Below the pieces are notes generated by a model. That model was given only the letters and a program-made list of their open reading frames with translations, did not search any database and was not told the DNA's origin. A program made the position numbers and the translations under genes. This document shows positions 1-64,000 of a stretch of DNA of 64,000 bases, piece by piece. Source of the DNA: an uncultured Candidatus Saccharibacteria bacterium (GTDB lineage: Bacteria; Patescibacteriota; Saccharimonadia; Saccharimonadales; Saccharimonadaceae); contig CAYMBV010000001.1 of assembly GCA_964388795.1 (NCBI GenBank), positions 238,701 through 302,700 of the forward strand, given 5' to 3'. Positions within the stretch are counted from its first letter, which is position 1, and each line of letters opens with the position of its first letter.

Positions 1-1502
1 TTAGTCTTGTGCCTAACATCAAATTGAATATCATCCCGTTTGACGTTTCCTATATATTTAACTGGTGTCATATTGAGAGAATCAACAATCTCTTGATACA
101 TATTCTCATCACCGCCGAAGGTTGCTGTCGCCGTGAATGTCACGATAGGGAAACGCTGTTGCGAATGTTTATCGTTTCGTAAGCGCTGGATAAATTCACC
201 CAAGTACCAATAATCAGGACGGAAGCTTTTTCCCCAAGTTGCAACAATATGCGCCTCATCGACAATGAAGAGACCTATTTTACGATCCCCTATGAGGCTA
301 GTGATGTCAGAGTTTGAAAGAAGCGATTCTGGCGAAAGGTATAAGATAGAAACTTCCCCACTTTTTACGCGTTCAAGTGTGCTCTCTTTTTCAAGCGGTG
401 TGTAATCAGAGTTAATTGTAGCGGCCACGTTTGTCATGCTTTGAATATTTTCAATTTGATCATTCATGAGACCGATCAGCGGACTGACAACTATCGTTAG
501 CAGGTTCTCTTTTTCTGCTAGGTAAATGGCCGGAATCTGAAACATGACAGATTTTCCAGCACCCGTCGGGGCTGTAACGAAAACATCACGAAATACTTTT
601 TCTTCAACAGAGTTTGTGCTGTTTTTAACTATGTCATCAATAATTTGGATTTGGTTTACGTAGGATAGAGATGTATCTTCGTATGGATCGGTATATACGG
701 GTATATCGTAGAAGTCGTAGTTTGGATTTTTTCGATGAAGAATACTTCTATAAGCATTGGCCCTGTCTTGATCTATCTCCTCGGGCTCGGTGCGATACTC
801 TTTGTATTCAATGCCAATACCTAGCGATTTCAAGACATTGGCAAGCTCGACCAGTTTATGTTGTTCTCGAACCTCACTCGCTATGATGGCATGAGAGATA
901 CCGTCACTTATGATCGATAGTACGATCTCGGAGTATGTAACATTATCAAACTCCTCTGGTATTTCGATAGAGCTACCTGACAAGCTGGGGTTCACAGGCG
1001 ACTCTAAAAAGGAGCTAACTGTTAAAGTCTGATTGAATTCAGACGTGGAAAGATTATAAATAATATATCCGTTGTCTCCGCGTATCTGATAGTCGCTGTA
1101 ATAGGTTTGGATATGATTGTCTGTATCTGATTGATAAAGAGCCTGCTTGGCAAGCGATTCAGACTTAGTCAATGAATCGGGGTAATACGAACTAAAGATA
1201 TCGTTCTGTACACAAACCACTTCGTAGCTGTACATCTTTGGGATGCCAGCTAAAGAGTTATTCGAAAGCCAGAGAAAAGCCTCCGCTGAAAAATATATTG
1301 GCTTACCAGACTGGAAGGCGCTATTCAGCGCAGTCAAGTCAATAGTTATATCTTCATCAGCAGAGGGCAAATCAAGAAACTGTGAGGTTTCGTCTAAATC
1401 GTTAGAAATTATATCAAGCCAACGATTAAAGCCTACAAGTACGTAAAGGTTTTTTGTATTTGGAAGCTGACTTATCGCTGACGAGATATTATTTTGGATC
1501 AC
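1..1502 (-). CDS. RecQ-family SF2 helicase with ~300-aa N-terminal extension (5' part; continues off the left edge)
   Basis: Missing from the ORF track; translated by hand. Frame is open from 1523 to the edge. Walker A DVFVTAPTGAGKS (~552-587), SPLIGLMNDQ, YLSPESL, Walker B FIVDEAHIVATWGKSFRPDY (~220-266), TATA motif. First usable start is GTG at 1502; start uncertain. Confidence 0.85.
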   Translation of the reverse strand, partial: MIQNNISSAISQLPNTKNLYVLVGFNRWLDIISNDLDETSQFLDLPSADEDITIDLTALNSAFQSGKPIYFSAEAFLWLSNNSLAGIPKMYSYEVVCVQNDIFSSYYPDSLTKSESLAKQALYQSDTDNHIQTYYSDYQIRGDNGYIIYNLSTSEFNQTLTVSSFLESPVNPSLSGSSIEIPEEFDNVTYSEIVLSIISDGISHAIIASEVREQHKLVELANVLKSLGIGIEYKEYRTEPEEIDQDRANAYRSILHRKNPNYDFYDIPVYTDPYEDTSLSYVNQIQIIDDIVKNSTNSVEEKVFRDVFVTAPTGAGKSVMFQIPAIYLAEKENLLTIVVSPLIGLMNDQIENIQSMTNVAATINSDYTPLEKESTLERVKSGEVSILYLSPESLLSNSDITSLIGDRKIGLFIVDEAHIVATWGKSFRPDYWYLGEFIQRLRNDKHSQQRFPIVTFTATATFGGDENMYQEIVDSLNMTPVKYIGNVKRDDIQFDVRHKT

Positions 1503-1695
1503 TCTGAACTTTTCCTGATATAGCTATTTTTAAACGATGATGTTCTTACTACAGTGTACTACTAACCTCCCCATCCTGCACTAGCTGGCGTGTGATGATA
1601 CAAAAAAAGATCTAGGGAATAGGTCTGGCTTTGGGCTGCTTGCTCCTTCGGGACAAAAAGGGCAGGGTTCGAACTAAATTACAGGGGTGAACACG

Positions 1696-1719
1696 AAAAA
1701 ACCGCCCTTTCGGACGGTT
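1696..1719 (-). terminator. Intrinsic terminator downstream of tRNA-Asn
   Basis: Minus strand AACCGTCC-GAAA-GGGCGGTT followed by a T-run. Confidence 0.8.
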
Positions 1720-1827
1720 CTAACGGTTTTGTACCTTTGTGGTGACATCTAGTACTCTTGTCTGGCTCAAAGGGTAAATCTGACCTTTCGGTCAGGGAAC
1801 CCGGTCTGGGTATTTACCTGCTGAGCT

Positions 1828-1902
1828 TGGCTCCGGCAGCTGGGCTCGAACCAGCGACCTTGTCGTTAACAGCGACCTGCTCTACCACTGAGCTATGCCG
1901 GA
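1828..1902 (-). tRNA. tRNA-Asn (GTT)
   Basis: TCCGGCATAGCTCAGTGGTAGAGCAGGTCGCT-GTT-AACGACAAGGTCGCTGGTTCGAGCCCAGCTGCCGGAGCCA; cloverleaf with encoded CCA. Confidence 0.97.
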
Positions 1903-1913
1903 ATACTTGACGT

Positions 1914-1942
1914 ATTATACCGCTCATACCAGGGGTAGTCAA
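1914..1942 (-). promoter_or_regulatory. Sigma70-type promoter of tRNA-Asn
   Basis: TTGACT (1937-1942), 17-bp spacer, TATAAT (1914-1919) on the minus strand. Confidence 0.85.
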
Positions 1943-2016
1943 GGGGGCAAACTGCTGGCGGCTGACAAATAAGTAAACGGGGCATAACCCCCGTCTACCT
2001 CATTACTCTCTATTTT

Positions 2017-3663
2017 CTAGTTGCTTGCCTGTCGGCGACGCGCCAGCATGAAGAGCGCTGCTGCTGCGATAACGCCGAGGCCGGCAACGATTACCGGGTT
2101 CTTCGCCACAACTTGCAACACACCGGTGTTTGGTGCATCTGGATCGGTGCCGTCAGCAAGTGCCGTCAAGACCACATCGTTACCGTCACCACCAACATAG
2201 CTAATACTGAAGGTAACACCGCCGACGCTGAGCTGTGCGCCTTCTGCGAGGCCGTCAAAGGTACCTTGAACGTCTGTGGTGCTGCGGTTGTCGATAATGG
2301 TGAAGCTGTCACCTGTTTTCACAGACCAGCCCTCAGAGAGTACAGCGTTGAGTGTCGCGCCCGAACTAAATGATACTGCGCTACCGCTGTCCGAGTAATC
2401 CTCACCGACGACAAGCTTATCATAGGTAGACGTATTCAAGATCTCAGTTTGGTAAGTACCGTCCAACGCGAACGACTCAAGAATAGTCATTGTTCCAGGT
2501 GAATTTCCTGGGGCAATAGCTCCACCATCACTCACATAAACATCAGTTGCTGTTCCGGTACCCTTGAGGAGACCACCAGCACCAACCGAGATAGCATTGC
2601 GTGTTCCGTTAAGGACTGCTGTTTGGTTGTTGCCAACGCTGACGAACGTAGAAGACGTGCCATCAAGATTCAGTGTCTGCTTCGGCGCTTCCTCTTGGCC
2701 CTGTGGCGTTGTCAGTGTGCCGGAAGTACCACCCTTAACGGTAAATTTATGTCCGTTTGTTGTGTAAGGTCCGTTAATAATAAGGTTGTTTTCGCCAGCG
2801 TAAAAGAAGTTACTTGTCAGGGTCACAGCACCAGTGAGTGTCAGGTTGAGTGCTGGGCCACTTCCGCCTGCGCAGCCGGTAATATAGCCCTGTACTGCAC
2901 TAAACGAACCGGTTCCACCAAGGGTAAATGGTTCAGCGACCGTCTTATTTACTCCGTGAACAATTGCAAGCCTTCCAGCGCCAGATACGGTCGTTCCCTG
3001 AGCGCTAGTTCCCAGCGAGTCAGCACCAATTGCCGCCCAGCCGGTAACGTTAATCAACCCAGCATACGTAGTGTTTGCACCAGAGACATTGACCATATCA
3101 CCAACAAGGTTAAGCGCTCCTGTGCCGCTCAAGTTACTAGAAAGCGACAGGCCACACCCCGAGGTGCCAGAGATGGTTAGCGCATTCGCCTGTAGGTTAA
3201 GCGTTGCACCCTCACCACCAATATCAACCTTAGTAATAGTCACTGGAGCAGCAAGGGTTAAGTTGTTTCGAATAATCGGAACAATGTACGATGCGTTTGT
3301 ACCAGTAATCGTGTTCTGGACATTGCCCGTGAGGGTAAGGGCATTTCCCGTAAGGGTATAAGAATCCCACCCTGAAGTGCTACCGACGAAAGAAATACCA
3401 GCGACACTCAAGCCAGTAAGGTCATTAGTGAGCCCTTGCTGGTCTGTGATACCAGTGGCATCGAATGTCAGCGTGTCACCATTTTGTGGTACTGCGTTAG
3501 TACTCCAGTTATCAGCGTCGGCGAATGTCGTTCCATCACCTGCGCCGGTCCACTGGAGCGATGCCGCCGAAGCAAATTGTACGTTTGTAAATGACAGCGC
3601 AGTTGTTGCGAACACGAACAACAGCGCAGCAGATACATACTTTGTTTTTTGAGCTAGTTTCAT
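2017..3663 (-). CDS. Secreted beta-helix / autotransporter-passenger-like surface protein with C-terminal APNTG sorting signal
   Basis: Signal peptide (…FASA|ASLQ); WTGAGDGTTFADADNW start; Gly/Thr-rich beta-strand repeats; GGAIAPGNSPG and SYVGGDGNDVVL motifs; C-terminal APNTG + hydrophobic helix + RRR tail. Confidence 0.8.
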   Translation of the reverse strand: MKLAQKTKYVSAALLFVFATTALSFTNVQFASAASLQWTGAGDGTTFADADNWSTNAVPQNGDTLTFDATGITDQQGLTNDLTGLSVAGISFVGSTSGWDSYTLTGNALTLTGNVQNTITGTNASYIVPIIRNNLTLAAPVTITKVDIGGEGATLNLQANALTISGTSGCGLSLSSNLSGTGALNLVGDMVNVSGANTTYAGLINVTGWAAIGADSLGTSAQGTTVSGAGRLAIVHGVNKTVAEPFTLGGTGSFSAVQGYITGCAGGSGPALNLTLTGAVTLTSNFFYAGENNLIINGPYTTNGHKFTVKGGTSGTLTTPQGQEEAPKQTLNLDGTSSTFVSVGNNQTAVLNGTRNAISVGAGGLLKGTGTATDVYVSDGGAIAPGNSPGTMTILESFALDGTYQTEILNTSTYDKLVVGEDYSDSGSAVSFSSGATLNAVLSEGWSVKTGDSFTIIDNRSTTDVQGTFDGLAEGAQLSVGGVTFSISYVGGDGNDVVLTALADGTDPDAPNTGVLQVVAKNPVIVAGLGVIAAAALFMLARRRQASN

Positions 3664-3748
3664 TTTTTAACCCTTTTTGTTTTTATGGATTTTATCTAGT
3701 GTAGCATTTCAAGCTGACGCTAAGCAAGCACCTTTAAGTATCCAGAAG

Positions 3749-4774
3749 TTAAGATACTTGTTCTGTGTACACAACGACGCGGTGGTCGAAGGTTTTCTTC
3801 TCTTCAATCCACTTTCCAGTGCAGGTCATAATATTGAGGCCTCGCGTTACACCATTAACTGGCAGCAGGACTTTTTTCATATCCAGCCCTTCGAGCGGCA
3901 CAACTTCGGTTTTTACGACTCGATACTTCAGTTTGGTGCCATCGCCTTTTTCTACCTGTAGCGTATCGCCCTTCGTAAGTTTATCCAGGTAGGCAAACAG
4001 CCCTTGGCGAGTTGGCCCAGAGGCGTGGCCGTCAATAAACACCGCGCCCACTTCGCCGGGTTTCACGCTGCCGTTATACCAGCCTGCGTCGTAAATATTT
4101 ACTGGTGCCTGGACCGCGCCATTGGCGTTAACGCTCATAGGCAAAACGCGAGCGGCTACATTAATCTTATCAATAAAAAGTGCTCGTGGTAGGGAAGCAG
4201 CGACGGTATAGTTTGCCAGCGCATTGGTTTCAACGACCGTTTCGTCTTTCCCTTCAGCCTCAACGGCATACTGCCCCACACCGCCCACCAGGCCAGTACT
4301 AGTTGTAAGCACCCCACCCGCTTTCACTTGCCTGTTGGTGAGCCACGTATCGATACTGACGTATCCCGTTACGCCCACTAGCAGCACGGCCGCAAACACC
4401 AAAAATAATCGCTTTAGATCCTTAGTTTTACGCTTTTCACGTACTAAGCTTTTTCGAGCATTTTGCAAAGCTTTCTCGAGCGCTCGTTGCTTTGCAGTAG
4501 GCGCAAGGGTTTCAATAGTATTTGTTACCGGTGTCTCACTGACTAATGTTTCGGTAATCTCGGTAATCGTTGTTACTCCCGATGGCTCGGGTGCCTGTTG
4601 CTGCATAAGACTACTGCTCACAGCTGGCTTCGGCGCTGGTATGACATCTTGCATCACTACCGTGCGACGCTCATACACCATTCGCTGGCCCGCATTGGCA
4701 GACTGAACCGGCTCGGTAGGCCGAGGCGGCGGGGTAATTTGGGTTCGTGGGTGCGGAACGATATCTTGTTGCAT
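3749..4774 (-). CDS. Class F sortase with long N-terminal cytoplasmic region
   Basis: Single TM helix, then RALFIDKINV, DAGWY, FIDGHASG (His), LNIMTCTG (Cys), DHRVVV (Arg). Confidence 0.9.
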   Translation of the reverse strand: MQQDIVPHPRTQITPPPRPTEPVQSANAGQRMVYERRTVVMQDVIPAPKPAVSSSLMQQQAPEPSGVTTITEITETLVSETPVTNTIETLAPTAKQRALEKALQNARKSLVREKRKTKDLKRLFLVFAAVLLVGVTGYVSIDTWLTNRQVKAGGVLTTSTGLVGGVGQYAVEAEGKDETVVETNALANYTVAASLPRALFIDKINVAARVLPMSVNANGAVQAPVNIYDAGWYNGSVKPGEVGAVFIDGHASGPTRQGLFAYLDKLTKGDTLQVEKGDGTKLKYRVVKTEVVPLEGLDMKKVLLPVNGVTRGLNIMTCTGKWIEEKKTFDHRVVVYTEQVS

Positions 4775-4838
4775 GTTGTTTTTGAAAGTGACGTAAGCCT
4801 TATATTAAACCTTTTATCACAGTGTCTTACTTATGCTT

Positions 4839-4867
4839 ATAGTACTGGCTGACGAACCCGGTGTCAA
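4839..4867 (-). promoter_or_regulatory. Sigma70-type promoter of the sortase gene
   Basis: TTGACA (4862-4867), 17-bp spacer, TACTAT (4839-4844) on the minus strand. Confidence 0.75.
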
Positions 4868-4873
4868 ACCCAG

Positions 4874-5344
4874 CTATCGCCCAACAATGGCTGCTAATTT
4901 ACTGCGCATTGCCTCGTAAGCTCCGTCAAAACCCAGCACTTTTAGCGCGCCAATCAGCACATACAATTCATCTAGTGTTATTTGGTCCTTCTTTTGGCCG
5001 TAGAGTGTGAATCGTGCGTTCACCGCATCAACCAGCCATTTTTCTCGCGCCGTGCGTGCCGCACCGGTGCCACCAGACAACACACCAGGATCGCCCGCTT
5101 TAGTGGGGCCGGTGCCAGTACCGTAGGTCGCTGAAATGACTTCAAGCGATCGCGCCGAATTATCACGCTTTTGCAAATAACCGCGCTCGATCAACCCATT
5201 AATATGCACGGCAACCGTTGAAACCGATTTATACCCAAGCCCACTCATAACTTCGCGGTAACTCGGTCCGTAACCATGCTCTTTAATAAAGGCGTCTACC
5301 CACAATAGCAATTCGCGCTGGCGTTTCGTTGATCGTTCGGTCAT
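4874..5344 (-). CDS. LexA-type winged-helix DNA-binding protein lacking the S24 peptidase domain
   Basis: TKRQRELL…FIKEHGYGPSYREV…LGYKSVSTVAVHINGLIERGYL…SARSLEV matches the LexA N-domain; no Ala-Gly site/Ser-Lys peptidase fold follows. Confidence 0.85.
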   Translation of the reverse strand: MTERSTKRQRELLLWVDAFIKEHGYGPSYREVMSGLGYKSVSTVAVHINGLIERGYLQKRDNSARSLEVISATYGTGTGPTKAGDPGVLSGGTGAARTAREKWLVDAVNARFTLYGQKKDQITLDELYVLIGALKVLGFDGAYEAMRSKLAAIVGR

Positions 5345-6615
5345 AAGTGCTCCTTACTGCGGGCCAAGACCATTGCCGCTAAGCCCCACCAAATAAGTGC
5401 CACCGTCTCATCCGCCCATACCGGCAGCAACATACCAATAACCAGCATGCCAATGCCGCTGGCGAACACCCCTAACGCCAGCCAATTTCGCCGCCGTTGC
5501 CATAATTTCTCTAACACTAAGTACGAAATAACGGTGAAGATTGCCAACCCAAGCCACCCAACTTCGTGTGCAATAAACAATAACTGGTTCTCGATAATAA
5601 CCGTTTTTTCACTCAATATCGACGCCGAACCTGTGCTGCCAATACCTCCGCCAAATGGTTGCTGGACCATACGCGCAAAACCATCGATAAGCGATTCAAC
5701 ATGCCCATCATTCGAGTTCGTGTCGTTCCCTTCGTGCGGATCTTCGTGCAAAATAACCTGCGACACAATCGGCGTCTCTCGAAGCACGAACAAACTACCG
5801 GCCAGCACCAACCCGGCAACTGCCAGCCCAACCCAGGCTATTTTCTTCACACGCCGCCCAAACACAACCAAGGCAATAATGACAACCGCGACTGCCAAAG
5901 CAAGACCAGCACTGCGTGAGTAACTAGACCATAGTGCCACCATGCTGCCGATTCCTAGGCCAGCAACCAGCCACACCTGCCACTTATCAAGCTTCTGTGG
6001 GCGACGCAGCCACAGCGCACCAAGGAACGCAAATACTATAACGGCATAAGCGCCCAACGGGTTCGGGCCGCGCAATGTGCTGTTAATACGAACGAAGTCC
6101 ATATTTTCGTCGACGGTTAAGAACGGTGCAATGGTTGCATTGCTATAGCCAATATATTTCAAAACATCATGCGGCAAGACCGTCGCCTGCAACAGCGCAA
6201 AACCCACTACTACCACCGCACCCGCAATAAATACCTTCACAAACAGCCCATACCACTTTGGATAGAGCCGCAGCGCCACAAATACTAAAACAAAGAACAA
6301 CAGATAGCGTAGATTAATCAGAAGCCCGGCAGTCGTCGCCTCAAAGCCAGTATAAAACAGGGGAATAAGGGCGATATTAAGCGCCGCAAACGCACCAATC
6401 AGCCAAAACAGCGGCGTATGAAACTGCGGCCAAGCCTTACGACGCGTCACTAAAATAATAGCCAAAACCAGCGCAACCCCTAGCAGTATTTCTTTCCAAG
6501 ATTTAATCAGTAACGAATAATCTGGCAACAGCGTTCCCAATCCAACCGAAAGCGGCGCGTGTAAAACAATTCCACCAAATACCACCAGGAGTATCGCCAC
6601 AAAAAGTTTATCCAT
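5341..6615 (-). CDS. O-antigen ligase / Wzy_C-like polytopic membrane protein
   Basis: ~12 TM segments; RINSTLRGPNPLGAY, SYSRSA, GGGIGS and ENQLL…E.G motifs typical of WaaL/Wzy_C. Confidence 0.8.
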   Translation of the reverse strand: MDKLFVAILLVVFGGIVLHAPLSVGLGTLLPDYSLLIKSWKEILLGVALVLAIILVTRRKAWPQFHTPLFWLIGAFAALNIALIPLFYTGFEATTAGLLINLRYLLFFVLVFVALRLYPKWYGLFVKVFIAGAVVVVGFALLQATVLPHDVLKYIGYSNATIAPFLTVDENMDFVRINSTLRGPNPLGAYAVIVFAFLGALWLRRPQKLDKWQVWLVAGLGIGSMVALWSSYSRSAGLALAVAVVIIALVVFGRRVKKIAWVGLAVAGLVLAGSLFVLRETPIVSQVILHEDPHEGNDTNSNDGHVESLIDGFARMVQQPFGGGIGSTGSASILSEKTVIIENQLLFIAHEVGWLGLAIFTVISYLVLEKLWQRRRNWLALGVFASGIGMLVIGMLLPVWADETVALIWWGLAAMVLARSKEHL

Positions 6616-6635
6616 ATAATGCTATAATACCACTT
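6616..6635. promoter_or_regulatory. Overlapping divergent -10 elements for two near-leaderless genes
   Basis: Plus strand TGcTATAAT (-10 at 6623-6628), 7 nt before ATG 6636; minus strand TATTAT (6624-6629), 8 nt before ATG 6615. Confidence 0.65.
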
Positions 6636-8072
6636 ATGACACGCCGTAATTCCAAGCTCTACAGCTTTACCCTTATTCTGGTCGACGCTCTCGTTCTTAT
6701 TGCCGCCTTTTCCCTGGCCTACATTGCCCGCGTTTGGTATGACCCGCGGCCACTGCTGCATAATATCTACGGGTTCGACTACCTGTTTTCATTCCTGCTG
6801 ATTGTTCCGTTCTGGATTCTTATTTTTGCGCTGATTGGCCTGTACCAACCAAAAACGTACAACCGCCGGCTTATCGAATGGAGCAAACTGCTGATTGGTT
6901 CGTTCTTGGGTATCCTCTTAATTATTGGCTGGGAATATGTCAGTGATAAAGAATTCTTCCCTGCTCGCTTGGTCGCCGTGTACGCCTTAGTTGGCTCATT
7001 CGTCCTGGTCGTCGCTGTGCGTGAAATTATGCGGCTTGTCCGCACTTTGAGCTTCCGCTACGGAAAAGGGATTCGTCGCGTCTTGCTGATTGGCTCGTCA
7101 GACGTCGTCAACGACATCGCCCGTAACCTTGCCGACACGGCACATAGCGGCTACAAAGTTGTTGCGCTTGCCGGGCCGAAAAGAATTATCACCAGCACCC
7201 AGCATGGCCTTCATTTTTCATCCCCCGAAGCTGCCCTGAAACAAATTGACGAACTGGGTGTTTCAACCATTATCCAAACCGACCTGTACGAAAACCCTCA
7301 GCGTAACCAAGCGATTCTTTCAGCCGCCCAAAACCGGCACATCGACTATTGTTTTATTCCGGGTGAATCTGAGTTCTATTCGGGTAAAAACACGGTCGAC
7401 GTTTTCCTGGGCTACCCAATGATTACTGTTTACCAAACACCATTAGTTGGCTGGGGCGCCATTGTGAAAAGCATCTTCGATTTCGTGGTAAGTTTAGTGT
7501 TAGTTATTATTTTGTTGCCGTTCCTTCTGGTCATTTACCTTATTAAAAAGATTGCCGACCCAGGACCAGCCTTTTACATCAGCAAGCGCCTCAGCCGCTT
7601 CTCTGAGCCGATTGGACTTATTAAGTTCCGCAGCATGGGCGCACAGTATGGGGGCAAGGATGCCGCTGACGAGTTCCGCGCCATGGGTCGTGAAGACCTT
7701 GCCATAGAATACGAAAAAAACCGGAAGGTAGAAAACGATCCACGTATTACCAAGTTTGGTCAGTGGCTGCGCAAAACCTCTATCGACGAATTCCCACAGA
7801 TCTTTAACGTCTTAAAGGGCGATTTAAGCCTGGTGGGACCGCGCCCAATTTTACCGCAGGAAGTGAAACTGGCGAAAGGCCGCGCCGCGCTTCTGCACAG
7901 TGTCAAATCGGGTATGACTGGCCTGTGGCAAGTATCTGGCCGTAGTGAACTTAACTTTGATGAACGTATTGAACTTGAGGTGTTTTACGCACAAAACTGG
8001 AGTTTTTGGCTTGATATTAAAATCTTATTTAAGACTTTTTGGGTCGTCGTCAAAGGTAAGGGGGCAAAGTAG
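6636..8072 (+). CDS. Priming polyprenyl-phosphate glycosyl-1-phosphate transferase (WcaJ/CpsE family)
   Basis: N-terminal TMs, Rossmann-like LLIGSS region, C-terminal KFRSM…DPRITKFG…LRKTSIDEFPQIFNVLKGDLSLVGPRP…GMTGLWQVSGRS. Confidence 0.95.
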   Translation: MTRRNSKLYSFTLILVDALVLIAAFSLAYIARVWYDPRPLLHNIYGFDYLFSFLLIVPFWILIFALIGLYQPKTYNRRLIEWSKLLIGSFLGILLIIGWEYVSDKEFFPARLVAVYALVGSFVLVVAVREIMRLVRTLSFRYGKGIRRVLLIGSSDVVNDIARNLADTAHSGYKVVALAGPKRIITSTQHGLHFSSPEAALKQIDELGVSTIIQTDLYENPQRNQAILSAAQNRHIDYCFIPGESEFYSGKNTVDVFLGYPMITVYQTPLVGWGAIVKSIFDFVVSLVLVIILLPFLLVIYLIKKIADPGPAFYISKRLSRFSEPIGLIKFRSMGAQYGGKDAADEFRAMGREDLAIEYEKNRKVENDPRITKFGQWLRKTSIDEFPQIFNVLKGDLSLVGPRPILPQEVKLAKGRAALLHSVKSGMTGLWQVSGRSELNFDERIELEVFYAQNWSFWLDIKILFKTFWVVVKGKGAK

Positions 8073-8075
8073 GGA

Positions 8076-9212
8076 ATGCCTCGCGCGCCTAAAATCGCCA
8101 TCATCCACGACTGGCTCACTACCATGGGTGGCGCCGAGCCATTGGTGCTAGAAATTCACAAGCTTTTCCCTACCGCCCCTATTTACACTTCCGTCTACGA
8201 CGCTGAAAAAATGCCCGCATTCCACGGCATTGATGTTCGCACCACTCACCTACAAACGAAGTTGCCAAAAAAGCTTCGCTTCAAACACGTCCTTTGGCCA
8301 ACCTTCCGTGCTCAGGCGTTCCGCCAGCTCGACCTATCCGAGTTCGATATTATTATCAGTAGCTCAAGCGCCGAAGCAAAAGCCGTCCGCAAAACTCGTA
8401 AAGGTCAGGTGCATATTGCCTATATCCACACCCCTATTCGCTATTACTGGAGCCATTACGAGGAATTTAGGAAAGAGTTTAGCTTTGGGGCGCTCACGCC
8501 GTTGATTCGCCCGTTTATTCCCTACTTTGTAAAGAAGATGCGCAAACTAGATCTAGAGTCGGTGAAAGATATCGACATCTTTATCGCCAACTCGACCATT
8601 ACCCAAGAACGCATTAAACGGTACTATAACAAGCCAAGTACCATCGTGTATCCGCCAGTCGATGTTGCCCGGTTTACACCGCCGCCAAAAGGGGAGCGGA
8701 GTGGTTATATTATTTGGGGTCGTCATGTCCCCTACAAACGGTTCGACCTTGCCATTAAGGCAGCGAACCAACTCGGCGTCCCGCTGACCATCACCGGGAC
8801 CGGCTCTGATACCGAACGACTCAAGGGGCTCGCTGGGCCAACCGTGCAGTTTGTCGGCCGTGTTAGTGACGAAGAGCTCGTGCGTCTTGCCCAAACCTCA
8901 AAGGCTTTCCTCTTCCCTAACGAAGAAGATTTTGGCATCGCCGCTGCCGAAGCACTTGCTGCCGGCACACCCGTCATTGCCTACAAAAAAGGCGGGGCAC
9001 TAGATATTGTCCAAGAGGGCGAAACCGGGTTGTTTTTTGAAGAACAAACCGTTGATAGTCTTGTCGATGCTATACAGCGATTCGAAGCACTGGTGGCCAA
9101 AAACCCCACTGCTTTTCTGCCTGCGACGTTGCACCGAAAAGCCAAACGGTTCGACAAAGGTCTTTTTGCCACCAAAATACGTAAAATTGTTGGCGACGCA
9201 ATGATACAATAA
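8076..9212 (+). CDS. GT4 glycosyltransferase
   Basis: HDWLTTMGGAE, YIHTPIRYYW, EDFGIAAAEALAAGTPVIAY. Confidence 0.93.
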   Translation: MPRAPKIAIIHDWLTTMGGAEPLVLEIHKLFPTAPIYTSVYDAEKMPAFHGIDVRTTHLQTKLPKKLRFKHVLWPTFRAQAFRQLDLSEFDIIISSSSAEAKAVRKTRKGQVHIAYIHTPIRYYWSHYEEFRKEFSFGALTPLIRPFIPYFVKKMRKLDLESVKDIDIFIANSTITQERIKRYYNKPSTIVYPPVDVARFTPPPKGERSGYIIWGRHVPYKRFDLAIKAANQLGVPLTITGTGSDTERLKGLAGPTVQFVGRVSDEELVRLAQTSKAFLFPNEEDFGIAAAEALAAGTPVIAYKKGGALDIVQEGETGLFFEEQTVDSLVDAIQRFEALVAKNPTAFLPATLHRKAKRFDKGLFATKIRKIVGDAMIQ

Positions 9213-9242
9213 GCGTAAACAGGTTCATAAGGGAGCTACATC

Positions 9243-10406
9243 ATGAACGAGGATATTCATCCTGAAAATCAAACACCACCCACCCCGCCAGAAATGCCGG
9301 CTTTTCCGCAGGAAACCGCAACACCAGACACGAGCGCGCCGACACTGGGCGCAACCCCTAGCGTACCGTCATCTCCAAATCTATCATCTGAATTATCTGA
9401 GCTACTAGAGTCAACCGACACGCCACCAACTACCGATAACCCAATTGCCTCAACTGACACCATAGAGCCAACCGAGTCAAACCTCACCAACGAGGAGGCG
9501 CTTGTGTCTGTCACACCACCGCCACGAAAAAACCGTAAAAAGGTTATTATTTTAGCCTCAGTCCTTGGTATTTTACTGGCTGCCGCGGGTGTCATTACCT
9601 ATTTACTGTTCTTCCAGCCAAAAACTGTCACACCACCACCAACCGACACCAATGCAAACGTTACCACCGACACCCCTGATGTTACCGACCCAGTCGTGAC
9701 GGCACAGTCACTGATCGATAAGGTAAAAGCGTCACTGGGCGGTGAACTGGCCACGACCTACCCCTCGATGAAAATCGACACAGCAACCGAGGCGCCAGCC
9801 TACAAAGCCCCCGGTGCAAACTATTTTGTGCGTAGTAGCGAAATTGGGACGAGCTTATCGGTGGCGCCAACCGGTAGTGGCGCACCTGACACTAACGCCG
9901 TGACTGCCGTACAAACAACCGTCAATACTATCATTGGATCAGAATCAAGCCTCACCAAAGACGCCAAGACAACCTACACAGCCTACACCAGCGAAAGTAT
10001 CGTCTGTACTGTATCGGTTGATACCGACCCTGTGTCAGTTTCCTGTGCCGACACCGCTGACTACGCCACATTAGTCAGCGATTTGGCACCATTTGCGAAA
10101 GCTTACCTCGCCTCTGAAGACGGCAAGCAATACGGCCAAAATATTGTTATGGGAACGCCAAAAATTACCGAAAAGACTGACGGCTACAAGAACGCCACCA
10201 TTGGCATGGGTAGTAACGACACCGCTGTTGGTGGGTACGCCGGCCTCTTCTACGCCAAAGATAACGTCTGGACATACTGGACGGGGACACAAAGCGAACT
10301 CATGTGCTCGGAATTTAATACTCAGGCACTGCAAAAATCATTCGAAGGTGATACTTGCTACGACGAAACGACCCAGCTCGATAGCAAGGTCGTCGTCACG
10401 CTATAA
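9243..10406 (+). CDS. Bitopic membrane protein with Pro/Thr-rich N-terminus and extracellular domain, unknown function
   Basis: ~95-aa acidic low-complexity N-terminus, RKNRKK + TM helix, PT-rich linker, globular domain with 4 Cys. Confidence 0.75.
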   Translation: MNEDIHPENQTPPTPPEMPAFPQETATPDTSAPTLGATPSVPSSPNLSSELSELLESTDTPPTTDNPIASTDTIEPTESNLTNEEALVSVTPPPRKNRKKVIILASVLGILLAAAGVITYLLFFQPKTVTPPPTDTNANVTTDTPDVTDPVVTAQSLIDKVKASLGGELATTYPSMKIDTATEAPAYKAPGANYFVRSSEIGTSLSVAPTGSGAPDTNAVTAVQTTVNTIIGSESSLTKDAKTTYTAYTSESIVCTVSVDTDPVSVSCADTADYATLVSDLAPFAKAYLASEDGKQYGQNIVMGTPKITEKTDGYKNATIGMGSNDTAVGGYAGLFYAKDNVWTYWTGTQSELMCSEFNTQALQKSFEGDTCYDETTQLDSKVVVTL

Positions 10407-10423
10407 AAAGAGTGCGCTCGAGG

Positions 10424-11176
10424 TTAGATAACCGCTAGTACTGTTTCAAGACGGTTAACTGTATCTTCCCACTTCGAAACATCAAGGCAGGTAATACCAA
10501 ATGCCTTCACTGGGTAGTCGTTTCCGCCCTCTTCAAGCTTGTCGCCAAAGAATAAGATGTCATCTTTCGCGATATCGAGTTCTTCAATCAGCTTCTGCAT
10601 ACCATAAGCCTTGTCGATGCCCACACGGGTCACGTCAATCGAAGTCGTGCCACCAGCCCGTAACTCAAGTTCTGGCAAAGATTCGGCCGCAAGGTCACGA
10701 AGGGCAAGCTTCTTAGAACCGTCTGGATCCCAAGCGTATTTATCCTCTGGTGTCGCTTGCTGTCCTAATGCCGAGAAGGTAATTTGCGTGCCACGGTCTT
10801 CAATAACCTCACCTGCTGGGTTCTCAGGCCAAAGGCCAAGCTCGCGCGCCGAAGCCTCAAGAACTTCATAGACCTTCTTTTTCTGTTCTTCTGGCAACTC
10901 CTCGGCGTAGCGCTGCACCCACTCTTTAGTGACTTCGTCGTAGCGGTAATACTGCGTGCCACAAGTAGGCATGAGGTGCAAACGGCCTAACTTGTACGGT
11001 TCAATGTGGAGACGGTCGATAATTTGAAGACGGAACTGCTCGAAGCGTCCGCCGGAAATGACACATACCTCAAAATGCTCGAGCACGTTCGCGAGCGTCT
11101 CGGCCATCTGGTCACTAATAGGTGACTTAGTAATTGAAAGGGTGTCGTCGAGGTCGAAGGCTAGTAGTTTTTTCAC
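10424..11176 (-). CDS. HAD-IIB sugar phosphomutase, eukaryotic PMM (Sec53/PMM2)-like
   Basis: LAFDLDDTL (DxD), VISGG, IEDRGTQITFS, GGTTSIDV…GIDK, FFGDKLEEGGNDYP; GTG start overlaps the upstream TGA. Confidence 0.88.
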   Translation of the reverse strand: MKKLLAFDLDDTLSITKSPISDQMAETLANVLEHFEVCVISGGRFEQFRLQIIDRLHIEPYKLGRLHLMPTCGTQYYRYDEVTKEWVQRYAEELPEEQKKKVYEVLEASARELGLWPENPAGEVIEDRGTQITFSALGQQATPEDKYAWDPDGSKKLALRDLAAESLPELELRAGGTTSIDVTRVGIDKAYGMQKLIEELDIAKDDILFFGDKLEEGGNDYPVKAFGITCLDVSKWEDTVNRLETVLAVI

Positions 11177-11613
11177 GCTTGCTCATTTCCTGTTGCTTGG
11201 TTAATACGGGTTGACGAGTCGGCCTTTTCGGTGCCGCCAACGCCAAACTTCATTTCAATATTATAGTGGCGACAGACGTCACCTTCTGGAATTGCCTTCT
11301 CGGAGTCACGGTCGCCACCATTAGCGAAAACAAGCTCGTCGTCAGGATACTTCAAGGCAATCGCTTCGAGTGATTTAATCACCGACGGGTCTTCGTCGAT
11401 GGCAATCATCACCTCATCGACATCGCGTAGCGCACCAATCAGGCGTGCTCGGTTTTCAGCGGTAAGAATCACTTTACCCTTCTTCATGACTTGCTGATCA
11501 TCGTTATTGACGATAACAATTAATTTATCGCCAAGCTGTGCGCCGGCTTCAATCATATCCAGGTGTCCACCATGGAGGGGGTTAAAAAAACCACTTTCGA
11601 TGATAATTTTCAT
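11173..11613 (-). CDS. HxGH-type cytidylyltransferase (TagD/RfaE-II-like)
   Basis: SGFFNPLHGGH, VIVNND, VDEV, FANGGDR, C-terminal DSST. Confidence 0.85.
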   Translation of the reverse strand: MKIIIESGFFNPLHGGHLDMIEAGAQLGDKLIVIVNNDDQQVMKKGKVILTAENRARLIGALRDVDEVMIAIDEDPSVIKSLEAIALKYPDDELVFANGGDRDSEKAIPEGDVCRHYNIEMKFGVGGTEKADSSTRINQATGNEQA

Positions 11614-11620
11614 TTCTCTC

Positions 11621-13447
11621 CTATTCTACTGTTACACTTTTTGCTAAGTTACGCGGCTGATCGACATCATTACCCTTTTCGACAGCGACATAATAAGCAA
11701 ACAATTGACTAACAACATTAAACACTAGTGGTGTCAGCAGCTCGAGTTTCGTCTTAACCCTTATGACTGTCTCAGCTGGCACACGCTTATCAGTGTTAGT
11801 TATCACTATAGCATGAGCGCCACGTGCATTCATCTCAACAAGGTTACTAAATGATTTCTCATATAGCCAGTTGTCTTGCAGGTAGCAGACTTCAAAGAAC
11901 CGGTCATCAATGAGAGCAATCGGACCGTGCTTGAGTTCTCCCGCTGCATGCCCTTCAGCTTGTATATAGCTCACTTCTTTGAGCTTCAGCGCACCCTCAA
12001 GCGCCAACGGATACAGCGTGTCACGGCCAACGAATAGCGCATGCTCATAGTGTGCGTATTTTTTTGCAGCCTGCATAACATCTGCTGAAGATTTTTCTAA
12101 TACGGCTTCTATTTCACCCGGAAGCATGTCGAGCTCACGCGCGTAGCTTGTCAGCTCTTTTGGACTCGCGCCTTTTGCCTGCGCCAACATAAGCCCAAAC
12201 ATGGTAATGGTAGCGACTTGCGAGGTAAAGGCTTTGGTACTAGCAACACTTATCTCGGCACCGACATGCACATACACACCACCGTCTACCTCGCGGGCAA
12301 TTGTACTCCCTACGGCATTGATGATACCGAGACACCTGACGCCTCGACGCTTTAACTCCTGAAGGCAGGCGAGTGTGTCAGCTGTCTCACCTGACTGGGA
12401 AACGATCAGTGCGACCGTATTTTCCGGAGTATGGAACGACCGGTACCGTAATTCGCTGGCTATCTCTGAACGAACCACGACATCGTCGGTGAATTGTTCA
12501 ATGAAATACCCCGCCAGCACGCCCGCATAGTAGGCGGTTCCACAGCCAACAATAATGACATTCTTCACAGCACGTAACTCATCGTCGGTCATATTCAGGC
12601 CACCAAGTTTCACGGTGCCACTCTCTGCATTCACGCGACCACTCAGTGTCGCTCGTAGACTATTTGGCTGGTCGTGAATCTCTTTTAAAAGAAAGTGGTC
12701 AAAGCCTTTTTTCTGAATCGCCTCTAAGTCAAGCTCAAGCTTCTCTATTTTTGCTTCCACACTACGAGCGTCGATATCGTAGAGCTGTACGCCCTCTTTT
12801 GTACATAGTCCAATTTCACCATCGTGTAAATAAATGACCTGATCCGTGTATCCCACCAACGCAGAGGCATCGCTCGCAATAAACACCTCGTCTTCACCCA
12901 CACCAACAATCAGGGGGCTGCCCTTGCGCGCAATAACAATTTCGTGAGGGTTATTCTCCGAGAAGAGCGCAATTCCATACGCCCCAACGACGATTTTCAA
13001 GGCACTGGCTACAGCTTCCAACAAGTTCGCAGAACCCCTCAGAAGATAATCGATAAGTGCGGTCAGTACTTCTGTGTCGGTCTCGCTTTTAAAGTCGTAA
13101 TCCTGTGCAGTCAGCATTTCTTTCAGCTCTTGGTAATTTTCAATAATGCCATTGTGTACCAGATATACGGACCCAACATGGTGCGGATGCGCATTGCGCT
13201 TACTTGGCTCGCCATGTGTCGCCCAGCGGGTATGGCCAATACCTACTAGGTCATTCTTTTTATGGGTTGCTACCTTACTATCAAGCTCAGACACCTTACC
13301 TTTTGCTCGCAAAAGTGTTACTTTTGAGTTTTCATTAATGGTTGCAATACCGGCGCTATCGTACCCCCGATACTCAAGCCTTTTCAGCCCGCTCATAAGA
13401 ATTGATTGCGCTTCTTTACTACCTATATAGCCGACTATTCCGCACAT
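11621..13447 (-). CDS. glmS: Glutamine--fructose-6-phosphate aminotransferase
   Basis: MCGIVGY N-terminal Cys, LEYRGYDSAG, GHTRWATHG, HNGIIENY, SQSGETADTL, ASTKAFTSQ, DQPRNLAKSVTVE. Confidence 0.99.
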   Translation of the reverse strand: MCGIVGYIGSKEAQSILMSGLKRLEYRGYDSAGIATINENSKVTLLRAKGKVSELDSKVATHKKNDLVGIGHTRWATHGEPSKRNAHPHHVGSVYLVHNGIIENYQELKEMLTAQDYDFKSETDTEVLTALIDYLLRGSANLLEAVASALKIVVGAYGIALFSENNPHEIVIARKGSPLIVGVGEDEVFIASDASALVGYTDQVIYLHDGEIGLCTKEGVQLYDIDARSVEAKIEKLELDLEAIQKKGFDHFLLKEIHDQPNSLRATLSGRVNAESGTVKLGGLNMTDDELRAVKNVIIVGCGTAYYAGVLAGYFIEQFTDDVVVRSEIASELRYRSFHTPENTVALIVSQSGETADTLACLQELKRRGVRCLGIINAVGSTIAREVDGGVYVHVGAEISVASTKAFTSQVATITMFGLMLAQAKGASPKELTSYARELDMLPGEIEAVLEKSSADVMQAAKKYAHYEHALFVGRDTLYPLALEGALKLKEVSYIQAEGHAAGELKHGPIALIDDRFFEVCYLQDNWLYEKSFSNLVEMNARGAHAIVITNTDKRVPAETVIRVKTKLELLTPLVFNVVSQLFAYYVAVEKGNDVDQPRNLAKSVTVE

Positions 13448-13599
13448 TGTTGAATCCTTTCGGTTTTTTGTAGGTCTTTCTTTACTATACGCCGAATTGA
13501 AATTATTTTACATTTTTTGATAAATGTAAATATTACAACTATTACCGTAGTGTCGCATTGCGCTTATGCCGATTTTTGAGTAAAATATGAAGAGTATTT

Positions 13600-14154
13600 A
13601 TGAAGATACACCAAAAGACAAAAAGAATACTTATTCCAGTTATCATCTCCCTCATTGTCATAGTATTGATAGCCGGTGGTGTTAGCGCATACTTCCTTGT
13701 CCTGAAGAACAACCAAGAGTCTGCTGATAAGGCCGACGACTCTTCTATTAACTACAGCCCCCCGACAGACCAAGAGGTTGATGCGAGCCAAGACGGCAAG
13801 AAAAATAATGATAATAGCTCGACAGACCCACAGTCAGAAGCCAATAAGCGAAAAGTATCCGTTGGTATTGCATTCGCAAATTACGACCCGGACGAGAAAG
13901 CAGTCGACATTCGCGCTTTCACGCCAGACGCCATAGAGGGCGACGGCCAATGCACTGCAACACTCACAAAAGGCGCCCAAACCGTCACTCAATCCTCTAG
14001 AGCCTTTATCGACTTCACCTCGTCGCAGTGTGAGCCAATCCTGATTGCTACAAGTAAATTTAGCTCTGGTGGCACCTGGAAGTTAACCGTTTCATATAGC
14101 TCCAGTAAGAGCACTGGTATCTCGCCAGTTATGGAAGTGAGCCTGAATATATGA
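13600..14154 (+). CDS. Membrane-anchored protein with small Ig-like/beta-sandwich domain
   Basis: N-terminal TM, Ser/Asp linker, C-terminal GQCTATLTKG…SSQC…GTWKLTVSYSS; stop overlaps the next ATG. Confidence 0.75.
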   Translation: MKIHQKTKRILIPVIISLIVIVLIAGGVSAYFLVLKNNQESADKADDSSINYSPPTDQEVDASQDGKKNNDNSSTDPQSEANKRKVSVGIAFANYDPDEKAVDIRAFTPDAIEGDGQCTATLTKGAQTVTQSSRAFIDFTSSQCEPILIATSKFSSGGTWKLTVSYSSSKSTGISPVMEVSLNI

Positions 14155-16172
14155 AATGCCTAATCAGTACACTACTAGTCCTAGCCTTCGCTGTACTCGG
14201 CATATTCTTATTGCCCCAAGCAAGTCACGCAGCCAACAAAAACGATTTTGACCCCGGATACATCGTTGACGATGCCGTCTTCTACAACTCCGGAGCAATG
14301 ACAACGGCACAGGTACAACGATTCCTTGAGTCGAAAAATCCAAACTGTGACTACAACGGCACTCAATCGGCAGCCGACTGGGGCTACCCAGGCCTTACCC
14401 ATGCACAGCTGGCTGAAAAGCTCCGCAAAGGCCAAATTACTATCTCTGGTGTTAATGGGTCAAAATTCCATGCACCTCCGTACAAATGTCTCACTATGTA
14501 CACACAAACAACCCCTCAGATGGAGGCAGCGAGTGAATACTGTAATGCAATAAATGCCGGTACTCGCACGGCCGCACAAATCATCAAAGATGTTGCCGAT
14601 GCCTGCGGTATTAACCCTCAGGTGCTTATTATTCTGCTGGAAAAAGAGCAAAGCCTTGTTACTGATAAGTGGCCATTAAACCGTCAGCTGCAAAATGCAA
14701 CCGGTTTTGCCTGTCCGGATACCGCCCCGTGTAACCCAGCTTATGGTGGCTTTTTTTATCAGGTGTACTACGCAGCGCGGCAATTCCAGGTCTATAAAGC
14801 CAACCCTAATGGTTACAACTACCGCGCAGGTCGAAATAATAACATCTACTGGCACCCCGACTTAACCCGTTGTGGGTCTTCTACTGTGTATATTCAAAAC
14901 CAAGCTACAGCAGCTCTCTATATTTACACTCCTTACCGACCCAATACAGCAGCCTTAAATAACCTTTACGGAACAGGTGATAGTTGTAGCTCTTACGGAA
15001 ATCGAAACTTCTGGCGAATATTTACCGATTGGTTTGGGTCGACGCGTGTCATGTTTGGTGACCTTCAAGCCCCAAGATGGATGCAACTGAAGACAGACAC
15101 CTACAAAAAGAACCCTATCACAGGTAGTGACGTTGACGGAGTACTCCCAGCGAAGACTCATATATTCTTCACCTCTAAGGTCGAGGTAGACGGGAAGTGG
15201 TATCTACGAACCGCACACGATACAGGACAAGGTGTCTGGAAGGGTATCCTCCTAGACAGCCTAGAAGAGGTGCCTCTTGTTTCTACGTCACTCCTTAAGC
15301 CACGATGGATGGAAACAAATGTTACAACTCAAAAAAGTGACCCCGCTACCGGATCTCCAAACGGCACGCAGCTCTCGGCGGGAGTGAAAGTATATTTTGT
15401 ATCAAAAATTAACATAGGCAACACTTCTTACCTGCAGACAAGTCGAGACGTAGAAGGTGGAGCTCTCACGGGCGTTCCTATTGGAGACCTTGCCGAGACT
15501 TCTGTTGAATATGTTGATCTTTTACAGCCACGATGGATGGAAGCAGCGAAAGCCACCTCCAGTCTTGACCTGCGGTCATACTCAAATACCGGCACTGCCA
15601 TCCAACCAGGCCAGCACCTATTTTATGATAAAAAGGTAACTATTAATGACACTACTTTCCTCACTAGTGGTGAGCCGGCATCCGGCACCTACACAGGCGT
15701 CCCGCTTGACGACTTAAAGGAAATTAATGCCGTCTATAGTACTCTAAAAATTCCTCGATGGATGATAATAAACACCGCAGCTTACAAAAGAAACCCTGTC
15801 ACTAATGCAACTATTGGCGATGAGCTACCTATTGGGACGAGAATTTATTTCCCTACGAAAATTACTATTGGTGATCAGGTCTACTTGCGTACCCAGTACG
15901 GCACCAACCATGAACTCAACGAGGCTATCCCACTGTCAGCTCTCAGCGAAGATTACGTCACCCTTCTTCAACCTCGCTCAATGCGCTTAACAGTAGACAC
16001 ATATAAACTGAATCCAACCACAGGAGCAACTTCAGGAGCATTACTACCAGCTGGTATGACATTCTTTTTCTCAACCAAAGTAGATATTTACGGTAAAACA
16101 TACCTACGCACACTTGACGACACGAACTCTCGGATAAATCTTGTTATTCCCCTCAATGTACTCACCAACTAA
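14151..16172 (+). CDS. Secreted lysozyme-like ('hemagglutinin-related') protein with five ~72-aa C-terminal repeats
   Basis: Signal peptide; FDPGYIVDD…INPQVLIILLEKEQSL…TGFACPDTAPC…ATAALYIYTPY…YGNRNFW…WFG domain; five L-x-x-PRWM repeats. Confidence 0.8.
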   Translation: MKCLISTLLVLAFAVLGIFLLPQASHAANKNDFDPGYIVDDAVFYNSGAMTTAQVQRFLESKNPNCDYNGTQSAADWGYPGLTHAQLAEKLRKGQITISGVNGSKFHAPPYKCLTMYTQTTPQMEAASEYCNAINAGTRTAAQIIKDVADACGINPQVLIILLEKEQSLVTDKWPLNRQLQNATGFACPDTAPCNPAYGGFFYQVYYAARQFQVYKANPNGYNYRAGRNNNIYWHPDLTRCGSSTVYIQNQATAALYIYTPYRPNTAALNNLYGTGDSCSSYGNRNFWRIFTDWFGSTRVMFGDLQAPRWMQLKTDTYKKNPITGSDVDGVLPAKTHIFFTSKVEVDGKWYLRTAHDTGQGVWKGILLDSLEEVPLVSTSLLKPRWMETNVTTQKSDPATGSPNGTQLSAGVKVYFVSKINIGNTSYLQTSRDVEGGALTGVPIGDLAETSVEYVDLLQPRWMEAAKATSSLDLRSYSNTGTAIQPGQHLFYDKKVTINDTTFLTSGEPASGTYTGVPLDDLKEINAVYSTLKIPRWMIINTAAYKRNPVTNATIGDELPIGTRIYFPTKITIGDQVYLRTQYGTNHELNEAIPLSALSEDYVTLLQPRSMRLTVDTYKLNPTTGATSGALLPAGMTFFFSTKVDIYGKTYLRTLDDTNSRINLVIPLNVLTN

Positions 16173-16229
16173 CTCCCCTGGAGCCACCCTAGTACTACTT
16201 TATCTTGACTTTTGCTATAATGAACAGCG

Positions 16230-16943
16230 ATGACCAACTCGCCCATAAAAGTCGCTCTTGTTATTCCCGCCTATAATGAAGGGAAAGTAATTGCAGATGT
16301 TATCCGCTCAATAAAAAAAGAGTTTAAAAAAACAAATTATATTTTTTCTGTCGTAGTTGTTGACGATGGCTCGAAGGACGACACCTCGTTACAGGCAGGC
16401 CGAGCGGGCGCCCATGTCATTCGACACATTCTTAATACCGGCAGTGGTGGCGCGACCGCCACAGGGTTGAGCTACGCGCACCAAAATGGTTTTGATATCG
16501 CCGCAACCCTAGACGGAGACGGTCAACACGATGCAGGCGACGTCCGCACTGGTATTGAACTTATGGCAAGTAGCGATCACGACCTACTCATAGGTAGCCG
16601 ACTGATCGATAGCACGGGGATGTCTAAAATTAAAGTACTTGGCAATAAAGGTCTCAGTTATATTACCTATGTGCTTTTTGGTATCAATGTCACCGACTCA
16701 CAGTCGGGCATGCGTGTCTTTTCCAAGCGCGCCCTTAGCGAACTGAAGTGGAAAACCAGCGGCTATGAGTTTTGTTCAGAAATGTTATGGCGAGCGCGTC
16801 AGGCTAATCTAAATATTGGAGAATTTCCTATTAAAGCTATCTATACCGACTATTCGAGTGCAAAGGGGCAGAGCAACTGGAATGCATTGAATATTGTAAA
16901 AACGCTTTTAATGAGGCGTATCGTGGAGCTTCTCAGTGAGTAG
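16230..16943 (+). CDS. GT2 polyprenol-phosphate glycosyltransferase (DPM1-like)
   Basis: VIPAYNEG, VVVDDGSKD, LDGDGQHD, IGSR, TDSQSGMR; TGcTATAAT 8 nt upstream. Confidence 0.92.
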   Translation: MTNSPIKVALVIPAYNEGKVIADVIRSIKKEFKKTNYIFSVVVVDDGSKDDTSLQAGRAGAHVIRHILNTGSGGATATGLSYAHQNGFDIAATLDGDGQHDAGDVRTGIELMASSDHDLLIGSRLIDSTGMSKIKVLGNKGLSYITYVLFGINVTDSQSGMRVFSKRALSELKWKTSGYEFCSEMLWRARQANLNIGEFPIKAIYTDYSSAKGQSNWNALNIVKTLLMRRIVELLSE

Positions 16944-17298
16944 ATATCTTATACTAGTGTTACTTAACTTGCCTCTGATTATCTTTGCGGTCAGTAGCAG
17001 CCTTGTTGAATACAAGATGAAACGGCGCTCATTAAAGAAATTTATTTATAGTGTTGTTTTCTGGGCACTCATCTTACTGGCACTTATTTCGGTCGCTCCT
17101 ATTTATAATTTCTTATTCTCAAACAGCCTCACTAACACCGAACCTCTCAGTCTTTTCGATGTCGTACAAATCACCGCTATCATCTTCGTGTTTTTCCTTG
17201 CCAACAGAGCACGTATTAAGAACGAAGCTCTTGAAAAGCGCGTCAGAGACCTCCACCAAGAGCTTTCTATTCAAAATTCTCAAAAAGATAACAAGTAA
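16936..17298 (+). CDS. Small 2-TM protein with coiled tail (DUF2304-like)
   Basis: Two TM pairs, then …LEKRVRDLHQELSI; this architecture commonly follows DPM-like GT2 genes. Confidence 0.7.
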   Translation: MSRYLILVLLNLPLIIFAVSSSLVEYKMKRRSLKKFIYSVVFWALILLALISVAPIYNFLFSNSLTNTEPLSLFDVVQITAIIFVFFLANRARIKNEALEKRVRDLHQELSIQNSQKDNK

Positions 17299-17303
17299 GT
17301 CAC

Positions 17304-17711
17304 ATGTCAAAGACTCGTCAAGACAGCATAAAAAAAGAGGCCATCACCTTCACTCGACATATTATTGGTCAGCAACCCTCAGAAGCGGCCGTTCAACTTT
17401 ATGTACGGGCAATTGAACAACAAAAAAATGCGCTCAATAAAAACGATCAGCGACTACTCGCTATCATAACAAAGAAGCCGGGGACGACATCTTATATAGA
17501 TGCAGGCTTGGCGTTTCTCTATCCCCATTCAGAAGTCAGGCATCGACTGTACCTTATGTTTGCAATTTTAGAGTCGCTCCCTGAATACACAGAGTACTTC
17601 CTGCCAGTCAACCGCAGCCCTTGGTATATCTTTGTCGTGATTGGCGCAGGTCTACAATCAATCTTCAAGGCTATTGTCGGAATTATGATAGTAAAGGTCG
17701 TCACGAAATGA
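17304..17711 (+). CDS. Hypothetical protein with C-terminal hydrophobic segment
   Basis: 135-aa ORF tightly packed in the operon; ATGA overlap with the next gene. Confidence 0.75.
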   Translation: MSKTRQDSIKKEAITFTRHIIGQQPSEAAVQLYVRAIEQQKNALNKNDQRLLAIITKKPGTTSYIDAGLAFLYPHSEVRHRLYLMFAILESLPEYTEYFLPVNRSPWYIFVVIGAGLQSIFKAIVGIMIVKVVTK

Positions 17712-19324
17712 AAATATACGAATACATAGTTGTTGGATCTGGTTGTACTGGTGCCATGGCCGCTCAGACACTGGTTGACGCTGGTGTAGAGGTTGCCATG
17801 CTTGACGTTGGTATAGAAAATCCTGCATACAAAGGAAGTATTCCCGAGAATAAAGACTTCCTCACTATTAGAAAGACCGAGCCAGAACAGTACAAGTACC
17901 TAATTGGAAAAAACTTCGAAGGCGTTGCATGGGGTGACGTTGGCAAGGGTGAGCAACTCACGCCCGGACGTCGTCATATTATGCAATCAGTTGAAACACT
18001 CATTCCAGTAAAATCTCATTCTTTTACGCCAGCCGAAAGCCTTGGATACGGTGGACTCGGTATTGGCTGGGGGGTCGGCTGTTGGTCCTTCTCAGACAAT
18101 GAACTCTCTCAGGCGGGCCTTGATGTTGAGAAGATGCAAAAATCTTATAACACCATTAGTCGTCGTATTGGCATCAGCGCAACCAAAGATAGTGCGTCGG
18201 AATACACACTTGGCAAGGTGTCTACCTTTCAACCCTCGCCTATGATGGACGAAAATCACGAAAGCATCTATGATCACTATCAAAAAAAGGAAGCGTCTAT
18301 CGCGGCAGCTGGCTTCGTGATGGGCCGCGCACCGCTTGCGGTCATTACTCGTAATCTAGATGGTCGTAAAAAATACGCCTACAAAGACCTCGACTTCTAC
18401 TCAGACGACGACCAAAGTGCCTATCGCCCATGGATAACCGTAAATGCACTAAAAACAAAATCTAACTTCACCTATATAGGCAACCAGTTAGTTGTGCGAT
18501 TCAAAGAATCACACACCTTTACGAGTGTCTTTTGTCTAGATACCCAGACCAATAAAGAGATTGAGTTTAGGTGTAAAAAATTAATCCTCGCACCAGGTGT
18601 ACTAGGAAGTGCTCGTATCGCACTAAGGAGCTTTAACGCTGACAGTACAGTGAAACTACCGCTTCTCTGCAATCCCTATTCGTACATCCCCTGTATTCAG
18701 CCAAAAATGCTCGGTAAATCAACAAAGGCAAAAAAGCTTGGCTTTGCGCAGCTCTCGCTCTTCCTTGACGAAACCATGGATCAATCAGAGACTGCCATGG
18801 CATCCATCTACAGCTACCGTTCCCTAATGCTATTCCGCCTCGCCCGCCAGGTGCCCTTAAATTTTGGTAACGCACGGTCGATTCTACAATACATTAGCTC
18901 GGCTATCGTTATTATGGGCATCCATCAACCCGATCGACCAAGTAAAAATAAGTACGTTCAGCTTATCAAAGACAAGACATCGCCAACCAATGACGCACTT
19001 CGCATAGAATACAGTCTTAATGATGAAGAAAAGGCGAATCGAGCGCGGCGTGAAAAGAAGTATATGCGTATAATGCGCAGAATGCACGTCTATCCACTTA
19101 AGAAGTTTGACCCAGGGGCTGGGGCAAGTATTCACTACGCTGGCACACTCCCTTTTAGTACCACAGAAGATGCCTTCACCCTTGCGCACAACGGCCGCCT
19201 TCACGGCACGAAGACAGTCTTCGTTGCAGATGGCTCTGGGTTCACGTTCCTGCCCGCGAAGGGTCTTACCTTTACGCTCATGGCTAACGCTCATGTTGTA
19301 GCAGAAAATGCACTAAACGCATGA
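17708..19324 (+). CDS. GMC-family FAD oxidoreductase
   Basis: Start corrected to ATG 17708 (MKIYEYIVVGSGCTGA, GxGxxG); GYGGLGIGWG; LILAPGVLGSARI; IHYAGT; VFVADGS…P. Confidence 0.88.
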   Translation: MKIYEYIVVGSGCTGAMAAQTLVDAGVEVAMLDVGIENPAYKGSIPENKDFLTIRKTEPEQYKYLIGKNFEGVAWGDVGKGEQLTPGRRHIMQSVETLIPVKSHSFTPAESLGYGGLGIGWGVGCWSFSDNELSQAGLDVEKMQKSYNTISRRIGISATKDSASEYTLGKVSTFQPSPMMDENHESIYDHYQKKEASIAAAGFVMGRAPLAVITRNLDGRKKYAYKDLDFYSDDDQSAYRPWITVNALKTKSNFTYIGNQLVVRFKESHTFTSVFCLDTQTNKEIEFRCKKLILAPGVLGSARIALRSFNADSTVKLPLLCNPYSYIPCIQPKMLGKSTKAKKLGFAQLSLFLDETMDQSETAMASIYSYRSLMLFRLARQVPLNFGNARSILQYISSAIVIMGIHQPDRPSKNKYVQLIKDKTSPTNDALRIEYSLNDEEKANRARREKKYMRIMRRMHVYPLKKFDPGAGASIHYAGTLPFSTTEDAFTLAHNGRLHGTKTVFVADGSGFTFLPAKGLTFTLMANAHVVAENALNA

Positions 19325-20202
19325 GTCGCCCAACGGTTGCAGTCACAGGAGCTAACGGTTTTATTGGCACGCAGATAGTAAACTATTTTAGTAAAAAAGG
19401 GTGGCGTGTTGTTGCGCTTGTGCGTCAACCGCAAAAAAATAGTTGGGATGGTAATATTCAATTTAAACAATACGACTTAAGTCAGCCTATTGATAACTCC
19501 CTGTTAAAAGACGTCGATTACCTTATCCACACAGCCTACATCAAGCACGACGCTAAAAACCCGCAAGCCTTGAAGCAAAATATAGAGGGGACCACTAACC
19601 TACTACGGGCTAGTCGCGCGCAAAATGTTCAAAAGAACATTCTTTTCTCGAGCCTCTCGGCACAATATAACGCTGAGTCTGTATATGGACAACAGAAACA
19701 CGCTTTAGAGAAAATATTTAACACAAGGAATGACGCCATTGTTCGGCCCGGTCTTGTTCTCGGTAATGGAGGGCTTGTACAAAACATGGCCCATTTTATG
19801 AGAACAAAGCATGTTGTCCCTCTTGTCGACAAAGGTACGCAACCCCTACAGGTTACCGACGTTGATTCAATCTTGCAGGCTATTGAAAAAATAATCACAG
19901 ACAACCTCCACGGATCTTTCACTGTCGCCAGTAACGAAAGTTATCCGTACAAGACGTTTTATGCGCAACTTGCTAAGGCGATTGATACTCGTGTGATATT
20001 CGTACCAGTTCCAGGAAAGCTGCTCCTGTACCCCATTCAGCTACTTGAGAAGCTCAACGTAAACACTGGCATCACGACAGATAACTTGCTTGGACTAAAG
20101 AAAATGCGACACATCAACACGGCGTCTGATCTTAAAAAGCTAGCGCTCTCAATCCCCCCACTTAACAAGATTCTAGCGACAGCAGTAAGGCGGGGCCTTT
20201 AG
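19321..20202 (+). CDS. NAD-dependent epimerase/dehydratase (extended SDR)
   Basis: AVTGANGFIG, LIHTA, SSLSA, YGQQK (YxxxK), VRPGLVLG. Confidence 0.9.
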   Translation: MSRPTVAVTGANGFIGTQIVNYFSKKGWRVVALVRQPQKNSWDGNIQFKQYDLSQPIDNSLLKDVDYLIHTAYIKHDAKNPQALKQNIEGTTNLLRASRAQNVQKNILFSSLSAQYNAESVYGQQKHALEKIFNTRNDAIVRPGLVLGNGGLVQNMAHFMRTKHVVPLVDKGTQPLQVTDVDSILQAIEKIITDNLHGSFTVASNESYPYKTFYAQLAKAIDTRVIFVPVPGKLLLYPIQLLEKLNVNTGITTDNLLGLKKMRHINTASDLKKLALSIPPLNKILATAVRRGL

Positions 20203-20607
20203 ATGTTAAAGAAAGCACTACAACACAACCAACTCCGCTACCTACTTTCAGGTATAACGGCATTTATCATAGAGTTTCTCTGTTTCACACTGATATTAGC
20301 TGTTTTTCATCACCTACTGCTCGCAAACAGTATTAGTTTTATTATTGGTGTCGTTGCTGGCCTTATTTTCCATAAATTATGGACATTCGCAGGAGCACAT
20401 CAATACAGAACCGTCTGGCAAACAGTTGCGGTCTTTGTCGTCGCACTATTTAACCTTATTGTGACGAATGTCATTATTGACTGGCTAGTAAACGACCTGG
20501 CTGTACAGCCATACATTGCCAAGGTAATTGTGATTGCCCTCATTGTTGTTTGGAACTACCTACTATTTAACTACGTTATTTTTAAGCGAAAAACACAAGA
20601 CAACTAA
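20203..20607 (+). CDS. GtrA-family flippase-like protein
   Basis: 4 TMs; LRYLLSG…, ANSISF…FHKLWTF, WNYLLFNYVIF. Confidence 0.88.
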   Translation: MLKKALQHNQLRYLLSGITAFIIEFLCFTLILAVFHHLLLANSISFIIGVVAGLIFHKLWTFAGAHQYRTVWQTVAVFVVALFNLIVTNVIIDWLVNDLAVQPYIAKVIVIALIVVWNYLLFNYVIFKRKTQDN

Positions 20608-20667
20608 GCACATGAAGTATAGCAACGGTGTACACAAAGCCTCTGTCGCTATATACTAGGGAGAGTT

Positions 20668-22266
20668 ATGAAAAAATCTATCTACTCATCAGCTTGGGCC
20701 AAGTTGCGTGAATTCGCACATACCCATCGTGTTCTTCTTTTTTATATAACACTCTTTGTCATTGCGTCTGCCGTTTTCCTCATCCAGGCGTCAAAGATAT
20801 TAAATCCTGATGGCATAGAATATGTCGGCATTGCACGGCACTACTTGGCGGCAGACTTTCATGCAGCGATTAATGGCATCTGGTCACCGCTGCTTTCATG
20901 GATTTTTACCATTCCGCTACTAATAGACGTACGGCCCTTCTTGTTTTTCCGAGTCCTCGTCGTCGGTCTCGCTATTCTGGTTATCGTCACCTTCGACTAC
21001 CTTTTACGACGTGAGTTAAAGGTCGACACAAAGAGTAAGGTTATGTACCACGGAAGCCTTCTTTTCGTGACTGCTTTCAGTTTTTACGCCTCTATTCTCT
21101 CACCAGTCACGCCAGACCTCTTTTCGGTCTTCTGCATACTCCTCTTTCTTATCTTTGCACTTCAGTATGCACGCAAGCAGTCTATCGCACCCGCAATCCT
21201 CATGGGGGTGATAGGGGGTATCGGTTATTACGGCAAGAACTACTTCTTTTACTTTGCACTCGCTGGTATCTTCTTATACTTTGCCCTCCGTTTTTTCCAG
21301 AAAAAAGCCGACAAGAAAAAAACAATCATTCACTTTGCTACAGCATTTGCGGCCTGTTTACTGGTTGTTGCCCCGTGGATCGTTCTCATGTCAATCAAGT
21401 ATGGTCAATTTACCGTTAACCCAATTGGCGACTACTCGCTCGCCCAGGTAGGTCCAAGTAAGCCACGCCCGCCAGTACTCTCGCTAGGCTTACTCGAACC
21501 GCCACACGACCGTTCTATTACCGCACGCGAAGACCCAACCGTATTTAAGTTTTCACCATGGTCACCAACCGAATCCTCCGAAGCAATGCGCTACTTTATT
21601 ACATCGGTTATCCCAACTAACATACGTGTTGCATTCAAAATATTATGGCCAATCCTCCTTGCTCTTGCCGTTTTTCTGATTGCCTACATACGCTCTAAGA
21701 AAAAGCTCTTTGACGTGCTGAATGACAAAATAATCATTTACTCGTTACTCTTTGGCGTAATATACGTTGGTGGATACTGTCTACAGCATCTTTATGGCGG
21801 TTTCCGTTATATATGGCCGGCATATGCGCTATTTGGCGTCGCTCTCATTCAAATCACCATGCTTCACATATCGACACTGAAAAAACGCTCTTCAGAAAAG
21901 CACTGGTGTGAAATAGTAGTGTTCTCGGTACTAGTCGCGCTTGGGGCGGTAACTATTTGGCAAGAAATACCTCAATTCGTGAAATCAAGTGAATACGGTA
22001 TTAAGGTACACCAACGAATCGATACCCTCGAAAGTATCAAGTTATTCACCAAAGGCGACAGAATTGGCTCAAACGACCCATACGCCGCCGCCTACTTCTG
22101 CTACGCACTAGAACTTAGGTGCTACGGAAAACCTTTCGACACAGACCAGCTGAAGAAATTTAACATTGACTATTTCATCAACTTCCCGGGAAGTAAACCT
22201 ATGGATGTAGGTGGCACCGAAGTGTATCGCATGTCTAGTATTCACTTCATAAAACTCGATAAGTAA
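20668..22266 (+). CDS. GT-C fold polytopic glycosyltransferase (ArnT/PMT-like)
   Basis: ~11 TMs; NPDGIEYVGIARHY acidic motif after TM1; VTPDL; GYYGK. Confidence 0.7.
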   Translation: MKKSIYSSAWAKLREFAHTHRVLLFYITLFVIASAVFLIQASKILNPDGIEYVGIARHYLAADFHAAINGIWSPLLSWIFTIPLLIDVRPFLFFRVLVVGLAILVIVTFDYLLRRELKVDTKSKVMYHGSLLFVTAFSFYASILSPVTPDLFSVFCILLFLIFALQYARKQSIAPAILMGVIGGIGYYGKNYFFYFALAGIFLYFALRFFQKKADKKKTIIHFATAFAACLLVVAPWIVLMSIKYGQFTVNPIGDYSLAQVGPSKPRPPVLSLGLLEPPHDRSITAREDPTVFKFSPWSPTESSEAMRYFITSVIPTNIRVAFKILWPILLALAVFLIAYIRSKKKLFDVLNDKIIIYSLLFGVIYVGGYCLQHLYGGFRYIWPAYALFGVALIQITMLHISTLKKRSSEKHWCEIVVFSVLVALGAVTIWQEIPQFVKSSEYGIKVHQRIDTLESIKLFTKGDRIGSNDPYAAAYFCYALELRCYGKPFDTDQLKKFNIDYFINFPGSKPMDVGGTEVYRMSSIHFIKLDK

Positions 22267-22268
22267 GA

Positions 22269-22301
22269 AAATACCCCGTAGTAACTTTCTACGGGGTATT
22301 T
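22269..22301. terminator. Bidirectional terminator between convergent genes
   Basis: AAATACCCCGTAG-7 nt-CTACGGGGTATTT, perfect 13-bp stem. Confidence 0.85.
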
Positions 22302-22316
22302 AGTGCGACATCTTTA

Positions 22317-23204
22317 CTAGTTTTGGATGCGCTTCTTCAATCTATTCGATATAAAAGACGGCAGGACTCTCTTTACCATGGTTGCCATGGCGCTCTGTTC
22401 ATACTTCAGCTTACTCATAATGTAACCGACACCCAGCCTTTTCTCGGCAAGCTCCTGACGGAGATACTTGTTCATCAACATATTTGTATAATAGCGATGC
22501 TTCGCCGTCCCCTCTCCAAAACTATTGTTACCACTTGAACCAGCAACAAACTTACGATGATGGTAGTTGGCTAACGCAAAGCCAGGGTCAAGTAGGTCAA
22601 CGTCATAGATCTGCAGTAAACGAATACCGAAATCCCAATCACCACACACAGGAAGGCGGCTGTCGAACTTACCCACCTCCTCGTAGGCTGACCTTCGAAA
22701 AAGAAAAGCAATAGGAGTCAGTTGATTATCAATACACTGCCGATAAAGATTTATCGCTCGCACGTCGGGCATCCATGGCAAGACTTTGAGCTGCTTTATG
22801 ACCCCAGCACTATTAGTCTCTTCAATGACCTTATTAGTCCTTGTAACGACACCGGCGATATCTTTGTGACCGTCAAGATGAGCGACGGTTTGAATAAGAA
22901 AATCACTATGCCACGTATCGTCATCGTCGTGAATTACAACGTATTCAGACTTGACTCGATCAATTGACTCGTTGAAAATCGTGTCTGGCGCATTACTCGA
23001 TACTTCACGGTGAAAGAGTTGGACTTTTTGCTTGGACTGCTCGCTCAGACCCTCATACGCACGCTCTACTGCCATGACGTCGCCACCATCGTTCACAATG
23101 ACATGCACATAGTCAGTAAAGCTTTGACGGGCAACAGACTGTAATGCTCTTTTTAGGAAAGCGGGCCTGTCTTTTGTTCGTGTGATAATTGCAACTTTAG
23201 TCAT
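22317..23204 (-). CDS. GT2 glycosyltransferase
   Basis: IITRTKDRP, IVNDGG, IHDDDDTW, FLFRR, GDWDFGIRL. Confidence 0.9.
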   Translation of the reverse strand: MTKVAIITRTKDRPAFLKRALQSVARQSFTDYVHVIVNDGGDVMAVERAYEGLSEQSKQKVQLFHREVSSNAPDTIFNESIDRVKSEYVVIHDDDDTWHSDFLIQTVAHLDGHKDIAGVVTRTNKVIEETNSAGVIKQLKVLPWMPDVRAINLYRQCIDNQLTPIAFLFRRSAYEEVGKFDSRLPVCGDWDFGIRLLQIYDVDLLDPGFALANYHHRKFVAGSSGNNSFGEGTAKHRYYTNMLMNKYLRQELAEKRLGVGYIMSKLKYEQSAMATMVKRVLPSFISNRLKKRIQN

Positions 23205-23214
23205 TCTGTACTAA

Positions 23215-26013
23215 TTATACGATACTTCTCTTTTTCGCATCATACTTAAGAATTGCATCATATACCCGACTCGCATTACTCTGGTCGTTCTTATAGTAAA
23301 AACTGTCGACACGTTTTTTATACTTCTGCGGCATAGTACATCCACCCTCAATCACCTTAACAAGCTCTTTCACCAAAGCCTCGTAGGTGTAGGCAATCGG
23401 ACCAAAACCATCATTCTCGTCAGAAAAGAAGTCTGCCTGATCATATGTGTGACGCTCGTAAAGTGTCTCGACATCAAACTGTGAGTAAATAATCGGCTTT
23501 TTTAAATAGGCAAAATCAAACATCACACTCGAGTAATCACTGACGAGTAGGTTACCTTCTTTAAACGCCTTTTTATAGTTGTACGGGTACTCTTTTACGC
23601 TAAAGTATTTATTTGCGTCAAAGTCAATCCGTTGGGCAGCAAAAGCAGGATGTAAGTAAAATTCACCGTGCATATTATTCTTTTTTAATACTTCCAAGAC
23701 ACGACTATCGTTCATAAAAGTATTATAAAAAGCGCGGTAATCTGATTTCTTAAATTCATTATCGTATTTACGCGCACCATTCTTGTCGGTCTTCATCCTC
23801 GCAAGATCTTTACGGTAAGTTGGCGCAAGAATGAGCTTACCTTTCGGCGCGCTCTCTAGTAGATCGTAGCGTGGCAAGCCGGTTAGAATGACGTTCTCTT
23901 TCGAGTAATCATAGGCGTACCTCAAGATAGAGTCGTATTCTTTTTGCGCACTCGTCACAAAGAGTGCGATGTTTTTATTGTAACGGTTGAGCCAGGTTGA
24001 TAAGTCATGCCTAATAATTCCGTGTTGCAAGAAAACGAAATCAAAGCCAAGTAAGTCAACAAAGTGATTCATCTGTCGTAGGAATGGGTTTGTCGTCTCT
24101 ATGTCAGCCTGTGAAGATATGACCTTATCAGAGAGGAGAAATAGAATACGGTAATACAAGCCGTTTTGATTTACCACCTTGCCGTACCGTTTTACTCTTT
24201 TATAGTCGGGGGATTTTTTTGATATGACGAAGTAAACATTTGCCTGGATATCACGGCGTGACTGAAGATGTCGAAAGAAGGCTTCACCGTTATCGCCTGC
24301 TGCGGTGCCGCGGTCACTGACGAGCCATATTGGTCGCTTTAAAAGTGGCTTGATAGTGAAATATATCGTGCGTAAAAGCAGCGTGCGTGGAATCATAACG
24401 ACAGACTCCGCAACGAGAAGAAATGGCTTTAAAACCTCAAATACTCTCGCTTTCAGTGAAATCGATGCAAGGTTATAGGTTTTGACACGATTCAATAACT
24501 TCTTGGCGTCTTTTAACTTCCAGTGTCGCATAATGCGTAGCCAATACTGAAGTTCGAACCGGGCGACACGCCGTGAACTATAAGGGTACACAGCGATCAG
24601 CTCGCCCTCCCTTCGAAGGATAGAAGGCCCCTTTTTTGTATAGGTGCGCTGAAGATCACTCAACCCAGAAAAGGCGTTTGTGTGGAGCGCAAGAGTTGTG
24701 TCTTTCTGACCACAAGCAAGTAGGTGGGCGCTGAGAGAATCTTCTGGAGCAACTTCAATCGTTACCTCGAAACCACCACCGCTATACAGTTGATCACCAA
24801 GGAAACTAACTTCACGCTGCCCACGCCTCGTGGAACAGAGCGGATAGTCACCCTTGGAAGTACGAAGTACAAAAACGTCACGGCTACTCACACCGTCGCT
24901 TGTCTTGTAGCCTTCGATTTTATACTTGCCCGACCCTACGTAGTGTATAAAATCGATATGTATATCTAATGAGTCTTTAGTGCTTGCGATAGTAATACCA
25001 TTAAAGACATACTTCCCGTTCTTAACCTCTAAGTACTTCTCGTAAGCAGCCCCGTGTTTCATTTTCAACAGCTGCACCCTGTAGCGGAGTGCAATCCCGC
25101 GTTTCTTAATAATGACCTCGTCATCAAGCTGCTTTACGATACCCTTAATTGTGTCCTTGTAGGCATGCTCTTCGTCAATATTAAGGACGTTCTGCTTTTT
25201 CTGATACAGCCGCCACACGAGGTCGCTTAGTACTTCATACTGCATAAAAGGCAAGACGCGGCCATCTTCTTCACGCCATAAATCAAGCATATAGAGGTAC
25301 GCATATTTCGGAACGGTCGTGTAAAAATCTCTGCTTTTTTGTTGCCGATTAATTGCTGAACTTTCATCACGACGCTTTCGATAATTATAATGTGGCCCCG
25401 ACAAGACGCCATAAGCTTTTTTATTTAAAAGAATCTCGCTGAGTATTCTGGCATCTTCAGATATCTTGAGTTTTTTGCTGAACTCTCTTCCTTTCAACGC
25501 CTCTCTTTTAAAAACACAGGTGGGCAGGTGAAATATCGGGTTGTCGGGATCTTTAGTAAGGTCTATTACCCGCGTTGTGTGAAACTTATAATTTGATGGG
25601 TGACTAGCAATATTTGCTTCAAAAAACAGCACCTTCGACGCAACAAAATCTACCGTATCGCCATGTGCCTCCATGAAGTCAACAGCATCTTTATAGACCG
25701 TCTCTGACCATATATCATCGCCGTCAAAAAAGTTGACGTACTTACCGCGCGCCCTCTTCATTCCGTTATTACGGGCCGCGCTCACACCTTGGTTCTTCTG
25801 ATTAATATAAATAATATTATCGGGGTACTTTTCGCTATACTCCTGACAAATATCGCCCGAATTATCGGGGCTTCCGTCATTGACTAGAATAAGCTCAACG
25901 TTCTCGTTGAACCCAATTGTTTGTTTAATAACACTGTCTATTGCTGCGCGTAGATACGGTGCAACATTATAGATAGGAATTATAACGGAAATGATTGGAC
26001 TTTTACTGCTCAT
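23215..26013 (-). CDS. GT2 + CDP-glycerol glycerophosphotransferase (TagF-like) fusion
   Basis: VIIPIYNV…VNDGS…FFDGDD (GT2); DNGEAFF, FLQHGI, TGLPRYD, LAPTYR, VSDYSSVMFDFAYLKKP (TagF). Confidence 0.9.
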   Translation of the reverse strand: MSSKSPIISVIIPIYNVAPYLRAAIDSVIKQTIGFNENVELILVNDGSPDNSGDICQEYSEKYPDNIIYINQKNQGVSAARNNGMKRARGKYVNFFDGDDIWSETVYKDAVDFMEAHGDTVDFVASKVLFFEANIASHPSNYKFHTTRVIDLTKDPDNPIFHLPTCVFKREALKGREFSKKLKISEDARILSEILLNKKAYGVLSGPHYNYRKRRDESSAINRQQKSRDFYTTVPKYAYLYMLDLWREEDGRVLPFMQYEVLSDLVWRLYQKKQNVLNIDEEHAYKDTIKGIVKQLDDEVIIKKRGIALRYRVQLLKMKHGAAYEKYLEVKNGKYVFNGITIASTKDSLDIHIDFIHYVGSGKYKIEGYKTSDGVSSRDVFVLRTSKGDYPLCSTRRGQREVSFLGDQLYSGGGFEVTIEVAPEDSLSAHLLACGQKDTTLALHTNAFSGLSDLQRTYTKKGPSILRREGELIAVYPYSSRRVARFELQYWLRIMRHWKLKDAKKLLNRVKTYNLASISLKARVFEVLKPFLLVAESVVMIPRTLLLRTIYFTIKPLLKRPIWLVSDRGTAAGDNGEAFFRHLQSRRDIQANVYFVISKKSPDYKRVKRYGKVVNQNGLYYRILFLLSDKVISSQADIETTNPFLRQMNHFVDLLGFDFVFLQHGIIRHDLSTWLNRYNKNIALFVTSAQKEYDSILRYAYDYSKENVILTGLPRYDLLESAPKGKLILAPTYRKDLARMKTDKNGARKYDNEFKKSDYRAFYNTFMNDSRVLEVLKKNNMHGEFYLHPAFAAQRIDFDANKYFSVKEYPYNYKKAFKEGNLLVSDYSSVMFDFAYLKKPIIYSQFDVETLYERHTYDQADFFSDENDGFGPIAYTYEALVKELVKVIEGGCTMPQKYKKRVDSFYYKNDQSNASRVYDAILKYDAKKRSIV

Positions 26014-26040
26014 ATTCTCTACTCTTCATTATAAGTCACT

Positions 26041-29000
26041 CTAGCGGAAGGGGAAACTTTTCATCAGGCTTCGTTGCATCCTCTTCAGGTTCACCACAGG
26101 CTCATAGGAATCAATGGCCTGCTGTATGGCCTTGGTGTTGCCAATAATCGAGGGAGTAACAGAGCGAGTTTCTCTTCCAGTTGATAGATAATAATCGGTA
26201 AATTTATAATCACCACCCGTCACTTTGTCGGACAGTGGCATCCAGTTGTTTGGAATATTAAAGCTGTCAGAAAAAATAATACCGTGCAATGATGACGAGA
26301 GTATATATTCGCAGGCAGTAATGTCACGTGCTACCTTGTCGGGTGTCTGTAATGGGTCTATCAGAAGGTAGTCTGGATCGTCCTTTACACCTTCGAGAGC
26401 TGGGTGATTTTTGTCTACATAATGAGCGATGATGCCCACTTTATGCGTCTTTCGCCTACTCTTCTTAAAAGTGCGGTTTGCTAACAAGCCTGGATCACCA
26501 ATAGCCACAGGGTGATGAGTAGTATCGACCCTTTTTAAGCTCAGTGGGCCACGTACTGCAGAGAAATCTATAGAACTAAGATGATTCTTGTCACCTGCTC
26601 GAATAAAGCCACTCCCCCACACCTTTACTGAATGGTCACCGGCGCCGCGTTGAACCATTTCGATAATTGACCCCGCCCCGGCAAGATCAGCTCTGTGTAG
26701 ACTGCTGTGTTCTGCTCTCAGGCCAAATAGAGATCGAATAATATACGGTGTAATTTCATCGCCAAAGTTAAGTTGTTCGGGAAAACTATATCGCCACCAA
26801 TATACCCTTAGACGCGGCCTACGTTTCGTACGAATTGTCGTTACAATACGCTTTTTTACCACTCCGTCGATGTATCTTGATGGGTCAATACTCAAAATTG
26901 ATTGGTATATGCGAAGACAGTTCGACCTGTCAATCCACCGGAAAAACGCCTTCAGCCTTTTTCGATACTGTCTCGCTAATACAAAGTTATTTTTAGCAAT
27001 CTTTTCGAGTTCACTCATAAGACCCTTGACGTCTTCTACGACAGGACCAAACCCACTCTCGCTATACGAATAGGACCCTTCGGACAGCGTATGCGAATCG
27101 TAGAAACTATCCTTATCGAACTGCACATACACCATTGGCTTTTCAAGGTATGCAGCATCAAAGGCAACACCAGAATAGTCTGTTATAAGTAGCTTCGCTT
27201 CTTCAATATATTTCTTGTAATCATGTGGTGGAGTTTGTATTTTAACGTATGCATTGCCTTTAAAATCTTTTGCTTGTGCCGCAATTGCAGGATGAAGTAC
27301 AAATTCGGCTTTTAGTTTATGCTTTTTAAGAAAGTGGTGGAATGTTTTGTTAGAAATAAGGCCTTGATAGAAAGTGAAGTACTCTGACGTACGAAACTCT
27401 TCGTTATAATCCCTGTCACTCGAGTCCTGTCGACCCTCGCCTGCAATATTTTTTCGCCAAGTAGGCGCAATGACAACTTTATTTTTCGCCACTTGTGCCT
27501 CGGCATACTTGTCGTATCTTGCAAATCCAGTCAGTACAACCTCTTGCTTATCGAATCCATACGGATAGATAAACATGGAGTCGTACTCCTTTTGGGTCAC
27601 GGTCGTATAAAGTGAGGCGTTTGTCGTGTACTTGTTATACAGTTTCGATATATCATCCTTGTTAATACCGTGGCTTAAAAAGATAAAATCATACTGAAGC
27701 AGATTACTTATCCTACTGTAGTGACGTCCGAATGGATTCAATGTCACATCTCCTGCCTGAGATGAAATAAGTTTATCAGCCAGCAAGAACAGTACTTTAT
27801 ACCTAAAACTATACCTATCAATGACTCGATACTGGCTACGAAGTCGTTTATAGTCTGGGCTTTGTTTAGAAATTGCAAAATACGGAAGAATTGTTGGGCT
27901 ATTCTGAGACACCACATACTTCAGCAGCGCTTCGGCATTATCACCAGCCATGTCCGTCCTGTCACTAAAAATCCAGACCTGTTTTTTGATAAAAATCTTA
28001 GACAAGAAATAAAGAACGCGATAGAACAGGCTGTGCAGAACAACCTTGTAGCCACCCTTCAAAATTCCAGCAGCCATTCGTGCCGAAAGTTTCAACTCTT
28101 TTACTGCCCGATTCGTGATAGTACTATCAATCAAGACAAGCTTACTTGGAGAGGCGCTGCATACTAGAAAGTCTTTAGCGACAATATAGTTATATCCTGG
28201 ATAGCGATCACTAAGGCGTGCGTGCGCCCCGAACTTCATGGGTATATACTTTATAAATCCGCTGTCTGCGTAAAACGTCGGTTGGATATTCTCGCCGTTT
28301 TTAATTGGGACCGTGATAGTAAACGAATTCTTATCAAAGATTACTTCATCAAGAAAGGTCTTTTGCGTATCTAGTCTAAAGACCTTCTCGGCTTCATAAA
28401 AAGTACCTCCTACTTTAAAGCCGAATCTGACGTTCCCGAACAAGATAGCGGCAACCGTCCCCTTAATGACAAGCTGCTTCCCTGATACCTTTAATATATC
28501 TACGTGAACGACACCCTCTTTGTTATAGTCATATATTTCTTCTTTATTAAAATATACCCTACCAGATTCATCGGCGTGCGTATTAAGAACATCTACGGAG
28601 TACTTCTTCGACAAAATAAGAAACTTCAACTCGGTGTGCAAGTCGGCCTGCGTCAGTATAACATCGTCGTCCATTTGAGATGTTAGCTCATAAAGCCTCT
28701 TCTTGTACGCCGCGGTTTCACGCCGAGAAAGCACTGGACTCTCGGCTTGCATAAAACGCCACTGCATCTCGTACATAATAAGATACTGCAGATACTTTTT
28801 TATTGTTTTATTAACAGGCTTGTGAGAAAGTTCCATTATATAACTATGAAACTCGTCGAGCATCTGTATATACCAGTGCTTCTTTGCGTAAAGCCCAGCC
28901 GTCGCTGAACCGCCAGCATCATGCTTCCTGTAAAAATATATGGGGTCAGCAACCACCCCATACTTCTTCTTCTTTAATATAATGTCCGTAATAAATAACA

Positions 29001-29580
29001 CGTCCTCAGCGATCTTCATACCGGTACGGAATCGGCTATTAGCAACTGCGCTACTCTTCACGAACGTCGAACCACCGGCAGACTGAACAGACGAGAACTC
29101 GGTCGCTATATCAATAACTCGGTCGCTATGAAACCTATAGTTCAGGGCATGCTCGCCCTCTTTAGAACCGAAGAGTTGCATGCGGATGGCCACAAGATCT
29201 ATCTCATTGTAGTGCGCATCAAAGAAATGAGAGACTTTTTCGGTAGTATCTAAAGAGAGCTTATCATCTGAATCGAGAAAGCTTATATACTTACCCTTAA
29301 CCTCATCAAGCCCGCGATTACGTGCACTACTGACACCTTGATTTTCCTGCCAAACATAGACGACGTTTTCCGGATACAACTTTTTATACTTCAGGCAGAT
29401 TTTCTCACTACCATCAGTACTCCCGTCATTAATAAGTATGAGTTGTATGTGTTGCTTAAAATCTAGGGTTTGCTGTAAAAGGCTTTCTACCGTTTCGTCT
29501 AAGTAGTGCTCGGCGTTATAGACTGGCATAACAAACGAGAATTTGTAGGTGTGCTTTATAGGATTAACCTCTTTTTTCAT
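26041..29580 (-). CDS. GT2 + TagF-like + polysaccharide pyruvyltransferase triple fusion
   Basis: GT2 N-terminus; DNAEALL, FLSHGI, TGFARYD, IAPTWR, ITDYSGVAFD; C-terminal NFGDEITP, VWGSG, AVRGPLS, GDPGLL, SSSLHGII. Confidence 0.88.
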   Translation of the reverse strand: MKKEVNPIKHTYKFSFVMPVYNAEHYLDETVESLLQQTLDFKQHIQLILINDGSTDGSEKICLKYKKLYPENVVYVWQENQGVSSARNRGLDEVKGKYISFLDSDDKLSLDTTEKVSHFFDAHYNEIDLVAIRMQLFGSKEGEHALNYRFHSDRVIDIATEFSSVQSAGGSTFVKSSAVANSRFRTGMKIAEDVLFITDIILKKKKYGVVADPIYFYRKHDAGGSATAGLYAKKHWYIQMLDEFHSYIMELSHKPVNKTIKKYLQYLIMYEMQWRFMQAESPVLSRRETAAYKKRLYELTSQMDDDVILTQADLHTELKFLILSKKYSVDVLNTHADESGRVYFNKEEIYDYNKEGVVHVDILKVSGKQLVIKGTVAAILFGNVRFGFKVGGTFYEAEKVFRLDTQKTFLDEVIFDKNSFTITVPIKNGENIQPTFYADSGFIKYIPMKFGAHARLSDRYPGYNYIVAKDFLVCSASPSKLVLIDSTITNRAVKELKLSARMAAGILKGGYKVVLHSLFYRVLYFLSKIFIKKQVWIFSDRTDMAGDNAEALLKYVVSQNSPTILPYFAISKQSPDYKRLRSQYRVIDRYSFRYKVLFLLADKLISSQAGDVTLNPFGRHYSRISNLLQYDFIFLSHGINKDDISKLYNKYTTNASLYTTVTQKEYDSMFIYPYGFDKQEVVLTGFARYDKYAEAQVAKNKVVIAPTWRKNIAGEGRQDSSDRDYNEEFRTSEYFTFYQGLISNKTFHHFLKKHKLKAEFVLHPAIAAQAKDFKGNAYVKIQTPPHDYKKYIEEAKLLITDYSGVAFDAAYLEKPMVYVQFDKDSFYDSHTLSEGSYSYSESGFGPVVEDVKGLMSELEKIAKNNFVLARQYRKRLKAFFRWIDRSNCLRIYQSILSIDPSRYIDGVVKKRIVTTIRTKRRPRLRVYWWRYSFPEQLNFGDEITPYIIRSLFGLRAEHSSLHRADLAGAGSIIEMVQRGAGDHSVKVWGSGFIRAGDKNHLSSIDFSAVRGPLSLKRVDTTHHPVAIGDPGLLANRTFKKSRRKTHKVGIIAHYVDKNHPALEGVKDDPDYLLIDPLQTPDKVARDITACEYILSSSLHGIIFSDSFNIPNNWMPLSDKVTGGDYKFTDYYLSTGRETRSVTPSIIGNTKAIQQAIDSYEPVVNLKRMQRSLMKSFPFR

Positions 29581-29596
29581 AGGATCTCCTAGTTCG

Positions 29597-30787
29597 TTAT
29601 TTTCTGTGTTTAATAGTTAGCTTCGCTGGGTAGAGGAGTGGGTAGTGGACATTACTCCTTGTGTTACTAAACGTCATTGCGTTATCCCAGTTATCATAGG
29701 TCGTCACACCGTCTGAAAGGTTCACAGTTGCACTAAGGCTGTAGGTTTGGTTACCCAATATGTTTGGCATTGTAAAAGTTAGCTGTTTCTTTTCGTTCGC
29801 CTCAAAGTTCATCTTCTCGGCACCTTCAGTATTAAGGTTATTAGCACCGGCGAGAAGTTTATCCTGCTGATCCTTTAAGCGAAAGCCGAACTTAACATCC
29901 TCAATCGCCTTGTCACCGGCCTGCAAATCGACAACAATTTTTATTGTCTCGGACTGAATATCCGCATCGATATTATCAATAAATACCTCTCGACTTCCCC
30001 AACGGTCTGTGTTTAGCGTACTACTATCACTTTTAGCCTGTTCATTAAATAACTTTAGGTATTCATCGGCAACTTTATCGGCGTCACCCTCTTTCACTAC
30101 CTTTCCTTCGCTAATCAGTACCGCGCGGTCGCAGTACTCACGAACTGCCCCCATACTGTGCGTCACAAAAACAATCGTTTTAGACTTGTCATTCTTGAGT
30201 GATTTAAAATATTCGTAACATTTACGTTGAAAGGCTGCATCTCCAACGGCAAGCACCTCATCGAGTACTAGAATGTCTGACTTTGCCTGAATAGCAACTG
30301 CAAAGGCAAGACGAACCTTCATACCAGAAGAGTAGTTCTTAATTTTTTGCTCCATAAAGGCTTCAAGTTCAGCAAATGCAACAATTTCATCGTATCGTTC
30401 GTCAATTTCTTTCTTAGAAAAGCCAAGTAAAGCTCCGTTAAGATACACGTTATCACGACCTGATAGTTCAGACTTAAAACCAACCCCTAGTTCGATAAAT
30501 GACACAAGGCTACCAGTGTGTGTCACCCGTCCACTTGTTGGTTTGTAGATTTCAGAAATAATTTTTAGGAGAGTACTCTTACCACTCCCGTTGCGGCCTA
30601 GTATCCCGAAAAATTCTCCCTTTTTAATATCAAAGGAAATACCCCTCAGGGCATGAAACGTGTCCACACCCTTATCTTTCTTTTCAAAGACCTTTACAAC
30701 GCTGCTCTTTAGCGAGTTGTTTTTATGACGCGGAAGGTCGAAGTCCTTCTTTACATTTTGTACACTAATAGCAACTTCTTGACTCAT
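29597..30787 (-). CDS. Polysaccharide/teichoic-acid ABC exporter ATPase (Wzt/TagH-like) with C-terminal domain
   Basis: GRNGSGKST, YSSGMKVRLAF, LDEVLAVGDAAF, VTH, plus Wzt_C-like tail. Confidence 0.95.
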   Translation of the reverse strand: MSQEVAISVQNVKKDFDLPRHKNNSLKSSVVKVFEKKDKGVDTFHALRGISFDIKKGEFFGILGRNGSGKSTLLKIISEIYKPTSGRVTHTGSLVSFIELGVGFKSELSGRDNVYLNGALLGFSKKEIDERYDEIVAFAELEAFMEQKIKNYSSGMKVRLAFAVAIQAKSDILVLDEVLAVGDAAFQRKCYEYFKSLKNDKSKTIVFVTHSMGAVREYCDRAVLISEGKVVKEGDADKVADEYLKLFNEQAKSDSSTLNTDRWGSREVFIDNIDADIQSETIKIVVDLQAGDKAIEDVKFGFRLKDQQDKLLAGANNLNTEGAEKMNFEANEKKQLTFTMPNILGNQTYSLSATVNLSDGVTTYDNWDNAMTFSNTRSNVHYPLLYPAKLTIKHRK

Positions 30788-30789
30788 AC

Positions 30790-31620
30790 TTACACTTCCT
30801 CAGCAAAATAAGGTGCTTTTTTCTTGAAAAGCCAGGCACCAAATAAAAACGTAACTACTGTTATCACGATAGGGATCAACGCAATAGCGAGACTGCCACT
30901 AATAGACAGTAGGGTTGGCATTTCATGCGATACAGAGACAAACCGTGCGTCTTGTACCGCTTGAGCGACAGGATTTATCAATACAAGCACTGCCGCTGCA
31001 TGACTTATCTCAACCACCTTTGAGATAGGGTAGATGATGGCCGAACCGTAAAAAAGCGCCTGCATAATAATTTCCCATATATAATTCATGTCACGAAACT
31101 TTACATAGACCGTGCTTAAAATAAAGGCGAGTCCTAAGCCAAAAAGATATATTTCTATAATAAATACCGGTACTAGCAACATTGTCCAGCTCGGCTCAAC
31201 ATTGTTAATAACCATAAATACCACTACTACTAGCAAGTTTAGTACGAGGTTAATAAGGGCCGAGAAACTTGCTGCAATGATAATAACGTACTTAGGAAAG
31301 TTAATTTTTCGAAGTAAACCGCCTTGGTTCACAATAGCTTTTAGTCCTTGGTTTGTCACCTCGGCAAAGAAATTCCATAGAATAATACCCAGCAGCATTG
31401 CGACCGGCCAGTGCGGAATACCCTGTCCAATCTTAAGGAAATACACAAAAACAATATAAAGAATTATAAACAAAAATAAAGGCTTCAATAGAGCCCACAA
31501 ATACCCCAAAACCGACCCCTGATACCGCAACTTAAAATCAGTAATAACCAGTTCGCGCAACAAAATCAGCGAATAGCGATATTTTTTGTATAATTTAGAC
31601 TCTCTCACGACTATGCTCAT
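30790..31620 (-). CDS. Polysaccharide ABC exporter permease (Wzm/TagG-like)
   Basis: DFKLRYQGSVLGYLW, FRDMNYIWE, YGSAIIYP, INPVAQ; real start may be GTG 31608. Confidence 0.95.
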   Translation of the reverse strand: MSIVVRESKLYKKYRYSLILLRELVITDFKLRYQGSVLGYLWALLKPLFLFIILYIVFVYFLKIGQGIPHWPVAMLLGIILWNFFAEVTNQGLKAIVNQGGLLRKINFPKYVIIIAASFSALINLVLNLLVVVVFMVINNVEPSWTMLLVPVFIIEIYLFGLGLAFILSTVYVKFRDMNYIWEIIMQALFYGSAIIYPISKVVEISHAAAVLVLINPVAQAVQDARFVSVSHEMPTLLSISGSLAIALIPIVITVVTFLFGAWLFKKKAPYFAEEV

Positions 31621-31671
31621 TATAGCAGAGTCGCTCTATTTCATCAGAGAAAAATGCTATAATAGCCCTTA

Positions 31672-32631
31672 GTGAAAACAATCTCCCTCCTCATCCCCGC
31701 CTACAACGAAGCGCCCGTCCTCGACAAGCTTATGGCGCGCCTGGGTAATTTAGCAAATGACGTCAAAGACTATGAGTTTGAGTTTCTGTTTGTAAACGAC
31801 GGCAGCCGTGACAAAACACTCGAGCTTATCCGTGATTACGCCGAGAAAGACAATCGAGTCAGCTACATTAACCTATCTCGGAACTTCGGTAAGGAAATTG
31901 GCATGATCGCCGGGCTTGACCACGTTCGTGGCGATGCAACGGTTATCATCGATGCTGACCTTCAAGACCCACCAGAGCTTATTCCTCAAATGATCAAGCT
32001 CTGGGAGGACGGCTACGACGATGTCTACGCGAAACGTAAGTCGCGTGAAGGCGAGAGCTGGCTTAAAAAGTTCACTTCAAAAATGTATTACAAAACCCTG
32101 CAAAGCGTCACTCGTATCCCCATTCAAGAAGACACCGGTGATTTTCGCCTGCTCGACCGTCGCGTCGTCGAAGCCCTGAAACAATTTCGAGAATCACAAC
32201 GTAACACCAAGGCGATGTTTAGCTGGGTTGGGTTTTATAAAAAAGAAATCCTCTACGACCGTGACCCTCGAGCTGCCGGTGAAACAAAGTGGAACTACGT
32301 TAAGTTAGTAGAACTTGCTATTGATGGTATCACCTCGTTTACCACGGCGCCGCTTCGTATTTCTACCTACGCCGGTATTATCGTCTCCTTTTTGGCCTTC
32401 ATCTACCTTATGTATCTTGTTATACGAACGGTACTTTTTGGTATCGATTTAGCTGGGTATCCATCAATGATGGCGGTCATTTTATTCCTTGGTGGCGTGC
32501 AGCTTATCTCTCTAGGTATTATCGGCGAGTATGTTGGCCGTATTTTCAACGAAACCAAGCAACGTCCGTTGTATTTAATAGAGGAATACCATAATGGAAG
32601 CACTCCTAAAAAAGCACGCTCAAAAAATTAG
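31672..32631 (+). CDS. GtrB/YkoT-type GT2 with two C-terminal TMs
   Basis: LIPAYNEA, VNDGSRD, SRNFGKE, IDADLQDPP, GDFRLLDR, RPLYLI; GTG start 8 nt after TGcTATAAT. Confidence 0.95.
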   Translation: MKTISLLIPAYNEAPVLDKLMARLGNLANDVKDYEFEFLFVNDGSRDKTLELIRDYAEKDNRVSYINLSRNFGKEIGMIAGLDHVRGDATVIIDADLQDPPELIPQMIKLWEDGYDDVYAKRKSREGESWLKKFTSKMYYKTLQSVTRIPIQEDTGDFRLLDRRVVEALKQFRESQRNTKAMFSWVGFYKKEILYDRDPRAAGETKWNYVKLVELAIDGITSFTTAPLRISTYAGIIVSFLAFIYLMYLVIRTVLFGIDLAGYPSMMAVILFLGGVQLISLGIIGEYVGRIFNETKQRPLYLIEEYHNGSTPKKARSKN

Positions 32632-33016
32632 GTTTGCCGTTGTTGGTGGGACGAATACCGCCCTCGACTTTGCTATTCTTTTCATTCTTACTTTTGCGGG
32701 TATGGATAAAATCGTCGCCAACTACTTCTCGACTGGTTTTTCATTACTGTTTAGTTTTTTCGCTAATAAAAAATTCACCTTCAAACACAGGAGTGGTAGC
32801 GCCAAGAAGCAATTCGCCCTTTTCCTTGTTATTACCCTTTTTGGTTTATGGGTGATACAACCGCTCATTATTTGGGGTTGTACCTCGGCGCTGCAATTAT
32901 ATATCACTAATGACGCCGCTAACTTGTTTGCTGCTAAACTTGTCGCAACTATCGCTTCCTTGATATGGAACTATTTATTATATTCTCGCCTTGTCTTCAA
33001 GAAGGGTCAGTCTTAA
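32594..33016 (+). CDS. GtrA-family protein
   Basis: RFAVVGGTNTALDF, ANYFS…FANKKFTF, AKL…WNYLLYSRLVF. Confidence 0.92.
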   Translation: MEALLKKHAQKIRFAVVGGTNTALDFAILFILTFAGMDKIVANYFSTGFSLLFSFFANKKFTFKHRSGSAKKQFALFLVITLFGLWVIQPLIIWGCTSALQLYITNDAANLFAAKLVATIASLIWNYLLYSRLVFKKGQS

Positions 33017-33017
33017 T

Positions 33018-34109
33018 ATGTCCCATATCGCCATCGACGCCCGCATCATCAACTCGAGTACCGGCCGCTATGTTGAGCGCCTCGTTACCTACCTACAAGA
33101 TATCGACACAACAAATAACTACTCTATTCTGGTTCGTGAAAAAGATAAGGACTTCTGGAAACCACGCAATGCAAACTTTACCGTCCGTGTTGCCGAATTC
33201 GACAATTATTCTTTTGGTGAGCAGCTCGGGTTCAATGCCTTTTTAAACAAACTCAGCCCCGACCTTGTCCATTTTTGTATGCCACAACAGCCTATTGCCT
33301 ACAAAGGCAAGAAGGTCACAACCTTTCACGACCTCACCCTCGTAAAAACATATAATTCAGATAAAAACTGGCTGGTCTTTCATATAAAGCAAAGAATTGG
33401 CAAGTACGTTTTTAAGAAGGTTGCCGCAGACAATAACCACCTTATCGTTATTAGTGATTTTACAAAAAAAGACCTCCAAGCCTTTACTCCCGTGCCCGAT
33501 GAGAAAATAAGCCGCATCTACGAAGCGTCCGATGTTTCTGCAATCGCCCCTAAAAAATACTCACTCCCATTTAAAAAGTACATTCTATATGTGGGCCAAC
33601 AGTCTGATTATAAAAATATTAAGCGCCTTGGTGATGCTCACCAAATCTTACTTGCGAAACACCCAGACCTCGGGTTAGTGCTGGTCGGCAAAAAGAACGC
33701 TGCCGCGCTCACCACCGAAACCTACTTTCATAACCGGAACTATAAGAATATTCTTTTCACCGACTTTGTCGACGACCACCAACTAAGCTGGTTATATGCT
33801 CACGCCGAAGCGTATATATTTCCATCCCTCATGGAAGGGTTTGGTTTACCAGGCCTAGAGGCAATGGGGTACGGGACTCCGGTAGTGAGTAGTAATGCAA
33901 CCTGCCTCCCTGAGGTGTACGGCCAAGCAGCACACTACTTTAACCCGGTTGATACGAGTGATATGGCCGAGGCTATCGACCAAGTACTAACCAATGACAA
34001 GCTACGCACACGACTTTCGAAAGCCGGTTATAAACAAATTAAAAAATATTCATGGAAGAAAATGGCCAGCGAAACCCACGCTGTGTATGAAAAAGTTCTA
34101 ACTACCTAA
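33018..34109 (+). CDS. GT4 glycosyltransferase
   Basis: Start corrected to ATG 33018 (MSHIAIDAR); TGRYVERL, TFHDL, KNIKRL, EGFGLPGLEAM. Confidence 0.93.
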   Translation: MSHIAIDARIINSSTGRYVERLVTYLQDIDTTNNYSILVREKDKDFWKPRNANFTVRVAEFDNYSFGEQLGFNAFLNKLSPDLVHFCMPQQPIAYKGKKVTTFHDLTLVKTYNSDKNWLVFHIKQRIGKYVFKKVAADNNHLIVISDFTKKDLQAFTPVPDEKISRIYEASDVSAIAPKKYSLPFKKYILYVGQQSDYKNIKRLGDAHQILLAKHPDLGLVLVGKKNAAALTTETYFHNRNYKNILFTDFVDDHQLSWLYAHAEAYIFPSLMEGFGLPGLEAMGYGTPVVSSNATCLPEVYGQAAHYFNPVDTSDMAEAIDQVLTNDKLRTRLSKAGYKQIKKYSWKKMASETHAVYEKVLTT

Positions 34110-34567
34110 GAGCTTGCTTGGGTAATAGTAATACGGCGCTCTAGGCCTTCACCCTCAGAAAACGTCTTAATGTCTGAGTATTCGGTCGCAACCTGGTGAA
34201 CAATCCGACGGTCTGCTGCATTTAAGCGTTCAACGTGCGACGTACCGGTTCGACGAACTTCTGCGATCCATTCACGTGCCTTTTCAGCCAAACGGTCGGC
34301 CCGCTGTCGCTTGTAGTCGGCAATGTCTAAGTTAACACGGGTGAGTGTTGCTTCTTTATTGCGAAGGACATTAGAAACTAAGAATTGTAGGCTACGGAGT
34401 GTTTCAGCACCACGACCAATTAATAAACTGTTGATTTCAGTTGACGGGACAGAGAGTTCAATAACATCGTCTTCAATAGAAGCTTCAACCGACACATTAA
34501 CACCGAAAAAACTTAAAAGGTCGGCAATATACGTGCGAGCAAATTCTACAGATTCTTCTCTGTTCAT
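34106..34567 (-). CDS. khpB: Jag/KhpB (KH + R3H) RNA-binding protein, short form
   Basis: LLIGRGAETLRSLQ, DIADYK, LNAADRRIVH, SEGEGLERRI; canonical position after yidC. Confidence 0.88.
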   Translation of the reverse strand: MNREESVEFARTYIADLLSFFGVNVSVEASIEDDVIELSVPSTEINSLLIGRGAETLRSLQFLVSNVLRNKEATLTRVNLDIADYKRQRADRLAEKAREWIAEVRRTGTSHVERLNAADRRIVHQVATEYSDIKTFSEGEGLERRITITQASS

Positions 34568-35544
34568 ACGTTCTCCTTTTTACTTGTCTTCGGAGTGTCT
34601 TTTGCAGTAATGCGTGTAATGTTCGGCTTCTTTGATGCTTTGACAACTTCGGCCTCGCGCGCTTGGCGTTCACGAGCTTTTGCAGTCGCTTTACGTGAAA
34701 TCTTTTTAATTTCTTTATCTGCCAAGTCGCCCATTTCTTCAACATCGCGCTTCAAAAGGAAGTGTTGTTGCACAGCAGCAAAGATGTTTGAGGTAGCGTA
34801 GTAAAGCGCCAGCGCACCCGGAAGCCCCATCATAATGAAGAACATCATGATAGGTAAGAACTTAATCATCTTACCCATCATCACTGCATTAAGTTCAGCT
34901 TGGTCTGGTTGTTTACCCTCACCAGCCTCTGCTAAAACGTCGCGGAGGCGCTTGCCGGAATTACCCTGTGGAGAGGTTTGCTTAGAGATAATATATTGAG
35001 TGTAAGCAGCAATAATTGCCAGAAGAACAAGGACAAAGTTTATGCCATTCGGGCCAATTGCGTGTGACGTGAGGTCGACAAACCCAAGGAACATTTTGTT
35101 GAAGCTGTCGGGGTCGGTAATGAGGTTTTTGACCGGCTCAATATTTTGCATGAAGCCGTAAGTAAAGTGGGCGATTTGGTCGCGGTGAGTGGTGAAGATT
35201 TGAATTACCTGGAAAAGGGCAATAAAAATAGGTAGCTGAATGAGCAAAATAAGAATTGAGCGAAACGGTTTTACTTCGTTCTTCTTATAAAGTTCTAGCA
35301 TTTGCATGCTTTCAAGCTGGCGGTTTCCCTTTGCAGCTTTCTTAATACGTGCGAGCTCAGGTTGGAGTTTTCGCATTGCCTTCGCTTGATAAAGCTGTTT
35401 CACCACTAGAGGCCAGAGGGCGAAACGGACAATAATCGTAAAGATAATAATCGCAATACCAAAGTCGGCAAAAGGCACAACGCTATAAATTGCTAAGAGC
35501 AAGTTAAAAATAGGTTGGGCAATAAAGAGTTCGAAAATATTCAT
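34564..35544 (-). CDS. yidC: Membrane protein insertase YidC
   Basis: FGIAIIIFTIIVRFALWPL, LQPELARIK, LIQLPIFIAL, GALALYY…NIF. Confidence 0.95.
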   Translation of the reverse strand: MNIFELFIAQPIFNLLLAIYSVVPFADFGIAIIIFTIIVRFALWPLVVKQLYQAKAMRKLQPELARIKKAAKGNRQLESMQMLELYKKNEVKPFRSILILLIQLPIFIALFQVIQIFTTHRDQIAHFTYGFMQNIEPVKNLITDPDSFNKMFLGFVDLTSHAIGPNGINFVLVLLAIIAAYTQYIISKQTSPQGNSGKRLRDVLAEAGEGKQPDQAELNAVMMGKMIKFLPIMMFFIMMGLPGALALYYATSNIFAAVQQHFLLKRDVEEMGDLADKEIKKISRKATAKARERQAREAEVVKASKKPNITRITAKDTPKTSKKENV

Positions 35545-35597
35545 GAAAGTTCAGCTACCTCGCGCTTGTTACTGGTGTATAGTATAGCGTTTTCGGG

Positions 35598-35945
35598 TTA
35601 TTTATACAATTCAGCTTTTTCAAATAGGGTAGTGAGTCCCTCTGAAATTTCGGCATAGGGGACGCTTCGTAGTTCGCCAGAGGTACAGATAATCACCACA
35701 TCATACACACCATTCAGTTGGTCTAAGTGGGTGCGAACATATTCATAAACACGGCGGCGAATCCGATTACGCCCGACCGCCGACTTTATCACTTTCTTAC
35801 TCACAACAACAGAAAAGCGGGGATATTTGCGATGCGTATTGGGCACATACTTAATAGTAAAGAATTGCGACCGAACCGCCTTGCCATTACTGTAAACGTA
35901 TCGCAGACTATTATGTCCATGAAATCTAAATAAAGATGAGATCAT
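35598..35945 (-). CDS. rnpA: RNase P protein
   Basis: PRFSVVVSKKVIKSAVGRNRIRRRVYE (RNR motif). Confidence 0.96.
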   Translation of the reverse strand: MISSLFRFHGHNSLRYVYSNGKAVRSQFFTIKYVPNTHRKYPRFSVVVSKKVIKSAVGRNRIRRRVYEYVRTHLDQLNGVYDVVIICTSGELRSVPYAEISEGLTTLFEKAELYK

Positions 35946-35967
35946 TACTTATTAGTATAGCGTAAAT

Positions 35968-36002
35968 AAAACATCTCCGCGAAATAGGGCGGAGATGTTT
36001 TT
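35968..36002. terminator. Terminator between rpmH and rnpA
   Basis: AAAACATCTCCGC-8 nt-GCGGAGATGTTTT, perfect 13-bp stem. Confidence 0.8.
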
Positions 36003-36028
36003 AGAATTCGTCACGATGTTTTATTTTA

Positions 36029-36166
36029 CTAAACAGTGAGTCGTGCGCGGCCTTTTAGTCGGCGACGCTTTAAAACTAGACGACCAGTCTTTGTAGAAAC
36101 ACGTGCGCGGAACCCGTGAGTACGTGCGCGGTGACGAGTGTGTGGTTGGTAAGTTCGTTTTGGCAT
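36029..36166 (-). CDS. rpmH: 50S ribosomal protein L34
   Basis: Below the ORF-track cutoff; translates to [45 protein letters not shown]. Confidence 0.98.
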
Positions 36167-36175
36167 ATCTGAATC

Positions 36176-36204
36176 ATTATACTCCATTTCTCCCCTTTAA
36201 TCAA
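36176..36204 (-). promoter_or_regulatory. rpmH promoter
   Basis: TTGATT (36199-36204), 17-bp spacer, TATAAT (36176-36181), ATG 9 nt downstream. Confidence 0.75.
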
Positions 36205-36250
36205 TCTGTTTACTTGCTTTTTCTAAATTAACTTGCCTGGTATATAAAAA

Positions 36251-36366
36251 CTATCCCCAACTCCTTTCGTTTTTTCCACAGGTTTATAGAGGTAAATTGA
36301 AAATGTGTATAACTCCTCCCCTATACACCCTCTCCCCTTACCTAATCTATTTATGGTTGTGGAAAA
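36251..36366. promoter_or_regulatory. DnaA-box cluster upstream of dnaA
   Basis: TTTTCCACA 36272-36280, TGTGTATAA 36304-36312, TGTGGAAAA 36358-36366 (all fit TTWTNCACA), plus degenerate CTATCCCCA. Confidence 0.85.
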
Positions 36367-36423
36367 CCCCGTTTCTGACGTATAGTAGAAGATAGTTAAT
36401 CAAAAAGTGAGTTGAGGGGAACA

Positions 36424-37824
36424 ATGCAAAAAGATATGCATGCAATCTGGCAGGGTATCTTAGGCGAAGTCGAGCTAAGTCTCTCTACGCCGAATTACAC
36501 TGTCTATTGGGCAAAAACAACGCCGGTGTCTTATAGTACTGATGAACTGATTTTTGAGGTTCCTAATATATACGTGCAGAAAAATCTTCAAACAAAATAC
36601 GACAAGATGATGCGCGAAATGCTTGCAAAAAACGGCCTCACCCCTACTACTCTTACTTACGTCGTTCCGGTAAGTAGTAAGAAAGCGCGCATCAGTCGTG
36701 AAACAACTCTCGACAATACACCTTTTCTCTCCCAAGAGACAAATACTCACCAGCCTTCAGGTGGTACTCGCCCCTCATCACATTCAGCAGCGTCACCACT
36801 TGCTACTCGTGGAAACCTTAATCCACGTTATACTTTTGAGAATTTCATTGTTGGCTCAAGTAATGATCTCGCCTACTCTGCTAGCCAAGCGGTGGCTGCA
36901 ACGCCTGGTTTAAAATATAACCCCATTTATTTCTATGGTGGTGTTGGGCTTGGTAAGACTCACCTCATGCAAGCCATCGGTAATGAGATTCTTAAAAACT
37001 CACCGGATACCCGTGTGTTGTATGTAAGTTCTGAAATGTTTGTTAATGAATTTCTTGAGTCGATTCGTTTTAAGAAAAAGGGCTTCTCTGATAAATACCG
37101 AAATGTTGATGTGTTAATTATTGATGATATGCAATTTATTGCTGGAAAGGAAAAAACTCAAGAAGAGTTTTTCCATACTTTTAATTTCCTTCATCAAAAT
37201 AATAAGCAGATTATTATATCGAGTGATAAACCACCCAAGAGTATCCCAACTCTTACCGAGCGTCTTCGGAGTCGTTTTGAAATGGGTATGACAATTGATA
37301 TTCAAATGCCCGACTTTGAAACTCGCTGTGCGATTATTACCGCCAAGGCTGCACTTTCGGGTGTAAGTCTAAATACCGAAACCGTTGAATTCTTAGCAAA
37401 TAATATAAAGACGAATATTCGTGAGCTTGAGGGTGCGCTAAATCAACTCCTCGCCTATGCCGAACTACACCGCATTGAGCCAGATGTCTCGACCGCAGAA
37501 GGCCTTTTAGGTAACGTCCGCCACTCGCGACCACAACATATTAATAGTAAGCAAATAATTGATAAGACTGCTAAACATTTCCAAATAAAGATTGAGGAGA
37601 TTTGCGGTGAAAAGCGTGATAAACATATTGTTATTCCACGACAGATCGCAATGTATCTTTTACGAAGTGAGCTCCATATGAGTTTTCCTAAAATTGCCGG
37701 TGAACTGGGCCGAAAAGACCACACTACCGCTATCCACTCTGTAGAGAAGATTGAAAAAGCTATTAAGCTTGATTATATGATTCGTGAACAAGTAAATTCT
37801 ATCCGCGAGCGCCTCTATGCTTAA
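36424..37824 (+). CDS. dnaA: Chromosomal replication initiator DnaA
   Basis: ATG 36424 after GAGGGG; LNPRYTFENFIVG, YGGVGLGKTHL, LIIDDMQF, NIRELEGAL, RQIAMYL, GRKDHTT. Confidence 0.99.
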   Translation: MQKDMHAIWQGILGEVELSLSTPNYTVYWAKTTPVSYSTDELIFEVPNIYVQKNLQTKYDKMMREMLAKNGLTPTTLTYVVPVSSKKARISRETTLDNTPFLSQETNTHQPSGGTRPSSHSAASPLATRGNLNPRYTFENFIVGSSNDLAYSASQAVAATPGLKYNPIYFYGGVGLGKTHLMQAIGNEILKNSPDTRVLYVSSEMFVNEFLESIRFKKKGFSDKYRNVDVLIIDDMQFIAGKEKTQEEFFHTFNFLHQNNKQIIISSDKPPKSIPTLTERLRSRFEMGMTIDIQMPDFETRCAIITAKAALSGVSLNTETVEFLANNIKTNIRELEGALNQLLAYAELHRIEPDVSTAEGLLGNVRHSRPQHINSKQIIDKTAKHFQIKIEEICGEKRDKHIVIPRQIAMYLLRSELHMSFPKIAGELGRKDHTTAIHSVEKIEKAIKLDYMIREQVNSIRERLYA

Positions 37825-38116
37825 TCTATTTTCTTCTTTGCCTGTTTATAACTGGTTAAAAAATGTGTACAGCTTGTGTATTAGCTATAGTAATGGACGT
37901 GTAAATACATCCACACCTGCCTACCCTACACAGGCCAGCTACCGTAGTATGGGTGTACAACTCCCCTTTTATACTCAAGTTTTAGCCAGTTTTACACCAA
38001 GTCTATACACACGTTTTTTTGAAAATCTACCACTGTTAAACGTACAGTTATTCACACTTTCCACACCCCCTATTATTAGTAAGACGAATTAAAAATAAGA
38101 AAGGAATCATAATAGT
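37825..38116. other. oriC unwinding region (dnaA-dnaN intergenic)
   Basis: Several degenerate DnaA boxes; tandem TTATTCACA/CTTTCCACA (38048-38065), CCCCC, then CTA-TTA-TTA-GTA trios and an AT-rich tract. Confidence 0.85.
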
Positions 38117-39217
38117 ATGGAACTCACCGTGACACAGGAAAACTTCGCCAGAGCTCTCTCTGCAACTGGTCGAATCGCAAGCTCTAAAACACAACTACCA
38201 ATTCTTAGTAATATCTTATTAAGGACAGACGGTAACCGCCTCCTCATCGCTGCAACAAATTTGGAAATTGCTACAACGCAATATATTGGTGCAAAAATCA
38301 CTAAACCAGGCGCAATTACTATCCCCGCTCGACTTATTTCAGAATTCATCTCAAGCCTACCGAAAGGCTCTATTGAACTCAAGGTAACCGGCGAGAATAT
38401 GCATATCACTAGTGGAAAATATCACTCTATTATTAATGGAGTAATTGCCGACGACTTTCCTGAACTTCCTACTATTAATGAAGAAAATTCTGTTTCATAC
38501 GCTATTAATAGTGAAGAATTTAAACAGTCGGTTTCTCAAACTATTATTACCTCAAGTAACGACTCGACACGGCCAGTTCTTACAGGAGTTTATTGGCACT
38601 CACACGAGGGTTGGATATACCTTGCAGCTACCGACGGTTACAGGCTTTCTGAGCGCCGCCTCGTTGAAACAAAAAGCGAAGTAGCTGCGATTATTCCAAC
38701 ATCAACACTTCAGGAAGTACTCCGTACCCTTACAGATGACAGCGACACTATTGAAATTTTATTTGATGAAAGCCAGGTGCGATTCCGTATCAACGAAGCA
38801 GAGATAATTAGTCGACTTATTGACGGTAATTTTCCAGACTACCGCCAGTTAATTCCTGCTAAATCTGATATTACTGCTGTTATGGATAAACAAGAGTTTA
38901 ATAGGGTTGTGAAAATCTCTGGCCTCTTTGCTCGCGAGTCTGGTGGTAGCGTCACAGTCACAGTCGATAGTGACAAGAAAACCGTCTCACTTCACTCTAT
39001 TGCCTCTGAACTAGGTGAAAACACCTCCGAGCTTGACGCGACAATTACTGGTGATGGTCAAATTACTCTTAATTCAAGGTATCTTACAGAAGCACTTAAC
39101 GTCTTAGATGCTGAATCACTCTCACTAAGCTTTAGTGGTAAACTCTCTCCTTGTATTATTAAATCGACAGTAAAAGATACTAATTACTACCACGTTATTA
39201 TGCCCCTAAAGAGTTAA
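38117..39217 (+). CDS. dnaN: DNA polymerase III beta clamp
   Basis: LPILSNILL, AATNLEI, RPVLTGVY, AATDGYRL, SRLIDGNFPDY, VIMPLK. Confidence 0.99.
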   Translation: MELTVTQENFARALSATGRIASSKTQLPILSNILLRTDGNRLLIAATNLEIATTQYIGAKITKPGAITIPARLISEFISSLPKGSIELKVTGENMHITSGKYHSIINGVIADDFPELPTINEENSVSYAINSEEFKQSVSQTIITSSNDSTRPVLTGVYWHSHEGWIYLAATDGYRLSERRLVETKSEVAAIIPTSTLQEVLRTLTDDSDTIEILFDESQVRFRINEAEIISRLIDGNFPDYRQLIPAKSDITAVMDKQEFNRVVKISGLFARESGGSVTVTVDSDKKTVSLHSIASELGENTSELDATITGDGQITLNSRYLTEALNVLDAESLSLSFSGKLSPCIIKSTVKDTNYYHVIMPLKS

Positions 39218-39243
39218 GTAATTGTTGTAGGTAATACAACTAT

Positions 39244-40326
39244 ATGACTTCAATCAAGAAAGTACGAGTTCAAAACCTAAGATCTCATAAAGATTATATT
39301 ATTGAGTTCTCTCCAGAAGTGACGATTATTACCGGCGCAAACGGAAGTGGTAAGACGACTCTTCTTGAGGCAATACACCTCACATTACAGGGAAGTTCTT
39401 TTAAGGGTAGCGACGGTGAATTATTAAAAAAAGACTTACTCTGGTGGCGAATAGACACAGAATTTACTAATTCTGAAATACGAACCATTAAGTTCGATTC
39501 TCAAAAAGTAACCAGTCGAAAACAATTCACTATCGACAATAAAACGACCGCCCGCATACCCCAAAAGAATAAATACCCAGTTGTATTATTTGAACCAGAA
39601 GATCTACGCCTATTACATGGCTCCCCTACTCGCCGTCGCCGGTTTATTGATATTTTCATTAGTCAACTTAACCCACTCTACGGGCCGACGCTACGAAAAT
39701 ATGAACGTGCCCTAAAACAACGAAATAATGTGCTTAAAAGTTTAGCGAAAAATCACCTTTCATCTCAAGACGATACACTCTTTGCTTGGAATGTATCGCT
39801 TGCCGAACACGGCGCGTTTATTATTGAACAACGAATTGCTTTTATTGAACAAATCAACCAAAATCTTACAAAAATATATCAGGAAATAGCCGGCACAAAC
39901 GACGATGTTTCAGTTCACTATTCGCATACTTTTGTTGGTGATATAAAACAAAAACTCCTAAACGAACTACACGCCCATACTAATAAAGACATCTACCTAG
40001 GTAGTACATCGGTCGGCCCGCATCGACACGATGTTATTTTTGAAATTAATACCTCCCCCGCTCTATCGGTTGCATCACGCGGCGAGGCCCGAACAATTGT
40101 TTTAGCCCTGAAGTTTTTAGAGGTAGACATTATTGAACAATTAATTGATAAACAACCAATTATCCTTCTCGACGACGTTTTCTCTGAACTCGACGCAACG
40201 CGCCAGAAACTGCTCACGAGTCAGTTAAAAGGTCATCAAATTATTATCACTTCTGCAACCAGTCATGCTGGTGAAAGCCTAAGGCATGTCGAGCTAGACA
40301 CTAATGCCCGCCGTAGAAGTATTTAA
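39244..40326 (+). CDS. recF: DNA replication/repair protein RecF
   Basis: GANGSGKTTLLEAI, PTRRRRFID, GPHRHD, ASRGEAR, ILLDDVFSELD. Confidence 0.96.
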   Translation: MTSIKKVRVQNLRSHKDYIIEFSPEVTIITGANGSGKTTLLEAIHLTLQGSSFKGSDGELLKKDLLWWRIDTEFTNSEIRTIKFDSQKVTSRKQFTIDNKTTARIPQKNKYPVVLFEPEDLRLLHGSPTRRRRFIDIFISQLNPLYGPTLRKYERALKQRNNVLKSLAKNHLSSQDDTLFAWNVSLAEHGAFIIEQRIAFIEQINQNLTKIYQEIAGTNDDVSVHYSHTFVGDIKQKLLNELHAHTNKDIYLGSTSVGPHRHDVIFEINTSPALSVASRGEARTIVLALKFLEVDIIEQLIDKQPIILLDDVFSELDATRQKLLTSQLKGHQIIITSATSHAGESLRHVELDTNARRRSI

Positions 40327-40930
40327 TAGTATAGTCTTCTGGCTTAAAACCAAGTGACCATATTTTTTCTAAAGCCTTCTCTTTTCCTAAGCCTGCTTTA
40401 TCATAATAAACAACCGAAAGTATATCCTGGTTGTCTTTTTGGTAAGCGATGATGTAATCATCAGTACTTAAAGGTAAATACGCCTGAAGGGTCGGTTTAA
40501 CAAACATATCCTCTAGAGATATACAGGCGTCACTAGTACGACAGGTGATAACCGTGTCGCCATTTATCTCCCCTTTTCTGGTTGTTTGCATTGAGACATT
40601 CCAGGATGTATCTCCATCTTTCAACTTAACAGTAAAGGTGGAGAACCACGACTCCGGCGAGTATTTATACGACCCGTCTACTATAGAGGCATGATAAACA
40701 CTCTTGGTCGGATCTTTTATATATCTATATAAATCGTTCCCTAAATAACCAAAAGATTCTGGTGATATATAGGTTGTATAGTCAGAGAAATTATCAATAA
40801 TGACTGTTTTATCTGCTGTCTGTGTTGGGGGTATCTTAGGTATCGAGGCAAAATATATCACTAGAACAACAGAAATAATAATAAAAATCGCAGCTGTGAC
40901 AATAAGTATTAGTAGGGCTTTTCTATTCAT
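40301..40930 (-). CDS. Membrane-anchored hypothetical protein, last gene of the T4SS-like operon
   Basis: N-terminal TM, 209 aa; 1 bp after the upstream stop; 3' end overlaps recF convergently by 26 bp. Confidence 0.75.
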   Translation of the reverse strand: MNRKALLILIVTAAIFIIISVVLVIYFASIPKIPPTQTADKTVIIDNFSDYTTYISPESFGYLGNDLYRYIKDPTKSVYHASIVDGSYKYSPESWFSTFTVKLKDGDTSWNVSMQTTRKGEINGDTVITCRTSDACISLEDMFVKPTLQAYLPLSTDDYIIAYQKDNQDILSVVYYDKAGLGKEKALEKIWSLGFKPEDYTIKYFYGGH

Positions 40931-40931
40931 G

Positions 40932-42329
40932 CTAGTTATTTAAAAACTCCATCATTTTTTTACCCATCTCTTCTGCAATAGAGCTATCTAAAGGTGTTGC
41001 AACATTATTATATGTATATCTATTGGAGTGAATTGACTTAAATGCTTCAAATGATGGAAATTCGTAAACAGTCACCGAGCGTCCACTACCTCTATGACTA
41101 AAGCTTTGCGTAGCATTTGAATCACCACTCGACCAGTTGAGCTCAAGAGAGATGATTGATCCATCTGTGCCGACACCTACTATCGTTCCTGTGTGACCAG
41201 GTTGTCCAGATGAGCTACCTTCACCAATAGACCAGACTGAAAACGGTTGTAGGTTAGAACCATCAGGATTAACCGATGTATATATCTCTGGTATCGATGC
41301 AACAAGCTGATCTGCAACGTTCACACCGTTTGGAATCCCCCTTAACCTAGAGGGGTCCGGAAGGGTTCTTTTCACTAACCAAGCGGGACCCGCCGTACAG
41401 TACCCTGTCGTCCACGAACAATACCCGTCCGGTGTATCACTTGTGAGGATATCGCCCGCACAGTAATTAGTCTCCCAATTATCAACTAACTTCTTAGCCA
41501 CCTCAACCGCTTGATCAAACGTTAGGCCGCCCGCACCAATACTACAACTTCCCGCAGTACTGCCAGAGTCTTGATAAAGCTCAAGAAATTCGTTTGCTTT
41601 CTCAATACGCCCAGTTAGAACACCCGCGCCAGATACCCTGTCGGCTTCGGTAGGTACGTCATTAGACCGTTCAATAAGGGCATGGAAAAGCATCGTTGAT
41701 CCATTACCTTCTTGAGACTTAGCGCGTTGTGCGGCAAATTTACTATTATAGCTAGCAATTGTTGTATCACCATCAACTGACTTTTCGGCATTCAGTTGCT
41801 GTTGCCAAGTCATTGCACCGTACTCGCCGTCCCATAGATAGTTTAATTCAAATAGAAGAGCCTGGTCGTTATCTTTAAGGTCAACACCGGCCGCAGCCGC
41901 GGCATTTTCTAAACCAGTTCGTCTAGTGCCGGTCCATTGAATAATACCTAACCCACCGCCACCGCCTATTTCCTCTACTGACGCTGAAAAACTACTTTCG
42001 TGTGCAATATTACCCATTGCCCCAGCTGCAGCGACAGGTGTGAGTCCCCTATCTTTAAAATAATTCCAAGTTTTATCTTGGTTGGTTTGACCACTAAGGG
42101 ATGTAGGCGCTGGCCCAGTGAGACTACCACCCGACACCGCGCAACTATCACAGCCATAAAAAAGAATATTATTATTACTATAATAGTCGTAGTCACACCC
42201 AGCGACAGCACTAGCTGGTTGCGAGTAACTAAGGGTTGGTATTGACCCGACGATAAGTAAGAGAGCTAATACCTTTAATACAGTGGCTTTAGTGAGTATT
42301 TTATGAAAAGCTTTAAGATACGTTTTCAT
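40932..42329 (-). CDS. Secreted peptidoglycan hydrolase: phage-tail-type lysozyme + CHAP-like domain (VirB1 role)
   Basis: Signal peptide; WNYFKDRGLTPVAAAGAMGNIAHES…GLGIIQWTGTRR; C-terminal YCTAGPAW…GHTGTIVGV…ELN. Confidence 0.8.
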   Translation of the reverse strand: MKTYLKAFHKILTKATVLKVLALLLIVGSIPTLSYSQPASAVAGCDYDYYSNNNILFYGCDSCAVSGGSLTGPAPTSLSGQTNQDKTWNYFKDRGLTPVAAAGAMGNIAHESSFSASVEEIGGGGGLGIIQWTGTRRTGLENAAAAAGVDLKDNDQALLFELNYLWDGEYGAMTWQQQLNAEKSVDGDTTIASYNSKFAAQRAKSQEGNGSTMLFHALIERSNDVPTEADRVSGAGVLTGRIEKANEFLELYQDSGSTAGSCSIGAGGLTFDQAVEVAKKLVDNWETNYCAGDILTSDTPDGYCSWTTGYCTAGPAWLVKRTLPDPSRLRGIPNGVNVADQLVASIPEIYTSVNPDGSNLQPFSVWSIGEGSSSGQPGHTGTIVGVGTDGSIISLELNWSSGDSNATQSFSHRGSGRSVTVYEFPSFEAFKSIHSNRYTYNNVATPLDSSIAEEMGKKMMEFLNN

Positions 42330-42332
42330 TTT

Positions 42333-44975
42333 TTATTTTCCACCCCCTATAGCAATATAAGGACGAGCTGGGGAAAATAGAGCTATTTTTGCCAGTAACC
42401 CATTTGGCAATGAAGATTGTGGTGAAAGTAGCGCTGCAAAGCCCTCACTAAAGGTCTTTATCTTCTTAGCCGCCTTAGAGAAGATATCTAAAAAGAACGA
42501 GGCGGTCTCTGTTTGAGTAGTTGTGTTAGTATGTGCCTCGGCTAATTGAGAGTAATCTATATCGGTAGTTTGGTCGTAAAATGCTAGTGCATTTGAAGAA
42601 TTATCTTCGTAACCCACTTCATTATCTTCTCCAGAAAGAATATCTTCCACCTGCATGTCGTATAGATACAGCGACTGTGCAGCGCGAGTTTTTTCATCTA
42701 CACCAGGGATAGTACCCGACCTTGCCTCTAAGCATGTTTGTTCACCGTCCTCTTTATAGCACACCTCGTCTGATTCGGTTGAAGTCGTATTAGCGCCTTT
42801 AATCGTACAGCCGGTTACCGACTCTAGGTCACCTTCACTACAATCTGCCATCATCATCATGATGTTACTGTCGTCTTTTGGTTGACCTGTTTCCGCGTTT
42901 ACTTCACCAGCAACTAGGTTATAGACCTCGGTAGTTGACATCCCTAGATATTGCGACGGAATACCCGTACAAGGGTACCCAGCTGCGTTAATAGCGATTT
43001 CTTCGTTAATACCAAACTCTTTAGCGTGGCCGCAATTTGATACTGCTGAATCGGCAGCAGATACCTTATTTGTGAGTATGCTAAACGGTGAGTTGATGAC
43101 CGAGCCTATCATAGAAAACGCTGACTGTAGCGGATTTCCTGGAACACTATAGAGCGAGAGGTTCGATACGATACTACCCATAAAAGTATATTGACTCGAA
43201 GTATCAAAAGGACTTAATGTCGCAATATCTTCCTCACGGCGTTCATCTGCTAGCTGTTGCATACTTTCACTGAAACCAGCCACCTGGTTAGTGGTAAGAA
43301 CCGCAGAACCACCAGCTAAGCTTGCCATAGGAAAGAAGGTTAACATCGCTGTCCCTAGTGCATCACCCAGCTCAACACCTTTTGCGCCCGTGACATAGTT
43401 ACCTATAAAAGGTGCTATTGTATCGTAAGCAAAACTCGCAATATTCTCTATAAACCCTGATTCTGTTGCAAAGTGTATAATTGCCGTAATCGCCCCGAGG
43501 CCAACAGCCACTTTTGTGACTGCCCATAAGCTCGCACGAATAGCTGCGGCAATACCACCGGAGGCTGCGCTTGCAGCGGCCCATATACCACTCGATGCCA
43601 AGGCTGCCTGTGGTGTACTGACGAGGTCGCAGGCTTCTCTTGTCGCTGTATCAATAGTACCAGTCGCCTGTATAGCAGGGTTAGAAAGCAAGAAGAACCC
43701 AGGGGCATATTTGGTCGATACACCGATTCGGTTAGAATTGACACCAATAGCACTCATGAGTATCGCTGAATCAAGCGCTGACTTTCCGTCGACTTTTTCA
43801 GTGAGTGAAGAACCAATAGCATCGAGTGCCTCGGGTTTAATTTCACCAGCCGATTGGGCACCCGCCGGTGAAAGTATAAGGTCTGAAAGAAGAATACCAA
43901 GTTGTACTGCCTGAATTGCACGGAAAGTGCCAGCAATAAAGCGAGGCATCGCAATAGCCGTGCAGGCCGTAACACCAATAGCTAGTATAGGGTCGCCACC
44001 AGTATTACCCACCTTCATACCCACTCTTCGGAGTAGTTTTTCAATACGTTCTGCGAATTTACCTTTTGCACCCTCACCTTTGACACCATCTTTTGGTGTC
44101 ATTCTCTCGTTCACTTTATCGCCAATATTATTTTTTTTGAGATCAGTATCGGCCGCTAAGCCTCCGTTGCGCTTAAACCCAAACTTATGAAAGAAGTTCT
44201 TGGCCATATATCTGCCGTTATAACCAAAGAACAGCATATTTTTTGCGCCCTTTACGCCTTTTCGGAAAACGGGATTCTTCTTATATTCCGAGGTAAGGTC
44301 GGCAGCAAGAATAGTCCTCTTCCCCCCTTTACCATCGTCAATTTCGTAGCTTGTTGGGTTTGTATCGACGTAGCCATTGCCCGAGTAATCAACGCCTAAG
44401 GGTTTTATACCCTTTCTCTCAAGTGCTGATAAGAAAGATTTTGGCATCTTTCCCATACGACATTGCTTTAGCTTTAAGTCAGAGCACCCACTACCATTAC
44501 CAACCGTTGCAAGCTTTTGTAAGAGCCTCTGCTCTAAAATACTACTACGAGTGTCGTTTTTGGCGACCCCGTTTTGCATTAAGTTTGGCAGCAAAAACGA
44601 CGGCATCAAAGCACCACCAAAAAGAAGCGCCGCAATACCTGCGCCACCTCCGCCAATACCGAACCAAGAGCTCTTCTTTTTATACCAAGGTATTTTCACG
44701 CTTTGGGTATTATTACTTCGGTTAACACCCCACCCACCGGCTGGAACGTCACCTTCAGATTCTTTTTCACGTAGCTTATCGGCAGCTCGCCCAATATTTG
44801 CATCTTCTGCCGAGCTATCTGCAGTATCGTTTTTGAGCGAACGCTCGAAGTCGTCCATATTGATGTTGCCGCGTTTTTCAGCACCGGCCAAGTCAGCTAA
44901 CGCGTCGGCGTGGCGTTCGCCTGGATTAAGCTTGTCTTGCTTCTGGTCGTCTGGAAGGAGTGTCGGCGCTGGCAT
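42333..44975 (-). CDS. Large multi-TM T4SS-associated protein of unknown function
   Basis: 880 aa; charged N-terminus, Gly-rich TM (GIGGGGAGIAALLFGG), several hydrophobic Ala/Gly segments, Cys-containing C-terminus. Confidence 0.75.
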   Translation of the reverse strand: MPAPTLLPDDQKQDKLNPGERHADALADLAGAEKRGNINMDDFERSLKNDTADSSAEDANIGRAADKLREKESEGDVPAGGWGVNRSNNTQSVKIPWYKKKSSWFGIGGGGAGIAALLFGGALMPSFLLPNLMQNGVAKNDTRSSILEQRLLQKLATVGNGSGCSDLKLKQCRMGKMPKSFLSALERKGIKPLGVDYSGNGYVDTNPTSYEIDDGKGGKRTILAADLTSEYKKNPVFRKGVKGAKNMLFFGYNGRYMAKNFFHKFGFKRNGGLAADTDLKKNNIGDKVNERMTPKDGVKGEGAKGKFAERIEKLLRRVGMKVGNTGGDPILAIGVTACTAIAMPRFIAGTFRAIQAVQLGILLSDLILSPAGAQSAGEIKPEALDAIGSSLTEKVDGKSALDSAILMSAIGVNSNRIGVSTKYAPGFFLLSNPAIQATGTIDTATREACDLVSTPQAALASSGIWAAASAASGGIAAAIRASLWAVTKVAVGLGAITAIIHFATESGFIENIASFAYDTIAPFIGNYVTGAKGVELGDALGTAMLTFFPMASLAGGSAVLTTNQVAGFSESMQQLADERREEDIATLSPFDTSSQYTFMGSIVSNLSLYSVPGNPLQSAFSMIGSVINSPFSILTNKVSAADSAVSNCGHAKEFGINEEIAINAAGYPCTGIPSQYLGMSTTEVYNLVAGEVNAETGQPKDDSNIMMMMADCSEGDLESVTGCTIKGANTTSTESDEVCYKEDGEQTCLEARSGTIPGVDEKTRAAQSLYLYDMQVEDILSGEDNEVGYEDNSSNALAFYDQTTDIDYSQLAEAHTNTTTQTETASFFLDIFSKAAKKIKTFSEGFAALLSPQSSLPNGLLAKIALFSPARPYIAIGGGK

Positions 44976-44987
44976 AACTACCCTTTA

Positions 44988-46841
44988 TTATAGTCCAGTT
45001 TGTTGTTTTTGTAGCTCGGTCTGTTCTTGTTGGGCGGCTTGAGGGTTGGTAGTAATAAGTTGTGTTTCGGTCTGACTAGCTTGAATCTGAATATGGACGT
45101 GACTTTGACCAGCAAAGAATAGCCCCTGACCAATTGGGAAGTTTGCAAGACGTTTCTTTTCTTCCTCAGTTAATTTGAAAACATCTGAAAGAACATCAAC
45201 CGCACTCGACGACTGCTTGAGCAATAGTTGCAGTGAGCTGTTTGAAACAATCGCACGCCCCATTTTGCTACTCATGAAGTCCTCGACGTCTTGTGAGATG
45301 GTGGTTAAACCAAGGAAATATTTACGGGCACGCTTGGCAAGGCTAAACAAGAAGTTAGCAGAATCTTCATATTTCATTAATTGCCATGCTTCATCAACAA
45401 TAAGCATACGTTTTCGCTGGTCGGTACGAGTAACGTTCCAGATGTGACTTAGGACAATATACATCGCAACCGGGCGGAGCTCATCTTCGAGGTCTCGAAT
45501 ATTAAACACCACCATAGGATTGTTAATGTCGATGTTTGATTGCTGACTAAAGATACCCGCAAAAGTACCAGTTGTGTATTTACGTAACCTTTGTGCTAAC
45601 CCTGGGCCGCTACCACCCATGTGGAGTAGTGTGTCATAGAGGTCGCTAATGGTTGGTGGTGGTGACTGGTGTGTCAGAGGGTCGCTGGTAATACCCACAC
45701 GTGCGTAAGTGTCGATGAGCGCTTGGTCGAGGTCGGCTTCTTCGGAAGGGCTCAGGGCGGCAACTGGCATACCGTTTGCACCTAACTGCGAACCACCAAG
45801 CATTAAACGGAAAAGGCCGTGCAAGGTAACGAGGTTTGCGCGCAGGGCGTCAGTGGCTTCGTCGCTATCAATGACTCGAGGTAAATCAAAGGGGTTGATA
45901 CGTGTTTGTGAGTTAAGGCTGAGTCGGATATACGCACCACCCACTGCATCGGAAAGCTTTTGATACTCATTTTCAGGGTCAATAATAATCACTTCGGCAC
46001 CCATCATCATACTGCGAAGCGCTTCGAGTTTGACGGTAAACGACTTACCTGCACCAGACTTTGCGAACACTACCATGTTGGCGTTTTCCAATTTGTAGCG
46101 GTCGAAAATAACCAGACCGTTATTGTGCATATTAATACCATACAAAATACCCGAATTATCAGTCAGGTCGGCACTGGTGAATGGGAAGCTGGTGCTAATA
46201 GCGCCGGTGTTCATGTTACGACGAATCTGTAGTTGGTCGGACATTTGCGGAATGGTACTATTGAGCCCCTGCTCTTGCTGTGAAGAAGCTACCTTACTGA
46301 AGACCATTTGCTGCCCAAAGATTGTCTCGATTTTTTGCTGCACAAAGTTGAGCTCGTCCATACTGTCTGCCCATAAAGTGACGTAAAGGCCAAACCTAAA
46401 GAACCGCTCGGCGCCCACCTGAATTTGGTCACGAAGCTCCTCGGCGTCATTAATAGCCGCTTCGAGGGCTGGGTCACGAACCCTCCCCTTTTCACTGTTA
46501 ATAGAGGCGCTCGCTTCAAGCTGAGTCACTTTTTTACGCAAGTTATTTAGCACCACCTGGCTTTCAACCGGGTAGATATACATACTGAGGTCAAGTACCT
46601 CGTCGATATTAATAAGTGGACTTAACCAACCGGTATAAATTTCGCGGGGGTAGCCGTACACATAGAGTGTTCGGCCGTACTTTGTACCTAACCGAAAATG
46701 CCCAGCGTGAATCTCGATACTACTTGGGGCAATGAGGTCACGTAGGGTTGAGACGCCCTTAAGAAACGCCTGCTCAATTTCAGCCTGCTCGTTCGCACGC
46801 TGTTCGGCAGCGATATCGTTAGCAGATTTTTGCTTTGCCAT
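44988..46841 (-). CDS. VirB4-family ATPase (TraC/ConE-like), short form
   Basis: VVFAKSGAGKSF (Walker A), IIDPENEY, INPFD, MLIVDEAW (Walker B), RARKY…TTISQD. Confidence 0.92.
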   Translation of the reverse strand: MAKQKSANDIAAEQRANEQAEIEQAFLKGVSTLRDLIAPSSIEIHAGHFRLGTKYGRTLYVYGYPREIYTGWLSPLINIDEVLDLSMYIYPVESQVVLNNLRKKVTQLEASASINSEKGRVRDPALEAAINDAEELRDQIQVGAERFFRFGLYVTLWADSMDELNFVQQKIETIFGQQMVFSKVASSQQEQGLNSTIPQMSDQLQIRRNMNTGAISTSFPFTSADLTDNSGILYGINMHNNGLVIFDRYKLENANMVVFAKSGAGKSFTVKLEALRSMMMGAEVIIIDPENEYQKLSDAVGGAYIRLSLNSQTRINPFDLPRVIDSDEATDALRANLVTLHGLFRLMLGGSQLGANGMPVAALSPSEEADLDQALIDTYARVGITSDPLTHQSPPPTISDLYDTLLHMGGSGPGLAQRLRKYTTGTFAGIFSQQSNIDINNPMVVFNIRDLEDELRPVAMYIVLSHIWNVTRTDQRKRMLIVDEAWQLMKYEDSANFLFSLAKRARKYFLGLTTISQDVEDFMSSKMGRAIVSNSSLQLLLKQSSSAVDVLSDVFKLTEEEKKRLANFPIGQGLFFAGQSHVHIQIQASQTETQLITTNPQAAQQEQTELQKQQTGL

Positions 46842-47764
46842 TATTGAGGCCCTCCCGGTGCTATCGGTGGAAATGGTGTTGCTACCGGTTGGTTAGCGAC
46901 CCCTGGTGCTGTGGGTACAACCGGTTGTGCCGCTGGCCCGCCACGCTTTACAAAAGTGTTAGCAACGGTGTCGAAATCGGCAAGCGGCTGACGTAGCGCA
47001 GTGTCGGGGTTATAGTGGTTGTAGTAGAGTTCGCCTAGTGACTTTGTATCGAGCTGTACACTTTGAATACCCATCTGAAAGAGGCCAGCCATGACGGTAT
47101 CGACACGGTTTTTAATTTCATCTTTGGCCTTTTGGTAGCTGGCGCCGTTAATATGGGTAATGCTATTTTGTGGCCGAGCAAATAATTTACCAAAGAAGCC
47201 CTTTCCTTGGTCGATAAGGTTTTGAGCATCACCATTTGGGAAGAACGGCACCACAATATAAAAGGTTTTTTCCATAATATTAGCTTCGTCTGCGAGGGCG
47301 TCGATAAAGTTAATGTAATCATCCATTAAGATACCAAGCAGCATATTATCTTGGGTGCGACGAATATTAACCAGCTTATCGATATACGGGCCAATATCGA
47401 CACGTTGTGAACGCACCAAAATTTGTATAGGGAAATTTAGTGAGTTCAGGAAGTTTTGGTAACTATATTCTACCCCTTCCCTTTCACGGTCACTCATGAG
47501 GTCGAAGTTAATAGACTTACAGGCAATGACTGCACGGAAGCTTCCGTCGTTCATAATGACGATACTATCGCGAACCTCAGAGAGCTGCAGGGTACTCTGT
47601 GTTGAGTTCGCGTTTTTAGGCATTGGCTTATTGGCGGGTTGAGTTGAGCCAACAACTGGGCCGGCTATTTGTGTCGGCGCACCAGATACTACCTGAGCTG
47701 GAGCAGCAGGTTGAGGTACCCCATTTTGCTGGGGTTGGTTAAACGGAAAATTATTAGGCGGCAT
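46841..47764 (-). CDS. T4SS accessory protein resembling a stand-alone VirB4 N-terminal-like domain
   Basis: STQSTLQLSEVRDSIVIMNDGSFRAV…SINFDLMS…FLNSLNFPIQILVRS; TAATG-coupled to virB4; ATG 47764 preferred over GTG 47782. Confidence 0.7.
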   Translation of the reverse strand: MPPNNFPFNQPQQNGVPQPAAPAQVVSGAPTQIAGPVVGSTQPANKPMPKNANSTQSTLQLSEVRDSIVIMNDGSFRAVIACKSINFDLMSDREREGVEYSYQNFLNSLNFPIQILVRSQRVDIGPYIDKLVNIRRTQDNMLLGILMDDYINFIDALADEANIMEKTFYIVVPFFPNGDAQNLIDQGKGFFGKLFARPQNSITHINGASYQKAKDEIKNRVDTVMAGLFQMGIQSVQLDTKSLGELYYNHYNPDTALRQPLADFDTVANTFVKRGGPAAQPVVPTAPGVANQPVATPFPPIAPGGPQ

Positions 47765-47799
47765 ACCCTCGCTGATTCCCACTCCTTTAGCCGGTCTAA

Positions 47800-48789
47800 C
47801 TATCGCAATGAAATGACTACTTCATCACCCTCTTTGGCCTTCTTATTGATACGCTTGGCCTCATGAGCAATGGTCGCGATAGATAAATCGGGATTGTTTG
47901 CAAGTTCTATTATACCAGCTGAGACAGTAGTCTCGCTAGTGGTTATCGGTGTTTCGGCTGGCTGAGGTGGCGCCACCTCTTCTACAGGTGCGACGTAAGG
48001 GTTTGGTGCAGCCGGCTGGGGTGCGGGTGCAATAGACAGAGGTACCGTTAGCGGAGCTGCCATATTGGTCGTGTGTGTAGGGTCTGACAGGGGCTGAATA
48101 ACCGTCTGGTTAATAGCTGGATAGGGATTAAATTGTGGCGCGGGGGGGTCGAGTGCGGACGCTCGTGCTACTGCTGGGTCAGGGGTGAGGGTCGCCTGCA
48201 TCATACGTTCCCTTGCCTCTTCGCGCATTCGCTCAGTACTTTGCGCCATCATTTGGTCGAAGTTTTGTGCAACACCTGTTGTTGTGTCTAATACATCGGT
48301 TACACCTTGAGCCTCGAGGAACACATCACTATTCATTGAAGTTGCGGCCCCCGGCCCGCCAACCGCCCCACGAATTGCCCAGCCACCAGAGTCAACGATA
48401 CTCGCTAGGTACGTCAGGCGTTGCGCCGCTTCATCTTGAGATAAGTCTTTTGTACGCTTTACCTCAACGACTTTCGGGGCTGAAATTTCTATGAGCGTCT
48501 CTACCCCCTCTGGGTCCCAAAGGCGCTGGCGTGGCTTGAGGTAAAACGAGATAAGCGCTGCTAAATAAATTTCCATCGGCTGATCTTTACGTAGCGGTAA
48601 AGCCAGCGCCCCGAAGAACAAGATGATCGGTAAAGGAATAATTGCCAAGCCAATAAAAATCTGGGCGAGACCCCAGGCTAACGCCCCCGCTAAGGCGACG
48701 ACAATCAGGTAGACGAACTGACGAAAACTAAACGGACCGATGAGTTTATCATCTGCTTCAACGTCTTGGGGTACTTTGTAGGTTGCCAT
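47800..48789 (-). CDS. PrgI-family (VirB3-like) membrane protein with long Pro-rich tail
   Basis: YKVPQDVEADDKLIGPFSFRQF, two TMs, DQPMEIYL…KPRQRLW. Confidence 0.88.
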   Translation of the reverse strand: MATYKVPQDVEADDKLIGPFSFRQFVYLIVVALAGALAWGLAQIFIGLAIIPLPIILFFGALALPLRKDQPMEIYLAALISFYLKPRQRLWDPEGVETLIEISAPKVVEVKRTKDLSQDEAAQRLTYLASIVDSGGWAIRGAVGGPGAATSMNSDVFLEAQGVTDVLDTTTGVAQNFDQMMAQSTERMREEARERMMQATLTPDPAVARASALDPPAPQFNPYPAINQTVIQPLSDPTHTTNMAAPLTVPLSIAPAPQPAAPNPYVAPVEEVAPPQPAETPITTSETTVSAGIIELANNPDLSIATIAHEAKRINKKAKEGDEVVISLR

Positions 48790-48798
48790 AGCTTGAGT

Positions 48799-51700
48799 TT
48801 ACCTGCGAGGTGCGGGGTTAGTAGCGATATCCATAATTGCATTACGGTTGTTGCCTATGAGTCCTGATATATCTGGGTTACTAAAGGCCTCGTTAGCAGC
48901 ATCGATAAGCTCGCCTTGAATCCCTCCAGTCGGGTTTGTTGCGGTAGCCGTTGTCTGCTGGCTGAGTAAGTATCCGAGCTCTTCTTTTGAGGTAGAGGCA
49001 ACCTTTTGAGCGGAGTACCGATCGCCACCATTTGCCGCAAGGTATTCCAGAGTCTGCTCGCCCGCAACCCCTTCACTGCGTGAAAGTTGCCCAAGGACGC
49101 CTTGTCCAATGAAGCCTGGTTTTTCGGCAAAGCTTGAAAATGCTTGAGCAACACGCCGCTTAACCGCAGGACTTTCTCCAAGCATTCCATTCCAACTAGA
49201 CTGCAAATCACCGAAGTTACCTCTGCGCGTTTGTTCCATCATCGCAGCGGCACGAGCAGCTCCGTCTCGTCCGTTGATTCCCTTTACGGCCTCACCACCC
49301 GCAACGCGCTTCAGGTCGGCATCCGAAATATTAGCCTGTTTAATCTGTGCGTTTGCTGCATCTATATCCTCAACATCAAGCTTATTTGCCAATGCCGCAG
49401 ATTGTTGAGCAAGCTTTGTGCCCGCAGTACCGCTAATGCGACTAGCGTTAAAGGCACCACTAGCTGCCGAGCTTAACTTTGAGAGAGGATTCTTTCCGGT
49501 ATAAACCCCACCCGTAATTTGCGCACGTCGAATCTGGGCATTGCGCCTCCGAGCCTCATTAAGTGCGGCAAGTCGTGATGTACTCTTGTACTTACCGCCA
49601 ATATTTCCACCGGCCTTATTGGCAAGCCCAGACAGCTTCGCTCCTAGTTGTCCAGTTGCACTCAGGGCACCCTTTAGCAGCGAGGGAACAATAAATAGTG
49701 GTATCACGGCAATACCTATTCCCATAAGTTGACGAACCATGTCATCCCCTGCGCTATCGTAAATAATCTTTCCAGCAAGACCTGAAGCTCCAAAGACGAC
49801 AGCGATAATTGGAAATAGGAGGAGTAAGCTAAAGAATAACTTGTACCATTTTTTAAACCAGTCTTCGGTATTTGGTAGTAGATAAGCGACAAAAGCTAAA
49901 GGAGAAATGATAAGCAGTAAGATAATAAGTGCTGTACGCCCTAATAGAATGAGTACAATCATTAACAGGGCAAGTACTACCGCAAGAAGAATCGGAACAG
50001 TAATAGAAAACAGTAGTGTTACTCCCCCTGCTATGACGCCAGCAACAATAAGAGCGATACCCAGACCGTTCCCTGTGGCATCAGCCGATACTGTGCTTGC
50101 GGGTTGAACTAACGTTCCAATACTATCGAACAGTGACTTGAGTGAGTAGCCAAGGATATTTGATAAATCAATTGCAACCTGACAAATAAAGAATGATATG
50201 TTGACGAGAATCGCCGCAATAACAAGACGAGGAAGCATTTTTTTCACACCGTAGTTAGTGACACCGTACCCGGTTAATTGGGAGAAGATAATAATAAGGA
50301 AGACGATAACGAATGCCACATTGGCGAAGTTACGCATTACAACCCATGCGTTATAGGCAGGCCCACCAACCTGCACGTAGTCGGCACTTGTTTCTAGGAA
50401 GCTGGTTGAAAGGAAGTCGAAGGCTGTGTCAGAGATGCTACCCAAGAAACCTAGCAGTGGACAAATAACCCACCCTAGACCTTCTATGCCACAGGAAGTG
50501 CCGTCTGTTGCGGCGGGGTCTTCAGGGTCTGTTGGTGTGGCTGTCTCTAATATGGTGTCGGTCAGCTTTAGTGCCGCACCCTCAAGACAGGCCTCTCGTC
50601 TATCTTTATTAGGATCAACAATTGGTTTGTTTGGGTTTGCACTCAAGTTATCGTTTACAGGGTAGTTAGATGCACAGTAGTTTGGGTTGTCTCTATTTAC
50701 CCCTCCGGCAATACATGCACCAAGAAGCCCGTCTGCAGTGTATTTTAGAGTATTGTAGCAGATCTCCCCTACTGTTTTTCCACCGCTATCGGTTGGCAGC
50801 CCTTGCCCTAGAAAGCAGGCATTTTGGAGATTTGCTCCACCGGTCGCGGTATTGACCGTGCCGCCCGCCTTTGCACAAGAGATATAGTCGAACTTGTTAA
50901 CAGCTCCTTTGGCGCAGGCTTCAATGAATACAGAGTTATTTGATTGAGCTGGGAAAGAGTTGCGACATATATCCATGCCAATCCACTGGGCGTACGCCTC
51001 TGCATTATTGCTAGTGAGACTAGATATTGTGTCTGAACAGGGTTTGTTATTAAAGTCGTAAACATCCTTCTTTCGTTCAAAGGGTATGAATAAAGGCTCT
51101 TCTTTAGGGTTGCTCATCCCCCAACTCTCGGTTTTTATAACGCCCGTTTTACTATCAACTATCTTAATACTAATGATATTAGTGCTGCCACCCTTAACAC
51201 CTCCACAGGTGGTTTTCAGTTCGCCAAGTGCCGAGAGGTAGGACGCCGCCTTGTACTTGATTGTACTAGAGCCTGTTGGGTCGGTGCCTCCAAGGTAAGG
51301 TAGTGATTTAAGTTTATTTAATACACTCCCTGTAGTGCTTGAGGGCTCTCTCGCTAGATCATTCTTACATTTATAGGTACCTGACTCAATCGCACATTTA
51401 TATCCCAGTGATTCAAGGGACGCTCTACCACCATCGACCTTAACACCAAGATAGCTGAAAGCTGCATTGATCCAGCCGGGCATTTCATCTTTCTCACCAT
51501 TACAGTTACTTTTACCGTTTTGGTCACCCCACTGATCAATATTCTTTCCGATGTGTACTCCTTCAATACTGTTCCACATCCACCACCGCGGGCCTTTATC
51601 AATATCATCACCGGAAATTTCTTTTTTGAATCCCCTATCATTTTCCGAGTCTTCTATGCCACAGATTCTTAATAGCGAAAAGTACTTTATTGCCTTAGAG

Positions 51701-51864
51701 ATGTTATTTAGATTCGTTTCTTGGGCGAATGTACCTGAAGCGGCTTGTGCGTGAGCTTGTTGCGCACCCCAGAAGCTTGTCAATACTACCGCAAAGAGAG
51801 CGACAACTAGCGCTATTAGCTTAATAGTAAGATGTTGAGAAATAATAGAAGACAGCTTAAGCAT
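48799..51864 (-). CDS. VirB6/TrbL-like polytopic protein with ~450-aa Cys-rich N-terminal ectodomain
   Basis: Signal peptide; core WVVMRNFAN…KKMLPRLVIAAILVNISF…DLSN, R…IILLLIISPLAFVAYLLP…WFKKW; Gly/Ala-rich C-terminal tail. Confidence 0.8.
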   Translation of the reverse strand: MLKLSSIISQHLTIKLIALVVALFAVVLTSFWGAQQAHAQAASGTFAQETNLNNISKAIKYFSLLRICGIEDSENDRGFKKEISGDDIDKGPRWWMWNSIEGVHIGKNIDQWGDQNGKSNCNGEKDEMPGWINAAFSYLGVKVDGGRASLESLGYKCAIESGTYKCKNDLAREPSSTTGSVLNKLKSLPYLGGTDPTGSSTIKYKAASYLSALGELKTTCGGVKGGSTNIISIKIVDSKTGVIKTESWGMSNPKEEPLFIPFERKKDVYDFNNKPCSDTISSLTSNNAEAYAQWIGMDICRNSFPAQSNNSVFIEACAKGAVNKFDYISCAKAGGTVNTATGGANLQNACFLGQGLPTDSGGKTVGEICYNTLKYTADGLLGACIAGGVNRDNPNYCASNYPVNDNLSANPNKPIVDPNKDRREACLEGAALKLTDTILETATPTDPEDPAATDGTSCGIEGLGWVICPLLGFLGSISDTAFDFLSTSFLETSADYVQVGGPAYNAWVVMRNFANVAFVIVFLIIIFSQLTGYGVTNYGVKKMLPRLVIAAILVNISFFICQVAIDLSNILGYSLKSLFDSIGTLVQPASTVSADATGNGLGIALIVAGVIAGGVTLLFSITVPILLAVVLALLMIVLILLGRTALIILLLIISPLAFVAYLLPNTEDWFKKWYKLFFSLLLLFPIIAVVFGASGLAGKIIYDSAGDDMVRQLMGIGIAVIPLFIVPSLLKGALSATGQLGAKLSGLANKAGGNIGGKYKSTSRLAALNEARRRNAQIRRAQITGGVYTGKNPLSKLSSAASGAFNASRISGTAGTKLAQQSAALANKLDVEDIDAANAQIKQANISDADLKRVAGGEAVKGINGRDGAARAAAMMEQTRRGNFGDLQSSWNGMLGESPAVKRRVAQAFSSFAEKPGFIGQGVLGQLSRSEGVAGEQTLEYLAANGGDRYSAQKVASTSKEELGYLLSQQTTATATNPTGGIQGELIDAANEAFSNPDISGLIGNNRNAIMDIATNPAPRR

Positions 51865-51917
51865 AACTGCCTTCTATTAAACCACATTACTGCTTATATT
51901 TACATATAACTAAAGGG

Positions 51918-52793
51918 CTAGTTGAACTCTTTGGTTGCCCAGATTTGCCTGCCAGGTTCGCCAATAAGACAAATGGTGATATCTTCTGTATGTACTCGGT
52001 CGGTGACATTTGTATCACGGCAAGTTAGACCGGCACTGTCCTTGTATAGTTCAGACGCAGAGTTAACCGTCGGAACTCCACCTGCACTACTAGCGGCAAG
52101 TGTTCGTCCAGTACCAGCAATCTGGCTGTCTCCTCCTAGCTCGTTAATATAGGCATCAAGGTTGCGGTACCCCGAGGAGTTTGCGCCTTCAAGAAAGGTG
52201 GTTGCGATTACTTTACGGGCAGTTTGACCGTCGAGAGTGCGATTTACACCGTCAGTAATAGTGAGGCTCATTCCACGCATGCTAGATATAAAAGCCCACG
52301 CCTGCTCTGGGGTGTTCTCTTCACCCACCGCTGCAGGAAGATTGATATCAGCAAAGTCTCCAGAAATAGAGTAGTAGCTATTTGCAAACCCAGCTAAGTC
52401 AAATTTTTGCGCCATGCCTAACGCATAATGGGCACGGGTAGCATCATTCTGGGCGCTAATCTCTGCAGGGGTAAGGGGCTCAAGCGCTTGAATTTCAGAA
52501 TAAGGAACACCGAAATCGTACCTATCGGGCATTTCTGTCGCTGGCTTTGTTTCGGTAGGTTCTGGAGCGGGAGTTTCTGGCTCTGGTGTCGCCTCCTGGC
52601 TCTGAGTCGTCGTTGGCTTCGGCGCTTCATCAGGCGCACAGCCAGCTAAGGCGCTAATACCAATACCTACAACAAGCGCAGTTTCTATAATCTTACCTTC
52701 AGGGCGACGTAATACGTTGCCGATCTTCTTGAATACACCAGCTTCTGTCGCGTTAGTGGCAACATCGGCTGTACTAGGTTGATGACGGTCCAT
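51918..52793 (-). CDS. Putative lipoprotein with PT/PE-rich linker
   Basis: Likely start ATG 52793 (GAGGA upstream); hydrophobic stretch ending in lipobox LAG|C; EATPEPETPAPEPTETKP linker. Confidence 0.7.
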   Translation of the reverse strand: MDRHQPSTADVATNATEAGVFKKIGNVLRRPEGKIIETALVVGIGISALAGCAPDEAPKPTTTQSQEATPEPETPAPEPTETKPATEMPDRYDFGVPYSEIQALEPLTPAEISAQNDATRAHYALGMAQKFDLAGFANSYYSISGDFADINLPAAVGEENTPEQAWAFISSMRGMSLTITDGVNRTLDGQTARKVIATTFLEGANSSGYRNLDAYINELGGDSQIAGTGRTLAASSAGGVPTVNSASELYKDSAGLTCRDTNVTDRVHTEDITICLIGEPGRQIWATKEFN

Positions 52794-52969
52794 AGTGGTG
52801 GCGGTCCTCGTTTGGGTTAATACCAGCAAAACTGTTGACATACTTGCTGTTTGTTCTATATATACCACTAATGGTTGAAAAAGTCAATAGGCTCATGATA
52901 AGCAGGATACATATAATAACTACACAAAACTTGCAAAATCACCACTAACACCGTATCGTATAAATAACT

Positions 52970-53407
52970 ATGAAAACCATAAAACAAACAATACGAAATG
53001 CAGTGCTGGGTGCGTTTTTGGTGTTTGGCTTATTTTTTGCCACCGCACCACTGACGGCCTCCCCTGTGAGCGCCGCAGGACAGTGTGGCGGTGCGACCAC
53101 GTCTATTATTAGTTGTGGCGAAGATAATAAAGATAAAGACGGTGACGGCAAGGTAGGCTATAACGAAACCGGTGTCTGGGCTATTCTTGTTATTGCTATT
53201 AATATTCTAACCGCAGGGGTTGGCGTTCTCGCCCTTGCCGGCATTGTTTACGGCGCTATTCTTTATATGTCTGCAGGCGGTAACGCTGAACAGGTAAAAA
53301 AGGCCTACGGTATTTTCACTAACGTTGTTATCGGCGTCATCGCCTTTGCTGGTATGTGGGCGTTACTGAACTTCCTCATTCCGGGGGGAGCCTTTAACCT
53401 ACTATGA
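52970..53407 (+). CDS. VirB2/TrbC-like pilin 1
   Basis: Signal peptide, Cys pair, two hydrophobic helices around GAILYMSAGGNAEQVKKA. Confidence 0.85.
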   Translation: MKTIKQTIRNAVLGAFLVFGLFFATAPLTASPVSAAGQCGGATTSIISCGEDNKDKDGDGKVGYNETGVWAILVIAINILTAGVGVLALAGIVYGAILYMSAGGNAEQVKKAYGIFTNVVIGVIAFAGMWALLNFLIPGGAFNLL

Positions 53408-54210
53408 AAAAAATCTTACATATAATGACACATACTATTGCCGCTGGGGCGATGCTGTTGTTTCTGGCATTGCCAGTCGCCTCTTTAGCGGTCGTCGCTT
53501 CTCCAGCCCTAACTTTTGCTGAAGATCCTCCGGCGGCTACAGGTGGCACAACCACCACTACTCCAGGTGCTTCGGGTACTCCGGCTACCTCAACTACCCC
53601 TGCCGACTGTGGCAGTGGTTTCCTTGGTATCCGCCCTTGGTACTACGGCCTAGCTGACCCTGCGGCTGATTGTGCGATTAAAGCACCTTCATCGAGCGAC
53701 TCTAACGCCCTTGGTACATTCATCTGGGCGATTGTTCTTAACTGTATCGACATTGCCCTCACTCTTGCTGCCTATGTTGCCGTCGTCTTTATTGTCTATG
53801 GTGGCTTCCTGTTTATTACTGGAGGTGGCGTGGCGACGCAAATTGAGCGAGCGCGTAAGACTATCTTTAATGCCGTCATTGGGCTAGTCATCGCCATGGG
53901 TGCGATTGGTATCGTTCGATTTGTCTTTAATGCCTTCGGGACGGCTGCATCTGGTGCAACGGCAAATGGTTTCCAGAAGTTTACAGCTGCCGAACTACTT
54001 CACAGTGGCCTTAATACCGTGTACTTCTTGGGAGGTCTTATTACGGTCCTCGTTATCATTATTGCCGGTATTAACTACGCTACTTCTGGTGGCGATTCAG
54101 GAAAAGTCTCAAAAGCAAAAAATACACTCACCTACGCCATTGTTGGTTTGGTGATAATCCTGGCAGCTTTTGCGATAACTAACTTTATAATGAGGAGCTT
54201 TGCACAATAA
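53404..54210 (+). CDS. Tandem two-domain VirB2/TrbC-like pilin
   Basis: Two pilin units: YGGFLFITGGG…ERARKTIFNAVIGL and IAGINYATSGGDSGKVSKAKNTLTYAIVGL. Confidence 0.85.
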   Translation: MKKILHIMTHTIAAGAMLLFLALPVASLAVVASPALTFAEDPPAATGGTTTTTPGASGTPATSTTPADCGSGFLGIRPWYYGLADPAADCAIKAPSSSDSNALGTFIWAIVLNCIDIALTLAAYVAVVFIVYGGFLFITGGGVATQIERARKTIFNAVIGLVIAMGAIGIVRFVFNAFGTAASGATANGFQKFTAAELLHSGLNTVYFLGGLITVLVIIIAGINYATSGGDSGKVSKAKNTLTYAIVGLVIILAAFAITNFIMRSFAQ

Positions 54211-54590
54211 TGAAACGACTAAAACTATTTATCGCCAGCCTAACGATCGCCGTTTTTGGCGCAGTAGCGGTTGTTCCTGCGACAACAACTTATGCACTTG
54301 ACCCACTAGGAGACATTTGTAGTTCTCCTGATAGCGCAAGCAACGAAGTATGTAAAAATAAAAACGATGACGCAATGAAGCTGATCGGGGTCGCAATTAA
54401 TACACTACTATTTATTGTCGGTGCCCTGGCGGTTGTCATGATTATCTATGGCGGTATCCGCTACACCACTTCGGCTGGTAATGCATCATCTGTCACTGCC
54501 GCAAAAAACACTATTCTCTATGCAGTCGTCGGTTTAGTGGTCGCCTTCTTGGCTTACGCGGTCGTCAACTGGGTATTGAAACTGTTTTAA
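54210..54590 (+). CDS. VirB2/TrbC-like pilin 3
   Basis: YGGIRYTTSAGNASSVTAAKNTILYAVVGL; Cys pair after the signal peptide. Confidence 0.9.
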   Translation: MKRLKLFIASLTIAVFGAVAVVPATTTYALDPLGDICSSPDSASNEVCKNKNDDAMKLIGVAINTLLFIVGALAVVMIIYGGIRYTTSAGNASSVTAAKNTILYAVVGLVVAFLAYAVVNWVLKLF

Positions 54591-54678
54591 TACGACTCGG
54601 TTTTGCCCTCAGGGGTTAACAAACCGTTAAAAATCTGCTATAACTAACCTAGATTTCATAAGAAAGGATTCACTAACA

Positions 54679-55083
54679 ATGAAACAACTATTTACAAAAA
54701 AGCTGACTGCATTCGTCGCTGCTTTCATTTTCGCAGCAATGGCGTTGTTTGTTCCAGCACCTACTACTTACGCAGCAGACTGTAGCGCTGGTGTGGGCGG
54801 TGGCGCTAGTGCCGGTCTCGACTGTGCTAAGGGCGAAGACGTGCCTGACCAGCTGTTTGGCGAGGGATCAATCTTTACCACAGTGGTAAACGTGATGCTC
54901 TTTATCATCGGTGCGATTAGCGTTATTATGCTTATCTTCGGTGGTATTCGCTACACTACTTCGGCTGGTAACGCTGCAGCCGTCACCGCAGCTAAGAACA
55001 CTATCATGTACGCTATCATCGGTTTGGTCGTTGCCTTCCTGGCATTCGCAGTGGTGAACTGGGTACTTGGTCAGCTCGTCTAG
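54679..55083 (+). CDS. VirB2/TrbC-like pilin 4 (own promoter and AAAGGA RBS)
   Basis: FGGIRYTTSAGNAAAVTAAKNTIMYAIIGL; TGcTATAAC upstream; followed by a terminator. Confidence 0.9.
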   Translation: MKQLFTKKLTAFVAAFIFAAMALFVPAPTTYAADCSAGVGGGASAGLDCAKGEDVPDQLFGEGSIFTTVVNVMLFIIGAISVIMLIFGGIRYTTSAGNAAAVTAAKNTIMYAIIGLVVAFLAFAVVNWVLGQLV

Positions 55084-55108
55084 TAAAGAGATATCCTTTC
55101 TTGACAAC

Positions 55109-55133
55109 AAACCCCCGCTTTTGGCGGGGGTTT
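55109..55133 (+). terminator. Terminator after pilin 4
   Basis: AAACCCCCGC-loop-GCGGGGGTTT followed by T. Confidence 0.8.
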
Positions 55134-55142
55134 TAGTATCTA

Positions 55143-55166
55143 AAAGAAAACGTCCCTTTCGGGACG
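55143..55166 (-). terminator. Terminator after hsp20
   Basis: Minus strand CGTCCC-GAAA-GGGACG-TTTTCTTTT. Confidence 0.75.
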
Positions 55167-55193
55167 CTTTCGTAAGAGCAAGATCCAAATAGC

Positions 55194-55655
55194 CTATTGA
55201 ATTTGAATCTTTTTAGCAGCTTCTTGTTTGATTTTGTTAAAGCTGATGGTCAGAACGCCGTCTTTAAGGACTGCGTCTACTTCGTCTTCTTTGACACTAA
55301 CAGGTAGTGCAAGTGTTCGACTGAATTCGCCCCAGTAACATTCTTGAATGTGCCAGTTGGTTGCTTCGTCGTCGTCACCGCTACTTAGGGTGCCGCTGAT
55401 AGTTAGGATGCCGTCGCTAATGCTAACGTCGAGATCTTCTTTGTTCACGCCGGCCGTGCGGGCTTTTACAACAAGCTTCTCTTCTGTCTCGTAGACGTCT
55501 ACGGCCAGTTGGCCCAAGAATTCTTCTTGACTGTCATCCCAGTTGTCGTCGCTCGCAGGTGCGGCCGTGTCAGTTGGTGTCAGATCGTCGTCGCTAAGGA
55601 AAGCTGCTGCCAGCTCGTCCTCAATGAGTAAATCTTCGTTTGGTTTACGGGCCAT
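55194..55655 (-). CDS. Small heat-shock protein (Hsp20/alpha-crystallin)
   Basis: Start corrected to ATG 55655 (GGAGG RBS); VDVYETEEKLVV, AGVNKEDLDV, WGEFSRTLALP, LKDGVLTI. Confidence 0.93.
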   Translation of the reverse strand: MARKPNEDLLIEDELAAAFLSDDDLTPTDTAAPASDDNWDDSQEEFLGQLAVDVYETEEKLVVKARTAGVNKEDLDVSISDGILTISGTLSSGDDDEATNWHIQECYWGEFSRTLALPVSVKEDEVDAVLKDGVLTISFNKIKQEAAKKIQIQ

Positions 55656-55734
55656 GATATCCTCCACTTTCTCTAGGCTCATTTGACAAATAGTCCTTCG
55701 TATTATACCGACGATGTGAGGTATAATCAACTAA

Positions 55735-56427
55735 ATGGGTGGTATAAACGTAAAAAATACAATAGTTGAACGGGTACTACAAAACATAGCGCCCCACCAC
55801 TGTTACAGCTGTGGGAAAGTGGGTATCCTACTATGCCCACGTTGTAAAGATGACATCATGCATGAGCCATTTGTCGGCTGTTTCTTGTGCGGAAGGGCTT
55901 CTCGGGGTGGTGTTTGTGAGAACCACGAATCACCTATTGCGCGAACGTTCATCGTTAGTCAGCGGGAAGGTGTTTTACGGGCTATTATTGACGCATTGAA
56001 ATTTCACCATACGAAAGCTGCGGCAAAAGAGTTAGCACTATTGCTCCACGAGCGCCTGCCCGTTCTGCCCAACAAGACAATACTCGTACCAATCCCTACG
56101 GTGAGTTCACACATTCGCCAGCGAGGCTATGATCAGGTTGAGCTTATTGCACAGGAGCTTGCTTTACTACGCCACCTGCCGATACAACGACTACTGGGAC
56201 GAACCGGCCGTGCAACACTGCACACCCTGAACCGATCTGACCGACACCAAGCGGCCCAACAGGCTTTTGAGGCACTTGCGGACGAAGCAATGCCAGAAGA
56301 TACAATTATTCTTCTCCTTGATGACATTGTCACCACGGGTGCAACACTACAAAGTGCTGCTCGAGTTTTACGCCCGCTAGGCGTACCAATATGGATGGCG
56401 GCAATTGCCTACCAGCCTCTCGACTAA
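55735..56427 (+). CDS. comF: ComF family (Zn finger + phosphoribosyltransferase-like)
   Basis: CYSC…CPRC…CFLC; RQRGYDQ; LLLDDIVTTGATL. Confidence 0.92.
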   Translation: MGGINVKNTIVERVLQNIAPHHCYSCGKVGILLCPRCKDDIMHEPFVGCFLCGRASRGGVCENHESPIARTFIVSQREGVLRAIIDALKFHHTKAAAKELALLLHERLPVLPNKTILVPIPTVSSHIRQRGYDQVELIAQELALLRHLPIQRLLGRTGRATLHTLNRSDRHQAAQQAFEALADEAMPEDTIILLLDDIVTTGATLQSAARVLRPLGVPIWMAAIAYQPLD

Positions 56428-56464
56428 TCTGCGTTCATCTGTTAAAATAACCAAAGTCCAATAT

Positions 56465-56552
<88 letters not shown>

Positions 56553-56600
56553 ATTAAAAAAGCCCCGTAGGGCTCTTTTTATTTTCAGTTAACACTTTGA

Positions 56601-57002
56601 TTAGACGTCTGTAAACCCAGCCGACCCACCCGGCATTATAGTACCGAGAACAAAATTAATAGCGGCAAAGGCTAAGAAAGCAACAATAAGCCCGACAATC
56701 GCGTAAAGAATGGTGTTCTTTGCAGCGGTAACGGCTGCTGCATTACCGGCTGAAGTGGCGTAACGAAAACCACCGAAGATAACCATAATAACTGCTAAGG
56801 CGCCAACGGCAAACAAAAGAGTATTGGTAATGGTCGTAATAACGCCACCATCACCAAAGAGCGTTGCAGGTACACCGTTACCCCTTGCCGCTTCGGCACC
56901 TGCCTGAACACTTGATTGTGCGCCAACCGCGCTCACCCCAATAGTCAGCGCGACGGCGATTGAGAGTGTGAGGCTGGTGATAATTCCAAAAACTTTCTTC
57001 AT
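56601..57002 (-). CDS. VirB2/TrbC-like pilin 5 (separate, inverted, Cys-free)
   Basis: FGGFRYATSAGNAAAVTAAKNTILYAIVGL. Confidence 0.9.
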   Translation of the reverse strand: MKKVFGIITSLTLSIAVALTIGVSAVGAQSSVQAGAEAARGNGVPATLFGDGGVITTITNTLLFAVGALAVIMVIFGGFRYATSAGNAAAVTAAKNTILYAIVGLIVAFLAFAAINFVLGTIMPGGSAGFTDV

Positions 57003-57099
57003 GTATTTATGTACACCTATTACATAACTATATTGTTATTATAGCAAATAGTGGCGTAAAACGCTAGTCCCACCCCCTATTTTATGCTACAATCGTCTA

Positions 57100-57183
57100 A
57101 AGTTAGTACCCAAGTGGCTGCTGCGTGATACGCAAATAATGTGACGGAAACCGTCCTATTGGCAGTACGAAGCTCTAACATAC
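57100..57183 (+). ncRNA. tRNA-like structured element directly upstream of tRNA-Ser(GCT)
   Basis: 16-nt exact copy of the tRNA position 6-21 segment (57105-57120 = 57189-57204); closing stem GTTAG/CTAAC; two internal hairpins; starts ~6 nt after TGcTACAAT. Confidence 0.45.
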
Positions 57184-57276
57184 GGAGGAGTACCCAAGTG
57201 GCTGAAGGGGACGGTTTGCTAAATCGTTAGTCTGGGGAGACCTGGAGCGGGAGTTCGAATCTCCCCTCCTCCGCCA
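57184..57276 (+). tRNA. tRNA-Ser (GCT)
   Basis: GGAGGAG…ACGGT-TT-GCT-AA-ATCGT, long variable arm, GGGAGTTCGAATCTCCC, CCA. Confidence 0.97.
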
Positions 57277-57287
57277 ACATTATGAGA

Positions 57288-57315
57288 ATATCGTCCGAAA
57301 GGGCGATGTTTTTTT
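57288..57315 (+). terminator. Terminator after tRNA-Ser(GCT)
   Basis: ATATCGTCC-GAAA-GGGCGATGT followed by a T-run. Confidence 0.8.
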
Positions 57316-57346
57316 GCATAAACACCATGTTATACTAAAAAATAGC

Positions 57347-57910
57347 ATGGAAAATGAGACACAAGATAACCAGCAGCCCGATCTAGAGGTATTGCCAGAA
57401 ACAGAGGCGCAAATGGCTCCATCGTCGTTTGAGGATGACACACCAGACAACCCGCCCATTACCTGGTCTGCACAAGAGTATGTTCACCTCGATAGGGGCC
57501 CTGTGTGGTTTGTCGTCTTTGGCGTGGTTGTTTTAGGGTTAATCGCTCTTGATATTCTCTTTTTGCATACCTGGACACTTACCGCCCTGGTGATTGCTAT
57601 GGCCGTTGCGCTCATTATCTATATTCGCCGCCCACCTCGCACGCTGACGTACGCCCTTAGTCCTCGACAAGGGTTATATGTCGAGCAGCGTCTCTATACG
57701 TTTGATCAGTTTAAGTCATTCGGCATTATTAAAGACGGTGAAAATAATTCGATTATGCTGATTCCTCGAAAACGTTTCGCCCCTGGTGTGTCGGTTTTCT
57801 TTCCAGAAGACGCCGGTGAGCGGATTGTTGATATTCTTGGCGCTCGTCTTCCAATGGAAAACCTCAAGCTCGACGTTGTCGACATGATCGTACGAAAACT
57901 TCACCTCTAA
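57347..57910 (+). CDS. Conserved 2-TM membrane protein with C-terminal soluble domain
   Basis: Start corrected to ATG 57347 (TATACT 10 nt upstream); ITWSAQEY…W, two TMs, IVDILGARLP. Confidence 0.75.
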   Translation: MENETQDNQQPDLEVLPETEAQMAPSSFEDDTPDNPPITWSAQEYVHLDRGPVWFVVFGVVVLGLIALDILFLHTWTLTALVIAMAVALIIYIRRPPRTLTYALSPRQGLYVEQRLYTFDQFKSFGIIKDGENNSIMLIPRKRFAPGVSVFFPEDAGERIVDILGARLPMENLKLDVVDMIVRKLHL

Positions 57911-58072
57911 CCCTTGGTCTGTATCTAGATTTTTCCCTGTCGATGTGATACAATTGCCACTGTTCGCCTGATTTTTTCGGGCCGAAAGCACCTTCTAGTT
58001 ACAAAGATAGGCTCGTTGTGAAAAGGACATCGTTCTTTCTACAACGGGCGCTATCACCAAGTAACAGTATGT

Positions 58073-58149
58073 GCACCCGTAGCTCAGCTGGATAGAGCGT
58101 CGGCTTGCGGAGCCGAAGGCCATAGGTTCGAATCCTGTCGGGTGTACCA
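58073..58149 (+). tRNA. tRNA-Arg (GCG)
   Basis: GCACCCG…TCGGC-TT-GCG-GA-GCCGA…ATAGGTTCGAATCCTGT-CGGGTGT-ACCA. Confidence 0.95.
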
Positions 58150-58150
58150 T

Positions 58151-58184
58151 AGAAAAAAGACGAGTTGTAGCTCGTCTTTTTTCT
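58151..58184. terminator. Terminator after tRNA-Arg
   Basis: AGAAAAAAGACGAG-6 nt-CTCGTCTTTTTTCT, perfect 14-bp stem. Confidence 0.85.
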
Positions 58185-58246
58185 ATGATGGACTCGGTGA
58201 GTGCTACCCCCTGCTGACGCTGAAGCTTTGCTATAATAACTAAGCT

Positions 58247-58334
58247 GGAGAGATGCAGGAGTGGTTGAACTGGCCGCTCTCGAAAAGCGGTAAGGTGAAA
58301 GCCTTCGAGGGTTCGAATCCCTCTCTCTCCGCCA
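58247..58334 (+). tRNA. tRNA-Ser (CGA)
   Basis: GGAGAGA…CCGCT-CT-CGA-AA-AGCGG, variable arm, GGTTCGAATCC, CCA; TGcTATAAT just upstream. Confidence 0.97.
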
Positions 58335-58384
58335 GAAAGCCCCGACGATTCGGGTGTTTTTTATATCTAAGCTACAATGAAACT

Positions 58385-58789
58385 ATGCAAGAGACGATTT
58401 TTACCAAGATTATCAAAGGTGACATTCCGTCACATAAAATTTACGAAGACGACCTGACCTACGCCTTTCTTGATATTTACCCTGCCGCCGAGGGCCACAC
58501 ACTAGTTGTACCTAAAAAGCAGGTAGAGTTTGTATGGGATCTAGAAGACGCCGACTATCAAGCTTTGATGCAGTCAGTGAAAAAGATTGCCCAGCGTCTA
58601 AAAGAGGTGACCGGCAAGCCGTATGTTGGCACAATGGTTGTCGGTACAGATGTCCCCCATGCCCATGTGCATATCGTGCCGTTTGACTCACCAAAAGAAA
58701 TTAAAGCCGTCGTCAGTATGAGCGGTCGCGACCAACAAGAGCCTGACCATACCGCCCTTGCAGCCTTTGCCCGGAAAGCTGCCCTTTAA
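58385..58789 (+). CDS. HIT-family nucleotide hydrolase
   Basis: Start corrected to 58385 (MQETIFTKII); AFLDIYP, GHTLVVPK, VPHAHVHIVP. Confidence 0.95.
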   Translation: MQETIFTKIIKGDIPSHKIYEDDLTYAFLDIYPAAEGHTLVVPKKQVEFVWDLEDADYQALMQSVKKIAQRLKEVTGKPYVGTMVVGTDVPHAHVHIVPFDSPKEIKAVVSMSGRDQQEPDHTALAAFARKAAL

Positions 58790-59247
58790 TGGCACTCAAA
58801 ATCTTAACGGTTGGCAAAAAACACGAAAGCTGGGTAACGGAAGGTATTGAACGCTACCAGAAGCGCCTGAAGGGCGGCTTTCAAGTAGAATGGGTACTTT
58901 TACCACATTCCAGCTTAGAGGGCACGAGCGCCCGCCAGGAAGAGTCTGAGCGGATTATTTCGCGTCTAAAGGACACCGACTATGTCGTATTGCTCGATGA
59001 GCGGGGTAAAATGATGGACTCACCTGCTTTGGCGGCACTTATCGACACTACTCTTACCCGCTCCTCTTCAATAGTATTTGTGATCGGGGGCGCTTATGGA
59101 GTTAACGTAGCAGTAACCCAGCGCGCCCAGGTGGTGTGGTCGCTGTCACCACTCGTCTTCCCTCACCAGCTAGTACGGCTCATGCTCACCGAGCAAATAT
59201 ACCGGGCGCAACAGATTACCGCTGGCGGCTCGTACCATCACGAGTAG
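58789..59247 (+). CDS. rlmH: 23S rRNA pseudouridine-1915 N3-methyltransferase
   Basis: VGKK, LDERGK, FVIGGAYG, FPHQLVRLMLTEQIYRA, GSYHH. Confidence 0.96.
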   Translation: MALKILTVGKKHESWVTEGIERYQKRLKGGFQVEWVLLPHSSLEGTSARQEESERIISRLKDTDYVVLLDERGKMMDSPALAALIDTTLTRSSSIVFVIGGAYGVNVAVTQRAQVVWSLSPLVFPHQLVRLMLTEQIYRAQQITAGGSYHHE

Positions 59248-59299
59248 GTACTACCTACTCCTTACCACCCCATAAAAACATATCTAGGGGGATACGTTA

Positions 59300-59328
59300 T
59301 TGACAAATAATCAAGCTTATGCTAGTAT
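59300..59328 (+). promoter_or_regulatory. Sigma70-type promoter
   Basis: TTGACA (59300-59305), 17-bp spacer, TGc-TAGTAT (59323-59328). Confidence 0.75.
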
Positions 59329-59364
59329 TGCTTTTAGACATAAATCAAAAACAAAAAAAGAAGC

Positions 59365-59700
59365 ATGTTGTTATTTATCAAACCAGTCCCCATTATCATT
59401 ACCTTTGCCACTATGTTTGGCGTACTCGTCCACGACATGAGTATCGACAAAGTTGCTAGGGTTGCGACCGTTCCTCCCTCTGCTTGGGTAGCGGCAGCAA
59501 CCGGTGCAATGGCAATGAGCGCGCTACTTGCCAAGAGTGACCACGTTCACGTTGAGCGCGCCTCGGTAGGCGCCCACCATAACTCAACACTGCCAAAGGT
59601 GCACCCTCCCCGTGATGATGATCGCGAGTATAACAACAAGAACAAGAAACAAGGTGCCGCTGGCGGTGATGACCATACGTATATTTGGCCATCGGTATAA
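59365..59700 (+). CDS. Small hypothetical protein (hydrophobic N-half, His/Asp-rich C-half)
   Basis: 111-aa ORF alone between rlmH and valS, with its own promoter. Confidence 0.65.
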   Translation: MLLFIKPVPIIITFATMFGVLVHDMSIDKVARVATVPPSAWVAAATGAMAMSALLAKSDHVHVERASVGAHHNSTLPKVHPPRDDDREYNNKNKKQGAAGGDDHTYIWPSV

Positions 59701-59707
59701 CAGGATG

Positions 59708-62257
59708 TTACTTAAGCAATTCTAATTCGTGAAGCAGGCGTTCAATGAGCGCCTGTTTTTCTTTGAGCTGTTTTTCACTTTCGGTGACCAGTGCCGCAGG
59801 CGCTTTGGCACGGTAGTTTTCATTAGCAAGACGACCCTGAAGGACGGCAATTTCTTGATGAGTTGTCGTAATGCGCACCTCGAGGTTTTGTTTGTGCTCC
59901 TCGAGAGTTTTTGCAGGAATATCAAGCCAAGCGTCGTGGTTTGCAAGTGCAAGGCGCAGGCCACGCGGCTGGTCGACTTTTTCAATATCTTTTAACTTCG
60001 CAAGGCGCTTAATGAGGCCCTTGTTGTCGTCAATAAGGCCGTTATCAACGTAAAGCATGGTGTAGCGGTCGTTGCCCGGCAGTGATGTTGAAACGAAACG
60101 GGCTTCGGTAATCACTAGCTGTGTCTGTCCAAAAGCGGCTGCTAAGATATCGCTGTACTCCAGTGGAGTTGGCCAAGTTTCACTGATGAGTTGGTTATTG
60201 CACCAAGGGAGTGTTTGCCAGATAGTTTCGGTCACAAATGGTGCGAATGGGTGCGCTAGCTTCAGACAGGTGCTTAACACCCAAGCTAAGAGGTGCGGGT
60301 TATCCTGATCTTTAGAAGCTTCAATATACCAGTTGGCAACGCTGTCCCAGATAACGTGGTACACGGCCTCGCTGGCCTCGGCAAAGCGAAGGGCTTCAAG
60401 AGTGCGTTGGATGGTTTCACTGGCATTTTGAAGTTCGCTAATAATCCAGTGGTCAGCGGTGGTGACGGCCTCGGGTGTAGCCGGTTCGTAGTCGTCCCCT
60501 AGTTTGTTATCTATAAAACGCGCAATGTTCCATAATTTGTTACAAAAATTACGACCAGCAATAATACGGTCAATGCTAAAAGCCTGATTTTGTCCAGGGC
60601 TACGACTGGCAATGAGGCCAAGACGGAGGGCGTCAGAGCCGTATTCGGCGACCATATCCATTGGGTTGATGACATTCCCCTTGCTCTTGCTCATCTTTTG
60701 GCTGTTTTCGTCGAGTACCATGCCATGGAGGTAAACGTCCTTGAACGGTACTTTATCCGTCGTGTAAAGACTCAGCATGATCATACGAGCAATCCAGCGG
60801 TCTAAGAGGTCGGTGCCGGTTTCCATGAGACTTGTTGGAAAGAAGCGGCTCAGATTGCCATCTTGCAGGTAATCGGTAGTAATAAACGGCCATTGACCAC
60901 TACTAAACCAGGTATCAAAGGTGTCCTCTTCGCGTCGGTATGTCTTACCGTCAACAACTATTGTTTTTTCGTCAACATTTTCATTAAAAATCCAATCTGT
61001 TTCGTCTGCAACGTTTTGGAAGGCTGGAATAGGAATACCCCACGGAATTTGTCGCGATAGGTTCCAGTCGTGAATGCCCTTTAAGTATTGGACAAGAATA
61101 TGCTTACGACCTGCTGGGTGAAAGTGAATCTCGTTGTTTTCAATCGCCTCAATAGCACGCTGCGCAAGCGGCTCCATTTTTAAGAACCATTGGTCTTTGA
61201 TGAGAGGTTGAATCGGGAGTCCGCTTTTATAGTCGTACCCAACGGTGTGTTCAATTTCCTCTTCTTTACGAATAACCTCTTCGGCCTGCAAAGCGGCAAG
61301 TGTGCGTTTACGCGCCGCTTCAACGTCTAGCCCTAAGAATTGAGGCGGGACGTTTATCATAGTGCCATTGAAGTCAATCACCTGAATGCGCTCGAGATTG
61401 TGACGCTTCCCTACCTCAAAGTCGTTAGGGTCGTGTGCTGGCGTAATTTTTACCGCCCCGGTGCCAAAGTTTGGGTCAACATACTCGTCTGCAATAATAG
61501 GAATTTCACGGCCTGTAAGAGGTAGCTGAACATGCTTGCCGATCATGTCTTTATAACGCGGGTCGTCTGGATGGACGGCAACAGCAGTATCGCCAAAAAA
61601 AGTCTCGGGACGAGTGGTGGCAATGACAATTTCACCAATTTTATCGATGAGCGGATAGGCAATGTGCCAGAGCTTCCCTTTTTCGAGCTTGTGGTCTACT
61701 TCAATATCGGCGTAGCTTGTTTGGTACTTTGTACTGTAGTTAACAATACGCTCACCCCTGTAAATAAGCCCGTCGTTCCATAGGCGTTGGAATGTTTTGT
61801 AGACCGTATCAACCACTTTTTTATCTAGGGTAAAGACGAGGTTGTCCCATGAGGCACTTGTGCCCAGAGCCCGAATCTGGAGCTCCATGTTACCCCGTTG
61901 CTGGTCGACAAAATCCCACACCTGGTTATAAAGCTCCTCGCGGCTATAGTCGAAGCGACTTTTACCCTGCTTAGAAAGCTCCTTCTCGTACACTACCCAA
62001 GTTTCAAAACCGGCATGGTCAGCCCCCGGAATGTAAATGGTGTCGTGGCCGGTCATGCGCTTGTAACGCACCATAATATCTTTTAAGCTCATGTCGAGTG
62101 CATGACCAATGTGCAAGTTTCCGTTGGCGTTAGGTGGCGGCATGATTGTACTATAGGTCGGGCCCACCCCTGTTGGATTAAATGCACCACTGGTTTCCCA
62201 GAGGGCATAGATGTTTGGCTCGTATTGGTTTGGTTCGTACGTTTTTGCTAGTTTCAC
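59708..62257 (-). CDS. valS: Valine--tRNA ligase
   Basis: MPPPNANGNLHIGH (HIGH), DHAG, ATTRPET, GTGAVKITPAHD, WNLSRQ, DTWFSSG, KMSKSKGN; GTG start. Confidence 0.99.
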   Translation of the reverse strand: MKLAKTYEPNQYEPNIYALWETSGAFNPTGVGPTYSTIMPPPNANGNLHIGHALDMSLKDIMVRYKRMTGHDTIYIPGADHAGFETWVVYEKELSKQGKSRFDYSREELYNQVWDFVDQQRGNMELQIRALGTSASWDNLVFTLDKKVVDTVYKTFQRLWNDGLIYRGERIVNYSTKYQTSYADIEVDHKLEKGKLWHIAYPLIDKIGEIVIATTRPETFFGDTAVAVHPDDPRYKDMIGKHVQLPLTGREIPIIADEYVDPNFGTGAVKITPAHDPNDFEVGKRHNLERIQVIDFNGTMINVPPQFLGLDVEAARKRTLAALQAEEVIRKEEEIEHTVGYDYKSGLPIQPLIKDQWFLKMEPLAQRAIEAIENNEIHFHPAGRKHILVQYLKGIHDWNLSRQIPWGIPIPAFQNVADETDWIFNENVDEKTIVVDGKTYRREEDTFDTWFSSGQWPFITTDYLQDGNLSRFFPTSLMETGTDLLDRWIARMIMLSLYTTDKVPFKDVYLHGMVLDENSQKMSKSKGNVINPMDMVAEYGSDALRLGLIASRSPGQNQAFSIDRIIAGRNFCNKLWNIARFIDNKLGDDYEPATPEAVTTADHWIISELQNASETIQRTLEALRFAEASEAVYHVIWDSVANWYIEASKDQDNPHLLAWVLSTCLKLAHPFAPFVTETIWQTLPWCNNQLISETWPTPLEYSDILAAAFGQTQLVITEARFVSTSLPGNDRYTMLYVDNGLIDDNKGLIKRLAKLKDIEKVDQPRGLRLALANHDAWLDIPAKTLEEHKQNLEVRITTTHQEIAVLQGRLANENYRAKAPAALVTESEKQLKEKQALIERLLHELELLK

Positions 62258-62318
62258 GTGAAAATTTCTCCGAATAATGGGATTTCACGTGAAAATATTG
62301 GGAAAATTTCACGTGAAA
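62252..62318. repeat. Three parS-like palindromes TTTCACGTGAAA
   Basis: Exact 12-bp palindrome at 62252-62263, 62283-62294 and 62307-62318; it is the core of the ParB-binding parS consensus TGTTTCACGTGAAACA. Confidence 0.7.
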
Positions 62319-62397
62319 ACGGGAACTTTCTTCAGAGGTTCACCGCTCCCTTCACTGATACATAGTATAGCATACCGTGAGGCTGTATAATGGAGGT

Positions 62398-63390
62398 ATG
62401 ATTGAGCTGCAAAGATGTAATGATAAAGATCAGTGGGATGAGTATATTCTTGAGCATGGCGGTCACCCGTTGCAGTTATGGTCTTGGGGCCAAGTGAAGA
62501 GTGGTCATGGCTGGGTTGCAGAACGTATTTTTGCCTATGATGTGAACGATGGTGAAGAGATTATTGGCGCTGCTCAGGTGTTGGTTCGTAAGCTCCCCTC
62601 ACCTTTTCGTGCTTTTGCGTATATTCCACGCGGACCTCTAGTACCGGCGAAGCATCAGGCGGACTTTTTGAATTTGTTAAGTGTTTTAGTGAAGCGTGAT
62701 CACCACGCCGTAGGGCTGTCGATTGAGCCAGATGTACTTGAGTTTGAAAAACCTCAAGGGTGGATTCGTGCGACAAACAAGATTCTTCCCGCAGAAACGG
62801 TGGTTTTGGACATAAAAAAAGCCGAAAGCGACCTTTTAACTTCTATGGCAAAGAAAACCCGGCAATATATTCGTAAGTCTGCCGCAGACGTTCAAATAAA
62901 ACAAGTAAAGACACGTGAAGCAATTGAGACGTGTCTTGAGATTTATAAGCAAACGGCAGCCCGGGCTGGCTTTAACTTACATAATAACCGATATTATCTT
63001 GATGTTTTTGCACAGATGCAAGACTACTCCCCTGTTTTTATGGCTTACGAGAAGGGTGAACCGGTAGCATTTTTATGGCTGGCGATTAGCGAGACTGTGG
63101 CCTATGAGTTGTATGGCGGTGTGACCGAAAGGGGTCAGGAGCTTCGGGCAAACTACGCTTTAAAGTGGCATGCGGTTCGACAAATGAAAGAATGGGGCCT
63201 GGAGCGCTATGATTTTGGCGGCTTAGTGGCGGGTGGTGTGTCTACCTTCAAGCAACAGTGGTCACCAGAGGTCACGGTGTATGCGGGAACGTTTGATCGA
63301 CCCCTATCCCCTCTTTATACGCTTTGGAGCAAGGCTTTACCGTTTGCGAAACGTGCCGTACAACGAATACGTCGAAAGCCAACTCGATAA
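62398..63390 (+). CDS. FemAB/FemX-family lipid II aminoacyltransferase
   Basis: Start corrected to ATG 62398; HPLQLWSWGQVK, YIPRGP, KKTRQYIRK, YLYGG-like YELYGG, YDFGG, FKQQW. Confidence 0.9.
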   Translation: MIELQRCNDKDQWDEYILEHGGHPLQLWSWGQVKSGHGWVAERIFAYDVNDGEEIIGAAQVLVRKLPSPFRAFAYIPRGPLVPAKHQADFLNLLSVLVKRDHHAVGLSIEPDVLEFEKPQGWIRATNKILPAETVVLDIKKAESDLLTSMAKKTRQYIRKSAADVQIKQVKTREAIETCLEIYKQTAARAGFNLHNNRYYLDVFAQMQDYSPVFMAYEKGEPVAFLWLAISETVAYELYGGVTERGQELRANYALKWHAVRQMKEWGLERYDFGGLVAGGVSTFKQQWSPEVTVYAGTFDRPLSPLYTLWSKALPFAKRAVQRIRRKPTR

Positions 63391-63418
63391 CCTATTTGAG
63401 ATAATTCTTATATTAAGC

Positions 63419-64000
63419 TTAAACAGTCTGTTTCCAGGCTGTTTTTGTCATTGAGAGGCTCGGCTGGATCTCGAGATCCAGAGGTGAGGCGGGGGAGTGG
63501 TGTTGTGCGTAGAAACAGCCAAGCGTGGCGATCATAGCGCCGTTGTCGGTACATAGTTGCATCGGTGCGTATTCAATTGCAAGGGGAAGACGGTCGCTCA
63601 GTTGGCGACGAAGTTCTTGATTGGCGGCAACCCCACCGGCGATAACGACTGAAGCAGGGGAGTGATCGTGAAATGCTTTCTCTGCTTTATCGACAAGTGT
63701 TTCAATGGCGATATGTTGAAAGCTAGCGGCAAAGTTTGCGCGCTGAAGGTCGTTTAAACGCTCTGCAAGCTGGAAGGAGGGGAAAGATGTGTCCACGCCC
63801 ACTTCGTGCTGAACAGCCCTTAGAACGGCTGTCTTGAGGCCTGAGAAGCTAAAATCATAAGCACCTTGAAGCTTTGCCTTAGGTAGCGAATATTTTTTTG
63901 GATCACCATTTTTGGCTGCTTCAGCGATTGAAGGGCCACCAGGGTAGGGGAGGCCAATAATTTTGGCGACTTTGTCAAAAGCTTCGCCAACGGCATCGTC
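63419..64000 (-). CDS. tsaD: tRNA t6A threonylcarbamoyltransferase TsaD (3' part; continues off the right edge)
   Basis: In-frame to the edge: DAVGEAFDKVAKIIGLPYPGGP, DFSFSGLKTA, IAGGVAANQELR, CTDNGAMIA. Confidence 0.97.
   Translation of the reverse strand, partial: DDAVGEAFDKVAKIIGLPYPGGPSIAEAAKNGDPKKYSLPKAKLQGAYDFSFSGLKTAVLRAVQHEVGVDTSFPSFQLAERLNDLQRANFAASFQHIAIETLVDKAEKAFHDHSPASVVIAGGVAANQELRRQLSDRLPLAIEYAPMQLCTDNGAMIATLGCFYAQHHSPASPLDLEIQPSLSMTKTAWKQTV

Follow-up and report, generated by a model that had tools for sequence, protein, structure and literature searches.

Saccharibacteria (TM7) are tiny epibionts attached to other bacteria and, to our knowledge, little has been learned of their surface proteins apart from type IV pili. 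The 64,000-nucleotide stretch of DNA analysed here (the window), part of a 775-kb saccharibacterial genome, encodes on its minus strand a secreted 548-aa protein ending in APNTG, a variation on the LPXTG sorting motif, beside a sortase gene. This raises the question of whether the two form an enzyme and substrate pair operating on a non-canonical signal, and whether the body of the substrate, initially annotated as a diderm autotransporter-style passenger and adhesin re-anchored by a sortase, has the relatives and history that such a description implies.

A secreted beta-helix protein with a C-terminal membrane helix

Both open reading frames of the initial annotation were recovered on the minus strand, with the putative sortase substrate at 2017..3663 (stop codon 2017..2019) and, as described, PDAPNTG, a transmembrane segment and RRR at its C-terminus. 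The protein begins with a Sec-type signal peptide, MKLAQKTKYVSAALLFVFATTALSFTNVQFASA|AS (aa 1-33; 3565..3663, minus strand), read directly from the sequence as ...FASA|AS, and its C-terminal end is ...SYVGGDGNDVVLTALADGTDPDAPNTG-VLQVVAKNPVIVAGLGVIAAAALFMLA-RRRQASN. AlphaFold2, run with a 58-sequence alignment, produced a confident model (pLDDT 91.2, pTM 0.79) comprising a right-handed all-beta helix from approximately residue 35 to 505 and a terminal helix at residues 523-547, with low confidence for the signal-peptide helix (residues 2-26), and thereby bore out the beta-helix that had been anticipated. A translocator beta-barrel is absent from both the sequence and the model, the C-terminal end being a single membrane helix. 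Scans of Pfam and NCBIfam identified no domain in the protein or in 58 family members, and no autotransporter matches for the 548-aa protein.

More than 580 homologues of approximately 550 aa were found, all from Saccharibacteria wherever the organism is named. A homologous locus is present in Candidatus Nanosynbacter sp. TM7-076 as well. Their most conserved part is a C-terminal helix module (aa ~340-505; 2149..2646, minus strand) which holds APGNSPGT... and ends in SYVGGDGNDVVLTAL, with a column identity of 0.65-0.78 as compared to 0.34-0.46 for aa 121-270. Variable N-terminal and central helix faces on a conserved C-terminal stalk and cap fit a variable surface-contact protein, and a role in adhesion or host attachment may be inferred. 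A glycoside-lyase function for the beta-helix was considered and dropped, as nothing beyond weak PL6/pectate-lyase matches (E 0.05-0.2) was found.

The APNTG tail as a probable sorting signal

The C-terminal sorting signal (aa 510-548; 2020..2136, minus strand) consists of APNTG (2122..2136), eight residues of spacer, an invariant N-P leading into a hydrophobic helix of ~19 residues, and RRRQASN, that is, the tripartite architecture of wall-sorting signals. An alignment of 120 homologue tails gave the consensus [A/T/P/V]-P-[N/D]-T-G ... N-P-(membrane helix)-RRR. Among 58 aligned homologues, P511 is kept in 56, N512 in 51, T513 in all 58, G514 in 55 and P523 in all 58, and position 510 is A, T, P, V or I and never L; the constraint holds across homologues as distant as ~36% identity. 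Across all of the genome's ORFs of 100 aa or longer, P[ND]TG is found only nine times; in three of these cases it lies no more than 55 residues from a C-terminus, with a membrane helix and basic residues after it. Given this column conservation and the rarity of the words, APNTG in the 548-aa protein is no chance match.

The tail scores below the cut-off of every curated sorting-signal model in an NCBIfam scan. With the LPXTG model TIGR01167 it reached 15.8 bits against a cut-off of 15.9, only model positions 13-33 (the helix) being aligned, while the LPTTG and LPQTG tails of the same genome obtained 18.4 and 18.5 bits and aligned from position 1. Its best model was NF033846 (NPXTG-anchored; Ruminococcus), at 18.7 bits against 23.5, and the other curated variants compared, LAVTG (NF058582) and GVDTG (NF058571), likewise left it under their cut-offs. 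Relative to the LPXTG signal, the tripartite layout and the P-x-T-G core are retained, whereas position 1 is A/T/P/V rather than Leu, only N or D stands at position 3, and an invariant N-P follows 8-9 residues after the Gly. Further variant signals of other sortases are LAxTG of class E, LPxTA of class D, NPQTN of class B and (S/P)PxTG of Clostridioides difficile SrtB. When the literature was searched for the motif strings, the letters turned up only in unrelated senses.

A class-F-like sortase encoded alongside

The adjacent gene (3749..4774, minus strand) encodes a 341-aa protein with a disordered cytoplasmic N-terminal extension (aa 1-~90), a membrane helix at aa ~123-141 and a catalytic domain at aa 186-341. 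Pfam PF04203 (Sortase, peptidase C60) matches aa 200-339 at 63 bits, against a cut-off of 26.6. His250, Cys318 (in IMTCTG) and Arg332 are kept in 86/87 related sortases and are invariant in the sortase alignment (A2). The catalytic part of the AlphaFold2 model has a pLDDT above 90 and the eight-stranded beta-barrel fold of sortases; a Foldseek search with the model gave 94 hits at E<=1e-3, of which each of the 50 listed was a sortase, with target-normalised TM-scores of 0.5-0.7. The protein is a membrane sortase with predicted transpeptidase activity.

The initial annotation had called this enzyme a class F sortase, and the catalytic residues and the closest class both stand: class_F_sortase (NF033748) is the best NCBIfam class by far, the next-best reaching 31.9 bits. 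Its score of 101.8 bits nonetheless lies under the 166-bit class cut-off, for which reason we call the enzyme class-F-like. An assignment from solved structures was also attempted and abandoned, since phmmer with the single sequence found no match in the PDB and the sortase profile found only weak ones (best 32 bits).

Sortase-substrate pairing across Saccharimonadia

A sampled phylum-wide search was too sparse (2 hits in 201 genomes) and a class-level search was used instead. A co-oriented class-F-like sortase adjoins the substrate gene in 28/29 related loci from other Saccharimonadia genomes, and this linkage is kept while gene order varies, with the sortase upstream in the present locus and downstream elsewhere. 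The predicted pairing of a sortase with an APNTG-type substrate was in this respect upheld, the motif being conserved in orthologues. Considering the sortases instead, the fetched loci hold 87 different class-F-like sortases, 67 of which are encoded on the same strand as, and within 400 bp of, a protein ending in an xP[N/D/K/S]TG motif, a transmembrane helix and basic residues, a count that is inflated because most of these loci were selected through the helix family. APNTG (19) and APDTG (10) are the commonest motifs of the 67 partners, and Leu occurs at position 1 once. Six partner proteins have no match to the beta-helix family; other class-F-like sortases of the class are neighbours of unrelated proteins carrying the same signal. 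Orthologous sortases without an adjacent substrate also exist, for example in G358 and G396. By genome, a class-F-like sortase is present in 37/37 of those with the helix family and in 161/264 of those without it (Fisher p=9.5e-8, phylogeny ignored).

Relatives and origin of the beta-helix module

The family profile (A1) matched the passenger of the autotransporter Ssp in the PDB (8e7f, E=4.9e-10, query 347-460) which, together with the modelled beta-helix, marks the helix of the 548-aa protein as passenger-like. A Foldseek search with its model also ranked autotransporter passengers highest for the most part, including Ag43, Ssp, Hap and pertactin (E 8e-5 to 3e-3), at TM-scores of only ~0.2, for which reason structural ranking alone was not counted as evidence of specific kinship. 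The PATR repeat (PF12951/TIGR02601) was detected neither in the 548-aa protein (E<=0.1) nor in 58 family members (E<=0.01); the label 'passenger' therefore rests on the 8e7f profile match and on homologous PATR proteins found in other phyla. Full-length tblastn revealed such PATR-bearing homologues in Gemmataceae, Akkermansia and Casimicrobiaceae, and tblastn of the C-terminal helix module reached Planctomycetota, Verrucomicrobiota, Proteobacteria, Acidobacteriota and Actinobacteria. The initial description as an autotransporter-style passenger is thus upheld in part.

Homologous modules ending in YVGGDGNDVVLT are joined to PEP-CTERM, IPTL-CTERM, CWB2 or cadherin/serralysin-like regions, or to no anchor, and the module is also found in monoderm Actinobacteria, in one case with an IPATG sortase-type tail. 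This variety of anchors and the occurrence in Actinobacteria indicate that the module is anchor-agnostic, and rule out its restriction to diderm type V secretion. With PATR passengers such as Ssp of Serratia marcescens (8e7f) and EprS (model NF051851, positions ~450-570), the saccharibacterial protein shares the right-handed beta-helix and the YVGGDGNDVVLT cap; it differs from them in having no translocator beta-barrel, no detectable PATR and a sortase signal as its anchor. Homology of the helix to PATR-type passenger modules holds, but the initial reading of a diderm adhesin that was re-anchored is only partly borne out, the module being anchor-agnostic and also present in monoderms.

Locus neighbourhood

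Directly upstream of the sortase gene lies a gene (4874..5344, minus strand) for a 156-aa LexA-type winged-helix DNA-binding protein (PF01726, 54.7 bits), which is without a peptidase domain, occupies the same position in related loci L133 and L135, and may regulate the cassette. Beyond it lies a gene (5341..6615, minus strand) for a Wzy_C (O-antigen ligase/polymerase-like) membrane protein (PF04932, 36.1 bits), a conserved neighbour that bounds the cassette on the left and recurs in L113, L120, L133 and L135. The right border of the variable slot with the cassette is a conserved tRNA-Asn(GTT) (1828..1902, minus strand; ARAGORN and Rfam RF00005 at 66 bits), found after the cassette in L133, L135 and L113 as well.

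A dedicated cassette as the likely reading

We consider it likely that the two genes form a dedicated cassette in a monoderm-type Saccharibacterium, one encoding the sortase and the other its substrate, and that the cassette relies on a version of the LPXTG signal specific to the lineage. The conserved Leu-less signal, the adjacency in 28/29 loci and the unrelated partners with the same signal make this the most likely reading. Under such a scheme, Sec would export the 548-aa protein, and the C-terminal helix with its RRR stop-transfer tail would hold it in the membrane. The class-F-like sortase, as a predicted type II membrane protein, would recognise [A/T/P/V]-P-[N/D]-T-G and probably also the invariant N-P that opens the helix. 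Cleavage is expected after Thr513 with formation of a thioacyl intermediate, from which the beta-helix would be transferred to a peptidoglycan precursor, leading to its covalent display on the cell wall.

Three sortases are encoded in the genome: the 341-aa class-F-like enzyme, a second class-F-like enzyme of 219 aa and a class C/D/E-like enzyme of 411 aa. It also has three LPxTG tails of the canonical kind, all passing TIGR01167 and two belonging to pilin-like proteins, so that signals of two types occur together with sortases of two types. Two further xPNTG-tailed proteins have no sortase alongside, so that a single enzyme may act on more than one substrate, or vice versa, and in some relatives the cassette carries a tandem pair of class-F-like sortases. 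Adjacency is no proof of exclusive specificity, and the 219-aa and class C/D/E-like sortases could also process the tail. It is nevertheless improbable that the APNTG tail is handled by one of these two while the adjacent sortase has another job, as the clade adjoins xP[N/D]TG substrates in 28/29 and 67/87 cases, across rearrangements and with unrelated passengers, and as the LPxTG tails of the same genome are the natural clients of the class C/D/E-like enzyme.

The signal might also be cleaved and the protein passed to an acceptor other than the wall, such as a surface glycopolymer made by the Wzy_C and sugar-transferase proteins, another protein or the host wall, or be merely released. The conserved position of the cassette by Wzy_C, Bac_transf and glycosyltransferase genes and the unusually long cytoplasmic extension of the sortases would accommodate such an outcome, as would the fact that the physiological roles of class F sortases are unknown (PMC13251363). 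An envelope-gene neighbourhood is weak evidence, however, the cassette is without a pilin-type Lys motif or a second substrate, and the three-part signal has the layout classically used for wall sorting, leaving a different acceptor doubtful. That the tail is a plain C-terminal membrane anchor whose xPNTG stays uncleaved would agree with its scores below all curated cut-offs; this we find very unlikely, as a passive anchor hardly explains why P-N-T-G scarcely varies and why a sortase gene is constantly linked to it.

Relation to known systems

According to PMC8225981 and PMC13251363, which cite Di Girolamo et al. (2019), SrtF of Cutibacterium (Propionibacterium) acnes is the only characterised class F sortase, and it is reported there with LPXTG, in contrast to the [A/T/P/V]P[N/D]TG of the saccharibacterial substrates. 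A quadruple knock-out in Actinoplanes showed no observed phenotypic change (PMC13251363). The 341-aa enzyme resembles class F in its sortase fold, its His-Cys-Arg triad and its N-terminal membrane anchor, and departs from it in its sub-threshold class score and its cytoplasmic extension of ~120 aa. In the searchable literature we found no description of a sortase/APNTG pairing and no paper on sortases or sorting signals of Saccharibacteria. Since class F sortases are widespread while their roles and natural substrates are essentially obscure, a conserved one-to-one pairing with a distinctive signal offers a directly testable enzyme and substrate pair, and probably supplies this poorly understood sortase class with a natural substrate. 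Knowledge of the signal, which standard LPXTG models miss, permits genome-wide prediction of the wall-anchored surfaceome of the lineage, and an orthogonal pair of sortase and motif could serve protein ligation.

More speculatively, the class-F-like saccharibacterial sortases could form a distinct and so far undescribed specificity class that reads a bipartite signal, made up of [A/T/P/V]-P-[N/D]-T-G and the invariant N-P helix cap, orthogonally to the LPxTG sorting carried out by the class C/D/E-like sortase of the same cell, providing a separate channel for swappable surface modules, such as beta-helices and BNR/RCC1 propellers, that set host contact, with the cytoplasmic extension coupling display to an intracellular partner. 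This extension is conserved and, in distant members, contains an LDNPxFxGRLR-type motif.

Beta-helix protein and adjacent sortase

Named homologues of the 548-aa protein encoded at 2017..3663 (minus strand) belong to Candidatus Saccharibacteria or Saccharimonadales, which places the encoding genome among the Saccharibacteria (TM7, Patescibacteria). No Pfam or NCBIfam model matches either the protein itself or the 58 aligned members of its family. It opens with a Sec-type signal peptide (...FASA/AS) and ends in ...SYVGGDGNDVVLTALADGTDPD-APNTG-VLQVVAKNP-VIVAGLGVIAAAALFMLA-RRRQASN. Its AlphaFold2 model, based on the 58-sequence alignment (pLDDT 91.2, pTM 0.79), is an unbroken beta-helix spanning residues ~35 to 505 followed by a short APNTG linker and a terminal helix (523-547), and contains no beta-barrel. 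Model and sequence agree on the architecture proposed in the initial annotation, namely a beta-helix without a barrel that ends in APNTG, a helix and RRR. Searched against the PDB with Foldseek, the model ranked beta-helix proteins at the top, mostly autotransporter passengers including Ag43, Ssp, Hap, pertactin, Hbp and IgA1 protease (E-values 8e-5 to a few e-3), with TM-scores of only about 0.2, so that the ranking alone says little beyond "right-handed beta-helix". The match of the family profile to the passenger of the Serratia autotransporter Ssp (8e7f, E=4.9e-10) is more specific evidence, and covers residues 347-460, which contain the (V/I)APGNSPGTL motif. Column identity is lowest in the helix centre (0.34-0.46) and highest in the C-terminal stalk (0.65-0.78). 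Residues 491-499 (2167..2193, minus strand) read GGDGNDVVL, fitting the RTX nonapeptide consensus GGxGxDxUx, with G491, G492, G494, N495 and D496 invariant in 58 homologues; a single calcium-binding turn may cap the helix at this point.

The neighbouring 341-aa enzyme (3749..4774, minus strand) scores 63 bits against the Pfam Sortase model and, among the NCBI class models, best against class F (101.8 bits; next class at most 32 bits), which is below the 166-bit class F cut-off and is why we call it class-F-like. His250, Cys318 (IMTCTG) and Arg332 are kept in 86 of 87 related enzymes. Its AlphaFold2 model has about 90 disordered N-terminal residues, a long helix (92-156) with a membrane segment (~123-141), a linker and a confident catalytic domain (186-341); Foldseek gave 94 matches at E<=1e-3, and among the matches listed 50 of 50 were sortases. 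At the sequence level the enzyme is distant from every solved sortase: a single-sequence search against these gave zero matches and the sortase profile reached 32 bits at best. Long-form sortases carry a cytoplasmic, largely disordered N-terminal extension of 90-170 aa (4412..4774, minus strand, in the window), also found at the relatives' loci L024, L053, L056, L057, L062, L064, L071, L075 and others. The extension starts with a conserved (I/L)-x-L-D-N-P-x-F-x-G-R-L-R type motif in distant members and with M-Q-D-I-I-P-P...RGAIRPPAR in close relatives.

Conservation of the sortase-substrate pair

The helix family occurs in 37 of 301 sampled Saccharimonadia genomes, with a patchy distribution even inside the genus. 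The adjacent, co-oriented arrangement of sortase and substrate described for the window recurs: of 29 loci in other genomes, 28 have a homologue of the window sortase adjoining the substrate gene in the same orientation. Gene order differs, the sortase following the substrate in those genomes but preceding it in the window. Two close relatives (substrates 71% and 61% identical; L133:3461-8778 and L135:3385-8773) supply the context. Between a LexA-like gene and tRNA-Asn, these relatives encode, in order, a 232-aa class-F-like sortase (srt1), a Beta-lactamase2/PG_binding_4 protein (581-599 aa), the helix protein (548-549 aa) and a class-F-like sortase of 350-352 aa (srt2), with which the window sortase aligns end to end. 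The window is without srt1 and the beta-lactamase-like gene, having lost or never had them, and its long sortase is on the opposite side of the substrate. In another member of the genus (G358; locus L113, G358:C3:17000-26500), the stretch from Wzy_C to tRNA-Asn contains the orthologous long sortase with no substrate beside it, an "orphan" sortase. The varying contents among relatives indicate a cassette in a variable slot that runs from Wzy_C, with an adjacent LexA-like gene where present, to tRNA-Asn, and the sortase-substrate linkage survives rearrangement.

A non-canonical sorting signal

The C-terminal tail is strikingly constant among 120 homologues. Position 510 in the 58-sequence alignment is A (34), T (12), P (7), V (2) or I (2) and never Leu, and is followed by P511 (56/58), N512 (51/58, D in 5), T513 (58/58), G514 (55/58), N522 (51/58), P523 (58/58), G530 (53/58) and then the RRR cluster. 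This conservation defines the signal as [A/T/P/V]-P-[N/D]-T-G-x(7-8)-N-P-helix-RRR and shows that the non-canonical APNTG-type motif noted at first is conserved in orthologues. The third motif position is often Asp, and occasionally Lys, Ser or Thr, in distant genomes, and one small clade has LPKTG or LPQAG. The family's signal is a relative of LPXTG, but lacks the Leu. When isolated, the tail of the 548-aa protein is nearest to the NCBI model of the NPXTG anchor (18.7 bits vs a cut-off of 23.5) and scores 15.8 bits against TIGR01167 (cut-off 15.9) with an alignment through the helix only, whereas the LPTTG and LPQTG tails of the same genome pass TIGR01167 with alignments starting at the pentapeptide. 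Substrates of the APNTG class would therefore be overlooked by standard annotation.

Sortase signals that depart from LPXTG are well established as a category (LAxTG, LPxTA, NPQTN), and NCBI has curated variant anchor models for NPXTG, LAVTG and GVDTG. Sortases have already been described as common among CPR bacteria (PMC6744442), and two sources describe one characterised class F member, which is LPXTG-specific, with the roles of the class otherwise unknown (PMC8225981, PMC13251363). Our literature search found nothing on Saccharibacteria sortases or sorting signals, nor on the [A/T/P/V]P[N/D]TG motif. The pairing is real and conserved, apparently undescribed, and mechanistically conventional.

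Twenty more class-F-like sortase loci were fetched from genomes, or genome regions, lacking the helix family. Seven have a protein with VPNTG, SPNTG, APNTG, APVTG or APDTG plus helix and basic tail directly beside the sortase, and an eighth has one about 1.9 kb away; seven of these eight proteins lack a BLAST match to the helix family. Across all fetched loci, most of which were reached via the helix family, such a protein is encoded within 400 bp and in the same orientation for 67 of the 87 distinct sortases. One of the neighbours' motifs in this set has Leu at position 1, and the sortase concerned falls in a separate, well-supported clade with sortases beside other LPKTG and LPQAG tails. All 37 helix-family genomes encode a class-F-like sortase vs 161 of 264 others (Fisher p=9.5e-8), a comparison that, like the count of neighbours, ignores shared ancestry, so that co-variation of motif and clade also reflects organismal phylogeny.

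The genome encodes three sortases: the window enzyme, a class-F-like paralogue of 219 aa (C2:104552-105211) and a class C/D/E-like enzyme of 411 aa (C2:133592-134827). Its three xPNTG tails belong to the 548-aa beta-helix, an 825-aa BNR-type propeller (C1:216587-219085, minus strand) and an RCC1-repeat protein of ~740 aa (C2:35335-37566, plus strand), the latter two with PPNTG, helix and basic tail and neither encoded next to a sortase. The RCC1-repeat protein has a spacer of ~25 residues ahead of the helix. Three further tails are LPxTG, those of two DUF11/isopeptide-domain pilin-like proteins (LPTTG) and one small LPQTG protein (C1:96502-97845, plus; C1:421411-422979, minus; C2:3473-3883, plus), presumably clients of the 411-aa sortase. 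Two signal types and two sortase types thus coexist, as would be expected of an orthogonal two-channel system, without proving one.

Origin and proposed role

With one genome per species scanned, full-length relatives of the 548-aa protein were found in Saccharibacteria only, Candidatus Nanosynbacter sp. TM7-076 among them. The conserved C-terminal module (about 340-505) is more widely distributed, with members in Planctomycetota, Verrucomicrobiota, Proteobacteria, Acidobacteriota and Actinobacteria, and almost the entire helix is common to a few of these (Akkermansia, Gemmataceae, Casimicrobiaceae). PATR repeats (PF12951/TIGR02601) are present in most scanned relatives from other phyla, and most scanned relatives match the EprS autotransporter model at positions ~450-570. 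The region behind the YVGGDGNDVVLT cap varies, being PEP-CTERM in Verrucomicrobiaceae (L098), IPTL-CTERM in Usitatibacter (L081) and Lysobacter (L099), an IPTL-like tail, read directly, in Acidobacteriota (L089), three CWB2 wall-binding repeats in Acidimicrobiales (L097), a cadherin and serralysin-like region in Rhizobium (L073), IPATG, helix and RRRRR in Ilumatobacteraceae (L107) and nothing in Gemmataceae (L077). These differing anchors point to a portable beta-helix that different lineages, monoderms included, have coupled to their own anchoring systems. The initial annotation had seen a diderm-type adhesin re-anchored by a sortase, which is overstated given this diversity of anchors. Its term "autotransporter-style" is fair as a resemblance, in view of the Ssp profile match and the PATR-bearing relatives, although no domain model matches the family.

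Sec export of the 548-aa protein and its retention by the C-terminal helix and RRR follow from the sequence. The class-F-like sortase would then recognise [A/T/P/V]P[N/D]TG, perhaps plus the N-P cap, cut after Thr513 and transfer the protein onto a peptidoglycan precursor, by inference from how sortases work in general and from the comparisons. A variable helix centre on a conserved stalk, the patchy distribution and the variable slot fit a variable surface-contact protein, and a putative role as an adhesin or in host attachment, as first proposed, is plausible.

Locus layout and flanking regions

The window (C1:238701-302700) belongs to a genome of 775 kb in two contigs that is 97.75% complete. 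In transcription order, all on the minus strand, the locus comprises a Wzy_C-type membrane protein (5341..6615), a 156-aa LexA-type winged-helix DNA-binding protein without an S24 peptidase domain (4874..5344), the sortase, the substrate and, after a short hairpin, tRNA-Asn(GTT) (1828..1902), 115 bp downstream of the substrate gene. The LexA-type gene starts within the end of the Wzy_C gene and lies directly ahead of the sortase; its conserved position in relatives makes it a possible dedicated regulator. A strong promoter-like site of its own (TTGACT-17-TATAAT, 1942..1914) precedes the tRNA-Asn, and a terminator follows it (1721..1698). Past the tRNA, 1..1502 (minus strand) has a GC content of 0.43 vs ~0.50 and encodes a helicase-like protein with GAGKS and DEAH motifs. 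The genes after this tRNA-Asn are different ones in relatives (N6_Mtase/Methylase_S, or MerR), hinting at an integration hot spot.

Follow-up and report, generated by a model that had tools for sequence, protein, structure and literature searches.

The window, a 64,000-nucleotide stretch of DNA, comes from a Saccharibacteria-type (Patescibacteria) genome of 775 kb. It carries glmS, a small HxGH nucleotidyltransferase of the 'ANGGDR' family (hereafter the transferase) and a HAD-IIB sugar-phosphate mutase as neighbouring genes (Table 1). The original prediction took these three genes to be tightly linked, and the 7-bp gap between glmS and the transferase gene and the GTGA stop/start overlap at the transferase/HAD junction bear this out. 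Scans for promoters and terminators gave no signal above chance level. Next to the operon are genes of a surface-glycan locus and a GT4 glycosyltransferase gene whose position at the locus is kept in relatives. The GT4 product matches 2F9F, 'first mannosyl transferase wbaZ-1' (E 1.5e-12), with pterin glucosyltransferases scoring slightly higher, and we regard it as a candidate consumer of GDP-mannose. Among 60 relatives, only one (G001) has the trio in identical contiguous order, and two (G028 and G029) have the same order with rmlA inserted. The glmS-transferase-HAD trio is not a fixed unit.

Table 1. Features of the window discussed in the text.
Feature	Position	Strand	Remarks
O-antigen ligase-like membrane protein	5341..6615	-	PF04932 above cut-off; surface-glycan locus
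Polyprenyl glycosylphosphotransferase, WcaJ/WbaP-like priming enzyme	6636..8072	+	TIGR03025 above cut-off; surface-glycan locus
GT4 glycosyltransferase, WbaZ-like	8076..9212	+	PF00534; convergent with the glmS-transferase-HAD operon
HAD-IIB sugar-phosphate mutase (L. lactis alpha-PGM / eukaryotic PMM type)	10424..11176	-	250 aa; GTG start
HxGH nucleotidyltransferase, 'ANGGDR' family	11173..11613	-	146 aa; motif HGGH; PF01467
glmS	11621..13447	-	608 aa; TIGR01135
Two GT-A/TagF-like polymerase genes	23215-26013, 26041-29580	-	PF00535 + PF04464; GC 0.43, lower

The HAD protein had been described as a eukaryotic-type phosphomannomutase (PMM). It does belong to the PMM family, passing both PF03332 and TIGR01484, but the eukaryotic label needs amending: the nearest solved relative is the alpha-phosphoglucomutase PgmH of Lactococcus lactis (4BND; E 1.9e-55), against about 1e-10 for the eukaryotic PMMs. 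The closest characterised mutase is thus a glucose enzyme. The match to PgmH is full-length and includes the HAD-IIB catalytic residues (DxD nucleophile, motif II Ser, motif III Lys and the GD..GGND motif IV), which are invariant across the relatives compared. The two proteins also have in common the replacement of a phosphohexomutase. The HAD mutase is present in 37 of 61 relatives and a ManB-type phosphohexomutase (PF02878) in 14, with no genome containing both, and we conclude that the one replaces the other, ManB/Pgm-type enzyme. The displaced protein scores as a ManB-type PMM/PGM (E 1.6e-149) and less well as GlmM (E 6.6e-56), contrary to the replacement of GlmM that was originally suggested. 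One difference from L. lactis PgmH is the coupling of the HAD mutase to ManC, seen in 20 relatives. Its cap residues are mixed: Q139/K146 are as in PgmH, where PMM2 has the phosphate-binding R134/R141, and S179/D181 match the PMMs and differ from the T/N of PgmH. Genomic context favours mannose and glucose as substrates, and the enzyme probably serves as both PMM and phosphoglucomutase. As no other sugar-phosphate mutase was found in the genome, the HAD enzyme may also have a side activity on glucosamine-6-phosphate.

The transferase passes PF01467 and TIGR00125 but reaches no specific equivalog cut-off. Against the TagD model TIGR01518 it scores 38.9 bits (cut-off 165.4), with only residues 4-70 matched, and against the RfaE-II/HldC model TIGR02199 it scores 46 bits (cut-off 181.5). 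Its HGGH motif and predicted Rossmann-like fold (model pLDDT 91.8) place it in the HxGH cytidylyltransferase superfamily, and the model resembles HldC- and TagD-like structures (Z 15-16.5). The top match is HldC (Z 16.5, rmsd 2.3, 120 residues aligned), tied with 3GLV, TagD and Fom1, so that the fold search leaves HldC and TagD indistinguishable (Z within about 1). The HldC alignment runs on through a common GGD..PE motif, whereas those to TagD end near residue 70; the counterparts of the HldC motifs, namely xSG, NND, KG, DxT/P and NGG/KGG, resemble them without being identical. The transferase lacks the GT-A nucleotidyltransferase domain of ManC (PF00483; TIGR01479 positions 1-350) and is no member of that family. 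'ANGGDR' proteins number in the thousands, in Patescibacteria, some DPANN archaea, marine bacteria and phages, and are currently labelled TagD, RfaE or FAD synthase. More than 1,200 clusters (50% identity) have scores below 1e-10, and the weaker of these may represent neighbouring families.

The distributions of the transferase and ManC are mutually exclusive. No genome out of 96 contained both the transferase and the ManC transferase domain. Among 61 relatives, 19 have the transferase and 26 have ManC, and across 251 Patescibacteria the figures are 30 and 138; about 8 and 16 genomes, respectively, would be expected to have both, and none does. Because these are metagenome-assembled genomes and related genomes are not independent, p-values overstate the case. 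In fifty further transferase genomes (13 labelled non-CPR), TIGR01479 matches were confined to the cupin region. Immediately upstream of HAD, 20 relatives have ManC and 10 have the transferase. In one family (f46), recF and the ruvB-side PH-domain gene flank ManC in 6 genomes and the transferase in the other 4, and the same swap is seen in a second family (f123). The transferase occupies the exact gene slot of ManC in two unrelated loci. The HAD tree requires at least six changes between the two, and the WcaJ tree at least five. Neither gene is present in 16 relatives, several of which retain GT4.

The transferase is also ManC-like in its partners, being coupled to the mutase, a phosphomannose isomerase (PMI) cupin and Gmd. 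Of 49 long homologues, 17 contain a ManC-type PMI cupin (PF01050) and four a PF03332 PMM. One 665-aa open reading frame combines the transferase, the cupin and a GDP-mannose dehydratase, with an Fcl-like gene after it, another fuses the transferase to Gmd, and transferase-HAD-cupin-GH130 operons were also found. Within 4 kb of the transferase at 80 genome loci, a cupin occurs at 22 and Gmd at 8; ManC, TagF and GmhA occur at none. Mere presence of Gmd in a genome is not enriched with the transferase and does not discriminate (7 of 30 transferase genomes, 52 of 138 ManC genomes and 19 of 83 with neither enzyme); its occurrence in the last group means that a third route exists. Some transferase genomes also carry GT-A transferases of no assigned role, and five have no recognised mutase. 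The host genome has no Gmd, so GDP as the nucleotide is argued from other genomes.

The original prediction that the pair forms a route from a 6-phosphate through a 1-phosphate to an NDP-sugar by non-orthologous enzymes holds up. The ManC exclusion, the slot swap and the fusions to mannose enzymes lead us to a mannose rather than an amino-sugar reading. From this genomic context we consider it likely that the mutase and transferase perform the final two steps of GDP-mannose synthesis with unrelated parts, the transferase probably being a non-homologous substitute for ManC (mannose-1-phosphate guanylyltransferase). A bifunctional PGI/PMI, which passes its cut-off in the host genome, would convert fructose-6-phosphate to mannose-6-phosphate. 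The HAD mutase would then form alpha-mannose-1-phosphate via an aspartyl-phosphate intermediate, and probably doubles as the cell's phosphoglucomutase for GalU. Finally, mannose-1-phosphate would attack the alpha-phosphate of an NTP, to judge by context most likely GTP, with release of pyrophosphate; the job of ManC would thus be done on a Rossmann-like HldC/TagD fold in place of a GT-A fold. The product would be used by GT4 mannosyltransferases encoded in the surface-glycan locus, and glmS would be a co-transcribed yet separable gene. The proposed chemistry, slot and partners (PMI cupin, mutase, Gmd/Fcl) are those of the ManA-ManB-ManC pathway and the type II PMI-GMP enzymes (ManC/CpsB, AlgA; TIGR01479). 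The parts differ: the transferase has an HxGH rather than a GT-A fold, the mutase is HAD-IIB and not an alpha-D-phosphohexomutase, and the isomerase is a distant SIS-type PGI/PMI.

Might the substrate instead be an amino sugar, as first proposed, with the HAD protein replacing GlmM and the transferase acting as the uridylyltransferase half of GlmU or activating glucosamine-1-phosphate? The operon includes a glmS whose product is canonical and, from its sequence, catalytically intact (TIGR01135 equivalog, 742 versus 418 bits; 14 key residues of the Cys1 glutaminase and SIS isomerase invariant in 18 relatives). As anticipated, neither glmM nor glmU was found in this 97.75%-complete genome, no full-length GlmU occurs in 61 genomes, and a MurA-family gene implies a demand for UDP-GlcNAc. 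In addition, glmS almost always adjoins the mutase/transferase slot, and adjoins the transferase even in a genome labelled Dehalococcoidales (L194). However, unlike in the GlmS-GlmM-GlmU pathway, its neighbours do not track GlmS. Present in 22 of 61 genomes, it is missing in 9 of the 19 with the transferase and in 22 of the 37 with the mutase, and 12 of the 22 GlmS genomes lack the transferase, usually with ManC in that place. It accompanies the transferase in 10 of 19 genomes, against 12 of 42 that are transferase-less (Fisher p 0.09). Searches of the host genome found no hexapeptide or GNAT acetyltransferase to finish UDP-GlcNAc, no GlmU N-domain and no NagA/NagB. GNAT presence is independent of GlmS (8 of 22 GlmS genomes have none), and the co-occurrence with GlmS and an N-acetyltransferase expected of a GlmM/GlmU replacement was not seen. 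NagU variants of the pathway have been described (bioRxiv 10.64898/2026.06.23.733835); a UDPGP/NagU search of the genome gave no match, but neither did its own control. With mannose enzymes as the fusion partners of the transferase, we find the amino-sugar route unlikely and regard glmS as a loosely linked, variable passenger of the locus. It is similarly doubtful that the pair carries GlmS-made glucosamine-6-phosphate to a nucleotide sugar as well, filling the GlmM/GlmU gap of Saccharibacteria.

No better placed is the idea that the transferase makes another product of the mannose axis, such as ADP- or CDP-mannose, a beta-anomer product or, as HldC, ADP-heptose. HldC (RfaE domain II, a beta-heptose-1-phosphate adenylyltransferase; PDB 5X9Q) is the best, if tied, fold match, shares the HxGH and GGD..PE motifs, and acts on a manno-configured sugar-1-phosphate, as proposed here; a cyanophage homologue of the transferase sits amid heptose genes. 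That the HldC fold also accepts a hexose-1-phosphate, the surrogate beta-Glc-1-P (PMC7993394), counts in favour of the GDP-mannose reading. Against GDP-mannose we count that the HldC precedent is an ATP-dependent enzyme acting on the beta anomer, and that the sequence itself carries no sign of which nucleotide is used. On the other side, the transferase falls far below the TIGR02199 cut-off. Of the HldC partners GmhA, heptose kinase and GmhB, the two looked for, GmhA and the kinase, were found neither in the genome nor beside the 80 genome loci. The Gmd fusion with its Fcl-like neighbour, together with the exclusion of ManC, favours GDP.

A TagD-like enzyme supplying CDP-glycerol or CDP-ribitol to the two TagF-like polymerases, also suggested originally, is very improbable. 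The automatic annotation is glycerol-3-phosphate cytidylyltransferase, TagD (PDB 1COZ, 2B7L) belongs to the same superfamily and resembles the transferase in size, in fold (Z 15.6) and over the N-terminal half (1COZ, E 8e-9), and TagF domains lie 10-16 kb away. But the likeness stops near residue 70, and TagF, found in only 4 of 61 genomes, is missing in 17 of the 19 that have the transferase, which makes a TagD role unlikely. Two relatives (G042 and G059) have a separate TagD-like gene adjoining their TagF, and in a third (G018), which encodes the same GT2-TagF polymerase (49% identity), ManC replaces the transferase. GpsA, GlpK and IspD/TarI were not found in the host genome, and GT-A/TagF-like polymerases can transfer hexose-phosphate without a CDP-polyol (PMC5974469). 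As customers of the transferase, the TagF-like genes are ruled out by their distribution (2 of 19 transferase genomes, and G018). Least probable of all is a chance placement in a glycan locus of an FAD synthetase (archaeal RibL-like) or other cofactor adenylyltransferase, which the shared superfamily and a weak FAD_syn match in 1 of 49 homologues would suggest, but which leaves the ManC exclusion and mannose-enzyme fusions unexplained in a genome with a separate NadD and, in a search with PF01687, no riboflavin kinase.

Returning to GDP-mannose, all characterised GDP-mannose pyrophosphorylases that we know of use the GT-A fold, and to our knowledge no sugar-1-phosphate transferase other than the heptose enzyme HldC is built on the HxGH fold. 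We found no paper tying HxGH-type transferases to GDP-mannose in Patescibacteria, in a literature search that covered subscription journals thinly. On balance, we think that the 'ANGGDR' family probably constitutes a second class of GDP-mannose pyrophosphorylase, with no structural relation to the first. If so, a 146-residue HxGH enzyme with the function of ManC would add a new example of enzyme convergence, and widespread mis-annotation as TagD, RfaE or FAD synthase would be corrected. A gap in the pathway would also be closed for about 12% of the Patescibacteria sampled, organisms whose surface glycans are poorly understood.

The three genes on the minus strand are as tightly linked as the original prediction described, with a 7-bp gap separating glmS from the HxGH gene and a GTGA overlap joining the latter to the HAD gene. 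In the genome (774,589 bp, 2 contigs, completeness 97.75%) they belong to a locus for surface glycans, together with genes for an O-antigen-ligase-like protein, a glycosylphosphotransferase of the priming type and a GT4, an arrangement conserved among relatives. A homologue of 90% identity carries a Candidatus Saccharibacteria name, and the genome was accordingly treated as Saccharimonadales (Patescibacteria). For the GT4 next to the operon, we infer the donor from a match to WbaZ that ranks below its top hit. Three relatives (L049, L056 and L068) also have, in the glycan locus near the transferase, two genes that look like subunits of ATP-citrate lyase or succinyl-CoA synthetase.

Features of the operon and of other parts of the window
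Feature	Position	Strand	Remarks
glmS	13447-11621	minus	
HxGH protein (transferase)	11613-11173	minus	146 aa
HAD protein (mutase)	11176-10424	minus	250 aa
Secreted protein with repeats	14151-16172	plus	673 aa; no Pfam match at 1e-5
FAD oxidoreductase-like protein, by appearance	17621-19324	plus	567 aa; no Pfam match at 1e-5
Two GT-A/TagF-like polymerases and Wzm/Wzt	23215-31620	minus	GC 0.43 vs 0.49
Cluster resembling a type IV secretion or conjugation module	42333-55083		by sequence reading alone; several pilin-like genes
VirB4-like ATPase	44988-46841		in the same cluster

In 20 relatives the gene immediately upstream of the HAD mutase encodes ManC, the standard mannose-1-phosphate guanylyltransferase, and in 10 it encodes the transferase. 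Across 61 genomes, ManC was present in 26 and the transferase in 19, never together; among 251 Patescibacteria the counts were 138 and 30, again with no overlap. The sole apparent exception (G184) was rejected, as the match was to a ManC-type phosphomannose-isomerase (PMI) cupin fused to the transferase itself. Similarly, in 50 more transferase genomes of unstated completeness, 13 of them titled as other bacteria or archaea, matches to the ManC model TIGR01479 were confined to the cupin region, and in total ManC accompanied the transferase in 0 of 96 distinct genomes. The mutase tree requires at least six switches between ManC and transferase, and the priming-enzyme tree at least five. The exchange recurs in an unrelated housekeeping order (dnaN, recF, X, PH-domain gene, ruvB) in family f46, where X is ManC in six genomes and the transferase in the remaining four; family f123 alternates in the same way. 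A second transferase subtype, FTKGGDR, lies between nrdR and trxB-like genes in all 13 genomes of family f48 (L115-L127), where ManC was found in 0 of 13; the subtype precedes the HAD mutase in G219.

Fusions point to mannose as the sugar and suggest GDP for the nucleotide. Of 49 long transferase homologues, 17 carry the cupin and four a PMM domain. In one case transferase, cupin and GDP-mannose dehydratase (Gmd) are encoded together in an ORF that is followed by an Fcl-like gene, and a second ORF encodes transferase with Gmd. These dehydratase-containing ORFs, single ORFs in two genomes, may be in-frame runs, since the dehydratase part of each retains a codon from which it could start separately. 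Around the transferase, 80 genome loci contained the cupin (22), Gmd (8) and HAD (6), and ManC, TagF or GmhA in none; the cupin was present at 35 of 80 viral loci. Genes for GH130 mannoside phosphorylases also share operons with those for transferase, HAD and cupin, and in L140-L142 a single operon holds the transferase, HAD mutase and PMI cupin with tandem GH130 genes. Viral contigs commonly carry members of the family (L269-L348; L148, L149), with frequent cupin fusion (23/80), and cyanophage homologues sit among DNA-replication or heptose genes.

The transferase, whose family hallmarks are an SGxFxPxHxGH start and a FANGGDR..PE..C core, scored above cut-off for superfamily models only, and its predicted structure (pLDDT 91.8) matched HldC, 3GLV, TagD and Fom1 almost equally. 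HldC, the precedent on this fold for the proposed activity, uses ATP and the beta anomer (PMC7993394); a literature search found no paper on an HxGH mannose-1-phosphate transferase.

The amino-sugar route originally predicted, with the HAD protein replacing GlmM, is unlikely. GlmS is intact, occurs in 22 of 61 genomes and almost always adjoins the mutase/transferase slot, whether ManC or the transferase occupies it. The HAD enzyme (37/61) and the alpha-D-phosphohexomutase family PF02878 (14/61) never co-occur, and a search of the genome studied found no alpha-D-phosphohexomutase. Since 22 of the 37 HAD genomes lack GlmS, the enzyme is not a dedicated GlmM; a side activity on GlcN-6-P is possible. 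The PF02878 protein examined scored more strongly as PMM/PGM (E 1.6e-149) than as GlmM (E 6.6e-56). The search for a full-length GlmU came up empty in all 61 genomes, as did that for a hexapeptide or GNAT acetyltransferase, NagA or NagB in the genome studied; a stand-alone GlmU N-terminal domain (L161) occurs in the Doudnabacteria-like G222. A MurA-family gene is present. At L054:1267-2799 (contig C1:109672-111204), a 510-aa fusion protein combines an XRE helix-turn-helix with a MurA/EPSP-family domain, and no source of UDP-GlcNAc was found in the genome.

The nearest solved structure to the HAD mutase is the L. lactis alpha-phosphoglucomutase (E 1.9e-55), followed by eukaryotic PMMs (~1e-10). 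Its catalytic residues are unchanged across 37 sequences. S179 and D181 agree with PMMs (T and N in the lactococcal enzyme), whereas Q139 and K146 agree with the lactococcal enzyme, PMM2 having phosphate-binding arginines there. Bifunctional PMM/PGM activity is possible among HAD PMMs (PMC8808168), and because GalU was the only GT-A nucleotidyltransferase found in the genome, the mutase would appear to act on both glucose and mannose.

The other predicted role, a CDP donor for the TagF-like polymerases, was contradicted by distribution: TagF occurs in four of 61 genomes but in only two of the 19 with the transferase, two TagF genomes have a separate TagD-like gene adjoining it, and G018 carries that same GT2-TagF polymerase yet lacks the transferase. 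This distribution and an equivalog score far below cut-off likewise led us to reject TagD identity. GT-A/TagF-like polymerases can transfer hexose phosphate (PMC5974469); those in the window resemble group 2 capsule polymerases, the second having a C-terminal pyruvyl-transferase domain. RfaE-II was rejected, its equivalog also scoring far below cut-off. Searches of the genome for GmhA, riboflavin kinase, GpsA, GlpK and IspD found none.

Returning to the transferase as a ManC substitute, Gmd was no more frequent with it (7/30) than in genomes with neither it nor ManC (19/83), which implies a third GDP-mannose route, probably Mpg1-like GT-A proteins. Sixteen relatives lack both enzymes, five transferase genomes lack a recognised mutase, and some transferase genomes contain unassigned GT-A enzymes; in the cleanest case, G209, Gmd scores above cut-off and a single GT-A protein is unclassified. 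The genome studied encodes PGI/PMI above cut-off, which would supply the start of a route from fructose-6-P and so complete the set of steps. On these genomic patterns, the mutase-transferase pair quite probably acts like ManB-ManC, yet is a member of neither family.

Follow-up and report, generated by a model that had tools for sequence, protein, structure and literature searches.

The window, by which we mean the whole 64,000-nucleotide stretch of Saccharibacteria DNA that we analyzed, carries a tRNA-Ser(GCU) gene at positions 57184–57276 of the plus strand. The gene is called by ARAGORN and by the Rfam tRNA model (RF00005, 53.9 bits), encodes its CCA end and is functional; the original prediction had also placed this tRNA here. 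Upstream, it faces a divergent gene (56601–57002) that matches Pfam T4SS_pilin. The extended −10 element of this T4SS-pilin-like gene (57038–57046, minus strand) reads TGCTATAAT, and attatagcaaat is kept at the same position in ~25 relatives; this element bounds the shared control region on the left and lies outside the module described below. The tRNA transcription unit has its own extended −10 element, TGcTACAAT (57085–57093, plus strand), which had been proposed as a promoter from the sequence of the window and which, along with the gctagtcccc...ctgtttta block upstream of it, is conserved in ~30 genomes of the genus whether or not they carry the module. Transcription would start near A57100, within a remnant of the native short leader, cgtctaAAGTT (57094–57104, plus strand), which corresponds to c(g/a)ttcAAGTTgcac in relatives whose upstream regions we aligned by eye. 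The unit ends at a terminator-like intrinsic hairpin, ATCGTCC-GAAA-GGGCGAT followed by a T run (57290–57315, plus strand), which we read from the sequence and which is not among the outputs of a simple terminator scan.

Six neighboring proteins were scanned, namely the T4SS pilin, HSP20, a ComF-like PRTase, a DUF5673-like protein, HIT and a SPOUT methyltransferase; none is a tyrosine or serine recombinase or element cargo by the repeat, where the insert measures 68 nt. ValRS, further downstream, was identified by relatives only. The genome that contains the window (G000), a 775-kb Saccharibacteria MAG, encodes RNase P RNA (253 bits). Two further candidate features at the locus were rejected: a minus-strand terminator at GACGGTTTCCGTC, which has no minus-strand gene upstream and sits upstream of the pilin promoter, and a 14-codon frame starting from an ATG inside the −10 element, which is not conserved in the sequence of G026 when the two are read together.

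The 84 nt in front of the tRNA gene include pieces related to that gene. The sequence AGTACCCAAGTGGCTG occurs exactly at 57105–57120 and again at 57189–57204, as noted in the original prediction, and the upstream occurrence (plus strand) is thus identical to positions 6–21 of tRNA-Ser(GCU), covering the end of the acceptor strand, the 5′ strand of the D-stem and most of the D-loop. The chance expectation for such exact pairs no more than 100 nt apart in 64 kb is ~0.0015. Next comes CTGCGTGATACGCAAAT (57121–57137, plus strand), which agrees at 16 of 17 positions with a cassette of consensus CTGCGTGAAACGYAAAT, the single mismatch lying in the loop, and which can form the hairpin TGCG-TGATA-CGCA at 57122–57134. 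A linker, AATGT, and a second hairpin follow (57138–57155, plus strand); the hairpin, GACGG-AAA-CCGTC at 57143–57155, uses as its 5′ strand a copy of tRNA positions 27–31 (GACGG at 57210–57214) and as its 3′ strand the complement. Both hairpins, including the AATA/TATT flanks of the second, were described in the original prediction and are present in the minimum-energy fold. From 57151 to 57165 (plus strand), the sequence CCGTCCtaTTggCAG is a degenerate remnant of an antisense arm, which in intact members of the family (L034, L035, L039, L072, L075 and L078 were compared) reads CCGTCCCCTTCAGCC(A), the reverse complement of tRNA positions 16–31; in the fold, the CAG/GCAG of this remnant pairs back to GCTG(C) at 57118–57122. 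The last 18 nt (57166–57183, plus strand) form a nonconserved tail that ends in ATAC at −4 to −1 of the tRNA. ATAC or CAC directly before the tRNA +1 is also common in genomes that lack the module.

The leader had been described as a tRNA-shaped RNA, and this part of the description was not borne out. ARAGORN, run at the relaxed thresholds that had been suggested (−ps90 down to −ps50, half of its standard threshold), found no gene in 57085–57200, and an Rfam scan (cmscan, E ≤ 10) gave no tRNA match in 57100–57183. Against all 4,227 families of Rfam 15, nothing in the leader reached a gathering score, and at E ≤ 10 the only hit was a chance-level match to snoR121 with 15 bits against a 50-bit cut-off. 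The predicted fold energy of the leader (−22.6 kcal/mol, z = −1.65 against shuffles) is not unusual. The T-loop-like AG-TACGAAG-CT and the closing stem formed by GTTAG and CTAAC, both taken as tRNA features, have no counterpart in any relative. The proposed register with tRNA positions 1–21 holds for positions 6–21 and fails for positions 1–5, where AAGTT is a native conserved leader sequence (caAGTTgcac in relatives); these first five bases thus read as ordinary conserved leader and not as a mutated acceptor stem. What stands of the proposal that this is a tRNA-derived noncoding RNA is that a tRNA-derived element lies in a tRNA 5′ leader.

Comparison with 36 same-genus genomes places this element in an otherwise conserved region. 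The block gctagtcccc..ctgttttaTGcTACAATc..caAGTTgcac is conserved across these genomes, and in most of them the same promoter block lies only 6–40 nt from the tRNA +1; the 84 nt are therefore polymorphic, present in some genomes and absent from others, and a direct repeat of the tRNA's 5′ portion lies at their borders. An insert like that of the window is present only in G026, G001, G002 and G016. In G026, the native leader caagttgcac is followed by an upstream copy that matches the tRNA exactly over nt 1–21. A tree of the downstream DUF5673-like gene, which is one short protein and for which G002 and G016 were not included, groups G000, G001 and G026 in one eight-member subclade in which G017, the sister of G000, and G036, the sister of G026, lack the insert. 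This distribution implies that the insert was gained more than once or, as the simpler alternative, that the direct repeat allowed it to be lost precisely on several occasions.

We built a covariance model (R1) from six first examples of the unit, the window's sequence among the seeds. The 80-bit R1 score of the window is not independent for that reason, and its membership in the family rests on a pattern search and on its anatomy. The bacterial genomes searched all belong to the order Saccharimonadales and are mostly MAGs. Full-length R1 matches occur in 16 of a sample of 401 order genomes (~4%), spread over seven bacterial families and in some cases in tandem. R1 also matches 41 of the 301 genomes of the window's bacterial family (22 of 95 genera). 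Weak R1 matches of 20 bits appear everywhere; these are not units and correspond to the tRNA's own 5′ end. We collected 50 distinct tRNA-Ser units in total, with tandem copies in G283 (two, with a 111-nt period) and G091 (two or three).

The cassette led to units at other tRNA genes. A search for CTGCGTGAAACGYAAAT that allowed at most one mismatch returned 46 matches in 27 of the 401 genomes, and the reversed control gave one. Forty-three of these matches lie in tRNA-derived units (41 with the tRNA downstream and two cut by a contig end), and the remaining three are chance matches in coding sequence. In all 43, the two contig-cut cases being truncated, the unit stands directly 5′ of the tRNA that it copies and on the same strand, which is also the arrangement in the window, where 57105–57183 precedes 57184. 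Besides tRNA-Ser(GCU), the copied tRNAs are Leu(UAG), Leu(CAG), Leu(GAG), Leu(UAA), Phe(GAA), Lys(UUU), Lys(CUU) and Arg(GCG), and at each of them the arms derive from that same tRNA. G335 carries five tandem tRNA-Leu units with a 97-nt period, and G339, G361 and G335 each contain six or seven cassettes; the window's own genome contains no further copy of the module. The 3′ part is conserved within a tRNA type and particular to it, so the units are old lineages, one per tRNA type, and not recent copies of one another. By these comparisons, the units make up a conserved module family in Saccharibacteria tRNA 5′ leaders that is built from the neighboring tRNA and is absent from Rfam 15; we found no description of such a module in the full-text literature that we searched.

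Intact units share a common architecture. They begin with a copy of the tRNA that runs from +1 into the D-arm, to position 13, 17, 18 or 21, and continue with an invariant 17-nt cassette (CUGCGUGAAACGYAAAU) and a 4–5-nt linker that replace part of the D-loop. A hairpin follows whose 5′ strand copies the 3′ strand of the D-stem and the 5′ strand of the anticodon stem and whose 3′ strand is antisense to them; an anti-cassette strand then closes a long irregular hairpin. A third hairpin and a short tail complete the unit, and the real tRNA comes next. The antisense arm of tRNA-Lys units, GTGCTCTAACCAGCYG, is a copy of the native D-arm and retains the GGTTA that the sense arm has exchanged for the cassette. 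The units hold no conserved reading frame: a candidate frame starting from AGGAG..GTG in intact units was rejected, with stops at many different places.

The helices of the module covary. Over the 50 tRNA-Ser units, in an alignment that was fitted to R1 and is hence biased toward pairing, hairpins 1 and 2 are 96.6% paired and six of their nine pairs change on both sides, a result that none of 500 shuffles reached; for hairpin 2, both-side changes affect four of five pairs. A further helix, between the cassette and the downstream anti-cassette strand, is found in most tRNA-Ser units that do not belong to the window's genus; the anti-cassette strand ends just before a conserved GAG, and for roughly half of the units the duplex energy is 3–6 SD better than that of shuffles. 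With the register fixed, the variable base Y of the cassette is found as U:A in 12 cases, C:G in nine and U:G in two. Across the cells of the cassette:anti-cassette helix, we counted 276 Watson–Crick pairs, 45 G-U and 15 A-C, and the excess of G-U over A-C indicates that the sense strand would be the one that folds, as RNA or as top-strand DNA. The third hairpin, which follows CAGGAG, also varies with compensation, by inspection.

These data bear on the simplest account of the locus, according to which the 84 nt are the neutrally decaying remains of a single partial tandem duplication of tRNA-Ser, or an att scar left by a deleted integrative element. The direct repeat of the tRNA 5′ part, the absence of the unit from most relatives and the eroded state of the window's copy all agree with such an origin. 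The family data contradict it: the 17-nt cassette is not tRNA-derived and is common to eight other tRNA species and seven bacterial families, the helices covary and no integrase was found nearby. Integrative elements that have been described restore the 3′ part of the tRNA, and the displaced fragment lies an element-length away, an arrangement that differs from the one at this locus. We consider this account very improbable. The original prediction had conceded a decaying duplication for the case of an element that is absent or unstructured in relatives; at the level of the family, covarying helices were found instead. It had also allowed for an insertion with a target duplication, and here the presence/absence polymorphism and its bounding direct repeat agree with the proposal. 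A simple insertion of fixed sequence does not, because the insert itself holds sense and antisense copies of the adjacent tRNA and because it belongs to a conserved family found before at least nine tRNA species.

Set against the intact units, the window's copy has lost several parts. Its tail has no anti-cassette strand, no CAGGAG block and no third hairpin, and the pairing between cassette and tail is reduced to four pairs (CUGC/GCAG; −5.7 kcal/mol, z = +0.27, compared with z of −3 to −6 in intact units). Relative to G026, the window's genome lacks the 9 nt GCACGGAGG, and the copy of acceptor positions 1–5 was removed with them: G026 reads AAGTTGCACGGAGGAGTACCC where the window reads AAGTT, a nine-nucleotide gap and AGTACCC. 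In G026, G339, G392, G283 and others, the upstream copy is identical to the tRNA from +1 at 21 of 21 positions, and acceptor copies have also decayed in several other family members. The T at the ninth base of the cassette, in the loop, occurs in no other unit collected. We therefore read the 84 nt before tRNA-Ser(GCU) as an eroded copy of the conserved Saccharibacteria tRNA-leader module.

Erosion has not been uniform along the unit. The four other carriers in the genus are similarly reduced, without a good anti-cassette, CAGGAG or third hairpin. Over the first 60 columns of an alignment of the five genus units and G041, 29 of 60 are invariant and the 3′ parts are unalignable, at an identity of only ~65–74% in the neighboring protein among these genomes. 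Given this conservation at such a distance, the core formed by the cassette and hairpin 2 seems to have been under constraint within the genus while the rest decayed, and its conservation among the five genus carriers suggests that it is probably still bound or used by some factor. With three family elements missing, the window's copy may nevertheless be functionally dead despite its conserved core.

The sequences of the arms follow those of the tRNA. In six lineages, GAUGG or GCGGC replaces GACGG in the tRNA, and all six show the same change in the sense arm of the unit. Compensation by the antisense arm is complete in four (G001, L068, L075 and L076); in the other two, the antisense arm of G002 keeps one mismatch and the stem of G016 is rearranged. 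Gene conversion is an unlikely cause of these changes because the arm is only 5 nt long and lies between unrelated sequences, and the pattern suggests selection on pairing among the three strands. Folding of precursors points in the same direction for many units. In nearest-neighbor predictions, which ignore tRNA tertiary structure and modifications, the minimum-energy fold of the precursor has the leader invading tRNA positions ~11–32 in nine of 16 other units, with a gain of 4–11 kcal/mol over separate folds, and in four more of the 16 the upstream acceptor copy is predicted to pair with the 3′ strand of the tRNA. The window's precursor forms a single cross pair by the same method (−60.9 against −59.1 kcal/mol), and pairing with the tRNA is no longer predicted. 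The two arms of tRNA-Lys units, sense and antisense, change together in ways that depart from the tRNA sequence, and this favors an autonomous hairpin over pairing with the tRNA.

Taken together, we find it slightly more probable than not that these 84 nt represent an eroded member of a family of 5′-leader modules built from tRNA; for the intact units we favor, more tentatively, a clamp that acts in cis. The unit would be transcribed from the tRNA's own promoter (TGcTACAAT), with a start near 57100; the leader would fold by itself into a small three-way junction, and RNase P would cut it off at 57183/57184. In intact members, the sense and antisense arms might act as a clamp on the 5′ half of the nascent tRNA, and the invariant cassette might serve as a recognition or docking site for a common factor.

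The same leader could instead work in trans. RNase P would then free an RNA of ~84 nt that binds or titrates a nuclease, a modification enzyme or a phage protein. Functional RNAs derived from leaders and spacers exist in other bacteria, the cassette and hairpin 2 core is kept within the genus while its flanks decay and the invariance of the cassette across tRNA types suggests one common ligand. Against such a role, the stability of the leader fold is unexceptional (the z score given above), and arms customized to each tRNA would be superfluous for a generic decoy. We regard a trans-acting RNA as improbable.

The main rival to a cis-acting clamp is a selfish, target-templated element. The cassette and hairpin would be the active part of a small nonautonomous element, mobile as RNA or as single-stranded DNA, that inserts around the D-arm of tRNA genes and makes its arms from the target, and the window's copy would be a dead insertion tolerated in the leader. 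The occurrence of the same cassette at nine or more tRNA species, with up to six or seven copies in a genome (G339, G361 and G335), its patchiness even between sister genomes, the arrays of up to five near-identical units and the erosion of the window's copy would all be expected of such an element. Its enzyme was not found. RVT_1 (reverse transcriptase) shows no association with the cassette, and no recombinase lies near the locus. A Y1 transposase seemed at first to be a partner (eight of ten against one of nine) and was rejected when the comparison was matched by family (nine of 16 carriers against six of 16 noncarriers); Y1 (PF01797) is absent from the window's genome, and in other genomes the Y1 genes (~200 aa, often multicopy) have no cassette in their flanks. 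That every tRNA type has an old, conserved 3′ module of its own also argues against the units having spread lately from one type to another, vertically related members of the genus keep the core and the junction varies (after tRNA position 13, 17, 18 or 21), unlike that of a site-specific enzyme. We consider a selfish element possible and yet clearly the less probable reading. The patchy spread, repeated precise loss and tandem growth of the units fit a dispensable or selfish element as well as they fit a regulator.

A further observation that would favor mobility comes from phages. The identical 17-mer and a hairpin, in the same register, occur in a conserved intergenic block of Microviridae of ~6.4 kb. 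We found the exact 17-mer in 20 viral contigs, of which 17 are Microviridae, most of them ~6.2–6.7 kb long and encoding the major head protein, the replication initiator and the pilot protein. In these phages, it is always intergenic, after the capsid gene and on the coding strand, and is followed by TAAT and the hairpin GCAAC-TTT-GTTGC (5 bp, 3-nt loop); the block is conserved in two subgroups with differing upstream flanks. R1 aligns the phage block without gaps to model positions 23–56, placing the phage hairpin exactly at hairpin 2 (20–21 bits). The 17-mer alone does not exceed chance: the reversed 17-mer gives two chance matches in the viral collection, and the forward matches amount to only two or three independent clusters. 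We rejected a phage origin of the module, since no viral contig has a tRNA-type junction, a search of 37 Saccharibacteria genomes found no microvirus replication protein and a 17-mer by itself yields about two chance matches in the viral collection. That the Microviridae match is meaningful at all strikes us as rather doubtful. It is more doubtful still that the cassette and hairpin are a cis-element common to Saccharibacteria tRNA leaders and a Microviridae lineage, as footprints of a machinery or as host mimics. As footprints, they would imply a machinery of phage type (rolling-circle or priming) that equips tRNA genes with arms derived from the target; as mimics, that host-encoded modules engage a factor used by the phage element. 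Either version, if true, would amount to a new kind of tRNA-linked genetic element.

Several known systems resemble the tRNA-leader module in part. RtT RNA of the Escherichia coli tyrT operon (Rfam RF00391) consists of tandem units that contain a piece of tRNA, are co-transcribed and are resized by unequal recombination, and it shares with the Saccharibacteria arrays the placement of tandem units next to a tRNA gene, a fragment of which each unit contains. In RtT, the units are located 3′ of the tRNA, carry its 3′ end and have neither a cassette common to different tRNAs nor an antisense arm, whereas the Saccharibacteria units lie 5′ and have both the invariant cassette and the antisense arm; the window's leader gave no Rfam match. 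The tRNA fragments at attL and attR sites of phages, ICEs and islands likewise form a partial direct repeat, leave the gene intact and vary in presence. The Saccharibacteria insert differs from them in being only 60–110 nt long and noncoding, in duplicating the 5′ part of the tRNA and in holding sense and antisense target sequence, and no integrase was found near the window's unit.

Functional transcribed spacers offer another parallel. The 3′ETS of glyW-cysT-leuZ is a transcribed spacer that acts as an sRNA sponge, and the leader described here, too, is a non-tRNA part of a precursor that would be released by processing and may act alone; such spacers, unlike the leader, are not built from tRNA and are not modular between tRNA genes. 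REP/REPIN-RAYT elements and IS200/IS605 mini-elements are, like the units, short hairpin repeats with a conserved motif, strand-specific folding and a patchy distribution. In contrast to them, the Saccharibacteria units occur only at tRNA genes and have arms copied from the target, and the Y1 enzyme is lacking in the window's genome and has no family-matched association with the cassette. Archaeal noncanonical tRNA introns and split genes also have a D-arm interrupted by a structured insert with sequence complementary to an exon, but in the present case an uninterrupted tRNA gene follows, splicing is unneeded and the host is bacterial. Compared by their general descriptions, each of these systems appears to share one trait with the module and to miss its defining combination, in which an invariant cassette is joined to sense and antisense arms derived from the target and recurs 5′ of the intact genes of many tRNA species. 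To our knowledge, no described bacterial leader, riboswitch, repeat or mobile element has such a design.

The window's copy is a natural minimal version of the module. What survives in it, 57121–57155, is the block that is invariant across the family, and this coincidence marks the cassette and hairpin 2 as the putative functional heart of the module. If the family is as it appears, the tRNA itself supplies Saccharibacteria with the sequence for part of its own precursor. This could reveal a new control of tRNA maturation, or a quality check on it, in ultra-small epibiotic bacteria or, alternatively, a new class of tRNA-homing element.

The most extensive array of leader units lies 5′ of tRNA-Leu(UAG) in one Saccharibacteria genome (G335:C1:31500-32450, minus strand; locus L098), where five near-identical units follow one another in tandem with a 97-nt period. 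Each repeats the first 13 nt of the tRNA and continues with the cassette and a hairpin derived from the tRNA; in most of them the acceptor copy, GTGCCACAG, departs from the GCCGCGG of tRNA-Leu(UAG).

Other sequence features precede units elsewhere. A recurring motif, TTTGAGAGGAG...AAACTTGTTT(T/G)G, is accompanied by a long hairpin and lies 5′ of several tRNA leader units (loci L044, L046, L051, L037 and L043) from different bacterial families. At loci L035 and L038, in genomes G392 and G278, a conserved stretch with structure, GAGCAGCC.GAG...GCGCGATGAGAAAAACCG..GGTTTGTCTCAT, lies 5′ of the unit and resembles the 3′ terminus of a different stable RNA.

In the window, tRNA-Ser(UGA), tRNA-Ser(GCU), tRNA-Ser(CGA) and tRNA-Arg(GCG) are clustered within 1.9 kb (56465-58334), the first three being three of the serine tRNA genes. 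All four encode the CCA end, and each apparently has its own promoter and terminator. Long open reading frames listed over this cluster (for example, 56377-56553 and 57995-58150) are artefacts. Three paralogous small T4SS-pilin-like genes (54210-54590 and 54679-55083 on the plus strand; 56601-57002 on the minus strand) flank a segment with hsp20, tRNA-Ser(UGA) and a gene for a ComF-like phosphoribosyltransferase; the Pfam scan took in only the third, and the first two were judged paralogues from their translations. The promoter of the third gene, which is divergent from tRNA-Ser(GCU), contains the conserved sequence TGCTATAAT.

Saccharibacteria genomes also encode proteins, ~180-210 aa long, in which a Y1_Tnp (IS200/RAYT-like) domain is partially represented and which open with the conserved motif MPSRN.IK.Y....YYH.YNRG (L205-L212; for example, G339:C4:83975-84589). 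Genes of this type are often multicopy within a genome and occur in varied contexts, lacking obvious IS ends.

The exact 17-mer CTGCGTGAAACGYAAAT is present in Microviridae contigs (L214-L232), most of them ~6.2-6.7 kb, where it is followed by TAAT and then by a GCAAC-TTT-GTTGC hairpin (in L214, at 3861-3895 on the minus strand; likewise in L215-L232). This block makes up the conserved portion of the intergenic sequence 3′ of the capsid gene and is in register with the cassette and hairpin 2 of the bacterial tRNA-leader module.
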